Below are positions 1 through 57,167 of a stretch of DNA of 57,167 nucleotides, piece after piece. The first letter of the stretch is position 1. The number at the start of each line of letters is the position of its first letter. Source of the stretch: Candidatus Woesearchaeota archaeon. GTDB lineage: Archaea > Nanobdellota > Nanobdellia > SCGC-AAA011-G17 > JACPNG01. The DNA lies in assembly GCA_964444465.1 (NCBI GenBank), contig CAYUGZ010000004.1, forward strand, positions 1-57,167, written 5' to 3'. The translations under genes were made by a program, and so were the position numbers. Below the pieces are notes generated by a model. It was not told where the DNA came from. It saw only the letters and a list, made by a program, of their open reading frames with translations, and searched no databases.

Positions 1-171
1 AATTCTTTCAAACTTTTTATAATTTTCGATATCTGTAGGGTGGTGCCATTTTTTATTACAATCCGGACATGTAGCTGTTCTTATTGTGAATCCTTCTTTA
101 ACTATCTCAGTCTTCTTTGTTTTTTTATTACAATCATCACATAAAATAGTTGTATTGAACATATCTGCCAT
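1..171 (-). CDS. small zinc-ribbon protein, C-terminus cut by window edge
   Basis: ATG at 171..169, open to position 1. Translation is MADMFNTTILCDDCNKKTKK...TATCPDCNKKWHHP, with two CxxC pairs. Absent from ORF track because it runs off the window. Confidence 0.35.
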   Translation of the reverse strand, partial: MADMFNTTILCDDCNKKTKKTEIVKEGFTIRTATCPDCNKKWHHPTDIENYKKFERI

Positions 172-295
172 TTTGTATATATTCTAAGTGTATACATCGT
201 GTATATAAATCTTTCGTTTTAATTAGCTTTGTAGAAAAACATGAAAATAAATATAAACTTTGAAGAATGTTTAGAATTATATTTTAAAAATAAAG

Positions 296-793
296 ATGAA
301 TAAGATTAAAGAAAAGAAAATTATTTCAAAAAATATTTATGTTCTCCCATTTAGTGAGAAACTTAATCTAATTCCAGAACCAGCTCATTGGCATAATGAA
401 CAAAATTGGTCAAAAAATGCTCTTGATTTTTCCATGCCTAAAGGAACTTCTATTCTTGCTGCTTTTGATGGAACTATTTTTTTAACAATAGATAAATATA
501 CTAAAGGAGGTCCAGACAAATCATTTTTGTATTTGACTAATAGAATTATCATCTCTCATGAAAAAGGAGAGTATACAGATTACGTACATCTTAAGAAAGG
601 TTTAAAGGTAAAAAAAGGAGATGTTGTAAAGAAGGGACAAATAATTGGTTATTTTGGATCTACAGGACGTTGTACTTATCCTCACCTTCATTTTGCAGTT
701 ATGGTTAAATTAAAAAGTAAATGGCAAACAATTACACCTAAATTCAATATTAAAGGTAAGATAATTAAGTTACAATCTCCTGATCTTAGATAA
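296..793 (+). CDS. M23/LytM-family peptidase-like protein
   Basis: ALDFSMPKGTSILAAFDGTI and GQIIGYFGSTGRCTYPHLHFAV match the M23 core including the C-terminal HxH. The first HxxxD motif reads KNALD. Confidence 0.75.
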   Translation: MNKIKEKKIISKNIYVLPFSEKLNLIPEPAHWHNEQNWSKNALDFSMPKGTSILAAFDGTIFLTIDKYTKGGPDKSFLYLTNRIIISHEKGEYTDYVHLKKGLKVKKGDVVKKGQIIGYFGSTGRCTYPHLHFAVMVKLKSKWQTITPKFNIKGKIIKLQSPDLR

Positions 794-860
794 ATCCCTT
801 CTGTAGAGAAACACAACTAGTTTTTCTACAAAGCTCTTTTAATTAGTTTTTTAGAAAAAA

Positions 861-1676
861 TTATTTTTTGAAACGTCTATATGCATAATAAATTATAGTT
901 ATTGTTATAATCCAAGGAATTAAAGAAAAGAATAATTTTATTAGACTATTAAGATTATTTACAAAAGTTCTTGTTATCTCCGAAAATTTAACAAATACAA
1001 TATTAGCATATTCTGATTGTTTTTCTGTTATAGATAGGTGTAATGTTGAATATTGAACTCTTTGATCAACATTTTCAAGAGAATCTTCTAAAAACTTAAC
1101 TCTTCTTTCTTGATTGAATGTTCTATCATTCAATTCAATTTTGTCACTTATTTCTTTTGCTTCATTAAGCATTACATTAAAACGTTTTAATCTTGCTTTT
1201 TCAGTATCTAATTCTATTTGTAAATTTGTATGTCCCCCTGTTATATCTAATACATTTTCATTAAATGATTGTACTTCCCCTATCTCTTTTAATTGAGATA
1301 CAATAGAATCATATTTAGAAACTTCAACTTTTATTTGATAACTTCCTGAAAAATATGAATTTTTTTTAGTTCCATGTTTATTCACATTTTGATTTAAGAT
1401 AAAAGAATCTGATGATTCAATTATTGCTTTTAATTTAGCTTCTGATTCATGAAAATCTCCTCTTTCAATTTCAGTAGATAATGATGCTGTCTTTGTTATG
1501 ATACGTTCTTCAACTTCTGGAGCAAAATCTTGACTTACTGAAGGTGAAATTCCCCTTCCACCAAAAGAAGCTGATTCAGCAAATGCCATATCATTTGATA
1601 ATAAAGCTGATTTATTACTAAAAGTAGATAGAGGATTAGAAAATAATAAGAATAATGCTATGATTATAACTATCAA
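861..1676 (-). CDS. membrane-anchored coiled-coil protein (DUF4349-like)
   Basis: N-terminal hydrophobic segment, central coiled-coil-like region, C-terminal TM (WIITITIIYYAY). The family assignment is from memory of that architecture. Confidence 0.45.
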   Translation of the reverse strand: MIVIIIALFLLFSNPLSTFSNKSALLSNDMAFAESASFGGRGISPSVSQDFAPEVEERIITKTASLSTEIERGDFHESEAKLKAIIESSDSFILNQNVNKHGTKKNSYFSGSYQIKVEVSKYDSIVSQLKEIGEVQSFNENVLDITGGHTNLQIELDTEKARLKRFNVMLNEAKEISDKIELNDRTFNQERRVKFLEDSLENVDQRVQYSTLHLSITEKQSEYANIVFVKFSEITRTFVNNLNSLIKLFFSLIPWIITITIIYYAYRRFKK

Positions 1677-1801
1677 AAGCCAATTATCTTTAATTTATCA
1701 AATTGTTTTTTTATTGTCACAATACTAAAATAATATACTGAATAATAAATATTTCGTTTATTTTTATTAGAAAGAATTTTAAATTTCTTTATTATATTCA
1801 A

Positions 1802-2440
1802 ATGATGATTGATACAGGAAGTAAGGATTTAGATGAATTTTTAGGTGGATATGGAGACCATATAAGTGCATTATATGGAAAAGCTGCTACTGGAAAGACT
1901 ACATGTTGCATGTTAGCTACAATTAATTTACTAAAACAAGATAAAAAAGTTATATATTTAGATGTAGAAAATAGTTTTTCTTTAGATAGATTAAAACAAT
2001 TAGCTAAAGAAGATTATCAAAAATATTTAGATAATTTATTTTTATTAAAAATTAAAAATTTTAAAGAACAAGGAATTAAAATTAAAGAATTAAAATCATT
2101 AACAGAAAAAGGAAATTTTTCTTTAGTTGTTGTAGATACTATTGGGATGTATTATAGAAGAATGGTGAAGAGTCATAGAGATTTAGCTAATAATATGTTA
2201 AATTCTCAATTAAGGAATCTAAAAGAATTAAACATTCCAATTTTAATAACGAATCAAGTTTATAGTAACATAGATCTTGATGAAAAAATGATGATAGGCC
2301 ACAATATTGTAGAAAGATATTGCAGTTGTTTAATTGAATTAGATAAAAATATTAAAAGAAAAATAAAATTAATCAAACCTAATAAAAAAGAAATGTATTT
2401 TGAGATAAAAGACGATGGAATATTTAAAGAAGGTGACTAG
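1802..2440 (+). CDS. radB: RadB (short archaeal RadA paralog)
   Basis: 212 aa. Walker A is GKAATGKT and Walker B is SLVVVD. There is no N-terminal HhH domain. Confidence 0.75.
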   Translation: MMIDTGSKDLDEFLGGYGDHISALYGKAATGKTTCCMLATINLLKQDKKVIYLDVENSFSLDRLKQLAKEDYQKYLDNLFLLKIKNFKEQGIKIKELKSLTEKGNFSLVVVDTIGMYYRRMVKSHRDLANNMLNSQLRNLKELNIPILITNQVYSNIDLDEKMMIGHNIVERYCSCLIELDKNIKRKIKLIKPNKKEMYFEIKDDGIFKEGD

Positions 2441-4505
2441 CTTCTTCTTCTAATTTTTTATTATATTCCTCTTTAGTTTTACAATTAGGATTTATACAAA
2501 AATTGTAAGGTCTTTTACCTTTTCTTATCATAGCCACAACAGGGGAATTACATTCTTTACATGGATTAGTAGTTGATTTCGGTAAAGCGCCTCTTGGAAG
2601 AGAAAATATAGTTTTACAATCAGGATATCCACTACATCCAATAAAATAAGATCTATATTTTTTTGAAAAAGTTATTTTTAATTCATTATCACAATTTGGG
2701 CATTTTCCAATAAGATTTGCTTTATCCCTAGTTTCAACATGTGCATCAGCTAATAATTTTCCAATCTTCTTCTCATTATCTTTAAAATGTTTTAATATTT
2801 TAGTCAAAACTTCTTTAGCTTCATCTATTACTTCATCACCTTTTTTCTTATCTTCCATTATTTGTTCCATCTCTTCTTCAAAATGTCTAGTTAAATTTTC
2901 ATCAAGGACTTCAGGACAATATTTTTCTAAAGTTTCTATAGTTTTAATTCCTAAATCAGTTACTTCTAAAGATCTTTCTTTAACATAATCTCTTTGGTAT
3001 AGGGCATCTATGATATTAGCCCTTGTAGCTTTAGTCCCTAAATTTCTTTTTTCTAATTCTTTGATTATTGAAGCAGGTGTGTACCTCTTTGGAGGTTGAG
3101 TTTCTTTAGCTAACATAGAAATTTTTATTATTTTCAGTTCATCTCCTTTTTCTACATATGGAAGTTCTTGTTCTTCTAACATTACATAAGGATGATAAAA
3201 ATGATGCCATCCTTCTTCTATTGTTCTTGTACCTTTTGTTATGAAAATTTCTTTATTAATATCTATCTCAATACTAACTGTTTCTCTTTTTGCTGGTGTA
3301 GAAAATGTTGCTAAAGTCCTTTTTACAATTAGATCATATAATTTTTGTTCTCTTTCTGTAATGTCTTTTGGAACCTCTCCTGTAGGATAAACTGCAGGAT
3401 GTGCAGGATCTGTTTTCTTTCCATTATTTGGAATTAATTTACCTTTAAGAATCTCATTTGCTAATTTTTTATATTTAGCTTGTCCTGTTAAACCTTTTAT
3501 TATTTCTTTATAATTTAATGATTCTGGAAGCTGATTGGAACTTGTTCTTGGATAGGAGATATATGAATTTGAATACAAACTTTGAGCTAAGCTCATAGTT
3601 TCTTTTGGTGAGATTCTTAATGTTTTATATGCCTCTAATTGTAAAGCTGTTAAGTCAAAAGGATTAGGTGGATTTTGTAAAAATTCTTTTTTATTTACTT
3701 TATCAATAATTGCTTTTTTTCCTTTTGTATTTTTTAAAGAAGTATCTGCTTTTTTCTTATCCCAAAATTTATCTTCTTTATGTAATGCAATTATTTCTTT
3801 ATCTTCTGCTTTAGCTTTTAATTCTAATTGCCAAAATGGAACTGGTTTAAATGATCTTATTTCTAATTCTCTTTCTGCTAAAATTTTTAATGAAGGTCCT
3901 TGTACCCTTCCTGAACTTAATATTTTATGCATTCCAGTTGAATTTTTTATTGCTAAAGTTAAAGCCCTTGATAAGTTTATTCCATAAAAATGATCTAAAA
4001 AATGTCTTGTGTTTCCTGCTTCAGCTAATTTAAGATCTATAGTTGGAGAAGCATTTTCGTAAGCTTCAATTAATTCTTTTTTTGTTAAAGTTGAAAAGTG
4101 CATTCTCTTAGCATTTTTCTTTTTGAATAATTGTGTTAAAACATTCTTAAAAATTAATTCTCCTTCTATGTCTACATCACATCCATTATAAAATTCATCT
4201 ACACCTTTTCCAATTTTCTTTAGAACATCTAAATATTTTTTTGTAAATGCGGATTGTTTTGAAATTTTATAACTTGGACTCCAATCAATATCAAATACTG
4301 GATATGTCCAACCTTTTCCTTTTACTTTTTCATCTAAATTGTATAAATGCCCAACTGCACATCCAACTAATATTTTTTCGCCTTTGTGTTCTAACTCATA
4401 ATAATATACTTTATCCTCTTTTTTCTTAACTAATTTTTTATCAGATAGAGCTTCAGCTATCTTTAAACATGATGAGGGTTTTTCTGAAATTATTAATTGT
4501 GTCAT
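2424..4505 (-). CDS. topA: type IA DNA topoisomerase (topoisomerase I)
   Basis: Toprim N-terminus (LIISEKPS, DVDIEGE), active-site region ISYPRTSS, C-terminal Cys4 zinc ribbons. Confidence 0.9.
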   Translation of the reverse strand: MTQLIISEKPSSCLKIAEALSDKKLVKKKEDKVYYYELEHKGEKILVGCAVGHLYNLDEKVKGKGWTYPVFDIDWSPSYKISKQSAFTKKYLDVLKKIGKGVDEFYNGCDVDIEGELIFKNVLTQLFKKKNAKRMHFSTLTKKELIEAYENASPTIDLKLAEAGNTRHFLDHFYGINLSRALTLAIKNSTGMHKILSSGRVQGPSLKILAERELEIRSFKPVPFWQLELKAKAEDKEIIALHKEDKFWDKKKADTSLKNTKGKKAIIDKVNKKEFLQNPPNPFDLTALQLEAYKTLRISPKETMSLAQSLYSNSYISYPRTSSNQLPESLNYKEIIKGLTGQAKYKKLANEILKGKLIPNNGKKTDPAHPAVYPTGEVPKDITEREQKLYDLIVKRTLATFSTPAKRETVSIEIDINKEIFITKGTRTIEEGWHHFYHPYVMLEEQELPYVEKGDELKIIKISMLAKETQPPKRYTPASIIKELEKRNLGTKATRANIIDALYQRDYVKERSLEVTDLGIKTIETLEKYCPEVLDENLTRHFEEEMEQIMEDKKKGDEVIDEAKEVLTKILKHFKDNEKKIGKLLADAHVETRDKANLIGKCPNCDNELKITFSKKYRSYFIGCSGYPDCKTIFSLPRGALPKSTTNPCKECNSPVVAMIRKGKRPYNFCINPNCKTKEEYNKKLEEEASHLL

Positions 4506-4545
4506 AAAATATCTATTTAAATAGGGTTTTTAAAACTTTTTAGAA

Positions 4546-5148
4546 TTAAATTTCAATTATTCTTCCACTTCTTCCTACATTTATCACTCTTGTTTTATCT
4601 AATCTTTCTTCTATTCCATCTGCTTCATGGACATGGCTACATAATAATATATCTGGTTTTAATTCACTAATTGCTTTTTCTACACCTTTAGAACCTGGAA
4701 CAAAATCTGAGAATTTTTCCATTTTTGATTTAGTAGGATGTACATGGGTGACCATTATTCTCTTTTTTAAATATTTAATTTTATCAAATCCTTTTTTTAA
4801 TAATTCGAATATTTCTTCTTCTTGTAATTGTTCTAATCCAATATTAGCTCCACCGCATCCGAATATTCCAATGTCTTCATACTTAACAGATACACCATGT
4901 ATATTTTTTATACCATAAAATTCAGCTAAAAAATCAGCACTTGCGAATCCATCATGATTTCCAGGAATTAACAAAACTTTTTTCTTTTTATTTAGAAAAG
5001 GTCCAACTAATCCTTCTGTTTTTTCCATAGAATCTGTTATGTCTCCACATAATATAACTAAATCAGCATTTTCTTTTTCTGCTTTATCTGCTAGTTTACT
5101 AGCTAATAAAGAGTCTCCATGGATGTCTCCTACTGCTAAAATTTTCAT
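4546..5148 (-). CDS. calcineurin-like metallophosphoesterase
   Basis: Motifs GDIHGD, GDITD, GNHD and HVH. Confidence 0.85.
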   Translation of the reverse strand: MKILAVGDIHGDSLLASKLADKAEKENADLVILCGDITDSMEKTEGLVGPFLNKKKKVLLIPGNHDGFASADFLAEFYGIKNIHGVSVKYEDIGIFGCGGANIGLEQLQEEEIFELLKKGFDKIKYLKKRIMVTHVHPTKSKMEKFSDFVPGSKGVEKAISELKPDILLCSHVHEADGIEERLDKTRVINVGRSGRIIEI

Positions 5149-5220
5149 ATTTTATATCTAAAAATTCAGTTTATTAACCTTTTCATCATTAAACTAACTA
5201 AAATTCGTTCATCAAATTAA

Positions 5221-5916
5221 TTATTTACCGAATCTTCTTTCTCTTTCTGAGAAATCTTTTATTGCCTTAACTAAATCTTCTTTCTCGAATTCAGGCCAAG
5301 TCTTTTCTAAAAAGATCCATTCTGAATAATTGCTTTGCCAAATTAAAAAATTAGATGTTCTTTTTTCTCCACCAGTTCTTATTATTAATTCTGGTTCATG
5401 GTCTGTATATAACTCTTTAGAAAAAACTTTTTCGTTGATATTTTCAATATTAACCTCTCCATCTTTAATTTTTTCCCCTAATTTTTTAACAGCATCTATA
5501 ACTTCTTCTCTACCACCATAAGCCATTGCAAAATTAACAGTATAATTATCATAATCTTTTGTTTTATACATAACTTTTGCCATGATCTCTCTTAACTCTT
5601 GTGGAAATTTCCAAATTCTTCCTATAAAATTAACTCTTATTCTGTCTTCATCTAATCTTTTATCAGTTAACAATCTAGAAAATTCTTTCTTAAAAATGTC
5701 TATCAAAAAACCAAACTCTTCTTTAGGTCTATCAAAATTTTGGATTGAAAAAGCATATAATGTTAATTCTTTAACTCCTAACTCTTTATTCCAATCAAGT
5801 AGTTTTTCAACTTTTTTTGCTCCCCACTCATGTCCCATCCAAGGTTTTACCATTAATTTCTTAGCAAACCTTCTATTTCCATCTAATATTATTCCTATGT
5901 GTTTTGGGACCTTCAT
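5221..5916 (-). CDS. uppS: cis-prenyltransferase (undecaprenyl diphosphate synthase family)
   Basis: Motifs HIGIILDGNRRFAK, YAFSIQNFDRP and IRTGGEKRTSNFLIWQ. Confidence 0.9.
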   Translation of the reverse strand: MKVPKHIGIILDGNRRFAKKLMVKPWMGHEWGAKKVEKLLDWNKELGVKELTLYAFSIQNFDRPKEEFGFLIDIFKKEFSRLLTDKRLDEDRIRVNFIGRIWKFPQELREIMAKVMYKTKDYDNYTVNFAMAYGGREEVIDAVKKLGEKIKDGEVNIENINEKVFSKELYTDHEPELIIRTGGEKRTSNFLIWQSNYSEWIFLEKTWPEFEKEDLVKAIKDFSERERRFGK

Positions 5917-5949
5917 TTTAAAGTCACATCAAAAATATGTTTAAAAAGC

Positions 5950-7233
5950 TTACTCCTTAGCTATTTTCTTAAATCCAGTGTATTTTTGTAATACTGTTGG
6001 AATTTTGATAGAACCGTCTTTTTGTTGATAATTTTCTAGTATAACAACTAATGCTCTTGAAGTAGCTAATGCTGTATTGTTTAATGTATGTAAAATTTTT
6101 CTATTTCCATGTTTATCTAAATATTTTATGTTAAGTTTTCTTGCTTGATAGTCTGTACAATTGGATAATGAAATTAATTCTCCATAATCTTTAGTTGTGG
6201 GCCTATAAACATCTATATCTAAGCTTCTATGTTTCCAATCTCCAAGTTCAGAAGAACACATCTCTACAATTCTATAAGGTAATTTTAATGCTTTAAATAT
6301 TTCTTCAGAATTTTTTAAAAGTTCAAGATAATATTTTTCTGAATCTTCAGGTTTGCAAAAAATAAATTGTTCTACTTTGTTAAATTGGTGAGTTCTCCAC
6401 AATCCTTTTTCATTTATTCCGTGGCTTCCAATTTCTTTTCTAAAACACATAGAATAAGCAAAGTATTTTTTTGGTAGATCTAATTCTTTAATTGTTTGAT
6501 CTGAATGGATCGATAATAAAGATTGTTCTGCTGTTCCAATTAAATTAAGATCTTCTCCATCAATAGAATAAACTGAGTTTTCAATTTCTTTTTTGTCCAT
6601 TGAAGCATAAATTGCTCTTTCATTTAACATTAATGGAATTTCAACATAAGTATATTTTTTTTTGTTCATAAAATCAATTGTAAATCTAATTAAAGCTTGA
6701 TTTAATATTGCTAATTTCCCTTTAAGATAATAAAAACCATTTCCAGAAGATTTTCCAGATGCATCAAAATCTGCTATGTCTAAATTTTCTATTAATTCAA
6801 CATGATTTTTTATAGGAAAATTAAATTTTGGAATCTTTCCTATCTTTCTTAAAATTTTATTTTTTGATTCATCCTTTCCAATTGGGGTTTTACTAGAAAT
6901 TATATTTGGAATTTGTAAATGTAAATCTTTAATCTCTTGCTCCAATGCTTTTTCTTTTTGTTCTATTTTTTGTAGTTTTTGTGGGATGTTTTTAGCTTTT
7001 TTTATTAATTCTTTTGCTTTCTTTTCATCATCTATTTTTTTTGCTATATTTATTTGGGAAGAAATCTTATTTCTTTCATGTTTTAAGTTATCAACTTCTT
7101 TTTTTAGTTCTCTCCATTGTTTATCTTTTTCTAAGATAGTATCAATGTATTCTAATTTATGATTTTGAAATTTTTTCTTTATATTTTCTTTTACTAACTT
7201 AGGATTCTCTCTAATTAAATTAATATCTATCAT
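5950..7233 (-). CDS. serS: seryl-tRNA synthetase
   Basis: N-terminal long coiled-coil arm plus class II core (FRKEIGSHG, GLWRTHQF, NNTALATSR). Confidence 0.92.
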   Translation of the reverse strand: MIDINLIRENPKLVKENIKKKFQNHKLEYIDTILEKDKQWRELKKEVDNLKHERNKISSQINIAKKIDDEKKAKELIKKAKNIPQKLQKIEQKEKALEQEIKDLHLQIPNIISSKTPIGKDESKNKILRKIGKIPKFNFPIKNHVELIENLDIADFDASGKSSGNGFYYLKGKLAILNQALIRFTIDFMNKKKYTYVEIPLMLNERAIYASMDKKEIENSVYSIDGEDLNLIGTAEQSLLSIHSDQTIKELDLPKKYFAYSMCFRKEIGSHGINEKGLWRTHQFNKVEQFIFCKPEDSEKYYLELLKNSEEIFKALKLPYRIVEMCSSELGDWKHRSLDIDVYRPTTKDYGELISLSNCTDYQARKLNIKYLDKHGNRKILHTLNNTALATSRALVVILENYQQKDGSIKIPTVLQKYTGFKKIAKE

Positions 7234-7423
7234 AATTGAATATTATTAAAACTTTATTTAAATACTTTTATAGAGAGAATAATTGTTATAATACAAAATT
7301 CTAGTTAGAAAGATTTAAAAAGATATCTATATGTTATGAAATATATATTAAAAAGAAAGTTTTAAATAGGGTCTATATGTCATTAAAACCTACAGAAATA
7401 AGAAGTGGTGTTAGGGGGACAAT

Positions 7424-7690
7424 ATGAAGAAAGATATTTTTGAGGTTTTTTTTAGAAGAAAACCAGCAATGATATTAGTAGCTCTTAGAAAGAGTAATAA
7501 GAATAGATATGGTAGCATCCTAGCAAAGGAAGTTGATTGTACATACAGTCACGCAGTTAAAATTCTACAAGAGATGGAAAGAGCAAAGTTAGTAGACTTC
7601 ATAAAACAAGGTAGAATAAAAATAATAAAATTAACTGATACCGGAAACAGAGTAGCAGAACATATAGAAAGAATTAAAAATTTATTATAA
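7424..7690 (+). CDS. winged-helix transcriptional regulator
   Basis: 88 aa. HTH-like GSILAKEVDCTYSHAVKILQEMERAKLV followed by a wing. Confidence 0.55.
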   Translation: MKKDIFEVFFRRKPAMILVALRKSNKNRYGSILAKEVDCTYSHAVKILQEMERAKLVDFIKQGRIKIIKLTDTGNRVAEHIERIKNLL

Positions 7691-7779
7691 AAAGGGGTTT
7701 TTTCTATTTTTTTATAAAATTAAAAAACATTTTGATATTCTTTAATAAAGTTTAAATAGAATGGAGTTATTTTAATAAT

Positions 7780-8166
7780 ATGAGAAGTAGGAATATAGAA
7801 ATTAAAAGAGTTGAAGTGCATAGACTATTTCTAAATGATAGTAAAGTTAGTTATAAAATCCATTTTAAATTAGATGATAATATGAAAAATGTTTATTTAG
7901 AATTCCCTTTAGAAGATTCTCCTAAAATAGTTAAAACATTAATGAATTGTGTTAAGGAAGTGGGTGATGTTTTAGTAGAAGATTCTTATGATGCATTACA
8001 AAGTATTGTGTTAGTTAAAATAAATGATCAAGAAGGTATAGAAACAAAATTAATTGATTTTTTCTCTAAACTAATTGGAAAAGTTAAATCATTGAAAGAT
8101 CAAAAAACATCTGATAATTATTTAGATAAATACAACAAATTGATGAGTGAGAGATTAGAACTATGA
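7780..8166 (+). CDS. hypothetical protein
   Basis: 128-aa ORF whose stop overlaps the start of the next gene (8163). Confidence 0.4.
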   Translation: MRSRNIEIKRVEVHRLFLNDSKVSYKIHFKLDDNMKNVYLEFPLEDSPKIVKTLMNCVKEVGDVLVEDSYDALQSIVLVKINDQEGIETKLIDFFSKLIGKVKSLKDQKTSDNYLDKYNKLMSERLEL

Positions 8167-8861
8167 AACTTATGTTAGAAAAAAAACCAAAGTCACCTAT
8201 TGTAATAGAAGGATTTCCAGGATTTGGATTAGTTGGAACAATTGCAGTAGAATTTTTGATTAAACATTTGAATGCAAAACCAATTGGCAAGATAAGAAGT
8301 GATAAAATTATGCCGATGGCTGCCATCCATGAAGGTAAAATTGTAGAACCTATTGGAATATTTTATGATTCTAAAAATAATATTGTTTTGATTCATGCAT
8401 TAAGTGGAGTTAAAGGATTGGAATGGGAGTTAGCAGATATAATAAGTAAGCTATGTAAAGAATTAAAGGCTAAAGAAGTTATAAGTATAGAAGGAGTTGG
8501 ATCAACTCAAGCTAATTTAGGTGCTTATTACTACACAAGAAATCAAAAAAATAAAAAAGGATTTGAAAAAGTTGGTTTGAAAGAATTGAAAGAAGGATTG
8601 GTTATTGGGGTTACTGGAGCATTATTATTAAAAGATAAAAGTGTTAGTGGAATTTTTATTGAGAGTAATGTTGGATTAGCAGATAGTAAAGCTGCTGCAA
8701 AATCCATAGAGATCTTAGATAAATATCTTGGATTAAAAGTTGATTACAAACCTTTACTAAAAGCTGCTGAGAAATTTGAAAAAACATTAAACATGATAAT
8801 GAAAAAGAGTGAAGGGACTGGAGAAGCTAAAAAAGGTAAAGAATTAAGTTATTTAGGTTGA
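8163..8861 (+). CDS. PAC2-family proteasome assembly chaperone-like protein
   Basis: N-terminal IEGFPGFGLVGTIA motif typical of the PAC2 family; 232 aa. Confidence 0.65.
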   Translation: MKLMLEKKPKSPIVIEGFPGFGLVGTIAVEFLIKHLNAKPIGKIRSDKIMPMAAIHEGKIVEPIGIFYDSKNNIVLIHALSGVKGLEWELADIISKLCKELKAKEVISIEGVGSTQANLGAYYYTRNQKNKKGFEKVGLKELKEGLVIGVTGALLLKDKSVSGIFIESNVGLADSKAAAKSIEILDKYLGLKVDYKPLLKAAEKFEKTLNMIMKKSEGTGEAKKGKELSYLG

Positions 8862-9067
8862 CGTTTTTTATCTAGATTATTTTTTACTCCTTCTGTTATT
8901 TTTTCAACTTCTTCTACTTTTAGATTACTCTCATGTGGTTTGATTTCTGGATCTTTATCAGGTTCTAATTTAGAAACATGGGCTTCTGGTTTTGGATCTT
9001 TAGAAAAAGCTTTCCTAACCATCAAATCTACAAATTCTTTTTTATTCTCTTTTTTTTTGTTTTCCAT
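8849..9067 (-). CDS. hypothetical Lys/Glu-rich small protein
   Basis: ORF only. Confidence 0.3.
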   Translation of the reverse strand: MENKKKENKKEFVDLMVRKAFSKDPKPEAHVSKLEPDKDPEIKPHESNLKVEEVEKITEGVKNNLDKKRQPK

Positions 9068-9092
9068 TAGTATATTAAAGATTATTTATTAT

Positions 9093-9359
9093 TTAAAGAT
9101 TTTTACGCATTGAATCTTGTCTTTTTTTGTTAATTCCATGGTCTGATTGTAAAATATTGGAAATATCCAGAGATTCCATTAATTTTTCTTGTTCTTTTGC
9201 TCTTTTAACATAAGAACTTTCAGTGGTTGGTTTTTTTACTTCGTTTTCTTTTTGCAAAACTATTTTCCCACCTTTTTCTTGTATAGTTTTAATGAGAATA
9301 GAAAAAGTTTCTTGTAAATTTTCTAATGTGTCTGTTTCTGTATCTATTGTTATTTTCAT
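9093..9359 (-). CDS. hypothetical small protein
   Basis: ORF only. Confidence 0.35.
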   Translation of the reverse strand: MKITIDTETDTLENLQETFSILIKTIQEKGGKIVLQKENEVKKPTTESSYVKRAKEQEKLMESLDISNILQSDHGINKKRQDSMRKNL

Positions 9360-9438
9360 TTTATTTAATTATCATAATGCTAATAAAGATAAAAGATGAT
9401 AAGTCTTAATAAATATTTTGGATTGTATCATATTTATA

Positions 9439-9513
9439 TGGCCCCTGAGGGATTTGAACCCCCGACCACTCGCTTAAGAGGCGAGTGCTCTAACCAGACT
9501 GAGCTAAGGAGCC
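9439..9513 (-). tRNA. tRNA-Lys (anticodon CTT)
   Basis: The reverse complement ggctccttagctcag...ggttcaaatccctcaggggcca folds as a cloverleaf. Anticodon arm is ctcgc/ctCTTaa/gcgag. Acceptor has 7 bp including one G-U. Confidence 0.9.
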
Positions 9514-9536
9514 AATTAAGAAATCATAAAATTTAT

Positions 9537-9551
9537 GTATTTAAAACTTTG
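9537..9551 (-). promoter_or_regulatory. BRE/TATA promoter of tRNA-Lys
   Basis: Minus strand reads caaag-ttttaaatac, centred about 28 nt upstream of the tRNA 5' end. Confidence 0.5.
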
Positions 9552-10254
9552 TTCTTGCTTCATTCAGTAAAACTAGTTTAGCATCTTTATTATATTTTTT
9601 TATTTTGATTAGATCTCCTTTTTTCAGTTTGATTATAGATTCATTATTATCAGAACATAAAATTCCGGGTCCTCTTAAAATTTTAACTTTAACTCTATCT
9701 TTTTCTTTTAATAGTCTATTTCTAGCTTTTATTTTAAATCTTTCAGAATTCCTCATAGGATTAATGTAAGCTAAGCCTATTCCTTTCTTAAATACTCTAT
9801 CAACAATGGTTTGATAATATCCAGAGCTACCAAAAGGAGTTGAAACGATTAATCCATCTCCAATTATTAACGGTTCAACTAATTCATTATTAATTAAAAC
9901 TTGTAATCTTATTGCATAAGGTGCAGAATGATGAATATTAATCTCATTTAGTGCTATTAATTTTCTATTTTTTATCGTCGCTATTAACTTAGATGTTTTT
10001 TTTATTGTAAATTCTCTAGATTCTAATGCTTTTAGAACTTCAGAAAAATCATGTGTGGAACATTTATTGCATACAGAACTATGCCTCAATAAAAGTTTAG
10101 GGATTTCAGGATATAATCTCTCACTTAACAAAGCTGTTCCGTCTCCACCATAACTTATAACAATCCATGGTCTCCTATTATCTAAGGCTAGATTATATTT
10201 TTTTAGTTGTTTTTTAATAAAACTACTATTTTTACCGACGATAGCTACTTTCAT
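9541..10254 (-). CDS. nadK: NAD kinase
   Basis: Motifs YGGDGTALL, NEINI and DGLIVSTPFGSSGYY. Confidence 0.85.
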   Translation of the reverse strand: MKVAIVGKNSSFIKKQLKKYNLALDNRRPWIVISYGGDGTALLSERLYPEIPKLLLRHSSVCNKCSTHDFSEVLKALESREFTIKKTSKLIATIKNRKLIALNEINIHHSAPYAIRLQVLINNELVEPLIIGDGLIVSTPFGSSGYYQTIVDRVFKKGIGLAYINPMRNSERFKIKARNRLLKEKDRVKVKILRGPGILCSDNNESIIKLKKGDLIKIKKYNKDAKLVLLNEARTKF

Positions 10255-10297
10255 ATAAAATTTATGGGATTTTAGTATAAAAATTTATCTAATTTCG

Positions 10298-10316
10298 TGC
10301 TTAAAACTTTTAAGCA
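10298..10316. promoter_or_regulatory. perfect 9-1-9 palindrome tgcttaaaa-c-ttttaagca (candidate operator)
   Basis: Read directly. Shares the 13-nt core ttaaaacttttaa with 10410..10426. Confidence 0.45.
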
Positions 10317-10409
10317 AAAATTAAAACTAAAATTATTAGATTTATTGTATGTACAATATATAGAATAAACAATATATTGGATATACAATAAATAATAATA
10401 TTTATAAAT

Positions 10410-10426
10410 GATTAAAACTTTTAATC
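10410..10426. promoter_or_regulatory. perfect palindrome gattaaaa-c-ttttaatc just upstream of padR ATG (candidate PadR operator)
   Basis: Read directly. Lies between a TATA-like tttataaat and the ATG at 10431. Confidence 0.45.
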
Positions 10427-10430
10427 ATCG

Positions 10431-10739
10431 ATGAAAACTCCAAAGTACTTGGACATGAAAGGATTCCTAAGTTTTCTAATACTTCATGAATTAAACAAAA
10501 AAAGATTATGTGGAGATGAATTATCAGATATAATAGGAAAAAGAAAAGGTTCAAAATTAACACCTGGAACTATTTATCCGACGCTAAAAAGACTAAATAC
10601 ACTAAAATTGATAAGAATGAAACAAGATGGTAGAAAAAAGAATTATAATTTAACAAAAAAAGGAAAAAATGAATTAAAATCCACTTATAAGATATTCAAC
10701 AAGCTATTTATTGGATTAAAAAGTAAGATAAAAAAGTAG
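10431..10739 (+). CDS. PadR-family transcriptional regulator
   Basis: FLILHELNKKRLCGDELSDII...TPGTIYPTLKRLNTLKLI matches the PadR wHTH signature. Confidence 0.8.
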   Translation: MKTPKYLDMKGFLSFLILHELNKKRLCGDELSDIIGKRKGSKLTPGTIYPTLKRLNTLKLIRMKQDGRKKNYNLTKKGKNELKSTYKIFNKLFIGLKSKIKK

Positions 10740-10943
10740 TTATCTTCTTCTTTTTGTTGCTGTTTTTCTCTTAGTAGTAGTTTTTCTTTTAGTTGCTGTT
10801 TTTCTTTTAGCAACTTTTTTCTTTCCAGAGCCTTTTTTTCTTCCTCTAGCCATTTTAGCTTTCCATACTTCTAAAGTTTTACCTTTAACGAAATAAAGCC
10901 AACCTGACTCTCTGCTTTCTCCGGATTTAACTCTAACTGCCAT
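10740..10943 (-). CDS. small basic protein with (KRKTxT)3 tail, possible nucleic-acid binding
   Basis: 67 aa. N-terminal GWLYFVKGKTLEVWKAKMARG and C-terminal KRKTATKRKTTTKRKTATKRRR, encoded by 18-nt tandem repeats. Confidence 0.5.
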   Translation of the reverse strand: MAVRVKSGESRESGWLYFVKGKTLEVWKAKMARGRKKGSGKKKVAKRKTATKRKTTTKRKTATKRRR

Positions 10944-10999
10944 TTGATGCCCCCTATTTATCGATATAAAAATTATGTCTCTAATGTATTTAAAGGTTA

Positions 11000-11821
11000 T
11001 TATAATGTATCTAATGGATTTTTTATCGACTTTATCTTTTCTTTAGATACATGAGTATAAATTTCTGTTGTTGCTATTGAAGCATGTCCCAATAAACTTT
11101 GGATGTATCTAATGTCAACTCCATCCTCTAATAAATGTGTAGCAAATGAATGTCTAAGTTTATGTGGTGTAACTTTTTTCTTTATTCCTGCTTTCTTTGC
11201 TGCATTCTCTACTATTTTTTGTACGTTTCTAGAGGATAAAGTATTATTTTTTCCTGGAAATAAATAAATTTCATCTTTATCTAAAGTTTTTATGTAAGTT
11301 TTTAGTTCTTCAATAATAAAATTAGATAAAACAAACATCCTATCTTTTGCTCCTTTTCCAGATCTTACCCACCCTATTTTCTCGTCTAATTCTAAATCAT
11401 TTATCTTCAAACTTGTCAACTCTGATAGTCTTAATCCAGAAGAATACAAAAATTGAATAATAACTTTAGTTTTATAAGAACCTGCTGAATTTATTAATCT
11501 TTTAATTTCTTCTTTTGTTAATACAGAAGGAATGGTTTTTGGGATTTTAGGTGTTTTAAAATTAACAATATCTTTTTTTAAAACTTCGTCGTAAAAGAAT
11601 TTTAGTGAGGCTTTTTTTAAAGCTAATGATCTTGGAGTGTTGTTAATGGAGATTAAATGGGCCATATAATCTTTAATATCTTGTTCAATTATTTTTTCCG
11701 GGGATTTTTTGATGTGCTCTAAAAACTTTCTATTATGAAGTGTATAAGCCTCTATTGTTCTCTCTGAAAAACCTCTTAATTTTAGTTCGGTAGTTAATTT
11801 ATCTAATTCTTTCATTTTCAT
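11000..11821 (-). CDS. xerA: tyrosine recombinase, XerA (XerC/D-like)
   Basis: N-terminal SAM-like domain. Catalytic region is GLRLSEL...HKLRHSFATHLLEDGVDIRYIQSLLGHASIATTEIYTHV. Confidence 0.85.
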   Translation of the reverse strand: MKMKELDKLTTELKLRGFSERTIEAYTLHNRKFLEHIKKSPEKIIEQDIKDYMAHLISINNTPRSLALKKASLKFFYDEVLKKDIVNFKTPKIPKTIPSVLTKEEIKRLINSAGSYKTKVIIQFLYSSGLRLSELTSLKINDLELDEKIGWVRSGKGAKDRMFVLSNFIIEELKTYIKTLDKDEIYLFPGKNNTLSSRNVQKIVENAAKKAGIKKKVTPHKLRHSFATHLLEDGVDIRYIQSLLGHASIATTEIYTHVSKEKIKSIKNPLDTL

Positions 11822-12326
11822 GTATGATTGATTCTCTATACCAATAAGTATCTTTAGAAAAACCTTGTTTTTTTTCGCTTGTAGGATAACAAACTAATCT
11901 GTCCTCTATTTCAAGAAGATCTTTGTAGATTAGAGTCATAGTAGAGGTAAGAAGATCATACTCCATCTGATTTTCTTTTTTGTCTAAAGTGTCTAAATTT
12001 TCATTAAGATAATCTTCTAAATAACTCAATGCATCTGCTTTTAATTTAAAAGAAAGATTTGATACCCATCTTTTTCTTGCATCATGAATGGCTAAAACTT
12101 TTACATAATCTTCTTCTTCTAATTCTTGTAAAGCCCTATTTTCAAGAAACGATAATTCATGAGTTATTTCTTCAAAATTCTCAATTATTTTTTCTCTCGT
12201 TATATTTTTTTGAAGTCTTTCATAAAAAGAAGTATATTCTCTATAATAATTAGAAAAGTGTGATAAAAGAATTTGATCTTCTTCGGATTTTTCAGTTTTT
12301 TCTGCTACTTCATCACTATGAGCCAT
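11799..12326 (-). CDS. hypothetical acidic protein, co-transcribed with xerA
   Basis: 175-aa ORF overlapping the xerA start by 23 nt. BRE/TATA-like cgaaatatttatta lies about 28 nt upstream of its ATG. Confidence 0.5.
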   Translation of the reverse strand: MAHSDEVAEKTEKSEEDQILLSHFSNYYREYTSFYERLQKNITREKIIENFEEITHELSFLENRALQELEEEDYVKVLAIHDARKRWVSNLSFKLKADALSYLEDYLNENLDTLDKKENQMEYDLLTSTMTLIYKDLLEIEDRLVCYPTSEKKQGFSKDTYWYRESIIHENERIR

Positions 12327-12370
12327 AGATTAACATAGAAATAGAGAATAATAAATATTTCGCTTAATTA

Positions 12371-12772
12371 TTATGTATAAACTGAGAAGTTTTCAATACC
12401 TTCAATTCTACCCATACGACGCTTGGTTTTTCTATAGACTCTTACATATTCATCTACTCTTTCACGATTAAGAACAGAAACTGCTGTTGGTTGATCTTCA
12501 TTATCAAACTCTATTGCAATAACATTACCATCTGCATCTTCTCTATATTGTTTATATGCTCCTCTTTTAATTACTTGATTCCTAATTAATGCTTCATGTT
12601 TTTCTTCTTTTTCATCTATTACTCTAGATTTTGAAGCCATGTGTTCTAAAAAACGATCTTTTCCATTATCTGTGGTGGGTAGTTGTAATATTCTTTCATT
12701 AAGTCTCTGTTTAGCATGCTTTGTTTTAACTAAATAAAAAGTAGAGCCATTAGTAGTTTCTATTACAGGCAT
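12371..12772 (-). CDS. hypothetical protein (weak DUF4258-like HAxxRxxER motif)
   Basis: 133 aa. TKHAKQRLNER near the N-terminus. Composition is atypical for this genome. Confidence 0.45.
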   Translation of the reverse strand: MPVIETTNGSTFYLVKTKHAKQRLNERILQLPTTDNGKDRFLEHMASKSRVIDEKEEKHEALIRNQVIKRGAYKQYREDADGNVIAIEFDNEDQPTAVSVLNRERVDEYVRVYRKTKRRMGRIEGIENFSVYT

Positions 12773-12810
12773 ATATATAGATACTAAACTAGTTTATATT
12801 CTTTTTTATT

Positions 12811-12836
12811 AAAGTGAAAGTGAAAGTTTTATATAT
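12811..12836. promoter_or_regulatory. AAAGTGAAAGTGAAAG element abutting a TATA box (ttttatatat)
   Basis: Read directly. Lies in the divergent intergenic region between 12772(-) and 12859(+). The motif is related to the 16571..16892 repeats. Confidence 0.45.
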
Positions 12837-12858
12837 TTTTCATTATTAGTTATTTTGT

Positions 12859-13116
12859 ATGGATGTTATGAGAACATATAAAATTGGTAGGTCTATTGTT
12901 GATATATTCGAGACTAATAGTGCAACTGAAGTTTCTACTCTTCCAGAAGAGAAAATTAATGTATTAGAGAGATTAGCTTTTGGAAGAGTTAAACAAGCAG
13001 TCATTATATGGAATAATGGATTAATTGGTGCAAGGGCATTACTACTTTTAGGATTTGGCTTAAGTCCAATTAGAACTTATAAGCACATATATCAAAAAAT
13101 GGAGCATAATTATTAG
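12859..13116 (+). CDS. hypothetical small protein
   Basis: 85-aa ORF with a C-terminal hydrophobic stretch. Confidence 0.35.
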   Translation: MDVMRTYKIGRSIVDIFETNSATEVSTLPEEKINVLERLAFGRVKQAVIIWNNGLIGARALLLLGFGLSPIRTYKHIYQKMEHNY

Positions 13117-13152
13117 ATTTTCTAAAGTTCACTTAATCATCGTTATGCGAAC

Positions 13153-13443
13153 TCATTTAGCCATTCTTGCTCTGAACTCTAAATTACGCTTTTTAGCCTC
13201 AATAGTCCCTCTTTGTTCAGCTCTTTCAGTAATCACTTCCCCAGTATGTACTAAACCTCCTCCAAAAAATCCAGCTAAGGTTGTATAAGGAATTATTTCA
13301 GACCATCTGATAACATCTTGAATATAATGATTAAGATCAAAATTAGATGGCTCTAGATTACACAATAATGTTACAGCTAAACCAGCACCAAATCCTATAC
13401 TAGTCCCTATACCTAAATTTTCATATAAATTTACACTTGTCAT
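13153..13443 (-). CDS. small membrane protein (two Gly-rich hydrophobic segments, basic tail)
   Basis: Contains LGIGTSIGFGAGLAVTLL and TTLAGFFGGGLV. Last gene of a tightly spaced operon. Confidence 0.5.
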   Translation of the reverse strand: MTSVNLYENLGIGTSIGFGAGLAVTLLCNLEPSNFDLNHYIQDVIRWSEIIPYTTLAGFFGGGLVHTGEVITERAEQRGTIEAKKRNLEFRARMAK

Positions 13444-13455
13444 TTTATAGAAAGA

Positions 13456-14094
13456 TTATCTACTTAATTTTTTAGCTTTTGATCTATTAAATGCATCCAT
13501 TCCTAAAATAAACTCAAATTCTTCAGCTTGTTGCATTGCGTCTTCTAGAGCATTATGTGTTTTTGGTTTGTTCTTCCTAAGTCCTAATTTTGTTAGGTTA
13601 TGGTCTGGATCATTTGTTGCCCCTCTTAACCATGAATTTATATCATCTCCACCGTGGCCAAAAGGATCTTGATCTCCTTCTAAAAAATTATCGAAATACC
13701 AATGAACATACATTCCATCAAATGCAATAGGTGCTGCAGCCATTACAGGTCTTTGATCTCTAGCTACTTGGCCTATCCATAATCTAAATTCATGCATAAC
13801 TTGATATGGACTTTGTCCCATTTCATCAAGTAATTCTAATACTTTTTTTGGTTGAAATTCTTTGCTTTCTGGATCATAAATTGGGTCTTCTTTCTTAAGA
13901 TCCTCTAAACATTTAAGTCCTAAAGAACCAATTTTTAATGCTTCTAAGCTAAAATTATTATTTATTGGCTTTAATTCTCTATAGAAAGTTTTTTTTGTAT
14001 CTCCAACTACAGCTGCTCCTAAAGCAATCATTGAATATTTTCCAGGTGTTCTTCCTGTAGATTCAATATCTACTGATATGTACTTTCTTTTCAT
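13456..14094 (-). CDS. DEDDh-type 3'-5' exonuclease (DnaQ-like fold)
   Basis: ExoI is SVDIESTG, ExoII is AFDGMYV, ExoIII is HNALEDA (Hx4D). Confidence 0.75.
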   Translation of the reverse strand: MKRKYISVDIESTGRTPGKYSMIALGAAVVGDTKKTFYRELKPINNNFSLEALKIGSLGLKCLEDLKKEDPIYDPESKEFQPKKVLELLDEMGQSPYQVMHEFRLWIGQVARDQRPVMAAAPIAFDGMYVHWYFDNFLEGDQDPFGHGGDDINSWLRGATNDPDHNLTKLGLRKNKPKTHNALEDAMQQAEEFEFILGMDAFNRSKAKKLSR

Positions 14095-14100
14095 TTCTAA

Positions 14101-14385
14101 TTAACTTCCTTGAATCATATATAATGCTGACTCTAATCCTTGTATATGAGGGATTAATCCTAGTATCTCTCTGTTTCTTAATACAGCCTTAAGATTCTTC
14201 TTATCAGGCCATAATCCCATAGCTTCTTTAAGCTTTCCTTCATTGATTCCTGCTTGTTCAGCTAACATTCTTATATCAAAACCATCACCTAATACACTTT
14301 TTTCAGTGCTTCCTAATCTCTTACCTTTTAGAATAGTTTGAGTATCATTTACTTGTTGTTCTGATACCTCACCCATAAGAGGCAT
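14101..14385 (-). CDS. hypothetical small protein, possible HTH
   Basis: 94 aa. DIRMLAEQAGINEGKLKEAMG could be a helix-turn-helix. Confidence 0.4.
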   Translation of the reverse strand: MPLMGEVSEQQVNDTQTILKGKRLGSTEKSVLGDGFDIRMLAEQAGINEGKLKEAMGLWPDKKNLKAVLRNREILGLIPHIQGLESALYMIQGS

Positions 14386-14406
14386 TATTAATTCTTTAAG
14401 TTTATG

Positions 14407-14949
14407 TTATCTACTAAGAATACTACCTAAACGTCCAAATTTAGGCACAATGATGTATTCTGGAGAAAGAGCCCTATAAGAACCTTCTCCTTTTTCAATA
14501 TAATGTATTCTAGAATCATCCATTTCTTTTTCTATTAAAAATTGTTTTTTTTCAAAATCTTTTCTTGTCTTATGTTTTGAAAAACTCAATAAAGTTGATT
14601 CTTCCCTTTGATATCTTCCATTCTTTTTTGAGGTAGGAATTATGTTCCAACTAGTTGATTTTTCATCTTCTTCAACACTAAAATTATTGTCCTTAAAATA
14701 TTCAACTAAAGGCTTTACAAATTCTTTAAAATCGCCCCCAGTAACTAAAGCTTTAGCAACTACTACATCTATATCTGAAGTTCCTCTTCTTAATCTAGAA
14801 GCCATGTAACTCTGAACAGCTATTCCTCCAACAATAAGTGAAGAATCAGCTGAATTAGGATAACTCTCTAATGCAGATATAGCACTAAGTGAATCTCTTA
14901 CAACTAGATCATCAATATTTCTTAAATCAAATTGTCCCTTTTTTACCAT
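14407..14949 (-). CDS. small pol-beta-fold nucleotidyltransferase (AbiEii/MNT-like)
   Basis: VGGIAVQSYMASRLRRGTSDIDVVV fits the hG[GS]...DxD nucleotidyltransferase signature; 180 aa. Confidence 0.6.
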   Translation of the reverse strand: MVKKGQFDLRNIDDLVVRDSLSAISALESYPNSADSSLIVGGIAVQSYMASRLRRGTSDIDVVVAKALVTGGDFKEFVKPLVEYFKDNNFSVEEDEKSTSWNIIPTSKKNGRYQREESTLLSFSKHKTRKDFEKKQFLIEKEMDDSRIHYIEKGEGSYRALSPEYIIVPKFGRLGSILSR

Positions 14950-15076
14950 TAACTATCATTGATTTTTTGACTTTTAAACCTTTCTATTAGTAATTATTGT
15001 ATAGTAGTAATGAATAGTAAGATCTGCTTAACTGTGCTTATCTGAAAGGCTTATAAATATTAAATAAAAGAGTCTA

Positions 15077-15379
15077 TTGAAGATGATACATTCAAGTATG
15101 CATTCTAACTGGAAAAAAAGTAAATTAGAATTGAGATTAGAAAAAAAAGGATGGATACTAACCTCCCAGAGACCAGAAGAACCATCAACTGACTTTGAGA
15201 AGAATCAGTTTAGATATTTAAGGGCTAATAATATAGAATTTAGAGTAATTAAAACAGTTTATGATAGAGATGGTATAACTCAACTACCTGGTTTTATTGC
15301 CATTTATGTCAAAGAAGATGAAATTCCAGAGTATAAACCTATTTTATTCTCCCTTATAACTGGAGAAAGAGTGGATTAG
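15077..15379 (+). CDS. hypothetical protein
   Basis: 100-aa ORF with BRE/TATA-like gaaagg-cttataaata upstream. Confidence 0.4.
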   Translation: MKMIHSSMHSNWKKSKLELRLEKKGWILTSQRPEEPSTDFEKNQFRYLRANNIEFRVIKTVYDRDGITQLPGFIAIYVKEDEIPEYKPILFSLITGERVD

Positions 15380-15541
15380 AATTATATAGAATTAAATAAT
15401 AATTTAGGTTACACATAATGTGTCTTAAGTGTAATTTTATATCGACAAAACATATAATTTTTGATTAAATGTTTTAAGCACAATATTAATTTATCTTTTT
15501 CTATGATACTTTCTTTTTATTCTTTGATATTCTATTGCTTG

Positions 15542-15865
15542 TTAATTATATTCATTTCTTAATTCTTTATAATCTCTAATTATGCCTAAAGGATCTATTT
15601 TTTGATCATATTTTTTAAAGAAAGGATTGAGGGATAACTTAAATATACAAATACTATTGACTAAACTTAATGCACTTCTAGAATTAAAATAATCACTTTC
15701 AATTTTTCCTTCTGTCCCTTTCACCATAGATCTACATACTCTAATCTGATCTTTTATTTTTTCAGCTGGAGAAGATTGATTTGCAGCTAATGAAAAATCA
15801 GGATTGAAAACTAATGCTGTTAGACCAACTAAAGTTCCAGCCATTAATAAATTAAGCTTAGACAT
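15542..15865 (-). CDS. small secreted/membrane-anchored protein
   Basis: N-terminal signal-like MSKLNLLMAGTLVGLTALVF. Confidence 0.45.
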   Translation of the reverse strand: MSKLNLLMAGTLVGLTALVFNPDFSLAANQSSPAEKIKDQIRVCRSMVKGTEGKIESDYFNSRSALSLVNSICIFKLSLNPFFKKYDQKIDPLGIIRDYKELRNEYN

Positions 15866-15950
15866 TATTTAATTTAATAGATGTATTGTTTAAATATTTA
15901 ATTATAGTAGGGAAAAAAGTTTATTAATAATAAAATACGTTATCTTAAAG

Positions 15951-16517
15951 ATGGTTTTTAATTTTTTTAAGAAAAAAAGTGATCCTCATAAGAGATTAGA
16001 TGATCTACATTTTCATTTAGGTGATTCTTTTACAAAAATAAAAAAAGATATTGTTAATTTAGGGAATTGGATAACTCATTTTGATTCTAAAACAAAAAAT
16101 CATGAAGATAAATTAAATTATGTTCTCAGGAAATTAGAATTATTAGAAAATTTGTTACAAGAAAAAGAAGATGTTGTTGAAAATGAAGAAAAAGTTGAGA
16201 AAAAGGAGGAGACGATTGAACGCATTCAATCGTTCAATCGTTCAAATCAATCGATCATGAACGTTCAATCGCTAAAAAATCTCACTCCAGCACAAAAACA
16301 GATACTTGCTTTGATGAGTTATGCTGGTGGGCCACTCGGCTATGATGATATGTCAAAAAAATTAGGGTTAAATATTGTAACAGTTAGAAGACATTTGAAT
16401 GATATCAAAAGAAGTGGTATAAAAGTAGAAGAAAAAGTGAGTGTAAGAGGGAGAAAAAAAGTATTTCTTTTAGATAAAAAAGTCAAAAATGTAGTGTTAA
16501 AACAAAGAAAAAAATGA
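15951..16517 (+). CDS. coiled-coil + C-terminal winged-helix protein (paralog of 16890..17483)
   Basis: N-terminal DSFTKIKKDIVNL motif, coiled coil, QSFNRSNQSIMNVQS linker, then an HTH (GYDDMSKKLGLNIVTVRRHLNDIKRSG). Confidence 0.6.
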   Translation: MVFNFFKKKSDPHKRLDDLHFHLGDSFTKIKKDIVNLGNWITHFDSKTKNHEDKLNYVLRKLELLENLLQEKEDVVENEEKVEKKEETIERIQSFNRSNQSIMNVQSLKNLTPAQKQILALMSYAGGPLGYDDMSKKLGLNIVTVRRHLNDIKRSGIKVEEKVSVRGRKKVFLLDKKVKNVVLKQRKK

Positions 16518-16570
16518 TAATTCTACCCTCTAGATAGTATAAAAATAACCATTTATACAACAGATTATCT

Positions 16571-16892
16571 GAAAAGTGAGGGTTAATAAGTTAAATTATT
16601 GATGAAATATGTAATTATTTCGCTTAATTATAAGGAAAAGTGAGTTTATTATGGATTATACCGAATATAATATGTAAAATAATGATAATTTTAAGAAATA
16701 TAGCCTCTTTATTGTATAATATGTGAAAAGTGAGAGTTCATAACATAGATTATCAATAAAATAGGTAGCCATTGAGTAGATAGGATAAAAAAAGTGAGTT
16801 TATAGTGAATTCAGCTAGATATTCTCCATAAAAGTGAGGTATTTTAGGAAAAAATGGGTAATTATGTAGAAATATGTGAAAAGTGAGGGTTA
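16571..16892. repeat. array of six AAAAGTGAG(N)TT iteron-like direct repeats
   Basis: Copies start at 16571, 16635, 16725, 16789, 16829 and 16878, giving spacings of 64, 90, 64, 40 and 49 nt. All are in the same orientation. The last copy overlaps the stop codon of 16890..17483. Confidence 0.7.
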
Positions 16893-17483
16893 GATATCTG
16901 AAAGCCTCTTCTGATCAGGATCCATCTGATAATAGAGACTAACAAGTTTAGGTTTTAATCCTAATTCTCTAAATTTTTTATCTATAGAAAGATAAGTGAG
17001 TCTATTATTAATTCTGTTTCTTTTTATTGGGGCTTTCTTTTTTATTGCCATGCTTATATATGAACGTACACATGATTCTGTAAGTGAGATTTTATCAGCA
17101 ATATCGGAATAAGTGACTTTTTCCTTCTCATCTTCCAATTGATAGAGTGTAAGCAGTGCAAGAAGCTGCCCCCTAGAAAGTGCCTCTATAACGTCTATAA
17201 TGGCAAACGGGTGATTGATTGATTGATTGATTGATGATTGATTGATTGATTGAACCCCTTGATTTCCTATGGAACTTTTTATGAAATATTGTTCATTAGG
17301 CTCTATCTCCTCAAAATTCTGCGTTTTTTCATTTTTTTCAGAAATTAGTGTTTTTATCAAATCCACAAGCTCGATAATCCTCTCCTTATTCTTATCTATC
17401 TCTAATTTTAATAGATCCATATCTTCTTTTACACTAGAAAAAGCATTTTTTATATTGTTCTCAAAATTAGGATCATTACTCAT
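16890..17483 (-). CDS. coiled-coil + C-terminal winged-helix protein (paralog of 15951..16517)
   Basis: N-terminal NAFSSVKEDMDLL motif, coiled coil, QSINQSSINQSIN linker, then an HTH (TYSDIADKISLTESCVRSYISMA). Confidence 0.6.
   Translation of the reverse strand: MSNDPNFENNIKNAFSSVKEDMDLLKLEIDKNKERIIELVDLIKTLISEKNEKTQNFEEIEPNEQYFIKSSIGNQGVQSINQSSINQSINHPFAIIDVIEALSRGQLLALLTLYQLEDEKEKVTYSDIADKISLTESCVRSYISMAIKKKAPIKRNRINNRLTYLSIDKKFRELGLKPKLVSLYYQMDPDQKRLSDI
17214..17254. repeat. tetranucleotide microsatellite (GATT)5-GAT-(GATT)4 inside a CDS
   Basis: Read directly. On the coding strand it is (AATC)n, encoding the QSIN repeats. Confidence 0.85.
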
Positions 17484-17502
17484 TTTACGACGACAAAATT
17501 AA

Positions 17503-17931
17503 TTAACCTATATAGTCACCCTTCTCTCCTTTAGTTGGAGAACTTAGTTCTACTAAGGGTAACCTAATATGTGGTGGTAAATTAACTTGTTGTGATAATT
17601 CTAATGCTTTAATATTGCATTTTATAAGGATAAAATTAGTAATTAATGTCATCAACTCTTTATCTAACTTTTTTGTTTTTGTCCAAGTATCCATTATCTC
17701 TTTTATTTTTTTAGTCTCTTCTCTAAATAATAGATGACCATTAATCTTCATGTTGCCTACATCTTGTTTGTATTCTGTTGTAAATTCAAACTCAAATTTA
17801 AGAAGATTATCTCTTTTAGGAACTAAGCTAACATTACTTAGTTTCATGTTATTTTCTACTTTAATATCTTTAGTTACTTGAGCAATTCTCTCTGCTAATA
17901 ATCTATCAATATCAAAAGATATAACTGGCAT
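17503..17931 (-). CDS. hypothetical protein
   Basis: 142-aa ORF with host-like composition. Confidence 0.45.
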   Translation of the reverse strand: MPVISFDIDRLLAERIAQVTKDIKVENNMKLSNVSLVPKRDNLLKFEFEFTTEYKQDVGNMKINGHLLFREETKKIKEIMDTWTKTKKLDKELMTLITNFILIKCNIKALELSQQVNLPPHIRLPLVELSSPTKGEKGDYIG

Positions 17932-17978
17932 TTTGTAATTTAGAAATAAGGATTATTTAAATCTTATTGTTTTTTAGT

Positions 17979-19646
17979 CTACATTTCTTTAGGTGCATCT
18001 ATCCCTAATAAGAATAATCCATTGCTTAAAACTTGCTTAACAGCTAGTATTAGGGCTAATCTTGAATCTCTTAGTTTAGGCTCTGTATTTAATACATTAA
18101 TTGAATCGTAAAATCTGTTGAATAATTTAGTAAGATCCAATAAATAATTTGTTATCAATGATGGTTTGTAATTATTAGCTGCTTCTTCTATTATTCCTGG
18201 AAATTTAGATAACAACATAATAAGTTCTGTTTCTTGAGGTAAAAATAATAAAGAATAATCTATATTTTTAGGTGTTTTAGTTTTTTTTATTATACTACAA
18301 ATTCTAGCATGTGCATATTGAACATAAGGAGCTGTGTCTCCTGTAAATGAGATTGATTCTTTAGGATCATAAACTATATCTTTTATTGGATCTATTTTAA
18401 TTAAATAAAACTTTAATGCTCCAATTCCTATTTGAGATTTTTTTTGTTCTGTTATCTTCCTTTTTCTCGACTTTAATTCATCTTCGGCTAGATTAACTAC
18501 TTCATCTAAAAGAGTATCTGCATCAACAACTTTTCCCTCCCTAGATTTCATTCTTCCTTCTGGTAGTAAAACCATACCATAACTTAAATGATGACATTTA
18601 TCTGAAATTTTAGACTTTAATTTGTCAAGTATAGCAAACAATTGTTTAAAATGTAAATTTTGTTCTGAAGCTACAACATATATTGATAGATCTGGGTTGT
18701 AATCTTTAAGTTTTAATTCTGCTAAAGCTAGATCTTGAGTTATGTATACAGAAGTTTTATCTTTTCTTAAAAGAATTCTATTTGGAAGATTATATTCAGA
18801 TAGATCAGCCATAACATTGTCTTCTTCATCTTTATCAAATATTTTTTTCTTTAATCCTTTATTCACTATATTTTTTCCTTTATCAAAATAATCACTTTCA
18901 TAATATGTTTTATGGAATTTAATGTTTAATCTTTTGTATGTTTGATCAAATCCTGTTAAAGCCCATTTATTCATCTTATTCCATAAGCTTAATGTAGATT
19001 TATCATTAGACTCCCATTTTATTAACAATTCTTGAGCTTCTTTGTTTAATGAATCATTAGCTTTTTTAGAGAACATAACATAATAATCACCTACAAAATG
19101 GTCTGATTTTTTATCGGGCTTTTTTTTATTGCCAAATTTTTGATATGCTAACATAGATTGCATTATATGGATTCCTCGATCATTAACTAAATTTAATCTT
19201 ATTACTTTATTCCCTAAAAATTCTAGAATTCTAGAAGTGGATTCTCCTAAAGCTATGTTTCTTAGATGTCCTAGATGTAAAGGTTTGTTAGTATTTGGAG
19301 CGCAATATTCTATGATGATTTTTTTCTTTTGTTTTTGGGAACCAAAATCTTGTTTTTTCTTTAAAATTTCTTCCAAAATAGTTTTGGTTATTGTTTGTTT
19401 GTTAATGAATATATTAAGATAAGGGCCTATAATCTGTGTTTTTTCGACTATTGGGGATTTGATTCTAAAGGCTAAATCTTTGGCTAAATCATTAGGTTCT
19501 TTGTTTATTAGTTTAGCCAATGTATAACAATGGATAGAATAATCTCCGAATTTATTATTTGGGGGAATTGCTAATAGTCTATTTATATCCTTATCTTTTA
19601 GATTTGTTATTTTTTTTAGGATGTTTATAATCTCTTTTTTGATCAT
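17979..19646 (-). CDS. argS: arginyl-tRNA synthetase
   Basis: HIGH region APNTNKPLHLGHLRN, MKSREGKV, and a C-terminal DALR-type anticodon-binding region. Confidence 0.92.
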   Translation of the reverse strand: MIKKEIINILKKITNLKDKDINRLLAIPPNNKFGDYSIHCYTLAKLINKEPNDLAKDLAFRIKSPIVEKTQIIGPYLNIFINKQTITKTILEEILKKKQDFGSQKQKKKIIIEYCAPNTNKPLHLGHLRNIALGESTSRILEFLGNKVIRLNLVNDRGIHIMQSMLAYQKFGNKKKPDKKSDHFVGDYYVMFSKKANDSLNKEAQELLIKWESNDKSTLSLWNKMNKWALTGFDQTYKRLNIKFHKTYYESDYFDKGKNIVNKGLKKKIFDKDEEDNVMADLSEYNLPNRILLRKDKTSVYITQDLALAELKLKDYNPDLSIYVVASEQNLHFKQLFAILDKLKSKISDKCHHLSYGMVLLPEGRMKSREGKVVDADTLLDEVVNLAEDELKSRKRKITEQKKSQIGIGALKFYLIKIDPIKDIVYDPKESISFTGDTAPYVQYAHARICSIIKKTKTPKNIDYSLLFLPQETELIMLLSKFPGIIEEAANNYKPSLITNYLLDLTKLFNRFYDSINVLNTEPKLRDSRLALILAVKQVLSNGLFLLGIDAPKEM

Positions 19647-19741
19647 TTAAGTTCTAAATTAAAGGATATATATAAATCTTCTATAACTATTAGTATTCCT
19701 TTAACCGAATAATTTATATATCTCTATACAAGCCATAGAAT

Positions 19742-20002
19742 ATGTCTAGGCTCTCAGATAAGACTTTAGAAAAGATAAAGAATGATATCTTATATGTGTT
19801 ATACGAGGCTAAATTAAATGGCATGTTCACTAAACACATAGGAGATGAGATAGCTAGAGATGATGAGTTAATTCTTAGATTGTTAAAAGACATGGAGAAT
19901 GCTAACCTTGTAAAGAAGATTAGCAACTTTAAAAGAAGAGTAAAATGGGTGATGACTGAAGAGGCTTATTCTAAATATAAGGAGATGTTAGGCCCTGTTT
20001 AA
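19742..20002 (+). CDS. small winged-helix protein
   Basis: 86 aa. [42 protein letters not shown]. Preferred over the antisense ORF 19714..19926. Confidence 0.5.
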
Positions 20003-21865
20003 TTTTTTTAATATATGTTGTTTTCCTTTCCAATCTAATGCTTCTTTTAGAACCTCTTGTATTGTTGAAACTGGAACAATTTTAATCTTCCTTAACTTTT
20101 CTTTTGATAGAATAATATCTTTCTCATTTGGCCTAGGAACTATAACTTTTTTCACTCCAGCTTCTATGGCTGCCTCAACTTTTTGTGTAACTCCCCCTAC
20201 AGCTAAAACTTCTCCCCTAACAGATAATGATCCAGTTAAAGCTACTTCTTGCTTGATTGGAACTTTCTTTAATGCTGAGATGATTGCTGTTGCTACTGCG
20301 ATAGATGCTGAGTCACCCTCTACACCTTCATAAGACTGCAAAAATTGAATAAAAATATCATACTCATCTTTAATATCGTCTCCGAAATTTTTTAAGATAA
20401 TAGCTGAAACATTTTGAACAGCTTCTTTTGCTATCTCTCCTAATTTTCCTGTAGCCACAAACTCTGCTTTTTTTCCTCCAGGAGTTACTTCAGATTCAAT
20501 TGGAAGCACAATTCCAGAAAATGAGGATCCTGAACCAATAACTGCCAATCCATTAACCCTTCCAATCCTATTTCCTTTTGTTATAATAACTTCATATTTC
20601 TTTTTATTTTCAATATATTTATCAGCTATTTGTTGTTCTAAAGTTCTTGATAATTTTTTAGCTTCAATTAAATGTTTTTTTTCAACTAATTTTGAATTTT
20701 GTTCTTTAGCTAAATCTCCTGCTGCTCTCACTAATCCTCCAAGCTCTCTTAATCTTAATGTTAATTTATTAGCTACCCCTGCTGCTTTTTTAGCTTCCTC
20801 AATCATTTCATTTACAGCATCTTGAGAAAAATGTGGAATCTTTTTATCTTTAGAAACTTCTTGAGCTATAAATTGGGTAACTTTTTCTCTGTTTTTTTCG
20901 TTATCATCCATTGTTGTGTTCATATAAATCTCATAACCATAACCTCTAATTCTAGATCTTAAAGCAGGGTGCATTTTTTGGATTGTTTCCATATTTCCTG
21001 CAGCAACTAAAATAAAATCACAAGGAACTGGTTCAGATCTTGTTTGAGCCCCGGAACTTCTCTCACTTTGTCCAGTTATTGGATATTTCTTTTCTTGTAA
21101 TGCAGTTAATAGTTCTTGTTGAGATCTCATTGATAAAGTTCCAACTTCATCAACAAATAAAACCCCTCCATTTGCTTTATGTATCATTCCAGGAATTAAT
21201 CTTTCATAAGCCGGAGTTCCTAATCCTCCAGATTGTAATGGGTCATGCAATACATCTCCTAATAATGCTCCTGCATGTGTTCCTGTTGCGTCAAAAAATG
21301 GAGCATGTCTATTTTCAGAGTTGTCAATTAATAATTTTGCTACTTTTGATTTCTCACTTAGGTTCATTCTTTTTCCTAAATTTAAGAATAACATAAATCC
21401 TATAATGAAAACCATTGATGAAATCATAGAAGCTGCATAAATAACATCTGATATTGCTCCTGTCTTCCAAAAGTAATATGGAATTAAACTTACAACAAGA
21501 ACAACAACTAATAAAATTAAAGATTGATTTTTAAAAGAAGACATTGCTTGTATCTTTTGTTTGGTAACTAAGGATTTTCCTTGTCCTTTTGACATTGTCC
21601 TTATTAATGGGGCATTATCGTCATTTGGATTTGGTAAAGCTAATATGTCTGATAGAATTTCCATTGGTAACAACTCAGATAAGGCTTGGCCGATCATACT
21701 TTTACCTGTTCCAGGATCTCCAATTAATAAAACATTTCTTCTTTGTTTAGCTGCTTTTTTAACAATAGAAATAGCTGGGTCTTGGCCAATAACTTGATCT
21801 ACTACACCCTTAGATATTTTTACATCTTTTGTAGATTTATATTTCATTTTATTAGATAAAATCAA
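19988..21865 (-). CDS. lon: archaeal membrane-bound Lon protease (LonB)
   Basis: Walker A GDPGTGKS, two TM helices inserted in the AAA domain, Ser-Lys protease domain (GDSASIA). Confidence 0.9.
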
Positions 21866-21910
21866 GAGTTATATGGTATAATATGGTGTTTAAAAATCTA
21901 TCTTTTAGAA

Positions 21911-22174
21911 TTAAGACATATCATCTTCTGATACAACTACAAAATCACCAACCGCAATAACTGATGAATATGGAATTGTTAATTCATTACTATCATTCCT
22001 TTCTAAATCTAGTTCTGTAGCAAAACTTGTTGGATTTTTTAATATAATGTGAATTAATTCCCCTGTTCTTGTTTCAAAAGATATGTTTCCAACTTCTCCA
22101 AATCTTTTTCCAGATTTAGTTACTACAGTCTTCCCAACAATCTGTTTAGAATATTTTTTATCTTCTTCTGCCAT
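21911..22174 (-). CDS. PRC-barrel domain protein
   Basis: GKTVVTKSGKRFGEVGNISFETRTGELIHIIL pattern. Confidence 0.55.
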   Translation of the reverse strand: MAEEDKKYSKQIVGKTVVTKSGKRFGEVGNISFETRTGELIHIILKNPTSFATELDLERNDSNELTIPYSSVIAVGDFVVVSEDDMS

Positions 22175-22199
22175 TTTTATTATATTAGATATTTTATCG

Positions 22200-22499
22200 T
22201 TATTTATAAATTTTTCTAGTATCTAAAAAATTTGTTGTATTAACTGAATTAAACAATTCAGATTCATCTAATCTATCTTTAATATCTGAAAAAACTGCTG
22301 CAGAGGTTATTATTAATTTATTATCTGTTTTAAGTAAATTATTTTCTAAAAGATATCCACTTGATGCTAATGATACTAAAGCTATTAAAAAAAATAAAAT
22401 TATTAATTTTGATATTTTTGAGACAAAATGGTGTTTAAAATATTCCATAAAAATGAATGCTGCTATCACCACACCAACAATATAAAGCCAATTAACCAT
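22200..22499 (-). CDS. small membrane protein
   Basis: Two predicted TM segments. Confidence 0.45.
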   Translation of the reverse strand: MVNWLYIVGVVIAAFIFMEYFKHHFVSKISKLIILFFLIALVSLASSGYLLENNLLKTDNKLIITSAAVFSDIKDRLDESELFNSVNTTNFLDTRKIYK

Positions 22500-22547
22500 T
22501 AAATTATATATTTATTTATTATATAAAATTTACTTGTCAAAATAATA

Positions 22548-22953
22548 CCTTCTTAGGAATGGAAAAATTAAATCAAATAATAATTAACCCTCACACCCTT
22601 ATATTTCGTATGGAGTTATTTTTATTAAAAATTCTCTTTAATTCGTAAATACAAGCTTTATAGCATTAAAATAATAAATAATCTTAATTTAATTAATAAA
22701 TAATATAAAAATTATAAATAGTTGATATAAGCTCTAAAACTTGAAAATTTTAATGATTTATTTTTTCTTTTTATTTATATATTATAAATATTTATATTAT
22801 ATTATATTTATATTATTAATCATAATTACTTTTGAGTATAACAAATTTGTTGTCATTCTATAGTTCCATAAGAAGAAAAGGTGTAAATATTTTATTAAAT
22901 AACAAAAAAATTTATTTTTACTGAAATATTTGTTCCAAAGGAAATAAAGGTGG
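22548..22953. other. probable chromosomal replication origin (oriC) with ORB-like elements flanking an AT-rich unwinding region
   Basis: Direct elements are gttccataagaagaaaaggtg (22863..22883) and gttccaaaggaaataaaggtgg (22932..22953). Inverted relatives are ccttcttaggaatggaaaaa (22548..22567) and cgtatggagttat (22607..22619). About 240 bp of nearly pure A/T lies between them. The region sits immediately upstream of orc1/cdc6. Confidence 0.55.
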
Positions 22954-23002
22954 TGCTGTGTTGTAATAATCTTTAAATAATATTTTAATAGTTTTTATTG
23001 AA

Positions 23003-24220
23003 ATGAGGCAAAAAGAGTTGGATGGTTTCTTTGAAAAATTTCTTGAAAAAGATCCACTATTTATCAATAAAAAAGCTTTACAAGGTAATTATACTCCTAA
23101 AAATCTTCCACATAGAGAAGAACAAATAAATCAAATAGCTGGAGTTTTAGCTCCTGCTTTAAGAATGGAAAAACCTTCTAATATTTTTATATATGGAAAG
23201 ACTGGGACTGGCAAAAGTTTGTGTGTAAATTATATTGCTGATAATTTATTAGTTACAGCAGAAAAAAATAAAATTCCTCTAAAAATAATTTATATAAATT
23301 GTAAATTAAAGAGGGTAGCAGATACAGAATATAGATTAATTGCACAATTAACTAGGGAATTTGGGGTAGATGTTCCTGCAACAGGATTACCTACAGAAGA
23401 AGTTTACAAATTATTTGTTAAACAATTAGATAAAGAAAAAAGATTATTATTAATAATTTTAGATGAAATTGATCAATTAGTTCATAAAACAGGAGATGAA
23501 ATCTTATACAATTTAACAAGATTAAATAATGAGTTGAAAAATTCTGAAGTAACGTTAATTGGGATAAGTAATGATTTGTTGTTTGTTGACAATTTAGATC
23601 CTAGAGTAAAAAGTAGTTTGAGTGAAGAAGAATTAGTTTTCCCACCATATAATGCAATTCAATTACAAAGTATCTTAAAACAAAGAGCAAAATTGGCCTT
23701 TAGAAAAGATGTTATTGAAGAAGGAGTTATAGAAAAATGTGCAGCTTATGCTGCTCGAGATCATGGGGATGCTAGAAGAGCATTAGAATTATTAAGAGTT
23801 GCTGGAGAAATAACTGAAAGAAAAAATGAAAATAAAATTATAGTTCAACATATAGATGGAGCAGAAGATAAGATAGAGAGAGATAGAGTCTTAGAACAAG
23901 TTAATACACAACCAAAACAATTCAAATTAACATTATATTCTATTTTCAATGTCTGTACTAATGGGAATAGTAATGGAAATCCAATTTTTACAGGAGATAT
24001 TTATGAAATTTACAAACAATCATGCATTAATTGTGGATTAAAACCATTAACACAAAGAAGAGTTTCAGATATAATTGCAGAATTAGATATGTTAGGCATG
24101 ATAAATGCTAAAGTTATTAGTAAAGGAAGATATGGAAGAACAAGAGAAATAAAATTAGCAATCCCAAATGCAACCATCCCAAAAATTAATGATATACTAA
24201 AAGAGGGCTTAGGTTTATGA
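23003..24220 (+). CDS. cdc6: Orc1/Cdc6 replication initiator
   Basis: AAA+ Walker A GKTGTGKS, Walker B ILDEID, DHGDARRALELLR, and a C-terminal winged helix. Confidence 0.92.
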   Translation: MRQKELDGFFEKFLEKDPLFINKKALQGNYTPKNLPHREEQINQIAGVLAPALRMEKPSNIFIYGKTGTGKSLCVNYIADNLLVTAEKNKIPLKIIYINCKLKRVADTEYRLIAQLTREFGVDVPATGLPTEEVYKLFVKQLDKEKRLLLIILDEIDQLVHKTGDEILYNLTRLNNELKNSEVTLIGISNDLLFVDNLDPRVKSSLSEEELVFPPYNAIQLQSILKQRAKLAFRKDVIEEGVIEKCAAYAARDHGDARRALELLRVAGEITERKNENKIIVQHIDGAEDKIERDRVLEQVNTQPKQFKLTLYSIFNVCTNGNSNGNPIFTGDIYEIYKQSCINCGLKPLTQRRVSDIIAELDMLGMINAKVISKGRYGRTREIKLAIPNATIPKINDILKEGLGL

Positions 24221-25674
24221 GGGAAGTTATAAAATCCTTTATGGATAAAAAAATTCTTTTAAGCCCAGAGGTTATTGAAAATATTAATGAAGATAATTTA
24301 GATTTAATTGAAAAATTAAATAAAAAAAATATAATAGTTCTAACTAATGATTTATTGAATGGAGATAAAGAAGAAAAAACAGAAATTAAAAAAGATAATA
24401 AAGAAGATTTAGATAGAAAAGTAAAAATAATAAAAAGTTATGAAGCTGATCCTCAAAAAATAGAAGTTAAAGATTTTGTTTCTCATTTTAAATCTAGATA
24501 TAATAAAATAAAAAATATTTTAGTGAACAGACAAGATCTACAAGATGTTTTATCAATAAATAAAGGAATCGAAAAAAATAATACAAATGTTTCATTTATT
24601 GGATTAGTTTTTAGTAAAGATCTAACAAAAAATGGAAATATTGTGATTAAATTAGAAGATATAACTGGAGAAGTAACTGGAATAATCAATCAAGAAAAAG
24701 AATGTTTTGAGATAGGGAAAAATTTAGTTTTGGATGAGGTTATTGGGATTAAAGGTTTTATAAGAAATAAAGTTTTATTCATAAATAATATTTATATCCC
24801 TGACACACCATATAATAAAGAATTAAAAAAATCTGAAGATGAAGTTTATGCCGCATTTATTAGTGATGTACACATAGGGAATAAAGTATTTTTAAAAGAA
24901 GAATTTGAGAAATTTATTGAATGGATAAATGGAGAGTTAGGGGATGAAAAACAAAAAGAATTATCTTCTAAAATAAAATATCTCTTTTTAGTTGGAGATT
25001 TAGTGGATGGAATTGGGATTTACCCAGATCAAGACAAAGAATTAATCATTCCAGACATTAGAGAACAATATGAATTATTAGCAGATTATTTAGGGAAGAT
25101 AAGAAAAGACATAAGCTTAATTGTTGGTCCAGGAAATCACGATGCAATGAGATTAAGTGAGCCTCAACCATATTTGGATAAAGATTTAGCAAAGAGTGTT
25201 TGGGATTTACCAAATACATTTTTAGTTAGCAATCCTGCTTTAATTAATATTCATTCTTCTGATGATTTTAGTGGATTTGATGTTTTGATGTATCATGGGA
25301 ATAGTTTACATTATTTTATAGATAATGTTGATACTTTAAGATTAGGGAACGCAAGAGATAATGCAAGTTTAGCAGCTAAATTTTTAATGCAGAAAAGACA
25401 TTTAGCCCCAACACATGGCTCTGATGTTTATATGGCTTCTAAAGAAGATAATTTAGTTATAGAAGACATTCCTGATTTTTTTGTTTTAGGGGAGATGCAT
25501 AGGCCAGATTCAACTAATTATAATGGGACAACAATAATTAATTGTTCATGTTGGCAAGGAAAAACACCTTATCAAGAAAAAATGGGAAACAATCCTTTAC
25601 CAGCTAGAGTTTCTATTGTTAATCTAAAAACAAGAGAGATAAGCAATATAAAATTTGATGAAAATGATAAATAA
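24217..25674 (+). CDS. polB: DNA polymerase D (II) small subunit DP1
   Basis: OB fold plus calcineurin-like phosphoesterase domain (SDVHIG, GDLVDG, GNHD). The start overlaps the cdc6 stop (ATGA). Confidence 0.92.
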   Translation: MREVIKSFMDKKILLSPEVIENINEDNLDLIEKLNKKNIIVLTNDLLNGDKEEKTEIKKDNKEDLDRKVKIIKSYEADPQKIEVKDFVSHFKSRYNKIKNILVNRQDLQDVLSINKGIEKNNTNVSFIGLVFSKDLTKNGNIVIKLEDITGEVTGIINQEKECFEIGKNLVLDEVIGIKGFIRNKVLFINNIYIPDTPYNKELKKSEDEVYAAFISDVHIGNKVFLKEEFEKFIEWINGELGDEKQKELSSKIKYLFLVGDLVDGIGIYPDQDKELIIPDIREQYELLADYLGKIRKDISLIVGPGNHDAMRLSEPQPYLDKDLAKSVWDLPNTFLVSNPALINIHSSDDFSGFDVLMYHGNSLHYFIDNVDTLRLGNARDNASLAAKFLMQKRHLAPTHGSDVYMASKEDNLVIEDIPDFFVLGEMHRPDSTNYNGTTIINCSCWQGKTPYQEKMGNNPLPARVSIVNLKTREISNIKFDENDK

Positions 25675-28600
25675 ATATTTTGATGATATAGAAAAAGAAG
25701 TGAATAAATGTTATGAATTAGCTAACAAAGCTAGAGCTTTAAATTTAGATCCTGAAGATAAATCTGAAGTTATTCTTGCAAGAAATATGGTAGAAAGAGT
25801 TGAGGGACTAATAAGTACTGTTGCCCCTCAAATTAAAAATAGTGGAATGGCCGAAAGGATAGTTGAGTTAGAAGAAGAATATGATAAATTAGATTGGAGA
25901 GTTGCATTAAAAATTGCTTTAGAAGTTGCCCAAGCAAAATTTTGTGAGTTTAAAGATAAAAGAGAAGCAATGGAAGTAGGAATTAGAGTATCTTTAGCTT
26001 ATTTAACTTCAGGAGTTGTATCTAGTCCTTTAGAAGGTTTTGTTGCATTAAAGATTAAAGAAACAAATGACTCGAAAGAATATTTTTGTTTGATGTTTGG
26101 AGGCCCAATAAGAAGTGCAGGAACAACAATAATTTGTGGAATGTTATTAGCTGCAGATTATGTTAGAAAAAATATGGGTTACGCTCCTTATGATCCAAGT
26201 GAACAAGAAGTAAAAAGGATGGTAACTGAACTTTATGATTATCATGAAAGAATTACAAATTTACAATATCTTCCAAGTGAAGAAGAGATTGAATTTTTAA
26301 TGAGAAATCTATCTTTACAAATTTCAGGAGACCCAACAGAGAAAGTTGAGGTTAGCAACTATAAAAATCTCCCAAGAATAGAAACTGATTTTATTAGGAA
26401 TGGTCCTTGTCTAGTTTTAGGAGAAGGATTAGCACAAAAATCACCAAAAATGTGGGTTAAGATATCTAAATGGAAAGATGATTTTAACTTACAAAATTGG
26501 GATTACATAAATGATTTTGTTAAACTACAAAAAAAGATAAGATCTAAAGGTGAAGTAAAAAAAGAAACAGAAAAAATAGCTCCAGATTATAATTACATTA
26601 AAGATTTAGTTGCAGGACGTCCAATTTTAACTCATCCATTAAGAACTGGAGGATTTAGATTGAGATATGGGAGATCTAGAATTTCTGGGTTGAGTAGTAT
26701 GGCAATGCATCCAGCTACAATGATAATTTTAGATGAATATATTGCTACAGGAACTCAATTAAGATATGAAAGACCTGGAAAATCAAGTGCAATGGAACCT
26801 TGTGATACTATTGAAGGGCCAATTGTTAAATTAAAAAATGGAGATGTTTTATTTTTAGATTCAGAACAAGAAGCCAAAGATAATTTAAAGAATGTTAAAG
26901 AAATTATATTTTTAGGAGACTTTTTAGTTAATTATGGGGAATTTTTTAATAGAGGCCATAGATTAGTTCCTTGTGGTTATAATGAAGAATGGTATCAACA
27001 AGAAATAAAAAAATTAAATACAAAAGATAAACTAATTGAAAAATTAAAGAGAGACAGATTTTTTAAAATAACAGCAAAACAAGCTTTTGAATTATCTAAA
27101 GAACATAAAATTCCTTTACACCCAAGATATACTTATCATTGGAATGATCTTGATAAAGAACAATTTAACAGTTTTATAGAATGGTATAAAAAAGGAAGTT
27201 TGAATGAATCTAAAATATTACTTCCATTTGTTTATGATTTAACATCAGAAATAAAAGAAAGAGATCCTAAAAGAGTTTTAGAATTACTTGGAGTGCCACA
27301 TAAAGTAGCTGAGAAAGAGTATGTTGTAATAGAAGGAGATCATGCTTACACACTTTATAATATTCTTAAATTAGATAAACTACCAAAAGAAGGGAATGTA
27401 TTAGAATTAATAAATAAAATTTCTAAAATTATTATAAGAGATAAATCTGGAACTTTTATTGGAGCTAGAATGGGTAGACCTGAAAAAGCTAAGCTCCGAA
27501 AATTAACAGGAAACCCACATATGTTATTTCCAGTTGGAGATCAAGGTGGAAGAATGAGGAATTTACAAACAGCTTTGACTAAAGGAAAAATAACATCAGA
27601 ATTTTCAACCTTTTATTGTAATAAATGTAAAAAAGAAACTATTTATCCAAAATGTGAAGTTTGTGAAGAAAAAACTGAAATGGGTGGATTTAAGAGAAGA
27701 AACATTGATGTTGATCATTATTTTAAACAAGCACTAAAAAAAATAAAATTAAAAGAATATAATGAATTGATTAAAGGAGTGAGGGGAACTTCTAATAAAG
27801 ATCATATTCCTGAAAATATGGCTAAAGGAATTCTGAGAGCACAATATAATTTGAATGTTAACAAAGATGGAACTATAAGATATGACATGACTGAAATGCC
27901 AATAACTCATTTTAAAGCTAAAGAAATTGGAACAAGTATTGAAAAATTAAAAAAATTAGGTTATGAAAAAGACATTAATGGTAAAGAATTAGAAAATGAA
28001 GATCAATTAATAGAGATAAGACCACAAGATGTTATTCTTCCAGCATGTGATGAAGCTCGTGAAGAAGGAGCAGATAAAGTTCTAACAAGAATTGCTAATT
28101 ACATTGATGATTTATTAGTTAAATTTTATGGATTGAAGAAATTTTATAATGTTAAACAAAGAGAAGATTTAATTGGACATTTAGTTATTGGATTAGCTCC
28201 CCATATAAGTGCAGCAATTATTGGAAGAATAATTGGATTTAGTAAAACACAAGGATGTTTTTCACATCCATTATGGCACTCTGCACAAAGAAGAGATTGT
28301 GAAGGTGATGAAAATTGTGTTATGTTGTTAATGGATTCTTTATTGAATTTTTCTAGACATTATCTACCAAATAATAGAGGAGCAACACAAGACACACCTT
28401 TAGTATTAACTTCTATATTAACTCCAAGTGAAGTAGATGATATGGTTTTTGATATGGATCTGGTTTGGGAATATCCTCTAGAGTTGTATGAAGCAGCACA
28501 AGAATATAAAGATCCTAGAGAAATAAAAATCGAACAATTAATTAATAGATTGGGAAAAGAATCTCAATTTGAAGATTGGGGATTTACTCATGATGTTTCT

Positions 28601-29044
28601 GATATGAACATTGGAATTGTATGGAGTGCTTACAAAAAAATTCCTTCAATGATGGAAAAAGTTTTAGGTCAGATGGAAATTGCTTCTAAAATAAGAGCTG
28701 TAGATGAGATTGATGTTGCTAGATTAACTATAGAGAGACATTTTATAAGAGATATAAAAGGAAACTTAAGAAAATTCTCAATGCAACAATTTAGATGTGT
28801 TGCTTGCAATGAAAAGTTTAGAAGACCCCCTTTATCTGGTAAATGTACAAAATGTAATGGAAAATTAATTTTTACAATATCCCAAGGTAGTATTGTTAAA
28901 TATTTAGCACCAAGTATGCAGCTAGCAGAACACTATAATGTTTCTAATTACTTAAAACAGACTTTAGAGTTGACTAAGCAAAGAATAGAGGGTGTTTTTG
29001 GAAGAGAAAAAGAAAAACAAGAAGGATTAACGAAATGGTTTTAA
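25655..29044 (+). CDS. polC: DNA polymerase D (II) large subunit DP2
   Basis: 1129 aa with conserved DP2 blocks (GRPEKAK, GLAPHISA, CEGDEN, C-terminal Zn motif CVACNEKF...CTKCNG). No intein is evident. Confidence 0.93.
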   Translation: MMKMINKYFDDIEKEVNKCYELANKARALNLDPEDKSEVILARNMVERVEGLISTVAPQIKNSGMAERIVELEEEYDKLDWRVALKIALEVAQAKFCEFKDKREAMEVGIRVSLAYLTSGVVSSPLEGFVALKIKETNDSKEYFCLMFGGPIRSAGTTIICGMLLAADYVRKNMGYAPYDPSEQEVKRMVTELYDYHERITNLQYLPSEEEIEFLMRNLSLQISGDPTEKVEVSNYKNLPRIETDFIRNGPCLVLGEGLAQKSPKMWVKISKWKDDFNLQNWDYINDFVKLQKKIRSKGEVKKETEKIAPDYNYIKDLVAGRPILTHPLRTGGFRLRYGRSRISGLSSMAMHPATMIILDEYIATGTQLRYERPGKSSAMEPCDTIEGPIVKLKNGDVLFLDSEQEAKDNLKNVKEIIFLGDFLVNYGEFFNRGHRLVPCGYNEEWYQQEIKKLNTKDKLIEKLKRDRFFKITAKQAFELSKEHKIPLHPRYTYHWNDLDKEQFNSFIEWYKKGSLNESKILLPFVYDLTSEIKERDPKRVLELLGVPHKVAEKEYVVIEGDHAYTLYNILKLDKLPKEGNVLELINKISKIIIRDKSGTFIGARMGRPEKAKLRKLTGNPHMLFPVGDQGGRMRNLQTALTKGKITSEFSTFYCNKCKKETIYPKCEVCEEKTEMGGFKRRNIDVDHYFKQALKKIKLKEYNELIKGVRGTSNKDHIPENMAKGILRAQYNLNVNKDGTIRYDMTEMPITHFKAKEIGTSIEKLKKLGYEKDINGKELENEDQLIEIRPQDVILPACDEAREEGADKVLTRIANYIDDLLVKFYGLKKFYNVKQREDLIGHLVIGLAPHISAAIIGRIIGFSKTQGCFSHPLWHSAQRRDCEGDENCVMLLMDSLLNFSRHYLPNNRGATQDTPLVLTSILTPSEVDDMVFDMDLVWEYPLELYEAAQEYKDPREIKIEQLINRLGKESQFEDWGFTHDVSDMNIGIVWSAYKKIPSMMEKVLGQMEIASKIRAVDEIDVARLTIERHFIRDIKGNLRKFSMQQFRCVACNEKFRRPPLSGKCTKCNGKLIFTISQGSIVKYLAPSMQLAEHYNVSNYLKQTLELTKQRIEGVFGREKEKQEGLTKWF

Positions 29045-29568
29045 TTATATATTAAATCATAATTTTTTAATGATTTAATCATAGAGTTAATTGCATGTTG
29101 ATTATTATCAATTCTTTGATTTGGATTTCTTAAACTTTTTTTGAAGCCACCTAGAGCGTTTATATCTTTTTTATTAGTAGTTTGTAATTGCAATATAAAT
29201 TTATTTGATAGTTTAATCGACTCTCTATATTTCCCTATTCTTGAATCACCTAACTCTTTAGCTACTAAATATACATCATTCATTCCTTCATTATAAACAG
29301 CAGTTGAAATTCCTGGTGAAGTGCCATATCCACCTAAAAAAGTTTCATTTTCAGATTGAGATATTTGTTTTAACATACTCCAATCATTTAGAAGAAAGAC
29401 ATAATCAGCGTATTTTCTTTTTTTTGTCAAAAAAAATGCTTTTGAATATGCTTGAGAATGCCAAGTTATCATAGCTACATTTGGATTGTCTAGAAAATAA
29501 TTGTAGTAGTAAGGAAATGCATTTTCTACAACTTCTAAGTATATTCCATCTTCTGTATATTCATACAA
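29041..29568 (-). CDS. hypothetical protein, possibly a 5'-truncated remnant
   Basis: The ORF starts at TTG. The frame stays open 26 codons further upstream with no ATG. Confidence 0.3.
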   Translation of the reverse strand: MYEYTEDGIYLEVVENAFPYYYNYFLDNPNVAMITWHSQAYSKAFFLTKKRKYADYVFLLNDWSMLKQISQSENETFLGGYGTSPGISTAVYNEGMNDVYLVAKELGDSRIGKYRESIKLSNKFILQLQTTNKKDINALGGFKKSLRNPNQRIDNNQHAINSMIKSLKNYDLIYN

Positions 29569-29663
29569 CTTAACTATTGATAATAGTGCCTCACCTGGAA
29601 AATATTCAATGATTGCTTTAGGAGCAGCTGTAGTTGGAGAGATAGAGAGATATTAAATGGAAA

Positions 29664-29999
29664 GTGTGGGGTATCTTTAATTATGATAGATCTTGCGGAT
29701 CTTGTGGTGGAAAAGTTAAGATTAATGGAGCTTGTAGTATTTCTACTCCCTCAAAACTAGGAAATTCTTGTACTGTTGGAAAAGGAATTTGTCAAAAAAC
29801 AGGAACAATACAATGTGATGGTAAATGTAGTGCCACTCCAGGAAGTTCTTCAGCAGAAGTATGTGATAATCTAGATAATGATTGTAATGGGGTTGTAGAT
29901 AATGGTTGTGATAATGATAAAGATGGATTTGTAAATCCTACTTTAACATGTAGTGGGAATTTTAGGGATGGAAATGGGGTAGTTAGACCTTGCCCTTAA
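29664..29999 (+). CDS. Cys-rich fragment with MopE-like CDNLDNDCNGVVDNGC motif, possible remnant
   Basis: GTG start and no signal peptide. Shares its motif with the 978-aa protein downstream. Confidence 0.35.
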   Translation: MWGIFNYDRSCGSCGGKVKINGACSISTPSKLGNSCTVGKGICQKTGTIQCDGKCSATPGSSSAEVCDNLDNDCNGVVDNGCDNDKDGFVNPTLTCSGNFRDGNGVVRPCP

Positions 30000-30092
30000 T
30001 TTAAAAAATAATTTTTAGTGATATTCTAATTATCTCTTTCAAAAATATAGATTTAGTTATCTTTAAATATTAATCTTACTAGTATATCTAGT

Positions 30093-30686
30093 ATGAAAAA
30101 AAGAGGTCAGACAACGATTTTTATAATTCTTATTATAGTTATTTTAGGAATCATATTTTTTCTTATTTCATTTGGAAGTAGAATTACTCCTTCACTTGAA
30201 CCAGAAGAATTCCCAGATGTAGTATCTTATGTTCAAGGATGTTTAGATGATATTGTTAAAATTGGAGAAAGTAGTCCAATTGTTAGAGCTAATACTCCTG
30301 GAACAACATTTGAATCTAGATTACAAGATTATGTTGAATCAAATCTTCCATTAATTTGCGATGATTTTTCTAGATTTAATGAATATGAGTTAAGTGTAGA
30401 ACCTTTAGAGAATGTACAAGCTACATTAAATCCTAATAGAAATTTATTTGTTGAAGTTGAATGGCCTATCAAGATAACAAGAGGAGATAAAGTAGTTATA
30501 ATAAAAGATTTTTTTACAAAAGATAGTTTAAGTGTGTCTTGTTGTTTTGATGTAGCTGTAGATTCTAATTGTAAATCTATCGAATCAAGACAAGTTAATG
30601 CTTGTGGAATATATAAAAATTTTAATCCAGGTGATGATATAAGTTTCAATTATGATGGAATAGGTGATGTTTGTGTTGCTTGCTAA
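30093..30686 (+). CDS. type IV pilin-like protein (class III signal peptide)
   Basis: N-terminus MKKRGQTTIFIILIIVILGIIFFLI: a basic residue followed by G, Q and a hydrophobic helix. Confidence 0.5.
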   Translation: MKKRGQTTIFIILIIVILGIIFFLISFGSRITPSLEPEEFPDVVSYVQGCLDDIVKIGESSPIVRANTPGTTFESRLQDYVESNLPLICDDFSRFNEYELSVEPLENVQATLNPNRNLFVEVEWPIKITRGDKVVIIKDFFTKDSLSVSCCFDVAVDSNCKSIESRQVNACGIYKNFNPGDDISFNYDGIGDVCVAC

Positions 30687-31662
30687 TAATAAAATATTCA
30701 AATTAATTTTTATTATAATCTTAATAATCCCAATATTATTTGCTTATGCCCAAGGGGATAGTGGAACAGTAAATTTTCAAAAAATTTTAAATTGTAAAGA
30801 TCAAGGATTTAAACATTGTAATTTAGTTTTAAGTCCAATCTATAAATATCCTGGTTCAAATTCTAATTTCGGAAATTTTTTATATAAATTTCCACCAGAT
30901 GGCCCTTATTCTGAAGCTATTGTTGACTGTGGAAATAAGAATGAGGTAACATTAGCAGAGTATAATGGAGAAACTTGGATTCCTATATTAAGTACATTAT
31001 TTGGAGAAGATGATGATAAATTTGTTAATGTAACAACAAATAGATTAGGAACTTTTGCTTTAATAAGAACAGAAGCATGCGTTGTGCAATGTGGAGATGG
31101 TTCTGGAGCTTATTCTTTAAGTCCATTTAATGCTAATGTAAGAGTTAATAGAAATATAATATTTAATTTATGTGGAATGCTTCCTGGGTGTCAAGCATTA
31201 GAAGATGGTGTTTGTAGTAATAGTTGTACACAAAATATAGATCCTGATTGTGGTCAATGCACAAATAATGGTGGAGACTGTTGTTTGTTGTCTAAAGATG
31301 ATGTTTGTGATTCAGATTGTGGAAATTTTGATCCAGATTGTAGTTTATTAGCAAAAGGAAATAAAAATTCTTGTTTTAATTCATGTGATGGGGTTTGTGA
31401 TTCCAATTGTGCTTATGGAACGGATCCTGATTGTATAGACCTTCCATCAAATGTACAAGGACAAAAAGTTCAATGTGCTTATTGTGGTGATGAGAAATGC
31501 AATCAAAATGAAGCTTTAACAAGAAGTTGTGAAGAAGATTGCGGAACTTGTGGAGATAAAACTTGTGATAGATGGGAAACATTTGAATCACAGTTTAGTA
31601 ATTCACATATTTATTGTCCTGAAGATTGTTTAGATGACAGTGGAGATGGAGAGAGGAGATGA
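30664..31662 (+). CDS. secreted Cys-rich protein with repeated DPDC motifs
   Basis: Signal-like IFKLIFIIILIIPILFAYAQG. Motifs NIDPDCGQC, NFDPDCS and GTDPDCID. Confidence 0.55.
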   Translation: MMFVLLANNKIFKLIFIIILIIPILFAYAQGDSGTVNFQKILNCKDQGFKHCNLVLSPIYKYPGSNSNFGNFLYKFPPDGPYSEAIVDCGNKNEVTLAEYNGETWIPILSTLFGEDDDKFVNVTTNRLGTFALIRTEACVVQCGDGSGAYSLSPFNANVRVNRNIIFNLCGMLPGCQALEDGVCSNSCTQNIDPDCGQCTNNGGDCCLLSKDDVCDSDCGNFDPDCSLLAKGNKNSCFNSCDGVCDSNCAYGTDPDCIDLPSNVQGQKVQCAYCGDEKCNQNEALTRSCEEDCGTCGDKTCDRWETFESQFSNSHIYCPEDCLDDSGDGERR

Positions 31663-31675
31663 AGAGAGAGGATAG

Positions 31676-34612
31676 ATGAAAAAAATAATATTATTAACAT
31701 TATTGGTATTGTTAACTATTAGTATAACTTATGCAGATCATACTTCTCAATATCCAAGAAGAGAAGATACTCCTTGCGGTAGGGATACTTGTTTTTATCC
31801 TTTTTATGGTCCAATTTTATATGGACAAGTTTGTACAACAGATAGACTTGGCCATTTATCTTCAGCGGGATCTGTCTCTCCTTCGTGTGAAGGTGTTTTT
31901 GTAGGGACAAATTTAAGAAATAAAAATGAACTTTCAATTTTTGATAGAACTAATAGAGGTACTGCTAAATTTTATAAACAATCTTCAAAAAATTCCCCAA
32001 CAGAAATTGGTCCAGGTGGTTGCGATTTAGGACAAGTTTGTAATAATGGTTGTCAATGTGAAACTGTAGATGGAGATTTAGATGGATTTCTTGGAAGTTC
32101 TTTTGCACATTATACTTATTCGAATACACAAATAGATTGTAATGATAAAGATGCAAGTGTTTTTCCAGGAGCAGATGAAGTTTGTAATCTCAAAGATGAT
32201 AATTGTGATGGTCAAGTAGATGAAGGAGGAGTTTGCAAAAAATCAGTTAGAGTTTGTAGGGACCTTCAACAAGAAGACATTAGTAATGAAGTTTGTAATC
32301 AAGGAGAGTATTGTAGTACTTCTTCATTTAATGATGAAGCTAGCTGTAAATATATCACACAACAAAGTGACATAGGATTAAATGAATTTTTTACTTTTTT
32401 TTGTGATGAATATTTGCCAGATGGAGATTATGGATGTGTAAGATTTGTTGAGAGTAGTTTTAGAGTTTGTACAGTAGATGAACAGGATTTATGTGATGAC
32501 AACCAAGATAATGATTGTGATGGAAGAATAGATAATTTAGATACAGATTGTGGATTTGTTGTAGCTGGATGTAATAATGGACAATTAGATCAAGGTGAAC
32601 AATGTGATGCTTCTAATCTAAATGGAGCTACATGTTTAAGTGTTAGTTCTAGTTTTACTGGAGGGACATTAAGTTGTAAGAATGATTGTCAATTTGATAT
32701 ATCTCAATGTACTACTGAAACTTTTATCTGTTCTCCTGGAGAAACAAGAATTTGTTATCCTGCAAATGGTGGGGATGAAGTATCAAATTATTTAGAAACA
32801 TGCGGAGCTAATGGGCAATATGGTTCATGTGAACCTCAACCTATAGAAACATGTACAAATGGTGATGTTAGACCTTGCCCTAGAGTTTTAGGTGTTTGTG
32901 AAGGGAAAACACAAACTTGTTCAAATGGACAATGGCAAGCATGTAGTTATGGTTCTAATTTTAATTTAGTTGATACATGTAGTGATAGTTTAGATAATAA
33001 TTGTAATAGTTTAATTGATGAAAATTGTGATTGTAATGTAGGAGATACAAGAGGATGTTCAACAGACACTGGAGTTTGTAATTTAGGAACTCAGATATGT
33101 CAAGAAAATGGAAAATGGAGTAGTATTTGTGGAGGATCAACACTTCCTGGATTAGAAGTATGTGATGGATCAGATAATAATTGCGAAGGAGGAGTAGATG
33201 AAGGATGTGATTGTACTAACCAAGGATCTACTAGAAGTTGTGGGGGACCTAACCAAGGAATTTGTAAAGAAGGAACCCAAACATGTAGTCTAGTTAATGA
33301 TTTGTTAAAATGGAGTGTTTGTGATGATGCAGTTCTTCCAGGAATAGAAATATGTGATAATATAGATAATAATTGTAATGGCGCAATAGATGAAGGTTGT
33401 CAATGCAGTATAGGAGATTCAAAAAGTTGTGGAACTTCAATTGGGGTTTGTACTAGTGGAACACAAGAATGTCTTAATAGTTTATGGAGTGTTTGTTTAG
33501 GAGCAATACTTCCAATAACTGAGTTATGTGGTGATAATGTAGATAATGATTGTGATGGATCAATAGATGAAAGTTGTACATGTAATCAAGGAGAAACAAG
33601 AGCTTGTGCATTAAATGATGGAGTTTGTAGTGGTTTAACACAAACTTGTTCAAATGGATTATTTAATTCTTGCAATTATACTTCCACACAAAATTATGAG
33701 CAGATTGAAACAAATTGTTTAGACAATAAAGATAATGATTGTGATGGAAAAATAGATGATTTAGATACAGATTGTCAAGGTTCAGGAGAATCATGTTCTG
33801 ATGGAACAAATGATAATTCATGTAGTACAAACAAACCAAATCGTTGTAATGATGGGGTGTTAGAAAATAAATGTGCTATTTGTGGTTGTGAAGATGAAGA
33901 ATTGTGTAAACCTGATGGAAGTTGTATTATCTCAAGACCTAGAACACAAACACAACAAACCCCTCCAGTTTCATCTAAAGATTCAGATGGTGATGGATTA
34001 ACAGATGAAGAAGAATTAGCATTAGGTTACAATCCATTTAATTCAGATACTGATGGAGATGGAATTTTAGATGGAGAAGATTTAACTCCATTGTGTAATG
34101 AAAATGGAGTTTGTGATTCTGAAGGAGATTACCCAGAAACAAAAAATAATTGTCCTGCTGATTGTCAAGAAGAAAAAGGATTTAATTTATGGATTTTATT
34201 TATAATTTTATTTATAATTCTATTAATTTCAGGAGGCTTAGGTTATTATTATTGGAAAATTAAGAAAAAAGGAAAGAAAAAAGATGACAAAAAATCTTTA
34301 TTTCCATTTTTAGGTGTTTTGAAAAGAAAATCAAAATACAAACCAATTAAGAAAGATGTTTTAGAACCAATGCCTGTTTTTAAAAGTAATAATTTTAAAG
34401 AGCATGCTAATATTCAAGATTTACAAAATTATATTAAAGATGGAGTGAAGAAAGGACATTCATTAAGTTATTTAAAATCTAAATCTTTGAATGTGGGCTG
34501 GTATAAAGATGAAGTAAACAAAGCAACTTCACTACCTTCATTACTTCATAAAAAACCTTTACATAAAAAAGGAAAAATTTCTAGAAGACTATTACGTCAT
34601 AAAAGAAAGTAA
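31676..34612 (+). CDS. large Cys-rich surface protein (MopE-like and myxo-type Cys repeats, TSP3-like Ca-binding repeats, C-terminal TM anchor)
   Basis: Signal peptide, DCNDKDASVFPGADEVCNLKDDNCDGQVDEGG, and five tandem modules of about 60 aa. Also DSDGDGLTDEEE/DTDGDGILDGED, TM LWILFIILFIILLISGGLGYYYW and a Lys-rich tail. Confidence 0.7.
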   Translation: MKKIILLTLLVLLTISITYADHTSQYPRREDTPCGRDTCFYPFYGPILYGQVCTTDRLGHLSSAGSVSPSCEGVFVGTNLRNKNELSIFDRTNRGTAKFYKQSSKNSPTEIGPGGCDLGQVCNNGCQCETVDGDLDGFLGSSFAHYTYSNTQIDCNDKDASVFPGADEVCNLKDDNCDGQVDEGGVCKKSVRVCRDLQQEDISNEVCNQGEYCSTSSFNDEASCKYITQQSDIGLNEFFTFFCDEYLPDGDYGCVRFVESSFRVCTVDEQDLCDDNQDNDCDGRIDNLDTDCGFVVAGCNNGQLDQGEQCDASNLNGATCLSVSSSFTGGTLSCKNDCQFDISQCTTETFICSPGETRICYPANGGDEVSNYLETCGANGQYGSCEPQPIETCTNGDVRPCPRVLGVCEGKTQTCSNGQWQACSYGSNFNLVDTCSDSLDNNCNSLIDENCDCNVGDTRGCSTDTGVCNLGTQICQENGKWSSICGGSTLPGLEVCDGSDNNCEGGVDEGCDCTNQGSTRSCGGPNQGICKEGTQTCSLVNDLLKWSVCDDAVLPGIEICDNIDNNCNGAIDEGCQCSIGDSKSCGTSIGVCTSGTQECLNSLWSVCLGAILPITELCGDNVDNDCDGSIDESCTCNQGETRACALNDGVCSGLTQTCSNGLFNSCNYTSTQNYEQIETNCLDNKDNDCDGKIDDLDTDCQGSGESCSDGTNDNSCSTNKPNRCNDGVLENKCAICGCEDEELCKPDGSCIISRPRTQTQQTPPVSSKDSDGDGLTDEEELALGYNPFNSDTDGDGILDGEDLTPLCNENGVCDSEGDYPETKNNCPADCQEEKGFNLWILFIILFIILLISGGLGYYYWKIKKKGKKKDDKKSLFPFLGVLKRKSKYKPIKKDVLEPMPVFKSNNFKEHANIQDLQNYIKDGVKKGHSLSYLKSKSLNVGWYKDEVNKATSLPSLLHKKPLHKKGKISRRLLRHKRK

Positions 34613-35793
34613 AGGACAACTGGGATGATTAAAGAGCCCATTAAATGACTTCTTCCTGTGTTTTTTAAGATTGGAATCATTCCTACACTTGTAGCTACTA
34701 ATAAAACAAACAAACCAGTTAATCCTGTAAGAAAAGTAACTAAAGAAATTATCAAAAAAATAATGATCATAGTTATTTTAGCATAATTTATTTTATTTAT
34801 TATCTTTGAAAATAGTCTAGATAATTTTAATGTTAAAAAAGTAGCTAATCCAGCAACAACAAGAGAAGATCCTAAAAATAAGATTAAATGATTTAATGTT
34901 ATATCTTCCATAATTTTAGATACAACAACAATAACCCCATTTCTTGCTCTATCAATCACATATAATGCAATAAATGAAATAACCATAACAATTGTGTTTA
35001 TAGAACCTAATAAAACTATAAAGCCTTTACTACTTAATTTTCCAGTAAGATTTGATGCAAGAATGGCTGCTTGTGCTGCACCCAATCCTGGAAGAAAACC
35101 AGCTAATGAAGAAGCTATAAATCCACCACTAAAAGCTTTTATTGATTCTCCTTTATTAATCTTTATTTCTTCAATCTTTTGTTCTGGCAAAGTTATTTTA
35201 TTTTTCAAACTTATTAATAAATTACTAGTCCCAAACAACCCAGAAAATAAAGGAAATAAAGGTTGTTTCATATTTAAATTTAAAACTCCCAATCCTAACA
35301 CCCCTGATAATAAAAATATAATTAATGACCATTTTTTATTCATATCTTTTAAGATTAAAAATAAAGAAGCTGTGATTAATATAAAAGGAATTAAAGGTTT
35401 GATTAAAGGATACCATTTGTCTACTAAAAATATTAGTAAAGGGGTTAATAATATTGTTATTATTAATCCAAATAAACTACCAAAAGTGCTTAGTTGTATT
35501 GCTTCATGACCTTTTCCTTCTAATAATAATCTATGAGCTGGAAGTATTGATAATGCTGTATCTGGATTTGGAGCCCCCAAATAAACAGAAGGAATAAAAT
35601 CTAAGAATGTATGTGCTACAGCCATTGATATTAATACAATGATTATTGAAATAGTAGAAAAATAATTTGATAAGATTGGAAATGAGGTTAAAGCTAAAAC
35701 AGCAATCAAATTTATATGTATTCCTGGAATTAATCCAGTTATAACTCCAAGTAATGTTCCAATTATTATTGAAATAAATACTTCAATAATCAT
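34597..35793 (-). CDS. polytopic membrane protein (TctA/DUF112-like)
   Basis: About 10 TM segments. GLIPGIH and GFLPGLGAAQAAILA motifs. Confidence 0.5.
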   Translation of the reverse strand: MIIEVFISIIIGTLLGVITGLIPGIHINLIAVLALTSFPILSNYFSTISIIIVLISMAVAHTFLDFIPSVYLGAPNPDTALSILPAHRLLLEGKGHEAIQLSTFGSLFGLIITILLTPLLIFLVDKWYPLIKPLIPFILITASLFLILKDMNKKWSLIIFLLSGVLGLGVLNLNMKQPLFPLFSGLFGTSNLLISLKNKITLPEQKIEEIKINKGESIKAFSGGFIASSLAGFLPGLGAAQAAILASNLTGKLSSKGFIVLLGSINTIVMVISFIALYVIDRARNGVIVVVSKIMEDITLNHLILFLGSSLVVAGLATFLTLKLSRLFSKIINKINYAKITMIIIFLIISLVTFLTGLTGLFVLLVATSVGMIPILKNTGRSHLMGSLIIPVVLYFLL

Positions 35794-36140
35794 CTTCTTT
35801 TAATAGTTTCTGCCTCAATTTCTAAATAATTTTTGTATTTTATTACTTTTCCAGTTAGTTCTATGTTATCATATCTGTTAATTGTTATTTGATCATCTTC
35901 TTTAAATAAAACAACTTTCATTGTTCCAGTATCATCATTAACATCTAGAATTGTTAAACCAGGGGTGTCTCTTAAAGAAATAACACTTCCTTGGATCTTT
36001 ACTTTTTCATCCAAATTTTTTTCTGTAATTGAATAAATATCATATAATTTTATTTCTAAAGTTTCAGCCATTATTAAAATAATGAATATTCCAACTAAAG
36101 AAAAAGATAAAGCTATTTTGAATAAAGTTGATTCATTCAT
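35790..36140 (-). CDS. membrane-anchored OB-fold protein
   Basis: N-terminal TM then VKIQGSVISLRDTPGLTILDVNDDTGTMKVVLFK. Overlaps the next gene by 4 nt. Confidence 0.5.
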   Translation of the reverse strand: MNESTLFKIALSFSLVGIFIILIMAETLEIKLYDIYSITEKNLDEKVKIQGSVISLRDTPGLTILDVNDDTGTMKVVLFKEDDQITINRYDNIELTGKVIKYKNYLEIEAETIKRR

Positions 36141-36225
36141 AATACTAATCTTACTATATATCTCCTTTTTTCATCCATTAAATTTATAGATATATTTATA
36201 TTTAAATGAATTTTTATATTGTGAT

Positions 36226-37197
36226 ATGGATAATAAAGAAAAGTTAGATTTGATAAGAAGAAATGCTGAAGAGATTATTTCAGAACAAGAATTAAAGAAT
36301 TTATTAAAGAAGAAGAAAAATCTTGTAACCTATTGTGGATATGAAGTTTCTGGAGAGATTCATTTAGGTCATTTAGTTACAATGACTAAATTATTAGATT
36401 TACAAAAAGCTGGAGTTAAAGTAATTATTTTATTTGCAGATTGGCATACTTGGCTTAATAAGAAAGGTGATTGGGATTTTATTCACAAACAAATAAAAAT
36501 TTGGGAGAATGCTTTTAGAGCAGCTGGATTAACTAAAGCAAAATTTGTTTTAGGTAGTTCTTTTCAAAGAGATATAAACTATATAGATGATGTATTAAGA
36601 ATGAGTTTAAAGACTACAATCAATAGGGCTTTAAGAAGTATGCAAGTTGTTGCTAGAGACATAGAACATGCTAGAGTTTCTCAAGTAATTTATCCGTTTA
36701 TGCAATTAGTTGATATTAAATATTTAAAAGCAGATTTAGTTACTTCAGGTATGGATCAAAGAAAGATACACATGTTAGGTGTTGATGGAATGTTTAAAGA
36801 AATAGATTATAAAACACCTGTCTTTATCCATACATCAATTATTCCCTCTTTAAAAGGTCCTGGTGGAAAGATGGCTTCTAGTGACCCTAAAAGTTTGATC
36901 TCTATAATAGACTCTTCTAAAACTATTAAAGAAAAAATCAATAAAGCTTATTGTGTTTCAGGAGAGTTAAATGACAACCCAATTTTATCAATCCTTAAAC
37001 TGATTATTTTTCCAAGAATCTCTTCTTTTGTAATTAAGAGAGAGAAGAAATATGGTGGAGATTTAAAATTTAAGAATTATGAAGACCTTGAAAAAAAATT
37101 TAAATCAAAAGAAATTCATCCAAAAGACCTAAAAAATTCTGTTTCTGATTACTTAATTGAAGTATTAGTTCCTATCAGAAAATATTTTAAAAAATAA
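36226..37197 (+). CDS. tyrS: tyrosyl-tRNA synthetase (archaeal type)
   Basis: HIGH region GEIHLGHL and a KMSKS-like KMASS. Confidence 0.92.
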   Translation: MDNKEKLDLIRRNAEEIISEQELKNLLKKKKNLVTYCGYEVSGEIHLGHLVTMTKLLDLQKAGVKVIILFADWHTWLNKKGDWDFIHKQIKIWENAFRAAGLTKAKFVLGSSFQRDINYIDDVLRMSLKTTINRALRSMQVVARDIEHARVSQVIYPFMQLVDIKYLKADLVTSGMDQRKIHMLGVDGMFKEIDYKTPVFIHTSIIPSLKGPGGKMASSDPKSLISIIDSSKTIKEKINKAYCVSGELNDNPILSILKLIIFPRISSFVIKREKKYGGDLKFKNYEDLEKKFKSKEIHPKDLKNSVSDYLIEVLVPIRKYFKK

Positions 37198-37255
37198 AAT
37201 AATAATCTAAATAAAAATAATAAGATAAATATTTATAAAGAATAAAATTTTATTT

Positions 37256-38386
37256 TTGAATATGGAAGTAAACTTCAAATCCTTTGATGATTCCAATAAT
37301 GATTCTAATTTATCTGTTGAAAGTGAAAATAAAGTATTAAAAGCTACAATCATACATCTAAAGAATGAATTAACCAAACTTAGAAAAAAACCATTAATAC
37401 TTTGTCAAATTAAAAATATAATAAAAGATAAAGTTATCATAAAATTACCTAATGGAAATAATTTTCTTGTAGAAGTGTCTAGTGATCTATTGGGAAAATT
37501 AAAAATAAATGATGAAGTTTTTGTAGAACAAAGATCATTAGCTGTAGTTGATAAATTAGAAAGTCATAAATCTTATGATGTTGAAAATTTTGTAATAATT
37601 GAAAAACCTAAAATTTCTTGGAAGGAAATAGGTGGATTAAAAGATCAAATTCAAGAAATAAAGGAAGTAATAGAGCTTCCATTAAACAAACCTAAAGTTT
37701 TTGAAAAAGTTGGAATAGACCCACCTAAAGGGATTTTGTTATATGGCCCCCCAGGATCTGGAAAAACATTATTAGCTAAAGCTGTTGCACAATCAACTAA
37801 AGCAACATTCATAGAAGTAGTTGCTTCTGAGTTAAATCAAAAGTATATAGGTGAAGGTGCTAAATTAGTTAGAGATATTTTTAAATTAGCTAAAGAAAAA
37901 GCACCAAGTATAATTTTTGTAGATGAGATTGACGCTTTAGCTTCTGAGAGAATGGATATAGGGACTTCTGGGGAAAGAGAAGTACAAAGGACATTTATGC
38001 AATTTTTATCTGAGTTGGATGGTTTTAAATCATTAAGTAATGTTAAATTGATAGGCGCAACAAATAGAATTGATGTTTTAGATCCAGCTTTATTAAGGCC
38101 TGGAAGATTAGATAGACTAATAGAGATTCAATTACCAAACAAAGAAGAGAGAGAAGAGATATTAAAAATTCACACAAAAAATATGAGTTTGAATAAAGTA
38201 AATATTCCTCAACTAACTTTAGAAACTCAAGATTTTTCTGGTGCAGATATAAAATCAATGTGTACTGAAGCAGGATATCTTGCAATTAGAAAAAATAAAT
38301 ATAGTGTAAATCATAATGATTTTGTTGATGCCCTAAAAAAAATTAAAGTAGAAGATCAAGAAGATCATATAGTTATGTTTGGATAG
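37256..38386 (+). CDS. pan: proteasome-activating nucleotidase-like AAA ATPase
   Basis: Coiled coil, OB region, GPPGSGKT and IIFVDEID. An ATG at 37262 is the more likely start. Confidence 0.85.
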   Translation: MNMEVNFKSFDDSNNDSNLSVESENKVLKATIIHLKNELTKLRKKPLILCQIKNIIKDKVIIKLPNGNNFLVEVSSDLLGKLKINDEVFVEQRSLAVVDKLESHKSYDVENFVIIEKPKISWKEIGGLKDQIQEIKEVIELPLNKPKVFEKVGIDPPKGILLYGPPGSGKTLLAKAVAQSTKATFIEVVASELNQKYIGEGAKLVRDIFKLAKEKAPSIIFVDEIDALASERMDIGTSGEREVQRTFMQFLSELDGFKSLSNVKLIGATNRIDVLDPALLRPGRLDRLIEIQLPNKEEREEILKIHTKNMSLNKVNIPQLTLETQDFSGADIKSMCTEAGYLAIRKNKYSVNHNDFVDALKKIKVEDQEDHIVMFG

Positions 38387-38416
38387 ATTTTTAAGTCTTT
38401 TTTTCTGTTTTTATTT

Positions 38417-39154
38417 ATGAGATTAATGAAAATTCCATATTCAGATGGATCTTTAGATAAAAATAAAGGTTGTGAAAAAGCACCTGATCATATAGTAAAA
38501 CTAATTAATGAAATTTGGTCTAATGAGAATCATAAAAATATTGAACTGGAAATAGGAGAAAATATTGATTTTAAAAATAATTTAAAAAAAGCAGATTTTT
38601 ATTTAGGAGGAGACCATAGCATAACTTATTGGACATTTAAAGAATTTGTTAAAGGACAAAAAAATCCTGGAATTATAATATTTGATGCACATCCTGATTT
38701 ATTTAATGAATTTAAAGAACCAACACATGTAGATTGGCTTTATTTCCTTATTGAAGAAAAATTAGTCAAACCTGAAAATATAATCATAATTGGATTGAGA
38801 AATTCTCATGTTAAAGAAATAGAATATGCTTCAAAAAATAAAATAAAGTTATATCCTATGAATCAAATTTTTAATAATCTAGAAAATGTTTGTGATACAA
38901 TTATGGAAGCAGCAATGGATTTTGATTCTTTATACCTAAGCTTAGACATAGATGTTTTAGATCCTGCATTTGCTCCAGGGACAGGTTATTTAGAACCAGG
39001 AGGATTATCTTCTAGAGAATTAATCTATTTTATTAAAAGATTAAAGATGTTAAAAAAATTAAAAGTAGTTGATTTAGTAGAAATAAATCCTAATAAAGAT
39101 ATTAATAACATTACTTCTAAATTAGGCGCTAAAATTATCAAAGAATTTAGCTAA
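38417..39154 (+). CDS. arginase/agmatinase-family ureohydrolase
   Basis: Motifs GGDHSIT, FDAHPD and SLDIDVLDP. Confidence 0.8.
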   Translation: MRLMKIPYSDGSLDKNKGCEKAPDHIVKLINEIWSNENHKNIELEIGENIDFKNNLKKADFYLGGDHSITYWTFKEFVKGQKNPGIIIFDAHPDLFNEFKEPTHVDWLYFLIEEKLVKPENIIIIGLRNSHVKEIEYASKNKIKLYPMNQIFNNLENVCDTIMEAAMDFDSLYLSLDIDVLDPAFAPGTGYLEPGGLSSRELIYFIKRLKMLKKLKVVDLVEINPNKDINNITSKLGAKIIKEFS

Positions 39155-39166
39155 AATAAATTAATA

Positions 39167-39250
39167 TGCGGAGGACAGGATTCGAACCTGCGTAGGCACT
39201 AAGCCACTGGGGCCTAAACCCAGCCCATTTGACCACTCTGGCACCCCCGC
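39167..39250 (-). tRNA. tRNA-Leu (anticodon TAG)
   Basis: Reverse complement gcgggggtgccagagtggtc...; anticodon arm ctggg/ttTAGgc/cccag. Has a long variable arm and T-loop ttcgaat. Confidence 0.9.
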
Positions 39251-39272
39251 ATATATAATCATAAGAATTTTA

Positions 39273-39288
39273 ATTTAAATAACTTTAG
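39273..39288 (-). promoter_or_regulatory. BRE/TATA promoter of tRNA-Leu
   Basis: Minus strand reads ctaaag-ttatttaaat, centred about 27 nt upstream of the tRNA 5' end. Confidence 0.5.
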
Positions 39289-39302
39289 TTTAGAAAGATT
39301 AA

Positions 39303-39488
39303 TTAGATACTTTTTCTTTTTGTTCTTTGTTTTTGCCAAGCATACTTTCTTAGTTTTGAAGAATTACCAAATCCACAAGAACTACATTTCTTTTTTCTTA
39401 TATGATAACTAGCTTTTCCACACCTTCTACATCTAATAAAATTCTTTTTACCAGACTTTTTACCCATGGAGGGTGTTCCTTTTGTCAT
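39303..39488 (-). CDS. rpl37e: ribosomal protein L37e
   Basis: [38 protein letters not shown] zinc ribbon. Confidence 0.9.
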
Positions 39489-39489
39489 T

Positions 39490-39717
39490 TTATTCAGAAG
39501 GAGATATTAAGATTATTGTGTCACCTCTAATAAAAGTTAACCCCAATTTTCTTTTTAATTCACCATTTTCATATTCTTCAGCATTCTCTAAAACTGTGTT
39601 GATATGAATATCAAATGATTTTAAATTACCTCTAATTTGTTTTTGATTCTTTAATTCTAGTAATACTCTTTTCCCTCTAGCATTGTTTAATGCATCTAAC
39701 GGTCTTTCTGGATCCAT
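39490..39717 (-). CDS. Sm-like (LSm/SmAP) protein
   Basis: [43 protein letters not shown]...IRGDTIILI. The internal ATG at 39717 is chosen to avoid overlap with rps8e. Confidence 0.85.
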
Positions 39718-39789
39718 GTAATTTTCCTGTTTAAAGCGTTTAAAAACCTTTCTAAAAACATTTATAAATTGTAAATTTGGAGATGTTCT

Positions 39790-40173
39790 ATGGCAATTAC
39801 ACATTCAAGACCAACTAAGAAAGTTAGTGGTGGGAAATATCAAAAGTATAGAAAGAAAAGAAAATATGAAAAAGGAAATTCTCCAACACATACTAAAGTA
39901 GGGGATAGAAGATCTTCTAAGATAAGAGTTAGAAGTAAAAACTTTAAGTTTAGAATTTTAAGTGATAATCTAGTTAATGTATATGATCCTAAAACAAAAA
40001 AATATTCTAAATTAAAAATTAAAACTATAGTGGAAACTCCTGCTAATAGACATTTTGTTAGAAGAAATATTATGACTAAAGGTACAATAATAGAAACTGA
40101 AAAAGGAAAAGCTAAAGTAACAAATAGACCAGGTCAAGAGAATATAATCAATGCTATTTTAGTTGGAAAATAA
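39790..40173 (+). CDS. rps8e: ribosomal protein S8e
   Basis: SGGKYQKYRKKRKYEKG and an S8e-like C-terminus. Confidence 0.9.
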   Translation: MAITHSRPTKKVSGGKYQKYRKKRKYEKGNSPTHTKVGDRRSSKIRVRSKNFKFRILSDNLVNVYDPKTKKYSKLKIKTIVETPANRHFVRRNIMTKGTIIETEKGKAKVTNRPGQENIINAILVGK

Positions 40174-40175
40174 TT

Positions 40176-40658
40176 TTACGTTAATAATTTTTTAAGTCCT
40201 TTAAATGGAGCTTTGATTAAATAACTTGTTGCTTTTAATGCCTTTTTACCAACAGATCTTCCTACTTTAAATGTTAAATATCCTAATCCTACATATAATG
40301 CAACTCCACTTGCAAAACCTAATGTAATTCCTAATGCTGCTGAAGGAAGTGCCAAACCTGTAGCGATACTAGATGTATTAACAAGACTTGCAACAGTTGG
40401 TGCTACAAGATTGTAAGTAGATGCAGCTAATCCATAATACAAATTATGCAATCCAATTGCAGCATCAGCTGTAGTAGATAAAGCAGTTCCAACACTAGAT
40501 CCTACTGAAGATAAAGAAGAACTGTAAAGTGTATTTTCTAATCCAGAAGCCATATTATTGATACGATCAAAATTAGTTAAAACTGTAGCAGCTCCTCCAG
40601 TTACTAAAAGATCATCTAATCCAAATTTATAATTTAAAGCTTTATTTAACCATGTCAT
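40176..40658 (-). CDS. Ala/Gly/Ser/Thr-rich membrane-associated hypothetical protein
   Basis: 160 aa with C-terminal TM ALGITLGFASGVALYVGLGYLTF. Composition is atypical for this genome. Confidence 0.45.
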   Translation of the reverse strand: MTWLNKALNYKFGLDDLLVTGGAATVLTNFDRINNMASGLENTLYSSSLSSVGSSVGTALSTTADAAIGLHNLYYGLAASTYNLVAPTVASLVNTSSIATGLALPSAALGITLGFASGVALYVGLGYLTFKVGRSVGKKALKATSYLIKAPFKGLKKLLT

Positions 40659-40662
40659 TTTA

Positions 40663-41061
40663 TTATTTTAATTTTCCTGAACTCATTAATTCTGTAATAT
40701 CCTCCGCTGATCTATTTGGATTTTTTATTAAATCTGAAGTAGTTCTATGAACGTCTCCCCAAATTTTCTCTGCTTCTCTAACTAAAGCTCCAATTTCAGC
40801 AACCTTAGCTTGAGTTCCTTTACCTTTTAATCTTGCATCCATTCCTAACTCTAATGCTTTCATTCTTTCATTAGAATTTCTTGCTGTTCTAAGAGCTAAT
40901 CCTGCAATATTTGGTTCTTTTTCTTCTAGAGGATCTTTAGTAGAAGCTAATTCAGCTCTTTTATTATCTAACGATCTATTGTACTCTATCTTATTTAATA
41001 TACCATAACCTAAAGCAAAAACTACTCCTAAAGCAGCTGCACCATAAACATATCTCTTCAT
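40663..41061 (-). CDS. N-terminally anchored hypothetical protein
   Basis: 132 aa with TM YVYGAAALGVVFALGYGIL. Sits 4 nt upstream of the previous ORF. Confidence 0.45.
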   Translation of the reverse strand: MKRYVYGAAALGVVFALGYGILNKIEYNRSLDNKRAELASTKDPLEEKEPNIAGLALRTARNSNERMKALELGMDARLKGKGTQAKVAEIGALVREAEKIWGDVHRTTSDLIKNPNRSAEDITELMSSGKLK

Positions 41062-41231
41062 TTTTTACCTCCAAATATTAATATTAAACCATTTCATTAT
41101 ATATAAATCTTTCTATCTGTTACTACTATGAAATAACACCCTAAATAAGAATATTTAAATATAATCGATAGATTTATAAATGATTGATGCACATATTTTT
41201 TAAAGGTTATTATAATTTTGGGGGTCATACA

Positions 41232-42143
41232 ATGGCTAGTTATATAAAAAAATGCCCTGAGTGTGGGAGCATAAATTTAAATCACCACAAAGATAAAGGT
41301 GAGATCATTTGTAGAGATTGTGGTTTAGTTCTAGAAGAAAAAATGGTTGATTTTGAGCAAGAATGGAGAGAATTTGACTCAGAACAAGCAGAAAGAGTAA
41401 GAAGAACAGGAGCTCCTTCAACTTGGACAAAGTTTGATAAAGGACTAGGAACAGATATTGGACAAAAAGGAGATATATATAAATTAGAATCAAAAGGAAG
41501 AAATAAATTCTTCAGATTAAGAAAATGGCAATATAGAGTTTCTACAGCTATTGAAAGAAACTTAAAATTAGCTTTAGCTGAGCTTAAGAGAGTAGCTTCT
41601 TACTTAAAACTTCCAAAAAGTGTTGAAGAAGAAGCAGCTAGAATTTATACTTTGGCTGTTCAAAGAGGATTAGTAAGAGGAAGATCAATGGAAAGTGTAG
41701 TTGCAGGGGCATTATATGCTGCTTGTAGAAGACATGAAGTTCCTAGGACTCTAGATGAATTAAGTGAAGCTTCTGGAATAGATAAAAAAGAAATTGGAAG
41801 AACTTATAGATTTGTAACAAGAGAATTAGGAATAAGAATACTTCCAAGCAATCCAGTTGATTATATTCCAAGATTTGCTAGTGCTTTAAGATTAAATCCA
41901 GACACTCAAAGTAAAGCTGTTGAGATTTTAGAAAAAGCTCAAAATTCTGAGTTAACCTCTGGAAGAGGGCCAACAGGAATAGCTGCTGCTTCATTATATG
42001 TTGCTGCTTTAATAAATAATGAAAAGAAAACACAAAGAGAAGTAGCAGACGTAGCTGGAGTAACAGAAGTTACAATAAGAAATAGATACAAAGAATTATT
42101 AAAAAAATTAAAATTAAAAGATCAAATTAAAAAGAAAGAATAA
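41232..42143 (+). CDS. tfb: transcription initiation factor IIB (TFB)
   Basis: Zn ribbon CPECGS...CRDCG, B-reader and two cyclin folds. An ATG at 41232 preceded by ggggt is preferred over the track start 41184. Confidence 0.9.
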   Translation: MASYIKKCPECGSINLNHHKDKGEIICRDCGLVLEEKMVDFEQEWREFDSEQAERVRRTGAPSTWTKFDKGLGTDIGQKGDIYKLESKGRNKFFRLRKWQYRVSTAIERNLKLALAELKRVASYLKLPKSVEEEAARIYTLAVQRGLVRGRSMESVVAGALYAACRRHEVPRTLDELSEASGIDKKEIGRTYRFVTRELGIRILPSNPVDYIPRFASALRLNPDTQSKAVEILEKAQNSELTSGRGPTGIAAASLYVAALINNEKKTQREVADVAGVTEVTIRNRYKELLKKLKLKDQIKKKE

Positions 42144-42177
42144 CTTTTTAAATAATATTTCTTTTTTTATTTTTATA

Positions 42178-43005
42178 ATGTATAAAGAGAGGGTTATTGA
42201 GACTTTTAAGAATTTAGAATTTCTTTTATTTGTTCCAGATCTAATCTTATTAATATTTACATTTTTATCAGGATTTGTATTTGTTAAGTATAGTGGCGTA
42301 TTAAATCTTTTAACTAATGCAAATAAATTAGCTAGTTCTTTGAGAGTAGCTGATTCAATTGAAGCATTAGCACCAATCTTTACTAGTTTTGTACAAAAAG
42401 ATGTTTTAATAGTATTAATCTATTTATCAATATTTTTTATAGGGGGTTTTGTATTAGGTTCAGGATTGTTAGCTATGAAATTTGGAATGATGAAGGAAGT
42501 AGTAGAGAATAAAAAATTAAGCTTTAAAAAAATGTATGGGTATAGTATGAATTATTTTTGGGAGGTAGTTTGGTTGAGATTAACTATTTTTTTGATTTCT
42601 TTAAGTGTAATAGTCTCATTTGCTGTATTAGTTGGATTGAATGCATTAAACTCTTTTTATCAAGAAACTTTTTTCATATTAATCTCAATATTATTTTTAT
42701 TAACATTAATCTTTCTTAGATTTTTATTATTATTTAGATATCCTGCCTTATTTTTTGATAGAAAAAATTCAACACAAACAATAAAAAGATTATATGATTA
42801 TTTTTTAAAAAATTATAAACATATAATCTTAACTTGGTTAGTAATTTTTGGATTTGGATTATCAATTGTATTGTTAGATCTTTCATTAAATAAGATTACT
42901 ACTGTTAATCTAATAGTTGTATTGATCGCAATAAGATATGTAGTAAATCTAGTATATAATGTATGGAGTGATTTATTTTTATTTTATAATTATAAATTAG
43001 AGTGA
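42178..43005 (+). CDS. polytopic membrane protein, hypothetical
   Basis: About 6 hydrophobic segments. Confidence 0.45.
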   Translation: MYKERVIETFKNLEFLLFVPDLILLIFTFLSGFVFVKYSGVLNLLTNANKLASSLRVADSIEALAPIFTSFVQKDVLIVLIYLSIFFIGGFVLGSGLLAMKFGMMKEVVENKKLSFKKMYGYSMNYFWEVVWLRLTIFLISLSVIVSFAVLVGLNALNSFYQETFFILISILFLLTLIFLRFLLLFRYPALFFDRKNSTQTIKRLYDYFLKNYKHIILTWLVIFGFGLSIVLLDLSLNKITTVNLIVVLIAIRYVVNLVYNVWSDLFLFYNYKLE

Positions 43006-43887
43006 AACTCTTAGAAAATCTTTTGCTATTTCAACATTCTTAAATATCATAAATGATTCTTTTTTTAATTCATTTAAATCTTTATATCTTTGACTAAAAT
43101 GTGTTAAAATTAATTTTTTAACATTGTTTTTTTTAGCTATTAAAGCAGCTTGTTTTGTTGTCAAATGTTTGTATAATTTAGCCTTTTCTTCTAATTCATC
43201 TTTATAGGTTGCTTCTGTAATCATTAAATCAGAATTTTTAACTAATTTTTGTATGTTTGGACACAAACCTGTATCTGTTATGAATGTTATTTTTTTACCT
43301 TCTTTTATTTTTGTAGCTTGAGAAACTTTAATTTTTTTCTTTTCCCAAGTAATATCTTTTCCTTGTTGCAATTTTTTTAATATAGGGTGAGATTTTAATC
43401 CAAATTTTTTTAGGTAGTTCATATTAATCTTTCTTTTATCTTTCTCTATAAATGAATATCCTAAACAAGGTATAACATGATTTAATTTTAATGCTTCTAA
43501 TTTGAAATCTTCATTTTCAAAAAAATCTTTTTTATTAATCTCTTTTATTGTATAATCTATGCCTATTTTATAATTGAAACCTTTAAACATATTTTCAAAA
43601 TATTTTTTTGATCCTTTAGGACCATAGATCTCTAAAACATTGTGATAATGATGTTTTTCTAAACTTTGTATCAACCCAGGCAATCCCAAAACATGGTCTC
43701 CATGCCAATGGCTTATCAAAACTTTGGTAACTTTAGTTATAGGAATTTTAGCTATTCTAAACTGTTTTTGAGTTCCTTCCCCACAGTCAACTAATATTCC
43801 TTCATTTTTATAACATAACAAAGTAGCAGAATGATTTCTATCTTCAGTTGGAATCATTGATCCAGTTCCTAAGAATATAAGCTCCAT
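42997..43887 (-). CDS. rnz: ribonuclease Z
   Basis: Metallo-beta-lactamase motif ISHWHGDHVLGLPGL; 296 aa. Confidence 0.85.
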   Translation of the reverse strand: MELIFLGTGSMIPTEDRNHSATLLCYKNEGILVDCGEGTQKQFRIAKIPITKVTKVLISHWHGDHVLGLPGLIQSLEKHHYHNVLEIYGPKGSKKYFENMFKGFNYKIGIDYTIKEINKKDFFENEDFKLEALKLNHVIPCLGYSFIEKDKRKINMNYLKKFGLKSHPILKKLQQGKDITWEKKKIKVSQATKIKEGKKITFITDTGLCPNIQKLVKNSDLMITEATYKDELEEKAKLYKHLTTKQAALIAKKNNVKKLILTHFSQRYKDLNELKKESFMIFKNVEIAKDFLRVSL

Positions 43888-43936
43888 AACATCATTAATA
43901 ATAAGCTTTTTAAATAGTTTTTTATTAAGAGAGATT

Positions 43937-44488
43937 ATGGCAACTAAAGAAAAAAACCAAAGGACTAAGAAGGTAAAAGCTGTATTTTCAAGAGAAAAAA
44001 TAATAGCTGAAGATACAAGTGAATCTAGAAGTCTCTATGATCAAAGTAGATTTGGAGAATTACAAGAAGGAAAGTTCTACTATTCTTTAGTTGAGGGATT
44101 ATATTTAATAGAAAAGAAAAAATTAGAAGCTATAGATAGTAAAAAAAAGAAATTAAAAGTTGATGATTTCATCAAAAAAGCTAGAAAGATAGAATCTAAT
44201 TTTTGGATAAGATATATTGTATTTAGAGACATGAGGGATAGAGGTTATATCATAAAAACAGCATTAAAATTTGGTGCTGATTTTAGAGTTTATGATAGAG
44301 GTGTTAAACCAGGACAAGATCATGCCAAATGGATTCTTTATCCAATACATGAAGCTACAACTTTAACATGGTATGAATTTTCAGCTAAAAATAGAGTTGC
44401 TCATAGCACAAAAAAAAATTTATTGATAGGTATTGTAGATGACGAAAATGATGTAACCTACTATAATGTTTCTTGGACTCGTCCTTAA
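43937..44488 (+). CDS. endA: tRNA-splicing endonuclease
   Basis: FRVYDRGVKPGQDHAKWILY and NRVAHSTKKNLLIG catalytic-domain pattern. Confidence 0.85.
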   Translation: MATKEKNQRTKKVKAVFSREKIIAEDTSESRSLYDQSRFGELQEGKFYYSLVEGLYLIEKKKLEAIDSKKKKLKVDDFIKKARKIESNFWIRYIVFRDMRDRGYIIKTALKFGADFRVYDRGVKPGQDHAKWILYPIHEATTLTWYEFSAKNRVAHSTKKNLLIGIVDDENDVTYYNVSWTRP

Positions 44489-44542
44489 TCAGTATGATGC
44501 ATTTTGATAAACTATTTATAACCTTGATTTCTATAAAAAAGA

Positions 44543-45424
44543 ATGAATGATGTCAGAAGTAAAGTTTTAAGTATAGTTCAGATGAATGGCCCAATACTGC
44601 CAGTAAAGATCTCTAAAGTCATAAATCAAAATATATTATTTACTTCTGCTATTTTATCTGAATTGATAGATCGAAAACAAGTATTATTATCTAAAGCTAA
44701 AGTTGGTGGAAGTCCTGTTTATTATATTAAAGGGCAAGAAGAAAGATTACAAATGTTATATGAATATTTAGAAAATGCATTAAAAAAAACTTATAATATC
44801 TTAAAAGAAAAAAAAATTTTGAAAGATTCTAAGTGTGAACCATGGCAAAGGGTAGCATTAAGAGAGATGAAAGACTTCGCTGTTCAAATTGAGGATAATA
44901 ACGAATTATTCTGGAGATGGTATCTAACAAAAGAAGAAGATGCTAAACAAATTATAGAAGATTTAAAACCTAAAGAAAAGATAGATCTAAAGAAAGAAAT
45001 TAAAGTAGAAGTTAAAGAAGAGAGAGTAGAAGAAAAGCCAAAAAAAGAAGTTAAAGAATTAGTTAAAGAAAAACCTAATGTAGAAAAACCAAAAATAAAA
45101 AAAACTAATAAAAAATCAGATCCTGAAATCTTAAATAAAATTCAAAATTATTTTAATCAAAATAATATAAAAATAAATCAAGAAGAGGTAATAAAAAGGA
45201 ATAAAGAATTTAATTATAGTTTAGAAGTAGATAGTGTTGTAGGAAAAGTAACATTTTTTTGTAAAATAAAAATAAAAAAGAGAGTTAGTGATGGAGATTT
45301 AAGTTTAGCTATGAATGAAGCTAAGGGTAAACAATCTTTATTTTTAAGTGAAGGTGATTTAACAAAAAAGGCTACAGAATTCTTAGAAAAAGAAAAAGGG
45401 AATATAATTTTTAAAAAATTATGA
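44543..45424 (+). CDS. hypothetical protein with N-terminal winged helix and Lys/Glu-rich linker
   Basis: VLSIVQMNGPILPVKISKVINQNILFTSAILSELIDRKQV. Confidence 0.4.
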   Translation: MNDVRSKVLSIVQMNGPILPVKISKVINQNILFTSAILSELIDRKQVLLSKAKVGGSPVYYIKGQEERLQMLYEYLENALKKTYNILKEKKILKDSKCEPWQRVALREMKDFAVQIEDNNELFWRWYLTKEEDAKQIIEDLKPKEKIDLKKEIKVEVKEERVEEKPKKEVKELVKEKPNVEKPKIKKTNKKSDPEILNKIQNYFNQNNIKINQEEVIKRNKEFNYSLEVDSVVGKVTFFCKIKIKKRVSDGDLSLAMNEAKGKQSLFLSEGDLTKKATEFLEKEKGNIIFKKL

Positions 45425-45458
45425 AAAGGTTTATAAATACTCTATCAAAGATAAATTT

Positions 45459-45653
45459 ATGGGTAGAATAAAGACTAAGTTGATCAAAAGAACAGTAAAA
45501 AAATTGATTAATGAACATAGGGAGAAATTCACTGATAAATTTGACGATAACAAAAAATCAGTAGTAGAATTATTAGAAGTAGAATCTAAAAAACTTAGAA
45601 ATATTGTAGCAGGATATTTAACTAAATTAAAAAAGAGAGAAAAAGAAATTTAA
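45459..45653 (+). CDS. rps17e: ribosomal protein S17e
   Basis: MGRIKTKLIKRTVKKLINEHREKFTDKFDDNKK. Confidence 0.85.
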   Translation: MGRIKTKLIKRTVKKLINEHREKFTDKFDDNKKSVVELLEVESKKLRNIVAGYLTKLKKREKEI

Positions 45654-45668
45654 TTGGGGGGATAAAAA

Positions 45669-45959
45669 ATGGCAGAGTCAACAGATGACCATACTGTTTT
45701 TATTGGGAACAAACCATTTATGAACTATGTTACTGGTGTAGTAATGCAGTTTACAACACAAGGGGCAAGTGAAGTAATCATCAAGTCTAGGGGTAAATTT
45801 ATTAGTAGGGCTGTAGATGTAGCAGAAGTGGCTGCAAAGAGATTTCTTGAAGGAAATGTATTAGTAAAAGATATAACAATAAATAGTGAAGAATTTGATA
45901 ATAAAGAAGGAAAAAAAGTAAGAGTAAGTAGTATAGAGATCACATTAGGAAAGAAATAA
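45669..45959 (+). CDS. albA: Alba DNA/RNA-binding protein
   Basis: [19 protein letters not shown]...[19 protein letters not shown]. Confidence 0.85.
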
Positions 45960-46031
45960 ATCTAGATTGTTAATTAAGTATGGAAGAACACCATAATTCT
46001 TTAGTTTTAAATAATAATATAATAATTAATA

Positions 46032-46188
46032 AAATCAAAGTCTTTATATATCTCATATGTGTATTAGTTATGTATTGTATGTATGCAAGATGTACATAAT
46101 CTAATAGATACTAAAGACAAATGAAATCAAAGTCTTTATATATCTCATATGTGTATTAGTTGTGTATTGTATGTATGCAAGATGTACA
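46032..46188 (+). repeat. two 65-bp direct repeats (46032..46096 and 46124..46188, 1 mismatch), each carrying a BRE/TATA-like caaagtctttatatatc
   Basis: Aligned by eye with an offset of 92 nt. The only difference is a at 46070 versus g at 46162. Confidence 0.85.
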
Positions 46189-46209
46189 ATCAGGTAGAGG
46201 GGTGCAAAT

Positions 46210-46380
46210 GTGGCTATAAGAAAGAGAGTTCAAGTCTCTTTTACAGAAAGACAGTGGCAACTTGTTGAAAAACTTAGAGGGGAATTAGGTGAAGGAGATG
46301 CAGATATAGTTAGAAATATCGTTCTTCTTTGGTTAAATGAAAAATCATTTGTATCAACATCAGCTAAAAATAAAAAATAA
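46210..46380 (+). CDS. ribbon-helix-helix (CopG/Arc-like) protein, GTG start, not in ORF track
   Basis: Translation (V)AIRKRVQVSFTERQWQLVEKLRGELGEGDADIVRNIVLLWLNEKSFVSTSAKNKK has a beta strand then two helices. gaggggtg lies upstream. The stop TAA abuts the next ATG. Confidence 0.6.
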   Translation: MAIRKRVQVSFTERQWQLVEKLRGELGEGDADIVRNIVLLWLNEKSFVSTSAKNKK

Positions 46381-46602
46381 ATGGGGGTTAAAATGGCATA
46401 CACAAGAACAGCATTTTTTGAAAATGGGGAAAAATTTGAGATAGAATATCCAGAAGATAAGGACATGAAAGCAGCTGAGTCAGCTATAGAAGAGGAAAGA
46501 AGAAGAAATCTCGAAAGAAAGAAACAAATGGATAATATTATTGAAGGAATGGATAAAATTATTTCCAATTTAGCTTCAATGAAAAAAGAATTAGAGATAT
46601 AA
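46381..46602 (+). CDS. hypothetical coiled-coil small protein, coupled to the RHH gene
   Basis: 73-aa ORF. Preferred over the antisense ORF 46230..46568. Confidence 0.45.
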   Translation: MGVKMAYTRTAFFENGEKFEIEYPEDKDMKAAESAIEEERRRNLERKKQMDNIIEGMDKIISNLASMKKELEI

Positions 46603-46658
46603 TATTCAATTAACTATTCATTTATTGCATCTTTAGTATTAACTAAGTTAGAATAACT

Positions 46659-46732
46659 TGCCTCTGGGCGGATTTGAACCGCCGATATCCAGCTCATGAG
46701 ACTGGCGTTCTACCGGGCTAAACTACAGAGGC
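46659..46732 (-). tRNA. tRNA with CAT anticodon (elongator Met or Ile2)
   Basis: Reverse complement gcctctgtagtttagcccggtaga...ggttcaaatccgcccagaggca. Anticodon arm ccagt/ctCATga/gctgg. Confidence 0.88.
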
Positions 46733-46752
46733 ATAATACAAAAAGAATTAAT

Positions 46753-47166
46753 TTATTTTAAAAGACTTTTGATTTTAGAAGCTATTTCTTGAGATTCTTT
46801 TTCATTGAAATCTTTCTTATTTAAAATAAAAGAATGCCCATCACCTTTAAATCTAGGAATTAAATGTACATGTGTGTGAAATATAACTTGTCCAGCAACT
46901 TCATTAATATTAGAATGAATATTCATTCCATCCGCATTAGTTGCTTTCATAATAACATTCCCAACTTTTTTTATGATTAAACTAAGTTTTTTCAAAGCTT
47001 TATCTTTATCTTCTAAAAAATTTTTAGAGTGTCTTTTAGGAATGATTAATGTATGACCTTTGTTAATTGGAAATTTATCTAAAAAAGCAATTATAGATTC
47101 ATCTTCATAAACAATATCTGAAGAAACTTCTTTACTTACAATCTTACAAAATAAACAATCTTTCAT
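46753..47166 (-). CDS. HIT-family nucleotide hydrolase
   Basis: Histidine triad HTHVHLIP and N-terminal CLFCKI. Confidence 0.9.
   Translation of the reverse strand: MKDCLFCKIVSKEVSSDIVYEDESIIAFLDKFPINKGHTLIIPKRHSKNFLEDKDKALKKLSLIIKKVGNVIMKATNADGMNIHSNINEVAGQVIFHTHVHLIPRFKGDGHSFILNKKDFNEKESQEIASKIKSLLK
46754..46770 (-). promoter_or_regulatory. BRE/TATA promoter of tRNA-CAT
   Basis: Minus strand reads aaaagtc-ttttaaaata, centred about 27 nt upstream of the tRNA 5' end. Confidence 0.5.
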
Positions 47167-47171
47167 TTTAA

Positions 47172-47245
47172 TTGGACCATCGAGATTCTAACTCAATATA
47201 CTCACATTGCCAATGTGATGATCTACCAAGCTGAGCTACTAGCAC
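47172..47245 (-). tRNA. tRNA-like element (Ala-GGC-like body) whose acceptor strands do not pair; possible pseudo or hybrid tRNA
   Basis: Reverse complement is gtgctag-ta-gctcagcttggtagatc-a-tcaca-ttGGCaa-tgtga-gtata-ttgag-ttagaat-ctcga-tggtcca-a. The D, anticodon and T arms are good. The 5' gtgctag cannot pair with the 3' tggtcca. Confidence 0.4.
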
Positions 47246-47310
47246 TTTATATATTTTATTAAAAAATTAATCTCAAAAAACATTATAAATAATAAGATAT
47301 TTCATTTGAG

Positions 47311-47613
47311 ATGGTTAGAAAAATAGTTAAGACATTGTTAGATAAAACAGAAATAGATGAAAAAATAATTGGTGCGTCAGGGAAAGTAAAAAAAGAGATA
47401 AGAAAACACATAATCACAGCAGTATTGGCTGCATTTGGATTTTTAATAGCTTTATCTTGGAGAGACGCAATACAAGCTGTCATTAATGATCTATTATTTA
47501 AGTTTAATTTAACTCAAGAGAGTTATATCTTTAAGTTTGTTGCAGCTATCATAATAACAATATTTTCTGTAGCGGGAATAATATTCTTTGCTAAGTTCGA
47601 AGAAAAAGATTGA
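47311..47613 (+). CDS. small membrane protein
   Basis: Two hydrophobic segments (ITAVLAAFGFLIAL and FVAAIIITIFSVAGIIFF). Confidence 0.45.
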   Translation: MVRKIVKTLLDKTEIDEKIIGASGKVKKEIRKHIITAVLAAFGFLIALSWRDAIQAVINDLLFKFNLTQESYIFKFVAAIIITIFSVAGIIFFAKFEEKD

Positions 47614-49116
47614 TCATTTAACAAGTTTTCCTGCTTTCTCAAATTTAATCTCTTTATCTAATAATTTATTTATAATTTCTCTTAAATCTTTTATCTTAAC
47701 TCTTATTTGTTTTTCAGTATCTCTATCTCTTATTGTAACATCTTTATTTTTTATAGAATCAAAGTCTATTGTTAAACAATAAGGAGTTCCGACCTCTGCT
47801 GCCCTTAAATATCTTTTACCAACAGAAGCAACATCATCATACACACAAACAAAATTTTTATCTAAATTATTTTTAATTTCTTTTGCTATCTTCATTAAAC
47901 TTGGCTTTTTAATAAGTGGAAATACCATCAAATCTATAGGGGTTAAATGATAAGGAAGTCTAAACATTGTTTTACCATCTTTTTTCTCTTTTTTCTCATA
48001 AAAGGTATCTAATAAAGAAAATACAGGCCTGTCTGTACCAAAAGCAATTTCTAGGATATGGGGAATGAATTTACTTCCATCTTCTCTTGTAGCCTCTAAA
48101 TTTTCTTTAGAATGTTCTCCGTGTTTCATTAGATCATAATCGGTTCTATCATGGACACCACAAACCTCTGTCCAACCAAAACTTCTTAATTTAATCTCAA
48201 TGTCCCATGCATCATCTGCATAAAATGCTTTTTCATCAGGATTATGTTGTCTTATTCTAATATTTGATTTAGGAACACCCATACTAATAAACTGCTGATA
48301 AGCTAACCATACACACCAAGCATATGCTTTTGTTTTTATTATTCTAGATTTTATTAAAGAATCAAGACTAACTAAATTAGGATCTTTTTTCTTTTTTTGT
48401 AGTTTATAATCCCACATTGGCAGTTTTAAATTTTTTATTTTGTTATATTCTGGCCAATTATCCTTTTCTACAGGATCAATAATAATTTGTGCTTCTGCTT
48501 GAGTAAATTCCCTTCCTCTTATGACATGTTGTCTTGGAGAAATCTCATTTCTATATGCTTTACCAATCTGAAATACACCAAATGGAAGTTTTTTCTTAAA
48601 GAACATATAATTTCTTTTGTAAGGAAGATAAGTAACAGTTGCTGTTTCTGGTCTTAAAGAAGCATCTTCTCCACCAACTTTAGTTTTCATCATTAATGAT
48701 TCATTTTTAATTTCATGTTTAAAATCACCTTTACAACTAGGACATTTAATCTTTTTTTGTTTGAATAATTTTAGAATTTCTTTACTATCTGTTATTCCTT
48801 CTTCTTCTAATAGATGATCTGCCCTAAACTTAGCTTTACATTTACTACATTCTATGATTGGATCATTAAATGTATCTAAATGACCAGAAGCTTTCCATAC
48901 TATGTCTGGTAGAATTGTAGGACCTTCTAATTCCCATATATCATTTGATTTAAAAATAGATCTTACAGAATTTTAAACTTTATTTTTTAATAATTATCCA
49001 AAAGGCCCATAAGTATAAAATACAGCCATTCCTCCATATATCTCTGGTTAAGGACCCCATATAAATCCTTTTTCTACTACAAAACTAATAAAGTCTTTTA
49101 GGAAATCATTGTTCAT
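47614..49116 (-). pseudogene. glyS: glycyl-tRNA synthetase (archaeal/eukaryal class II) interrupted by three in-frame TAA codons
   Basis: One continuous frame from ATG 49116 reads MNNDFLKDFISFVVEKGFIWGP*PEIYGGMAVFYTYGPFG*LLKNKV*NSVRSIF...SGHLDTFNDPIIEC...MMKTKVGG.... The stops are at 49050..49048, 48996..48994 and 48975..48973. Motif 2 (FRNEISPR..REFTQAE) and the anticodon-binding domain are intact. Confidence 0.8.
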
Positions 49117-49199
49117 CTTATTATTTATAATCTATAGTTTATAATTTTTATGATTCTTTTAATCTAAAGATTTTTAAATTTGATACTTCATTTTATTAC

Positions 49200-50108
49200 A
49201 TGAATAAAATAATCTTAGTTAAACCAAGGGGATTTTGTGCAGGTGTTGATAGAGCTATAGAAATAGTTGAAAAAGCTCTTGAAATTCACAAAAAAGTGTA
49301 TGTAAAACATCAAATTGTCCATAATACACATGTTGTAGAAGATTTAGAGAAAAAAGGAGTAATATTTGTAGAAGAGTTAAATGAAATTCCAAATGATAGT
49401 TTAGTTATCTTTAGTGCACATGGTGTTTCTCCAAAAGTTATAGAAGAAGCTAAAAAAAGAAACTTAAAATTTTTAGATGCTACTTGTCCTTTAGTAACTA
49501 AAGTTCATTTAGAAGCTATTCGATATAATAAAGAAAATTATTCTATAATATTAATAGGTCATAAAGGGCACCAAGAAGTAATTGGAACAATGGGGGAAGC
49601 TCCAATGTTTTTAGTAGGAAATATTGAAGATGTTAATAATTTAGATATTAATTCTGAAAAAATTGCTTATATAACTCAAACTACTTTAAGTTTAGATGAC
49701 ACAAAAAATATTGTGGATGCTTTAAAGAAAAAATATTTGAATATTGAATCTCCTAAATCTAAAGATATTTGTTATGCTACCCAAAATAGACAAAATGCAA
49801 TAAAAGAATTAACTAAAACTTGTGAATTAATTTTAGTTGTAGGGTCTAAAAATAGTTCTAATTCTAATAGATTAGTTGAAACTGCTGAACTTCATGGATG
49901 TAAATCTTATTTGATAGAAAATAAAAATTTTGTTGATGAAGAATGGTTAAAAAATGTTGAAAATTTAGGAATAAGTTCAGGTGCTTCTGCTCCAGAAATA
50001 TTAGTTCAAGAGTTAGTTGATGATTTGAAAAATAAATTTAATTGCAAAATAGAATATTCAAATATTATAGAAGAAAACATTAAATTTACTCTTCCTATGA
50101 TAAAATAA
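49200..50108 (+). CDS. ispH: 4-hydroxy-3-methylbut-2-enyl diphosphate reductase (IspH/LytB)
   Basis: Three cluster cysteines in GFCAGVDRAI, ATCPLVTKVH and ICYATQNRQ, plus SSNSNRL. Confidence 0.88.
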   Translation: MNKIILVKPRGFCAGVDRAIEIVEKALEIHKKVYVKHQIVHNTHVVEDLEKKGVIFVEELNEIPNDSLVIFSAHGVSPKVIEEAKKRNLKFLDATCPLVTKVHLEAIRYNKENYSIILIGHKGHQEVIGTMGEAPMFLVGNIEDVNNLDINSEKIAYITQTTLSLDDTKNIVDALKKKYLNIESPKSKDICYATQNRQNAIKELTKTCELILVVGSKNSSNSNRLVETAELHGCKSYLIENKNFVDEEWLKNVENLGISSGASAPEILVQELVDDLKNKFNCKIEYSNIIEENIKFTLPMIK

Positions 50109-50128
50109 TCTTTTTTCTTTTATAAATC

Positions 50129-51292
50129 TTAAGTTGCTGTTATTGATGCTTGTTGATTTTCTAAACACTTTCTCAAAACTTCAAAATACTCACCCATTAC
50201 TGACTCCCAATTATATCTCTCAATAATCTTATTTGAGGTTTCTTTATCAACTATTATTCTCTTATCTTTTATACTCTTAATCTTTTTAACTACAGAATCC
50301 ATGTTATTGATATCTACAACAAAATCTTCTAATCCAACTTTTTCTAATGCCCCTTTTACTCCAACTGTTCTATTTACAATAGCTGGAGTCCCTGTTGTAA
50401 TGGCCTCTAAAGGAACATTCCCAAATGTTTCAAAATGTGAAGGAGTTATAATCAAATCTACTGATCTATAAAAATCTGCTAATTCTTCATGAGGCATATA
50501 ATCAAATACTTTTACTCCTTCTTCCTCTAACATCTTAAGAACATTTCTTTGATAAGTATTAGGAAAATCAATTGAATGTTTTTCAGTCACACATAAATAA
50601 TCAGCTTGTACATTACTTTTTTTCAAAACTTTTGCTAATTTGGCGAGAAATTCTAAATTTTTTATTTCATGAAGTCTACCAACAACTGCTATCTTAAATC
50701 TATCATTTGATGGTTTTCCTTTATGTCTAAAAAATTCTTCACTTACCCCATTATGTACAACATAAGAGTCTGGAAGTTTTATACCATGTATTTCTTCTAA
50801 AGTTTCTTTCGCATGACTTGAAGGAAATATAGAAGGGTATTCAGGATTTAAAAAATCTTTTCCAATTTCATGCCATAAAGGAGATGTTTCTTCTTTATCT
50901 ATAAGTCCAGCATATCTAATAGCAATAGGCAATCCTTGATTCTTAGCTGCTTGTAAAAGAAACCATGGATAATAAAAAGTTCCAACACAAAGTGCAATCT
51001 CAGGTTTATCTGATTCAATTATTCTCTCTATTTCTAAAACTTTATCTCTATGTTTTTTAGAAAAGTCCTCTGCATTTACAACATCATCTATAAGTCTAGT
51101 ATAATCTTTAGAAACAATTAAATGATGAACTGTAACATTTCTTTCATGTCTCTTAAAATAACTAAGATTATTTGGATCCCTATGAACTAAAGATAGATTA
51201 CATTCAGGATGTTTTTTTAAATAATTTAACATCTCTACACTTTCAGTTGCAATACCTCCCATTCCAGAGTGAGAATTTTTAATAATTTTCAT
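50129..51292 (-). CDS. GT-B glycosyltransferase (GT4-like)
   Basis: C-terminal domain motif SHFETFGNVPLEAITTGTPAIV. Confidence 0.8.
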   Translation of the reverse strand: MKIIKNSHSGMGGIATESVEMLNYLKKHPECNLSLVHRDPNNLSYFKRHERNVTVHHLIVSKDYTRLIDDVVNAEDFSKKHRDKVLEIERIIESDKPEIALCVGTFYYPWFLLQAAKNQGLPIAIRYAGLIDKEETSPLWHEIGKDFLNPEYPSIFPSSHAKETLEEIHGIKLPDSYVVHNGVSEEFFRHKGKPSNDRFKIAVVGRLHEIKNLEFLAKLAKVLKKSNVQADYLCVTEKHSIDFPNTYQRNVLKMLEEEGVKVFDYMPHEELADFYRSVDLIITPSHFETFGNVPLEAITTGTPAIVNRTVGVKGALEKVGLEDFVVDINNMDSVVKKIKSIKDKRIIVDKETSNKIIERYNWESVMGEYFEVLRKCLENQQASITAT

Positions 51293-51385
51293 TGTTAATT
51301 CCTAAAATTTAGTTCTTCGTTCTAAGAAATAGATCACTTATAAAACTTTCTATATTTATTACTACTAAAAAAGTATGATTATAGA

Positions 51386-52372
51386 TTAAACATCCTTAAT
51401 TCCATCATCAAATATTTGAAATATTGCTTCTCCATCTGGCATTGCAGGTGCATCAACTAATTTAGCTACTCTTGTTCCTTTTTTTCCTCTTCTCAAATAG
51501 ATTCTATAAGTTGAAGCATGTGCTAAAACATGCCCTCCAATAGCCTCAGTAGGGTCTCCGAAAAACGTATCTGGTTTTGACATTACTTGATTTGTTATAT
51601 AAACAGCTATATCATATTTTGTAGCTAACTTCATCAATTGATGCATATGTTTATTCAATTTTTGTTGTCTATCTGCTAATTGACCTCTTCCAGAATAATC
51701 TGATCTAAAATGCCCCATTAAAGAATCCATAATAATTAATTTAATTGGCAAACCATCTTTAATTAAATCTTCAACTTTTTCTGCTAATAACATTTGATGG
51801 TCTGAATTAAAAGATCTAACCCCTCTAAAATTCTTTAATGCTTCTTCTGGATTTAAACCTTGAGCTTCTGCTAATTGTTTTAAAAATTCAGGTCTTAACG
51901 TACTTTCAGAATCAATCCATACAGCCATTCCTTCAGCCCCACCTTTCTCTTTAGAAAGTTGAACATTAACAGCTAATTGATGAGCTAAGGTAGTCTTTCC
52001 AGATCCATATTGGCCATAAGCTTCTGTTATAGCTCCTGTTTCTACACCTCCTCCAATCAAAGCATCAAAATTTTTAGATCCTGTTGTAATTTTAGTTACT
52101 TGTTCTCTTTTTTTCATCAAATCTTCTCCTGATTCAAAACCCATATCTAATTTAGTTCTAGCTACATTAATTATTCTTTTAGCTACATTATCTCCAATTC
52201 CACAAGCTTCAACTAATTCTGCTGGAGAAGCTACAGCTATTGACATTAAATCATTGTATCCTGAATCACTTAATTTTTCTGCAGTTGCTGAACCAACCCC
52301 TGGAAGATCTGATATTGAATATTCTTTTTTCTCTTTCTTAGCTTCTTCTTTCTTAATCTCTTTTTCTGCCAT
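51386..52372 (-). CDS. radA: RadA recombinase
   Basis: N-terminal HhH (LPGVGSATAEKL), Walker A GQYGSGKT, Walker B LIIMDS. Confidence 0.92.
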   Translation of the reverse strand: MAEKEIKKEEAKKEKKEYSISDLPGVGSATAEKLSDSGYNDLMSIAVASPAELVEACGIGDNVAKRIINVARTKLDMGFESGEDLMKKREQVTKITTGSKNFDALIGGGVETGAITEAYGQYGSGKTTLAHQLAVNVQLSKEKGGAEGMAVWIDSESTLRPEFLKQLAEAQGLNPEEALKNFRGVRSFNSDHQMLLAEKVEDLIKDGLPIKLIIMDSLMGHFRSDYSGRGQLADRQQKLNKHMHQLMKLATKYDIAVYITNQVMSKPDTFFGDPTEAIGGHVLAHASTYRIYLRRGKKGTRVAKLVDAPAMPDGEAIFQIFDDGIKDV

Positions 52373-52374
52373 CT

Positions 52375-52650
52375 TTATTCCTCCTCATCTTCTCTTTCTT
52401 TATTTTCTTTATCAGCTTCGAAAAATAAGTAATCTTGCACCTTATTTAACAATAGTTGTAGTTTAACTATATCTTGTCTCCTTAGATTATTAATAACATC
52501 AGATCTCCAAATATCTTCTTCTTTCTTTTTATATCCTTTAGAAATACTAAAAGTTTTGAAAGAAACTTCTCCACCATTAAATTCTTTTTTATTTTCCCAA
52601 ACAGAAAAATCAATATTCCCTAATCTCCATTTTTGTATTGGTCTTGGCAT
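52375..52650 (-). CDS. small hypothetical protein upstream of radA (weak PC4/YdbC-like ssDNA-binding resemblance)
   Basis: 91 aa with an acidic tail. Its stop is 2 nt from the radA start. Confidence 0.35.
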   Translation of the reverse strand: MPRPIQKWRLGNIDFSVWENKKEFNGGEVSFKTFSISKGYKKKEEDIWRSDVINNLRRQDIVKLQLLLNKVQDYLFFEADKENKEREDEEE

Positions 52651-52820
52651 TTTTCCCTCCTTATCGGATTTTATTTCATATAATCAAGAAATAGTTTGCT
52701 TAAAACAAAGTCAGCTATTCGCAATCTATTTCATTGACTTATTATGTATAAGATAAAATTATTTATAAACCTGACGTGTATTTGTCTGGTGTCCGCTATA
52801 AATATTCTAGAAGATATACA

Positions 52821-53285
52821 TTAAAAAATAGTTTCTACCATTAAAACAATCGCAATTAAAATTGAAGTTAGTAAAGCATATTCTAAAATTCCTCCAGTTT
52901 TAATAAATCCACTAATATGGAATTTATGGAATGGTTTCAAAAAACTTATCCCTTTTATATTTAATGAATCTATTAACAAATGAGAGATAAATCCTAATAA
53001 AAAAGCAAATCCAACAAGTTGATAGTTAAATATGCTTAAAATAATAAAAACTGCAATTGGAACATAAATAGTGTGCATTAATCCTCTATGTCCAAACAAA
53101 ATTTCTAAGAAGAAAGATAAAAGTTTAACTTTAGATCCTATCTTAGAAGACATTTTGTCTATATCTGCAACTATCGAACTAAAAACTATAATTGAAATAA
53201 AAATGATATTATTTGGGACTTCAAAATAAGTAATTGAAATTAATGCAACTAAAAACCCAAAAACAAGATGTGTTATGAACATCAT
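52821..53285 (-). CDS. membrane-bound metal-dependent hydrolase (DUF457/YdjM-like)
   Basis: N-terminal ITHLVFG, DIDK, GHRGLMHT and SHLLIDSL within TM helices. Confidence 0.7.
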   Translation of the reverse strand: MMFITHLVFGFLVALISITYFEVPNNIIFISIIVFSSIVADIDKMSSKIGSKVKLLSFFLEILFGHRGLMHTIYVPIAVFIILSIFNYQLVGFAFLLGFISHLLIDSLNIKGISFLKPFHKFHISGFIKTGGILEYALLTSILIAIVLMVETIF

Positions 53286-54280
53286 TTTAACTTACTTAAC
53301 AATTCATCTACTGAATCTTTAACATTTATCTCTTCTACAGAATTAGCAATAAATTCTAATCTATCAAACATCTCATTCTTTACAACTTTCCCATTGATAA
53401 TAATTTGAGTGCCCATAACTTTTTCTCTTACTTCATTAAATTTATTTGTATCTTCTTTTAATTTTATAACTTCCTCATTATTTATCTTTAATATTTCTGC
53501 TACATTATCTCTAAAAGCAACTATTCTGATATTTTCAGTACTATCATCAAAAAATAAATTTAGAATTGGAGTGATTTTTTCTTTAACAATACCATGGACC
53601 TCACATTTGTATTTATCCCCTTCTAATCCTAATTTTTTATTGCATTCAGGACAAGCATTGTAGAATTTTGGTTCAAATAATTGAACAATAGTTCCAGATA
53701 AAGAAACATTATCACCTATTTGTAGATCTTTAATTTGTTTTCTTTGTAATTTTCTTTGTATATTAACTAAAACATCACCTAAAGTCTCATTTTCAGGATT
53801 AACCTCAAAAGAACTTGATTTGTTTAGATGTATCTCTTTAAACCCATTATTATCTCTTATGTATCCATTATTTATTAATAACAAATCTCCTTCTTTTACT
53901 TCTTGCAATGAATTAATTTGAGTTTCATCCCATACAACTAATCTCATAGCTCCAGTATCATCTCCAATTAATAAATTTTGAACTTTTCCTTCTCTATTTT
54001 CTTTTTTAAATTCTCTAACTTCATTCTTTTGAACTAATTTAACTAAAACTTCCATAGAAGTCATTCCGATCATCAATTCATTTATTTTGAATCTTTTTTT
54101 ATTTAAATCAAAAATTTTAATTCCTAAATCATTAGCAACTATATATGCTGCCCCATCTTTACTAACTAGATTATTTAATTGAGAAATTTTGTTATTTACT
54201 TTTTCTTCTATCTCTTTATCTGAAAGTTTCTTCTCTTCTTTTATCTTCTTTACAATATCTTCATAGCTTATTTTATACAT
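53282..54280 (-). CDS. replication protein A (OB folds + zinc ribbon)
   Basis: Repeated OB-like segments and CPECNKKL...YKCEVHG. Confidence 0.7.
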   Translation of the reverse strand: MYKISYEDIVKKIKEEKKLSDKEIEEKVNNKISQLNNLVSKDGAAYIVANDLGIKIFDLNKKRFKINELMIGMTSMEVLVKLVQKNEVREFKKENREGKVQNLLIGDDTGAMRLVVWDETQINSLQEVKEGDLLLINNGYIRDNNGFKEIHLNKSSSFEVNPENETLGDVLVNIQRKLQRKQIKDLQIGDNVSLSGTIVQLFEPKFYNACPECNKKLGLEGDKYKCEVHGIVKEKITPILNLFFDDSTENIRIVAFRDNVAEILKINNEEVIKLKEDTNKFNEVREKVMGTQIIINGKVVKNEMFDRLEFIANSVEEINVKDSVDELLSKLK

Positions 54281-54283
54281 CTT

Positions 54284-55225
54284 TTAATTTAATATTTGGG
54301 TTGAAATTTCTTTTCTATGTTTTATTGGGATCTCTTTTGTTGTTACTATGGATTTATAAGGGTAACTCAAACTTATTTCTAATGGGTTTGAAAAAAAGTT
54401 TGAACTATCTAAGCTAACTTGTTTAAAACAATCAACTTCTAATTTTTTTCTTGATTCCCTGAATTTTAATAAATTAGGACTACAAGTAAAAGGTCCTTTT
54501 CCTTTTAATATTATTCTTCCATTTATGTCTAAACTATTTTCTTCATTATTTATCCATCCATCACTTCCACCAAAATCTTCAAAAGTTAAAGTCAAGAAAA
54601 TTTCAGCAGTTGCATCACCTACTGAATCTAATTCTTGTTTAATATTAGTTACAGTAACTGGTGCATGTTGTGCATCAAAACCAAGATCACTATTTGAAAA
54701 AGACCTTCTCGAAGTACATTCTTGCTCATTTACTTTTGCATCTCTACTCTTTACACATATATCTGTAAAAAATTTAACATTATAATCATATTCTAATTCA
54801 GCTCTTATTGTGGTTCCAGTTAAAGAAGGTGAAGGGGGATAAGTATATGATCCTAAATCTATTTCTTTTCCTTTAGGTGTAGATCTAATACCTTTATCTA
54901 AACCTTCTAAATCAAATCTTTGTTGGACTCTACCTTGGATAGCTGATAATGATCCTGACAATTTATCTGATAAATAAATATCTCCTGAAGTTGGTTGTGA
55001 AGCCCAATTTTCTAATAAAACTCTAACACTAAATGGAAATTCAGATCTTATTCTATCTTGTGACGGTGATCCTTCTATAAATTTTAATGTGACGCCACGA
55101 TTAGTTAATCTTCCAGATTGTGAATTTACTTCAGATATAACATTTTTGTCTGGAGCATTTGTATTAGTAGGAAAACAACCTGAAATGATTACTAGAGAAA
55201 CTAATAATAGAATTAAATATCTCAT
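54284..55225 (-). CDS. secreted/lipoprotein-like hypothetical protein
   Basis: Signal plus lipobox-like LLLVSLVIISGC. Confidence 0.5.
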   Translation of the reverse strand: MRYLILLLVSLVIISGCFPTNTNAPDKNVISEVNSQSGRLTNRGVTLKFIEGSPSQDRIRSEFPFSVRVLLENWASQPTSGDIYLSDKLSGSLSAIQGRVQQRFDLEGLDKGIRSTPKGKEIDLGSYTYPPSPSLTGTTIRAELEYDYNVKFFTDICVKSRDAKVNEQECTSRRSFSNSDLGFDAQHAPVTVTNIKQELDSVGDATAEIFLTLTFEDFGGSDGWINNEENSLDINGRIILKGKGPFTCSPNLLKFRESRKKLEVDCFKQVSLDSSNFFSNPLEISLSYPYKSIVTTKEIPIKHRKEISTQILN

Positions 55226-55236
55226 TCAATAAAAAA

Positions 55237-56781
55237 CTACAATTTCTTTAAAAGGTTTTCTGTGAATAAAATAGCATTTGTTGTTATTCCATTAGTATTT
55301 TTATCAAGTTTAGTAAATAATGAATCTTCTTTTTTTCTTATTTGAACTGATGAGTCTTTAGATACACCATAAGTATAGATTGCATTTGTTCTTAATTTAT
55401 AAACATCTATTAAATCTCCTTCAGGAGCTTCTTGTATCTTTATTCCACATCTAAAAGCTAAACTATTATCTCTAAACTTAACACAATCTTCACTATTTTT
55501 ATTTTTACTATAACAAACATTATTTATCTTTTCATTGATATTTTTTATTATTTGAGAAGATAGTTTTCCATCAATGAAATTTTCACAGCTATTTTGATTA
55601 ATTGTTACTTGTTGTTTATTCAAAGAAAAAATCTCTAGAAATTTTAATTTATATAAATTCCCTCCCCATTCAATTTTGTTTGAGGCTGTATTTATAATTC
55701 CAATTACAAGATCTGCATTCTGTTTGGTGAGTGGTTGTCTAGCTAATAATTGAATAGATGCAGGAATTGGAACTTTAGCACCTATCTGTAAAGATCTTAT
55801 TTGCCCATCACCTTTCCATAATCCTGTAGATTTTAAATTATCAAGTAAATCATTTCTTTTAAGTAAATTTTCACCACCAATTGAAGAGAGCCTTTCTTCA
55901 TTACCTACATGTAAATCTAAGATTGTAGTTGTTTTAACATCATACTTAACATTTAATTTTACTGATTTTCCTACTCTTGATTTATCTTTAAAGTTAGAAC
56001 TATAACTATCTTTTGGAAGAGTACATCTAACTGATACAGTTTTTGTTCCACCGAAAGGGCTACCTTTTACAGTAGTAGACACTTGATTAACTCCTTTTGT
56101 ACTTTCAATTCCCACAACTTCAATTTCAATTGATTTAATCTGATCTTCTGCACTACAACTTAAATCTAATCTTAAATCATCTTCTACATTAATTATATCT
56201 ACTAATCCATCTAAAATTATTTTATCTCCATCTTCATAAAAAGGTTTGAATGATTTAAATTGAGATATAATGACTCCCCTTTTTTCTTTTGGTTTTTGTG
56301 CTACAACTGGATTTTCAAACTTTCCAATTTTTGCAAGTTCTTCAGGAAATTTTGCATAAAAAGGGAGACCTTGTATAATTGCATCTTTGGTTATTATTAT
56401 TTTATTACCTATTTCACTTGCTTTAATTTGAGAAACAAAAACACTACAAGTACCAGGATAAAATTGACAGTAAAAAGTCCCAAAAATGAAAATTACAATA
56501 ATGATAGCTAAAAAAGCACCTAATCCAGGTCCTTTTTTCTCTTTAAGTGCAATTGGGGCTTGGTTAACATTAACTTGTATTGGTTGTTGTTGCTGTTTTC
56601 TTCTTCTGAAAGGATAAGAAATAATTCTTGCTGGATTTTTAACAGATCTTCTAAATCTATGTCCTGATAATTCATGCTCTTTTACTTTTGCAGCTACTTT
56701 TTCTGCCTTCTTCCTTCTATGTTCATCTACACCTTCTGAATATCCTTCTCTAAATCTTCTAAAACTATCAGCAAGTCCCAT
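55237..56781 (-). CDS. single-pass membrane protein with a basic cytoplasmic N-terminus and large external domain
   Basis: TM GLGAFLAIIIVIFIFGTFY after about 85 basic residues. Confidence 0.5.
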   Translation of the reverse strand: MGLADSFRRFREGYSEGVDEHRRKKAEKVAAKVKEHELSGHRFRRSVKNPARIISYPFRRRKQQQQPIQVNVNQAPIALKEKKGPGLGAFLAIIIVIFIFGTFYCQFYPGTCSVFVSQIKASEIGNKIIITKDAIIQGLPFYAKFPEELAKIGKFENPVVAQKPKEKRGVIISQFKSFKPFYEDGDKIILDGLVDIINVEDDLRLDLSCSAEDQIKSIEIEVVGIESTKGVNQVSTTVKGSPFGGTKTVSVRCTLPKDSYSSNFKDKSRVGKSVKLNVKYDVKTTTILDLHVGNEERLSSIGGENLLKRNDLLDNLKSTGLWKGDGQIRSLQIGAKVPIPASIQLLARQPLTKQNADLVIGIINTASNKIEWGGNLYKLKFLEIFSLNKQQVTINQNSCENFIDGKLSSQIIKNINEKINNVCYSKNKNSEDCVKFRDNSLAFRCGIKIQEAPEGDLIDVYKLRTNAIYTYGVSKDSSVQIRKKEDSLFTKLDKNTNGITTNAILFTENLLKKL

Positions 56782-56782
56782 T

Positions 56783-57167
56783 TTATATAACTTCTAAATC
56801 TGTTTTAAATTTTATAATTAGATTATCTTGAATCAATCTTTTATTTTCATTTTTTAATATCTTAAAGTTAGTTATTATTTCGAAATTAATAAAGTTACTC
56901 TCTCTATTAAGTTTCCATTCAAATCCTTTTTTATCTTTTATACAATTGCTTAGATCAGAAGCAATATCTCCTTTCTTTAAACAATCTTGTGATTTAATTA
57001 CTTCATCATGTAATTTATCTAAAACATCAAAATCAAAATTTATTTTTTCAATAAAAGAAGGATTTATCTCATAAGTTCCAGTTAGTATTGCCTCTTTTTT
57101 TGTGTCTAATGGGACAGATCCAGTTATCTTATTTAGTTCCTCATTAACTTTTCCAACATATTTATGT
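56783..57167 (-). CDS. hypothetical protein, N-terminus beyond window edge
   Basis: Open frame from the right edge to TAA at 56785..56783, ending ...NLIIKFKTDLEVI. Its stop is 1 nt from the next ATG. Confidence 0.4.
   Translation of the reverse strand, partial: HKYVGKVNEELNKITGSVPLDTKKEAILTGTYEINPSFIEKINFDFDVLDKLHDEVIKSQDCLKKGDIASDLSNCIKDKKGFEWKLNRESNFINFEIITNFKILKNENKRLIQDNLIIKFKTDLEVI

Follow-up and report, generated by a model that had tools for sequence, protein, structure and literature searches.

Does a run of four small, tightly packed genes in a tiny marine archaeon encode an undescribed defence or toxin module? The genes lie on a 57,167-nt stretch of DNA from a Candidatus Woesearchaeota archaeon, the whole of which we refer to as the window. 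A first-pass annotation, made without database searches, had read them as a nucleotidyltransferase (NTase), a small protein with a possible helix-turn-helix (HTH), a DEDDh exonuclease (Exo) and a small membrane protein. The layout was exactly as that annotation gave it, with four co-directional minus-strand ORFs separated, from gene 1 to gene 4, by 21, 6 and 12 nt. Codon-usage scores of all four ORFs lie between 0.50 and 0.60 (gene 2, 0.56; gene 4, 0.50), compared with 0.43–0.59 for control genes, and alternative frames score far lower. Direct profile searches with genes 1, 2 and 4 against Pfam, PADLOC, PHROGs, NCBIfam and PDB sequences gave no match.

The supposed four-gene operon is three genes, of which the first encodes a split NTase, the second an exonuclease resembling Cap18 and the third a small orphan. 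The NTase and the exonuclease are new members of known families, standing in a degenerate pair, and the locus is not a four-component system. A TATA-like element, TTTAAAAG (14971–14978, minus strand), can be read from the sequence 22–29 nt ahead of the start codon of gene 1; it is a candidate archaeal promoter that could possibly drive a leaderless operon transcript. The three ancestral genes are probably co-transcribed.

Genes 1 and 2 are one gene interrupted by a stop codon

Gene 1 (14407–14949, minus strand; 180 aa) and gene 2 (14101–14385, minus strand; 94 aa) had been taken for separate genes. Read-through translation demonstrates that they share one reading frame, broken by a single in-frame TAA (14407–14409, minus strand) that aligns with an Asn codon (AAT) of the orthologue in L049, a related genome. 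The ancestral NTase gene spans 14101–14949 on the minus strand and comprises 282 codons including the stop. The 21-nt ‘intergenic gap’ (14386–14406, minus strand), after which the gene 2 ATG follows directly, consists of seven in-frame codons, HKLKELI, which correspond to YKLKPLI in L049 and, judged by this alignment, are conserved coding sequence.

Homologues of the NTase bear out this continuity. Word-index searching with gene 1 returned only self-hits, and an exhaustive HMMER search recovered 66 homologue clusters, mostly of 255–290 aa, with which the read-through protein aligns end to end. Gene 1 matches the N-terminal ~170 residues of these proteins, and gene 2 aligns with their C-termini and matches the family HMM at 1.4e-9. 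The positional orthologue in L049 is an intact 282-aa protein, aligned by a single HSP that runs across the stop (42% identity, E 3e-79), and the orthologue in a second related genome, L129, is likewise intact at 288 aa. A Pfam search of gene 2 found no HTH family. Since gene 2 is the C-terminal third of an NTase, there is no AbiE-type type IV toxin–antitoxin pair in reversed order, as the annotation had supposed.

The locus was recovered on ten contigs from different samples, at least 99.9% identical over the parts of the locus that they cover, and all ten encode the identical 180-aa gene 1 product. As each of these ten independent contigs has the TAA, it is not an assembly error. The same near-identity makes within-species dN/dS unusable, including for selection on gene 2. 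Could the stop be bypassed? Programmed read-through or recoding would yield a full-length NTase, and the perfectly continuous frame, with conserved coding sequence in the seven codons past the stop, speaks for it; however, a recent nonsense mutation would leave the frame just as continuous, and TAA is used in the window as a genuine stop more than any other codon, ending 22 of 34 long ORFs. We regard recoding as the least probable of all the readings considered here, with almost no chance of being right. We know of no TAA recoding in archaea.

Two apparent parallels for a recurrent, functional split of this NTase family did not survive inspection: the ‘split’ gene of locus L047 is an artefact of N-masking, and protein P0066 of locus L145 is truncated, with nothing left downstream of the C-terminal part. 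Two further candidates, P0061 and P0069, were not located.

The NTase belongs to a DPANN family with a MenT3-like fold

The NTase signature claimed for gene 1 proved sound. Gene 1 encodes the N-terminal alpha/beta lobe of the enzyme with motifs I–III, in which G41, G42 and D59-I-D61 (pol-beta motifs I and II) are invariant in a 50-sequence family alignment and K170 and R173 represent motif III. Gene 2 encodes the C-terminal helical lobe, with the family-invariant D222 and D225 in a motif IV-like D.FDIR. Motifs III and IV, which the orthologues of L049 and L129 carry on a single polypeptide, are thus parted by the TAA in the window. Gene 1 ends 10 residues after motif III, and the stop falls right after helix 163–179 of the AlphaFold2 (AF2) model, at the lobe boundary.

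The AF2 model of the joined protein is bilobed and of high confidence (pLDDT 95.7, pTM 0.92). In a Foldseek search of the PDB, its eight best matches, each spanning the full length, were MenT3/TglT structures (E 6e-5 to 3e-4, probability 1.0), at TM-scores of only 0.38–0.46. Structure comparison alone reached MenT3; a profile searched against PDB sequences did not match it. At E<=0.1, 19 of the 50 NTase homologues matched PF08843 (best 9.7e-6), 18 DUF6036 and 17 NTP_transf_5. No Pfam NTase model, PF08843 included, matched gene 1 or the fused protein above threshold, and the CD-NTase model SMODS (PF18144) matched neither of these nor any family member. Together, the motifs, the Pfam matches of the homologues and the structural matches support placing gene 1 in the AbiEii-like pol-beta NTase superfamily.

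Like MenT3/TglT (Rv1045) and AbiEii (DUF1814, PF08843), the NTase has an N-terminal pol-beta GG...DxD lobe and a helical C-terminal lobe, a conserved motif III Lys/Arg and motif IV Asp, and a total length of ~280 aa. In MenT3 the counterpart of the motif IV aspartate, D211, is essential (PMC7450476). The resemblance is distant, at ~10–12% identity and a TM-score of about 0.45 to MenT3, and the differences are several. The NTase has ~30 extra residues between motifs III and IV, lacks an upstream AbiEi or MenA antitoxin, and belongs to a family that is restricted to DPANN archaea and found mostly beside gatD, gatE and aspS or ribosomal protein genes. In the window, moreover, a stop codon interrupts the gene. 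By analogy with MenT3, the family probably adds nucleotides to the 3' ends of RNA or tRNA.

Gene 3 encodes a Cap18-like exonuclease

Gene 3 (13456–14094, minus strand; 212 aa) encodes a Cap18/Rv2179c-like DEDDh 3'-5' exonuclease. All three DEDDh motifs reported for it are present, and D9, E11, D126, H180 and D185 occupy invariant columns of a 28-sequence alignment; the enzyme is intact. The annotation had tied this protein to no named system. It is homologous to the Cap18/Exo of CBASS, matching PADLOC model PDLC00753 at 6.5e-33 and E. coli Cap18 (PDB 7T2S) at 1.8e-19, and it shares all five DEDDh residues with these proteins and with Rv2179c-like exoribonucleases (PF16473). Its own score against PF16473, 22.7 bits, is under the 27-bit cut-off; the domain is recorded for most of its homologues, of which 59 were found.

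As with Cap18, the gene just before gene 3 codes for a nucleotidyltransferase and the one after it for a small hydrophobic protein. Unlike Cap18, gene 3 falls in a distinct archaeal clade, with mostly solitary members and an insertion of roughly 25 aa (residues 63–86), and the locus, unlike CBASS, has no CD-NTase, HORMA/TRIP13, E1/E2/JAB or Cap17 partner. At one aligned position the ‘EDF’ of E. coli Cap18 reads ‘NNF’ in gene 3; by residue numbering, this would be the part of VcExo in which D49 and E51 contact guanine. The CBASS Exo clade is defined biochemically by a selective 2'-5' phosphodiesterase activity (bioRxiv 10.1101/2025.03.04.641389). Gene 3 would trim 3'-terminal nucleotides or short 2'-5'/3'-5' oligonucleotides. 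Separately, a 49-bp segment inside gene 3 (14000–14048) has an exact inverted copy at 29592–29640, and both copies were confirmed in independent assemblies.

Gene 4 is a lineage-specific orphan

Gene 4 (13153–13443, minus strand) is a codon-plausible, lineage-specific hydrophobic orphan of 96 aa. Of the two hydrophobic segments attributed to it, residues 10–28 are of transmembrane (TM) grade (Kyte-Doolittle 1.74), while residues 50–68 are weaker and below that grade (0.95); the tail is basic. A single-sequence AF2 model is helical and of low confidence (pLDDT 59). Homology searches found no homologues, the word-index search giving self-hits only, and the gene is absent from the syntenic loci of the nearest relatives, L049 and L129. 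No similarity was detectable to PADLOC or Pfam models or to the Cap19-like proteins compared, and by the same comparisons gene 4 offers no counterpart to a signal-activated CBASS effector. The idea that Exo has a conserved small membrane protein as its 3' neighbour was considered and set aside: c16 (5 TM, HExxH), a Cap19-like protein (4 TM) and the small TM ORFs of L052 and L053 are all unlike gene 4.

The genes are not kept together elsewhere as a set

The region had been described as an ORFan block. It is in part conserved chromosomal synteny. The window and L129 have in common ArgRS, o142, o197, o188, NTase, Int, NADK and PAC2, with the L129 NTase at the same position and no Exo; the window and L049 have in common NTase, Exo, Int, PadR, NADK and PAC2. 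We also considered an integrated mobile element with att repeats beside tRNA-Lys, and found no convincing direct repeats in a region that is syntenic in relatives. A viral origin was likewise rejected: IMG/VR yielded no relatives of the NTase and only distant ones of the Exo, with no close relative of either family on viral contigs.

Elsewhere the families go separate ways. None of 28 NTase genome loci has the exonuclease or gene 4 nearby, and among ~90 Exo loci only that of L049 carries this NTase family. The NTase lies just upstream of gatE in 17 of the 28 loci, with gatD upstream in 14 of these 17 and aspS often near, and other loci adjoin the r-protein genes L18e and L13. Such housekeeping surroundings account for most members. 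The 28 loci show no conserved small upstream partner, their neighbours being DUF1003, gatD, gatE and r-protein genes, and the window contains no AbiEi/COG5340 or MenA antitoxin gene.

These distributions bear on the original proposal, a four-component module of NTase toxin, small HTH antitoxin, exonuclease and membrane protein. Its attractions are plain enough, as the ORFs are co-directional and closely packed, the NTase falls in the AbiEii-like superfamily and the exonuclease scores against a defence-system model of PADLOC. Yet continuity of genes 1 and 2 already contradicts it, PADLOC has no match for genes 1, 2 and 4, the four families co-occur nowhere else in the loci surveyed, and the region around them is conserved chromosome. 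The annotation itself had named missing co-occurrence as grounds for dropping the idea, and this is largely what is seen. We consider the proposal highly improbable. Since the genes do not travel together as a set, the locus is of modest curiosity value and does not represent a new defence system.

Are the NTase and the Exo, then, neighbours by chance? In such a case the NTase would belong to the core genes of Woese- and Pacearchaeota that serve translation or tRNA, and the Exo a general processor of RNA or DNA 3' ends inserted downstream of it in one sub-lineage. The gatE, L18e and L13 neighbourhoods agree with this, as do the L129 locus, the lack of close viral relatives, and the archaeal Exo homologues (45–57% identical), which are solitary genes in varied housekeeping contexts. 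Against it, the spacing has stayed tight, at 6 nt in the window and 1 nt in L049, though the NTase (42% identity) and Exo (55%) have diverged far beyond the flanking Int (81%) and PadR (80%). In addition, the otherwise invariant D165 is replaced in both Exo-linked NTases, and AbiEii–Exo operons occur independently in bacteria. We give chance juxtaposition only a minor share of the probability; on our preferred reading the pair is inherited from an L049-like ancestor.

Related NTase–exonuclease pairs in bacteria

AbiEi–AbiEii–Exo operons were found on the bacterial metagenome contigs L059, L085 and L057, and in L124 an NTase–Exo pair has a 274-aa gene upstream of the NTase. The AbiEii and Exo coding sequences overlap by 17 nt in L059 and L085 and by 4 nt in L124. 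In common with the window, an AbiEii-superfamily NTase is followed directly by a Cap18-like exonuclease, the two reading frames overlapping or almost abutting. The bacterial operons differ in carrying a bona fide PF08843 toxin (3e-29 and 4.5e-15), an AbiEi-like gene upstream (L057, L059 and L085), and an Exo of the short CBASS type (177–185 aa), unlike gene 3. Bacterial Exo loci, in contrast to the window, carry SMODS-HORMA-TRIP13-Cap17. A limited literature search found no description of the AbiEi–AbiEii–Exo arrangement.

By analogy, the pairs in the window, L049, L059, L085, L057 and L124 could represent a recurrent, undescribed two-enzyme module in which the exonuclease erases, or sets a threshold on, the product of a MenT/AbiEii-superfamily NTase. 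That product would be nucleotides on tRNA 3' ends or short oligonucleotides. The arrangement would resemble the action of CBASS Exo on cGAS intermediates and that of RNase PH against MenT3. We think such a module unlikely; were it real, the DPANN NTase family, with its syntenic gatD, gatE and aspS, would be a tRNA-directed enzyme.

An apparently decaying locus

Our preferred explanation, which we hold somewhat above even chances, is that the locus comprises three ancestral genes, namely a MenT/AbiEii-like NTase cut by a TAA, an intact Cap18-type exonuclease and an orphan, in a non-conserved and apparently decaying set. A chromosomal NTase gene of a DPANN-specific, bilobed family has been cut after codon 180, leaving the N-lobe (motifs I–III) and the C-lobe (D222, D225) as separate ORFs. 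With its lobes on separate ORFs, the enzyme is most likely inactivated, and the loss most likely recent. Both coding SNPs in the population contigs create further nonsense codons, at codon 82 of gene 2 (CAA>TAA, in L016) and, truncating the product, at codon 69 of gene 4 (GAA>TAA); these contigs are short and possibly of low coverage, so the variants may be errors. The four-ORF arrangement appears to be decaying in this genome. The NTase and exonuclease may once have been a ‘writer/eraser’ couple. Parallels for such a couple are the bacterial AbiEii–Exo operons and RNase PH, a 3' exoribonuclease that counteracts MenT3 (PMC7450476; bioRxiv 10.1101/2024.03.07.583660).

Several observations sit less easily with this explanation. 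Gene 2 keeps its codon bias, its invariant Asp residues and its own ATG, and a two-piece enzyme is conceivable; adjacency of NTase and Exo in two related genomes could be chance; and the TM-score to MenT3 is low, and the protein has no Pfam NTase match of its own.

The two-piece enzyme deserves to be spelled out. Genes 1 and 2 would assemble in trans into a working MenT-like NTase that is a toxin or makes a signal, the Exo would act as an antidote or threshold-setter by trimming the product, and gene 4 would be a membrane effector or accessory, in an AbiE-like or CBASS-like scheme. The stop lies precisely between the two lobes, gene 2 has good codon usage, D222 and D225 and its own ATG, the adjacency is kept in L049, and tight AbiEii–Exo operons exist in bacteria (L059, L085, L124). 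CBASS, too, offers precedents: its Exo degrades the intermediate of the partner NTase (bioRxiv 10.1101/2025.03.04.641389), and in E. coli upec-117 the gene after Cap18 codes for the TM protein Cap19 (PMC9122588). On the other side, a comparable split is found in no other member of the family, gene 4 occurs in this genome alone, the family otherwise stands alone in housekeeping contexts, genes 2 and 4 carry the further nonsense alleles, and the locus has no antitoxin or sensor gene. An active split enzyme is accordingly a doubtful reading, and we return to that of a decaying gene set.

The locus illustrates clearly how one nonsense codon can make a single gene mimic a toxin with its small antitoxin when it is read from sequence alone, and showing that the locus fails as a candidate defence system saves follow-up effort. 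The Cap18-type exonucleases prove to have AbiEii-type NTases, and not CD-NTases alone, as partners, and the AbiEii pairing could extend past CBASS the recently proposed principle that Exo thresholds its partner NTase. Finally, the analysis defines a DPANN-restricted family of MenT-like NTases, whose usual tRNA and translation neighbourhood hints at a non-toxin, tRNA-related role in these reduced archaea.

Four co-directional reading frames in a DPANN archaeon

The four ORFs that the first-pass annotation had read as a four-part defence or toxin operon are present at 13153–14949, all on the minus strand: gene 1 at 14407–14949 (180 aa), gene 2 at 14101–14385 (94 aa), gene 3 at 13456–14094 (212 aa) and gene 4 at 13153–13443 (96 aa), with intergenic gaps of 21, 6 and 12 nt. 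Scored for codon usage by log-odds, with the window’s confident housekeeping genes as the training set, genes 1, 2, 3 and 4 gave 0.51, 0.56, 0.60 and 0.50; because these values match held-out controls (0.43–0.59) and every alternative frame scored negative, all four are coding or were so until recently. Rfam and ARAGORN detected no RNA genes in the interval. The window has a GC content of about 27% and carries the archaeal genes PolD DP1 and DP2, Cdc6/Orc1, LonB, PAC2, ArgRS and SerRS. Since every relative of the locus carries a Woese-, Pace- or Nanoarchaeota label, we take the host to be a DPANN archaeon.

Genes 1 and 2 are one interrupted nucleotidyltransferase gene

The 21-nt ‘gap’ between genes 1 and 2 consists of seven in-frame codons past a single TAA (...ILSR*HKLKELIMPLMGEV...). 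A word-index search with gene 1 returned self-matches only, and HMMER, run exhaustively against 1.84 billion representatives, recovered 66 homologous clusters, most of 255–290 aa, of which gene 1 covers the N-terminal ~170 residues. Translated across the TAA (14407–14409), the read-through product aligns over its full length in a 50-sequence family alignment with invariant columns G42, R55, D59, D61, K170, R173, D222 and D225, the last two encoded in gene 2. Two syntenic relatives carry uninterrupted nucleotidyltransferase (NTase) orthologues, of 288 aa in L129 (a 100-kb Tara contig) and of 282 aa in L049, whose flanking genes are 81% (XerA-like tyrosine recombinase), 80% (PadR) and 80% (PAC2) identical to those of the window. 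The L049 protein matches the read-through product in one HSP (42% identity, E 3e-79), with its ‘VLMRNYKLKPLIVP’ opposite the window’s ‘ILSR*HKLKELIMP’. Genes 1 and 2 are one ancestral gene split by a single TAA, and no second NTase copy lies within the window. What had been proposed as a small HTH protein is the C-terminal lobe of the NTase; gene 2 has no HTH match. We give almost no credence to read-through of the TAA, since TAA is the commonest true stop in the window (22 of 34 long ORFs), making recoding unlikely.

The window NTase protein matched nothing among Pfam, PADLOC or NCBIfam models or PDB sequences, while 19 of the 50 aligned homologues match AbiEii (PF08843; best 9.7e-6), 18 match DUF6036 and 17 NTP_transf_5. 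AlphaFold2, run on the read-through product with the family alignment (pLDDT 95.7, pTM 0.92), predicted an alpha/beta N-terminal lobe and a helical C-terminal lobe, with the TAA directly past helix 163–179 at the lobe boundary. The best eight Foldseek matches in the PDB, all full length, are entries of the M. tuberculosis toxin MenT3/TglT (Rv1045; E 6e-5 to 3e-4, probability 1.0, TM 0.38–0.46), followed by a fungal NTase-like protein, another Rv1045 variant and then TENT5/FAM46. The original assignment of gene 1 as an NTase is therefore right at the superfamily level, given the Pfam matches of its homologues and the MenT3-like model. MenT3, a toxin of the DUF1814/AbiEii family, adds CMP to tRNA 3'-CCA ends, and its toxicity requires D80, K189 and D211 (PMC7450476; PMC11541572). 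Because the motif-IV aspartates are missing from gene 1, by analogy with MenT3 it should be inactive by itself unless complemented in trans by gene 2.

Contigs from about ten unrelated samples (L011–L020, from Tara Oceans, JGI, Logan runs and one NCBI genome assembly, GCA_002896295.2) are 99.9–100% identical to the window over the parts of the locus that they cover (13180–15637). The gene 1 TAA is fixed in them, and the only two coding SNPs are both new nonsense codons: CAA>TAA at gene 2 codon 82 (L016) and GAA>TAA at gene 4 codon 69 (L014). The protein index holds a 70-aa form of gene 4, and a G>A change occurs at 14999, upstream of gene 1. On tiny numbers and short contigs, the fixed TAA and the two nonsense SNPs are suggestive of a decaying locus. 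Such near-clonality across environments is odd in itself; either a contaminant or a clone with a cosmopolitan distribution could account for it.

Gene 3 resembles Cap18 and gene 4 is without relatives

Residues D9, E11, D126, H180 and D185 of gene 3 all fall in invariant alignment columns, and the protein is an intact DEDDh exonuclease. It matches PADLOC PDLC00753 (‘Effector; Exonuclease’) at 6.5e-33 and PDB 7T2S at 1.8e-19, the latter being Cap18 of E. coli upec-117 (PMC9122588). According to a 2025–26 preprint (10.1101/2025.03.04.641389), CBASS-associated Exo/Cap18 is selective for the linear intermediate, with its 2'-5' linkage, of the cGAS-like enzyme it partners; by hydrolysing this intermediate it sets an activation threshold. 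The gene 3 clade is archaeal (45–57% identity) and has a ~25-residue insertion.

A segment from within gene 3 (codons ~16–32, TPGKYSMIALGAAVVG; 14000–14048) recurs as a 49-bp exact inverted repeat at 29592–29640, in reverse orientation within the 95-bp spacer of divergent genes (29041–29568, minus; 29664–29999, plus). The repeat has sharp edges and unrelated flanks. Independent assemblies contain one copy (L011, L012, L014, L017) or the other (L146–L150), and none of these contigs shows an inverted junction. The repeat could serve as a site of inversion or regulate gene 3 in antisense, or it could be a scar left by recombination.

Gene 4 has no homologue in a 5.8-billion-protein index except a truncated copy of itself, and none in the fetched loci. 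Its residues 10–28 form a TM-grade segment (KD 1.74), a second segment is weak (0.95), and the single-sequence AF2 model is helical with low confidence.

The four families do not travel together

We examined 28 genome loci, each from a different DPANN species and each with an unbroken NTase gene; none has a gene 3 or gene 4 homologue within 6 kb of the NTase. In 17 of these loci the NTase sits just upstream of gatE, mostly at about positions 6001–6800 of the locus; in 14 of the 17, gatD lies upstream, often separated from the NTase by a gene for a DUF1003 membrane protein, and aspS lies downstream. In another group the neighbours are a XerA-like recombinase and the genes for ribosomal proteins L18e and L13. 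The gatD/gatE/aspS surroundings place a MenT-like fold, one that modifies tRNA, in a neighbourhood centred on tRNA.

From the exonuclease side we surveyed three look-ups (ten loci) and 80 metagenome loci. Close archaeal homologues stand alone among housekeeping genes of various kinds; more distant bacterial ones occur in type III CBASS operons (SMODS-HORMA-TRIP13-Cap17-Exo; ~22 loci) and also, on plasmids, in CBASS of types II and III. The window-type NTase was paired with this exonuclease in L049 only. With L049 alone on this side and no instance on the NTase side, the four families essentially do not recur as one unit, and we regard the original four-part TA/defence model as highly improbable.

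Gene order runs NTase, 133-aa ORF, recombinase in L129; NTase, exonuclease, 133-aa ORF, recombinase in L049; and split NTase, exonuclease, gene 4, o85, o133, o175, recombinase in the window. The exonuclease is thus present in two of three syntenic genomes and gene 4 in one, and from these orders the NTase is therefore the ancestral resident. That housekeeping genes were juxtaposed by chance seems to us an unlikely account: the solitary exonuclease relatives in housekeeping contexts speak for it, and the close spacing of the NTase and exonuclease genes in both L049 and the window speaks against it.

The recombinase (11000–11821) is preceded by a fast-evolving ORF (11799–12326) with a 23-nt overlap at the recombinase start; its 133-aa positional counterparts in L049 and L129 share only a faint motif, H(D/L)xxxxW(V/L)SxL, and gene content between this ORF and the NTase differs among the relatives. 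A 45-nt inverted repeat (10279–10323 and 15455–15499; 80% complementary) brackets the PadR-to-o100 segment, with the recombinase and four-ORF locus inside. Its arms are themselves hairpins (GCTTAAAA...TTTTAAGC) and may be merely similar terminators or operators. Just downstream of the PadR gene, 10745–10816 holds 3–4 imperfect 18-bp tandem repeats (TTTTTCTCTTAGTAGTAG-like). At 16534–16891, three ~154-bp units, each with GAAAAGTGAG(G/A)GTT, occupy the spacer of convergent HTH-protein genes (15951–16517, plus; 16890–17483, minus), both kept in L129 and two further loci (L025, L026); these could be iteron-like or regulatory.

A possible NTase–exonuclease couple

The NTase and exonuclease genes are separated by 1 nt in L049 and 6 nt in the window, and between the two genomes the proteins have diverged to 42% and 55% identity, respectively, against ~80% for flanking genes. 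The ‘PEDI’ Asp (residue 165; window ~14455–14457), invariant in 48/48 other members, is replaced by Tyr in the window and by Phe in L049, and no other family members have the exonuclease downstream. Independently of these archaeal loci, bacterial contigs carry tight AbiEi-AbiEii-Exo operons (L059, 3642–5513; L085, 2906–4777; L057, 1402–4000; L124, 3242–5549) in which the Cap18-like exonuclease gene overlaps the AbiEii gene end; their AbiEii proteins match PF08843 at 3e-29 (L059 and L085) and 4.5e-15 (L124). The gene upstream of AbiEii is AbiEi-like in L057, L059 and L085 and encodes 274 aa in L124. The arrangement is divergent in L093. A limited literature search found no description of an AbiEii–DEDDh module or of this arrangement. 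A further AbiE pair, in convergent orientation, comes next in L059 and L085; beyond it lies the gene for the same 5-TM protein with an HExxH motif that directly follows the exonuclease gene in L057.

RNase PH, a 3' exoribonuclease, counteracts MenT3 (PMC7450476). Taken with this precedent, the tight adjacency, divergence, D165 change and bacterial operons hint at a ‘writer/eraser’ relationship, weakly, given how few the independent lineages are and how often the two families turn up in defence islands. We consider a recurrent module of AbiEii-type NTase and Cap18-type exonuclease doubtful, and hold an active split NTase working with the exonuclease here to be similarly improbable.

An interrupted NTase beside an intact exonuclease

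The best explanation, which we judge slightly better than even, is that the locus holds three ancestral genes and no conserved four-component system: a MenT/AbiEii-like NTase of a DPANN-specific family, probably inactive through its nonsense codon; an intact, Cap18-like exonuclease; and gene 4, a lineage-specific orphan. The first-pass ORFs, coordinates, gaps and NTase superfamily hold, and the separateness of genes 1 and 2, the HTH protein and the conserved unit are given up. The NTase and the exonuclease are new members of known families.

Follow-up and report, generated by a model that had tools for sequence, protein, structure and literature searches.

The glycyl-tRNA synthetase gene (glyS) of a Candidatus Woesearchaeota archaeon is interrupted by three in-frame TAA codons in contig CAYUGZ010000004.1, which was analysed over its full length of 57,167 nucleotides and is referred to below as the window. 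These three codons belong to a single private patch of six substitutions, which is probably a sequencing or assembly artefact and no property of the organism. The patch is private to this contig, derived, clustered and composed of transversions only, and no other assembly of this population has it. If this explanation is right, glyS is the ordinary, functional, single-copy archaeal GlyRS gene of a marine DPANN (Nanoarchaeia) archaeon. Were the stops true of the organism, they would mean either TAA recoding in an archaeon or the loss of an essential synthetase in a symbiont, and either would be remarkable; the comparison with other assemblies points to a gene that is itself ordinary and to a defect confined to a short stretch of a single public record.

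The glyS Frame and Its Product

The window has a GC content of about 27% and is densely coded. When its minus strand was re-read, the 500-codon GlyRS frame of the original prediction was recovered, running from the ATG at 49116 to a TGA that ends at 47614, free of frameshifts and with TAA at codon 23 (49050-49048), codon 41 (48996-48994) and codon 48 (48975-48973). A protein search with this frame, in which the stops were masked, returned thousands of archaeal GlyRS, the best of which came from marine Nanoarchaeia/Woesearchaeota (DPANN) assemblies. The gene and the part of it that is still open are:

47614..49116, minus strand: glyS, dimeric (alpha2) archaeal/eukaryotic-type class II glycyl-tRNA synthetase; interrupted here, intact in the population allele P0121
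47614..48693, minus strand: longest uninterrupted ORF left in glyS, from Met142; this is gene call P0005 (358 aa)

The first in-frame start past codon 48 is Met142/143. A product begun at Met142 is missing positions 1-153 of the TIGR00389 profile and with them the N-terminal third of the protein, including the motif 1 region, which bears out the earlier statement that a product from the internal Met would be devoid of the N-terminal catalytic blocks. The truncated P0005 still scores 332 bits as a dimeric GlyRS. The intact allele passes both the equivalog cutoff of TIGR00389 (glyS_dimeric; 469 bits against 243.3) and the cutoff of NF003211 (464.4 bits against 312). Precomputed Pfam annotation assigns the class II catalytic core (PF00587) and the HGTP anticodon-binding domain (PF03129) to P0001-P0120, P0121 and P0005 alike. 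As for the uninterrupted frame expected of a dimeric GlyRS, it is absent from this record and present in eight contigs of the same population. When genome completeness or metabolism is scored, glyS of this record should be counted as intact.

The Gene in the Same Population and in a Sister Lineage

The 500-aa protein P0121 equals the GlyRS frame of the window save for five affected codons, and shares a 90% cluster with P0005. It is encoded on nine contigs from ENA, JGI, Tara and NCBI assemblies; the truncated P0005 occurs on one contig only. Eight of the nine (L011-L018) were compared with the window, whose gene order they share and with which they form gap-free alignments of up to 18.3 kb at 99.7-99.95% identity. 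In every one of them codons 23, 41 and 48 read GAA, AAA and GAA and an intact 500-aa protein is encoded, and the window differs from all eight at all six sites of the patch. The genes that neighbour glyS match their counterparts in the other contigs and relatives in length, and none of the other long genes of the window is broken, as had been claimed.

Similarly, nine contigs of a sister lineage (P0001, contigs L001-L010, about 89% nucleotide identity) carry the sense codons GAA, AAA and GAA at the three stop sites, and the outgroup L001 matches the intact allele at each of the six sites. Because the sister lineage shares the bases of the intact allele at six of six sites, the bases of the patch are the derived ones.

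With the addition of further same-population contigs (L019-L032), the comparison reaches 48,842 positions of the window, 29,979 of them with two or more contigs. Several of these further contigs show no difference from the window over 3-13 kb (100% identity). One contig, L027, carries in serS (window 7054 and 7116) a private pair of non-synonymous transversions 62 nt apart, similar in kind to the glyS patch. A metagenome contig collection was also searched with a lineage-specific pattern, in which the five sites were left free, and with a plain 62-mer; this collection does not contain the lineage and gave no match, and the lineage-specific pattern does recover all eight known same-population loci.

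Two further differences between contigs were observed in passing. In L020, 154 nt of tctA (35554-35707) hold 20 differences from the window, most of them synonymous, and look like a recombination tract, and L011 has a 12-nt deletion (34209-34220) in the gene for a 978-aa surface protein with MopE/TSP3 repeats (31676-34612).

A Private Patch of Six Substitutions

The original prediction described glyS as free of damage other than the three stops. This does not hold against the intact allele, from which the window also differs by G32V (49022), L39F (49000) and a substitution upstream of the gene (49163). The patch and its surroundings are composed as follows:

48975..49163, unstranded: patch with all six window-private derived transversions; no other private difference occurs among the 29,979 positions for which two or more other contigs are available
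48973..48975, minus strand: codon 48, GAA to TAA, Glu to stop (Glu nearly invariant); plus-strand 48975 C>A, coding strand G>T
48994..48996, minus strand: codon 41, AAA to TAA, Lys to stop (Lys in 11 of 11 aligned relatives); plus-strand 48996 T>A, coding strand A>T
49000..49002, minus strand: codon 39, TTA to TTT, L39F (Leu or Met in relatives); plus-strand 49000 T>A, coding strand A>T
49021..49023, minus strand: codon 32, GGA to GTA, G32V (Gly nearly invariant); plus-strand 49022 C>A, coding strand G>T
49048..49050, minus strand: codon 23, GAA to TAA, Glu to stop; plus-strand 49050 C>A, coding strand G>T
49163: intergenic substitution 47 nt upstream of the glyS ATG; plus-strand G>T
49117..49199, unstranded: divergent glyS/ispH intergenic region, 13% GC (0.133), which holds the sixth private substitution (49163)

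The position of codon 23 is occupied by Glu or Ser in 11 aligned relatives, and besides the three stops the patch holds two missense changes (G32V and L39F) at conserved residues. Each of the six changes is from a purine to T on one strand or the other. The five coding lesions span 76 nt and include no indel; the damage is without evolutionary age, because the other 1.4 kb or so of the gene carries no private change at all. The lowest 100-nt GC window that overlaps the patch lies at the 0.5th percentile of the contig.

The gene on the other side of the intergenic region, divergent from glyS, is a full-length ispH/lytB (49200-50108, plus strand; 432.8 bits on NF002188, cutoff 420), which encodes an enzyme of the bacterial-type MEP isoprenoid pathway, here in a DPANN archaeon. 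In the sister lineage, a LytB-family gene (PF02401) occupies the same position beside glyS.

The patch departs from the natural variation of the population in its density and in its spectrum. Six sites placed at random among 29,979 positions would crowd into a stretch of 189 with a probability of about 6e-11. All six changes are transversions, against 22 of the 67 other differences between the window and the contigs (Fisher p=0.002), and the changes at coding sites are all non-synonymous (5/5, against 21/62 elsewhere; p=0.007). Three are nonsense changes, of which there are none among the other differences. Where those other differences cluster, they form third-position tracts of the kind left by recombination. 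The nature of the stops themselves is less telling: a purine-to-T change in glyS yields a stop at 15-21% of purines, and TAA accounts for 85 of the 133 stops that could arise in this way. That all three stops are TAA is thus unsurprising, since GAA and AAA are abundant in this AT-rich gene and most purine-to-T stops are TAA. Their number, three among five coding changes, is mildly above expectation (p about 0.03-0.07).

A Probable Sequencing or Assembly Artefact

These features are those expected of an artefact: the changes are private to one assembly, the others agree with each other, and the cluster is on the scale of a read (189 bp) with a spectrum unlike that of natural polymorphism (6/6 transversions, 0/5 synonymous). 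An assembly or consensus error was among the options listed in the original prediction and is the best supported of them, although not as the three independent errors proposed there but as one clustered event of six substitutions.

As for the route, one or two erroneous or damaged-template reads may have been taken into the consensus at a very AT-rich and probably thinly covered spot, and local depth may drop over the 13% GC promoter region between glyS and ispH. A template with purine damage might also yield the pattern, provided that polymerases place A across from the lesions. It has been reported that the assembler MEGAHIT discards singleton k-mers and rescues some of them as mercy k-mers (PMC8021871), and such a rescue could let the consensus rest on a single read where depth fails. 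In Illumina data, substitution errors become more frequent toward the ends of reads, and on the MiSeq the substituting base is biased to G/T (PMC4787001), so that late-cycle miscalls biased toward T offer another possible route; one review (PMC4719071) held no useful information on the direction of Illumina miscalls. The patch has its five minus-strand changes to T at the left and its one plus-strand change to T at the right, and this layout fits the 3' tails of opposing reads. That error-like defects occur in such data is indicated by the similar private pair in serS of L027.

However, several points weigh against an artefact. Low coverage at this spot is an inference. The assembly is otherwise very clean, with no other private error in about 30 kb, and a local cause must therefore be assumed. 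It is also unusual for six errors to agree in one consensus where assemblers need a k-mer multiplicity of at least 2, and the proportion of stops among the coding changes is, as mentioned, somewhat above expectation. Finally, a genuine variant carried by one DNA molecule would produce the very same contig sequence.

Two other sources of miscalled bases were considered and rejected. Cytosine deamination is at odds with the absence of transitions (0/6 changes), and reads of other species cross-mapped during polishing would have brought in the sense codons that relatives have at these sites.

More generally, in-frame stops in environmental draft genomes call for caution, and a claim of recoding or gene loss should await a comparison with other assemblies of the population in question.

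A Possible Clustered Mutation in One Cell

It is also conceivable, though rather unlikely, that the patch is real DNA and that one cell or a minor clone acquired all six changes in one clustered mutational event, for example when a damaged stretch was copied by error-prone synthesis and A was placed opposite purines that had been lost or oxidised. Insertion of adenine opposite abasic sites or 8-oxoguanine leads to purine-to-T changes, and it is this direction that all six changes share. Their tight clustering and zero age are as a single event would leave them, and an otherwise flawless contig is obtained more easily from a true template than from a poor read. Such an event would have destroyed the sole glyS of the cell and left a dead allele without a future, and its capture would be explained by an assembly made from a single cell or very few molecules. 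However, the allele is absent from the eight other same-population contigs, and the truncated product is known from one contig only. For a cell with no other GlyRS gene, three stops in this one should be lethal, and a lethal allele would not be the majority allele in a metagenomic population; moreover, the contig alone cannot tell a mutation from template damage in vitro. The very recent pseudogenisation that the original prediction had considered survives only in this form, as a one-off lesion of zero age private to this assembly, and not as a fixed state of the organism.

Two biological sources for the six bases were rejected. The patch was not copied from a second glyS-like sequence or repeat in the window, where tblastn had no hit besides glyS and the blastn matches, none of them longer than 17 nt, were due to chance. 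DPANN archaea often carry diversity-generating retroelements; mutagenesis by such an element does not fit ancestral bases that are G and A, not adenine only, and a derived base that is uniform.

Unlikely Alternatives: An Established Pseudogene or a Recoded Gene

That glyS is an established pseudogene, in an organism which relies on a second glyS elsewhere or on supply by a host, is very unlikely. The stops do stand in the deposited record, in which the gene is called only from Met142. However, the scattered lesions, indels and relaxed constraint elsewhere in the gene that mark a decaying pseudogene were not found: there are no indels, all five coding lesions lie within 76 nt, and no further private substitution occurs in the remaining 1.4 kb. 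The population allele is intact and protein-identical on nine contigs, which argues for strong constraint. A second glyS was not detected in the window by tblastn, and 13 related genomes have one glyS locus each in a scan that finds only close relatives of the query.

Even less can be said for a local readthrough, a suppressor tRNA or a context-dependent recoding by which TAA would be decoded and full-length GlyRS produced, an option that is extremely unlikely. The glyS frame is otherwise complete and its stops fall where the GlyRS family has conserved residues. However, the comparison of the same codons in close relatives, which had been suggested as a check, found sense codons only, GAA, AAA and GAA, in the eight same-population and nine sister-lineage contigs, and so speaks against local readthrough or recoding; the stops are conserved in none of them. 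TAA is the commonest terminator of the window and ends 55 of its 80 ORFs of at least 100 codons, which agrees with the earlier view of TAA as the normal stop of many genes here. The tRNAs found in the window by ARAGORN are ordinary, namely Lys(CTT), Leu(TAG) and Met(CAT), with no suppressor bearing a UUA anticodon among them, and Rfam yielded no recoding RNA element in the window and no match beyond these three tRNAs. In addition, no single suppressor could bring back Glu as well as Lys, and recoding leaves the two changed conserved sense codons and the intergenic change unexplained.

No other gene of the window is interrupted by in-frame TAA. The only other candidates are found at 13153-14952 (minus strand), where four successive genes abut in one frame, separated by TAA and 2-7 codons. 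They were rejected as a second case, since every one of the ORFs has a Met of its own, none of the junctions is crossed by a Pfam domain and the exonuclease domain is complete within one ORF; they are separate genes.

Taken together, recoding and gradual pseudogene decay are effectively ruled out. It is hardly credible, too, that the mutated allele is real and carried by living cells which survive without an intact GlyRS of their own, whether by local readthrough of TAA or with GlyRS or charged tRNA-Gly supplied by a host. Global reassignment of TAA, which had already been judged unlikely, is rejected in view of its use as the main terminator (55 of 80 long ORFs).

Other Features of the Window

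The cumulative GC skew is at its lowest near 20-22 kb. Beside this minimum lies an AT-rich spacer of 500 nt with several inverted repeats (22500-23002), and then come orc1/cdc6 (23003-24220) and the genes of the two PolD subunits (24217-29044); the region 20000-29044 is a likely chromosomal replication origin.

A tRNA-Lys(CTT) gene (9438-9514) precedes a tyrosine recombinase gene (11000-11821; PF00589, 157 bits) and a series of small genes that match no family, with one for an Rv2179c-like 3'-5' exonuclease in their midst. This region is 100% identical in two other assemblies, and a mobile element may have integrated here (9438-17931).

At 46028-46188, in the space that separates the Alba gene from small ORFs, there are two direct repeats of 69 nt that are 97% identical and lie 92 nt apart from start to start. 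Each holds a TTTATATA box, and the repeats are also present in other contigs of the population; they look like a duplicated promoter or small-RNA unit.

Comparison with Known Systems

One likeness is to the artefactual stops of metagenome and single-cell drafts, which are consensus errors at places of thin coverage and extreme composition. As in these, the changes are found in one assembly only, over a stretch of read length and in a region of 13% GC, with a non-biological spectrum (transversions only, none synonymous) in a gene that is intact in other assemblies. Unlike the usual isolated miscall, the glyS patch consists of six substitutions with a uniform purine-to-T direction.

Kataegis-like clusters, which arise from damaged single-stranded DNA or translesion synthesis, share with the patch a tight grouping, a single class of mutation and an apparent strand coordination with one strand switch. 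However, the glyS patch bears no sign of an event in a living cell, and a template damaged in vitro gives the same pattern. To our knowledge, no archaeal process gives the spectrum of the patch.

Programmed recoding in archaea (UGA-selenocysteine, UAG-pyrrolysine) and stop reassignment likewise involve in-frame stops in an otherwise complete essential gene. Recoded stops, however, are conserved in relatives and either recur in other genes or come with dedicated tRNAs and signals, and none of this applies to the stops of glyS. Lastly, the aminoacyl-tRNA synthetase pseudogenes of extremely reduced symbionts also present stops in an essential translation gene of a host-dependent organism with a small genome. 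Genuine decay of a synthetase leaves scattered substitutions and indels and is lineage-wide, whereas the damage to glyS is local, private and of zero age.
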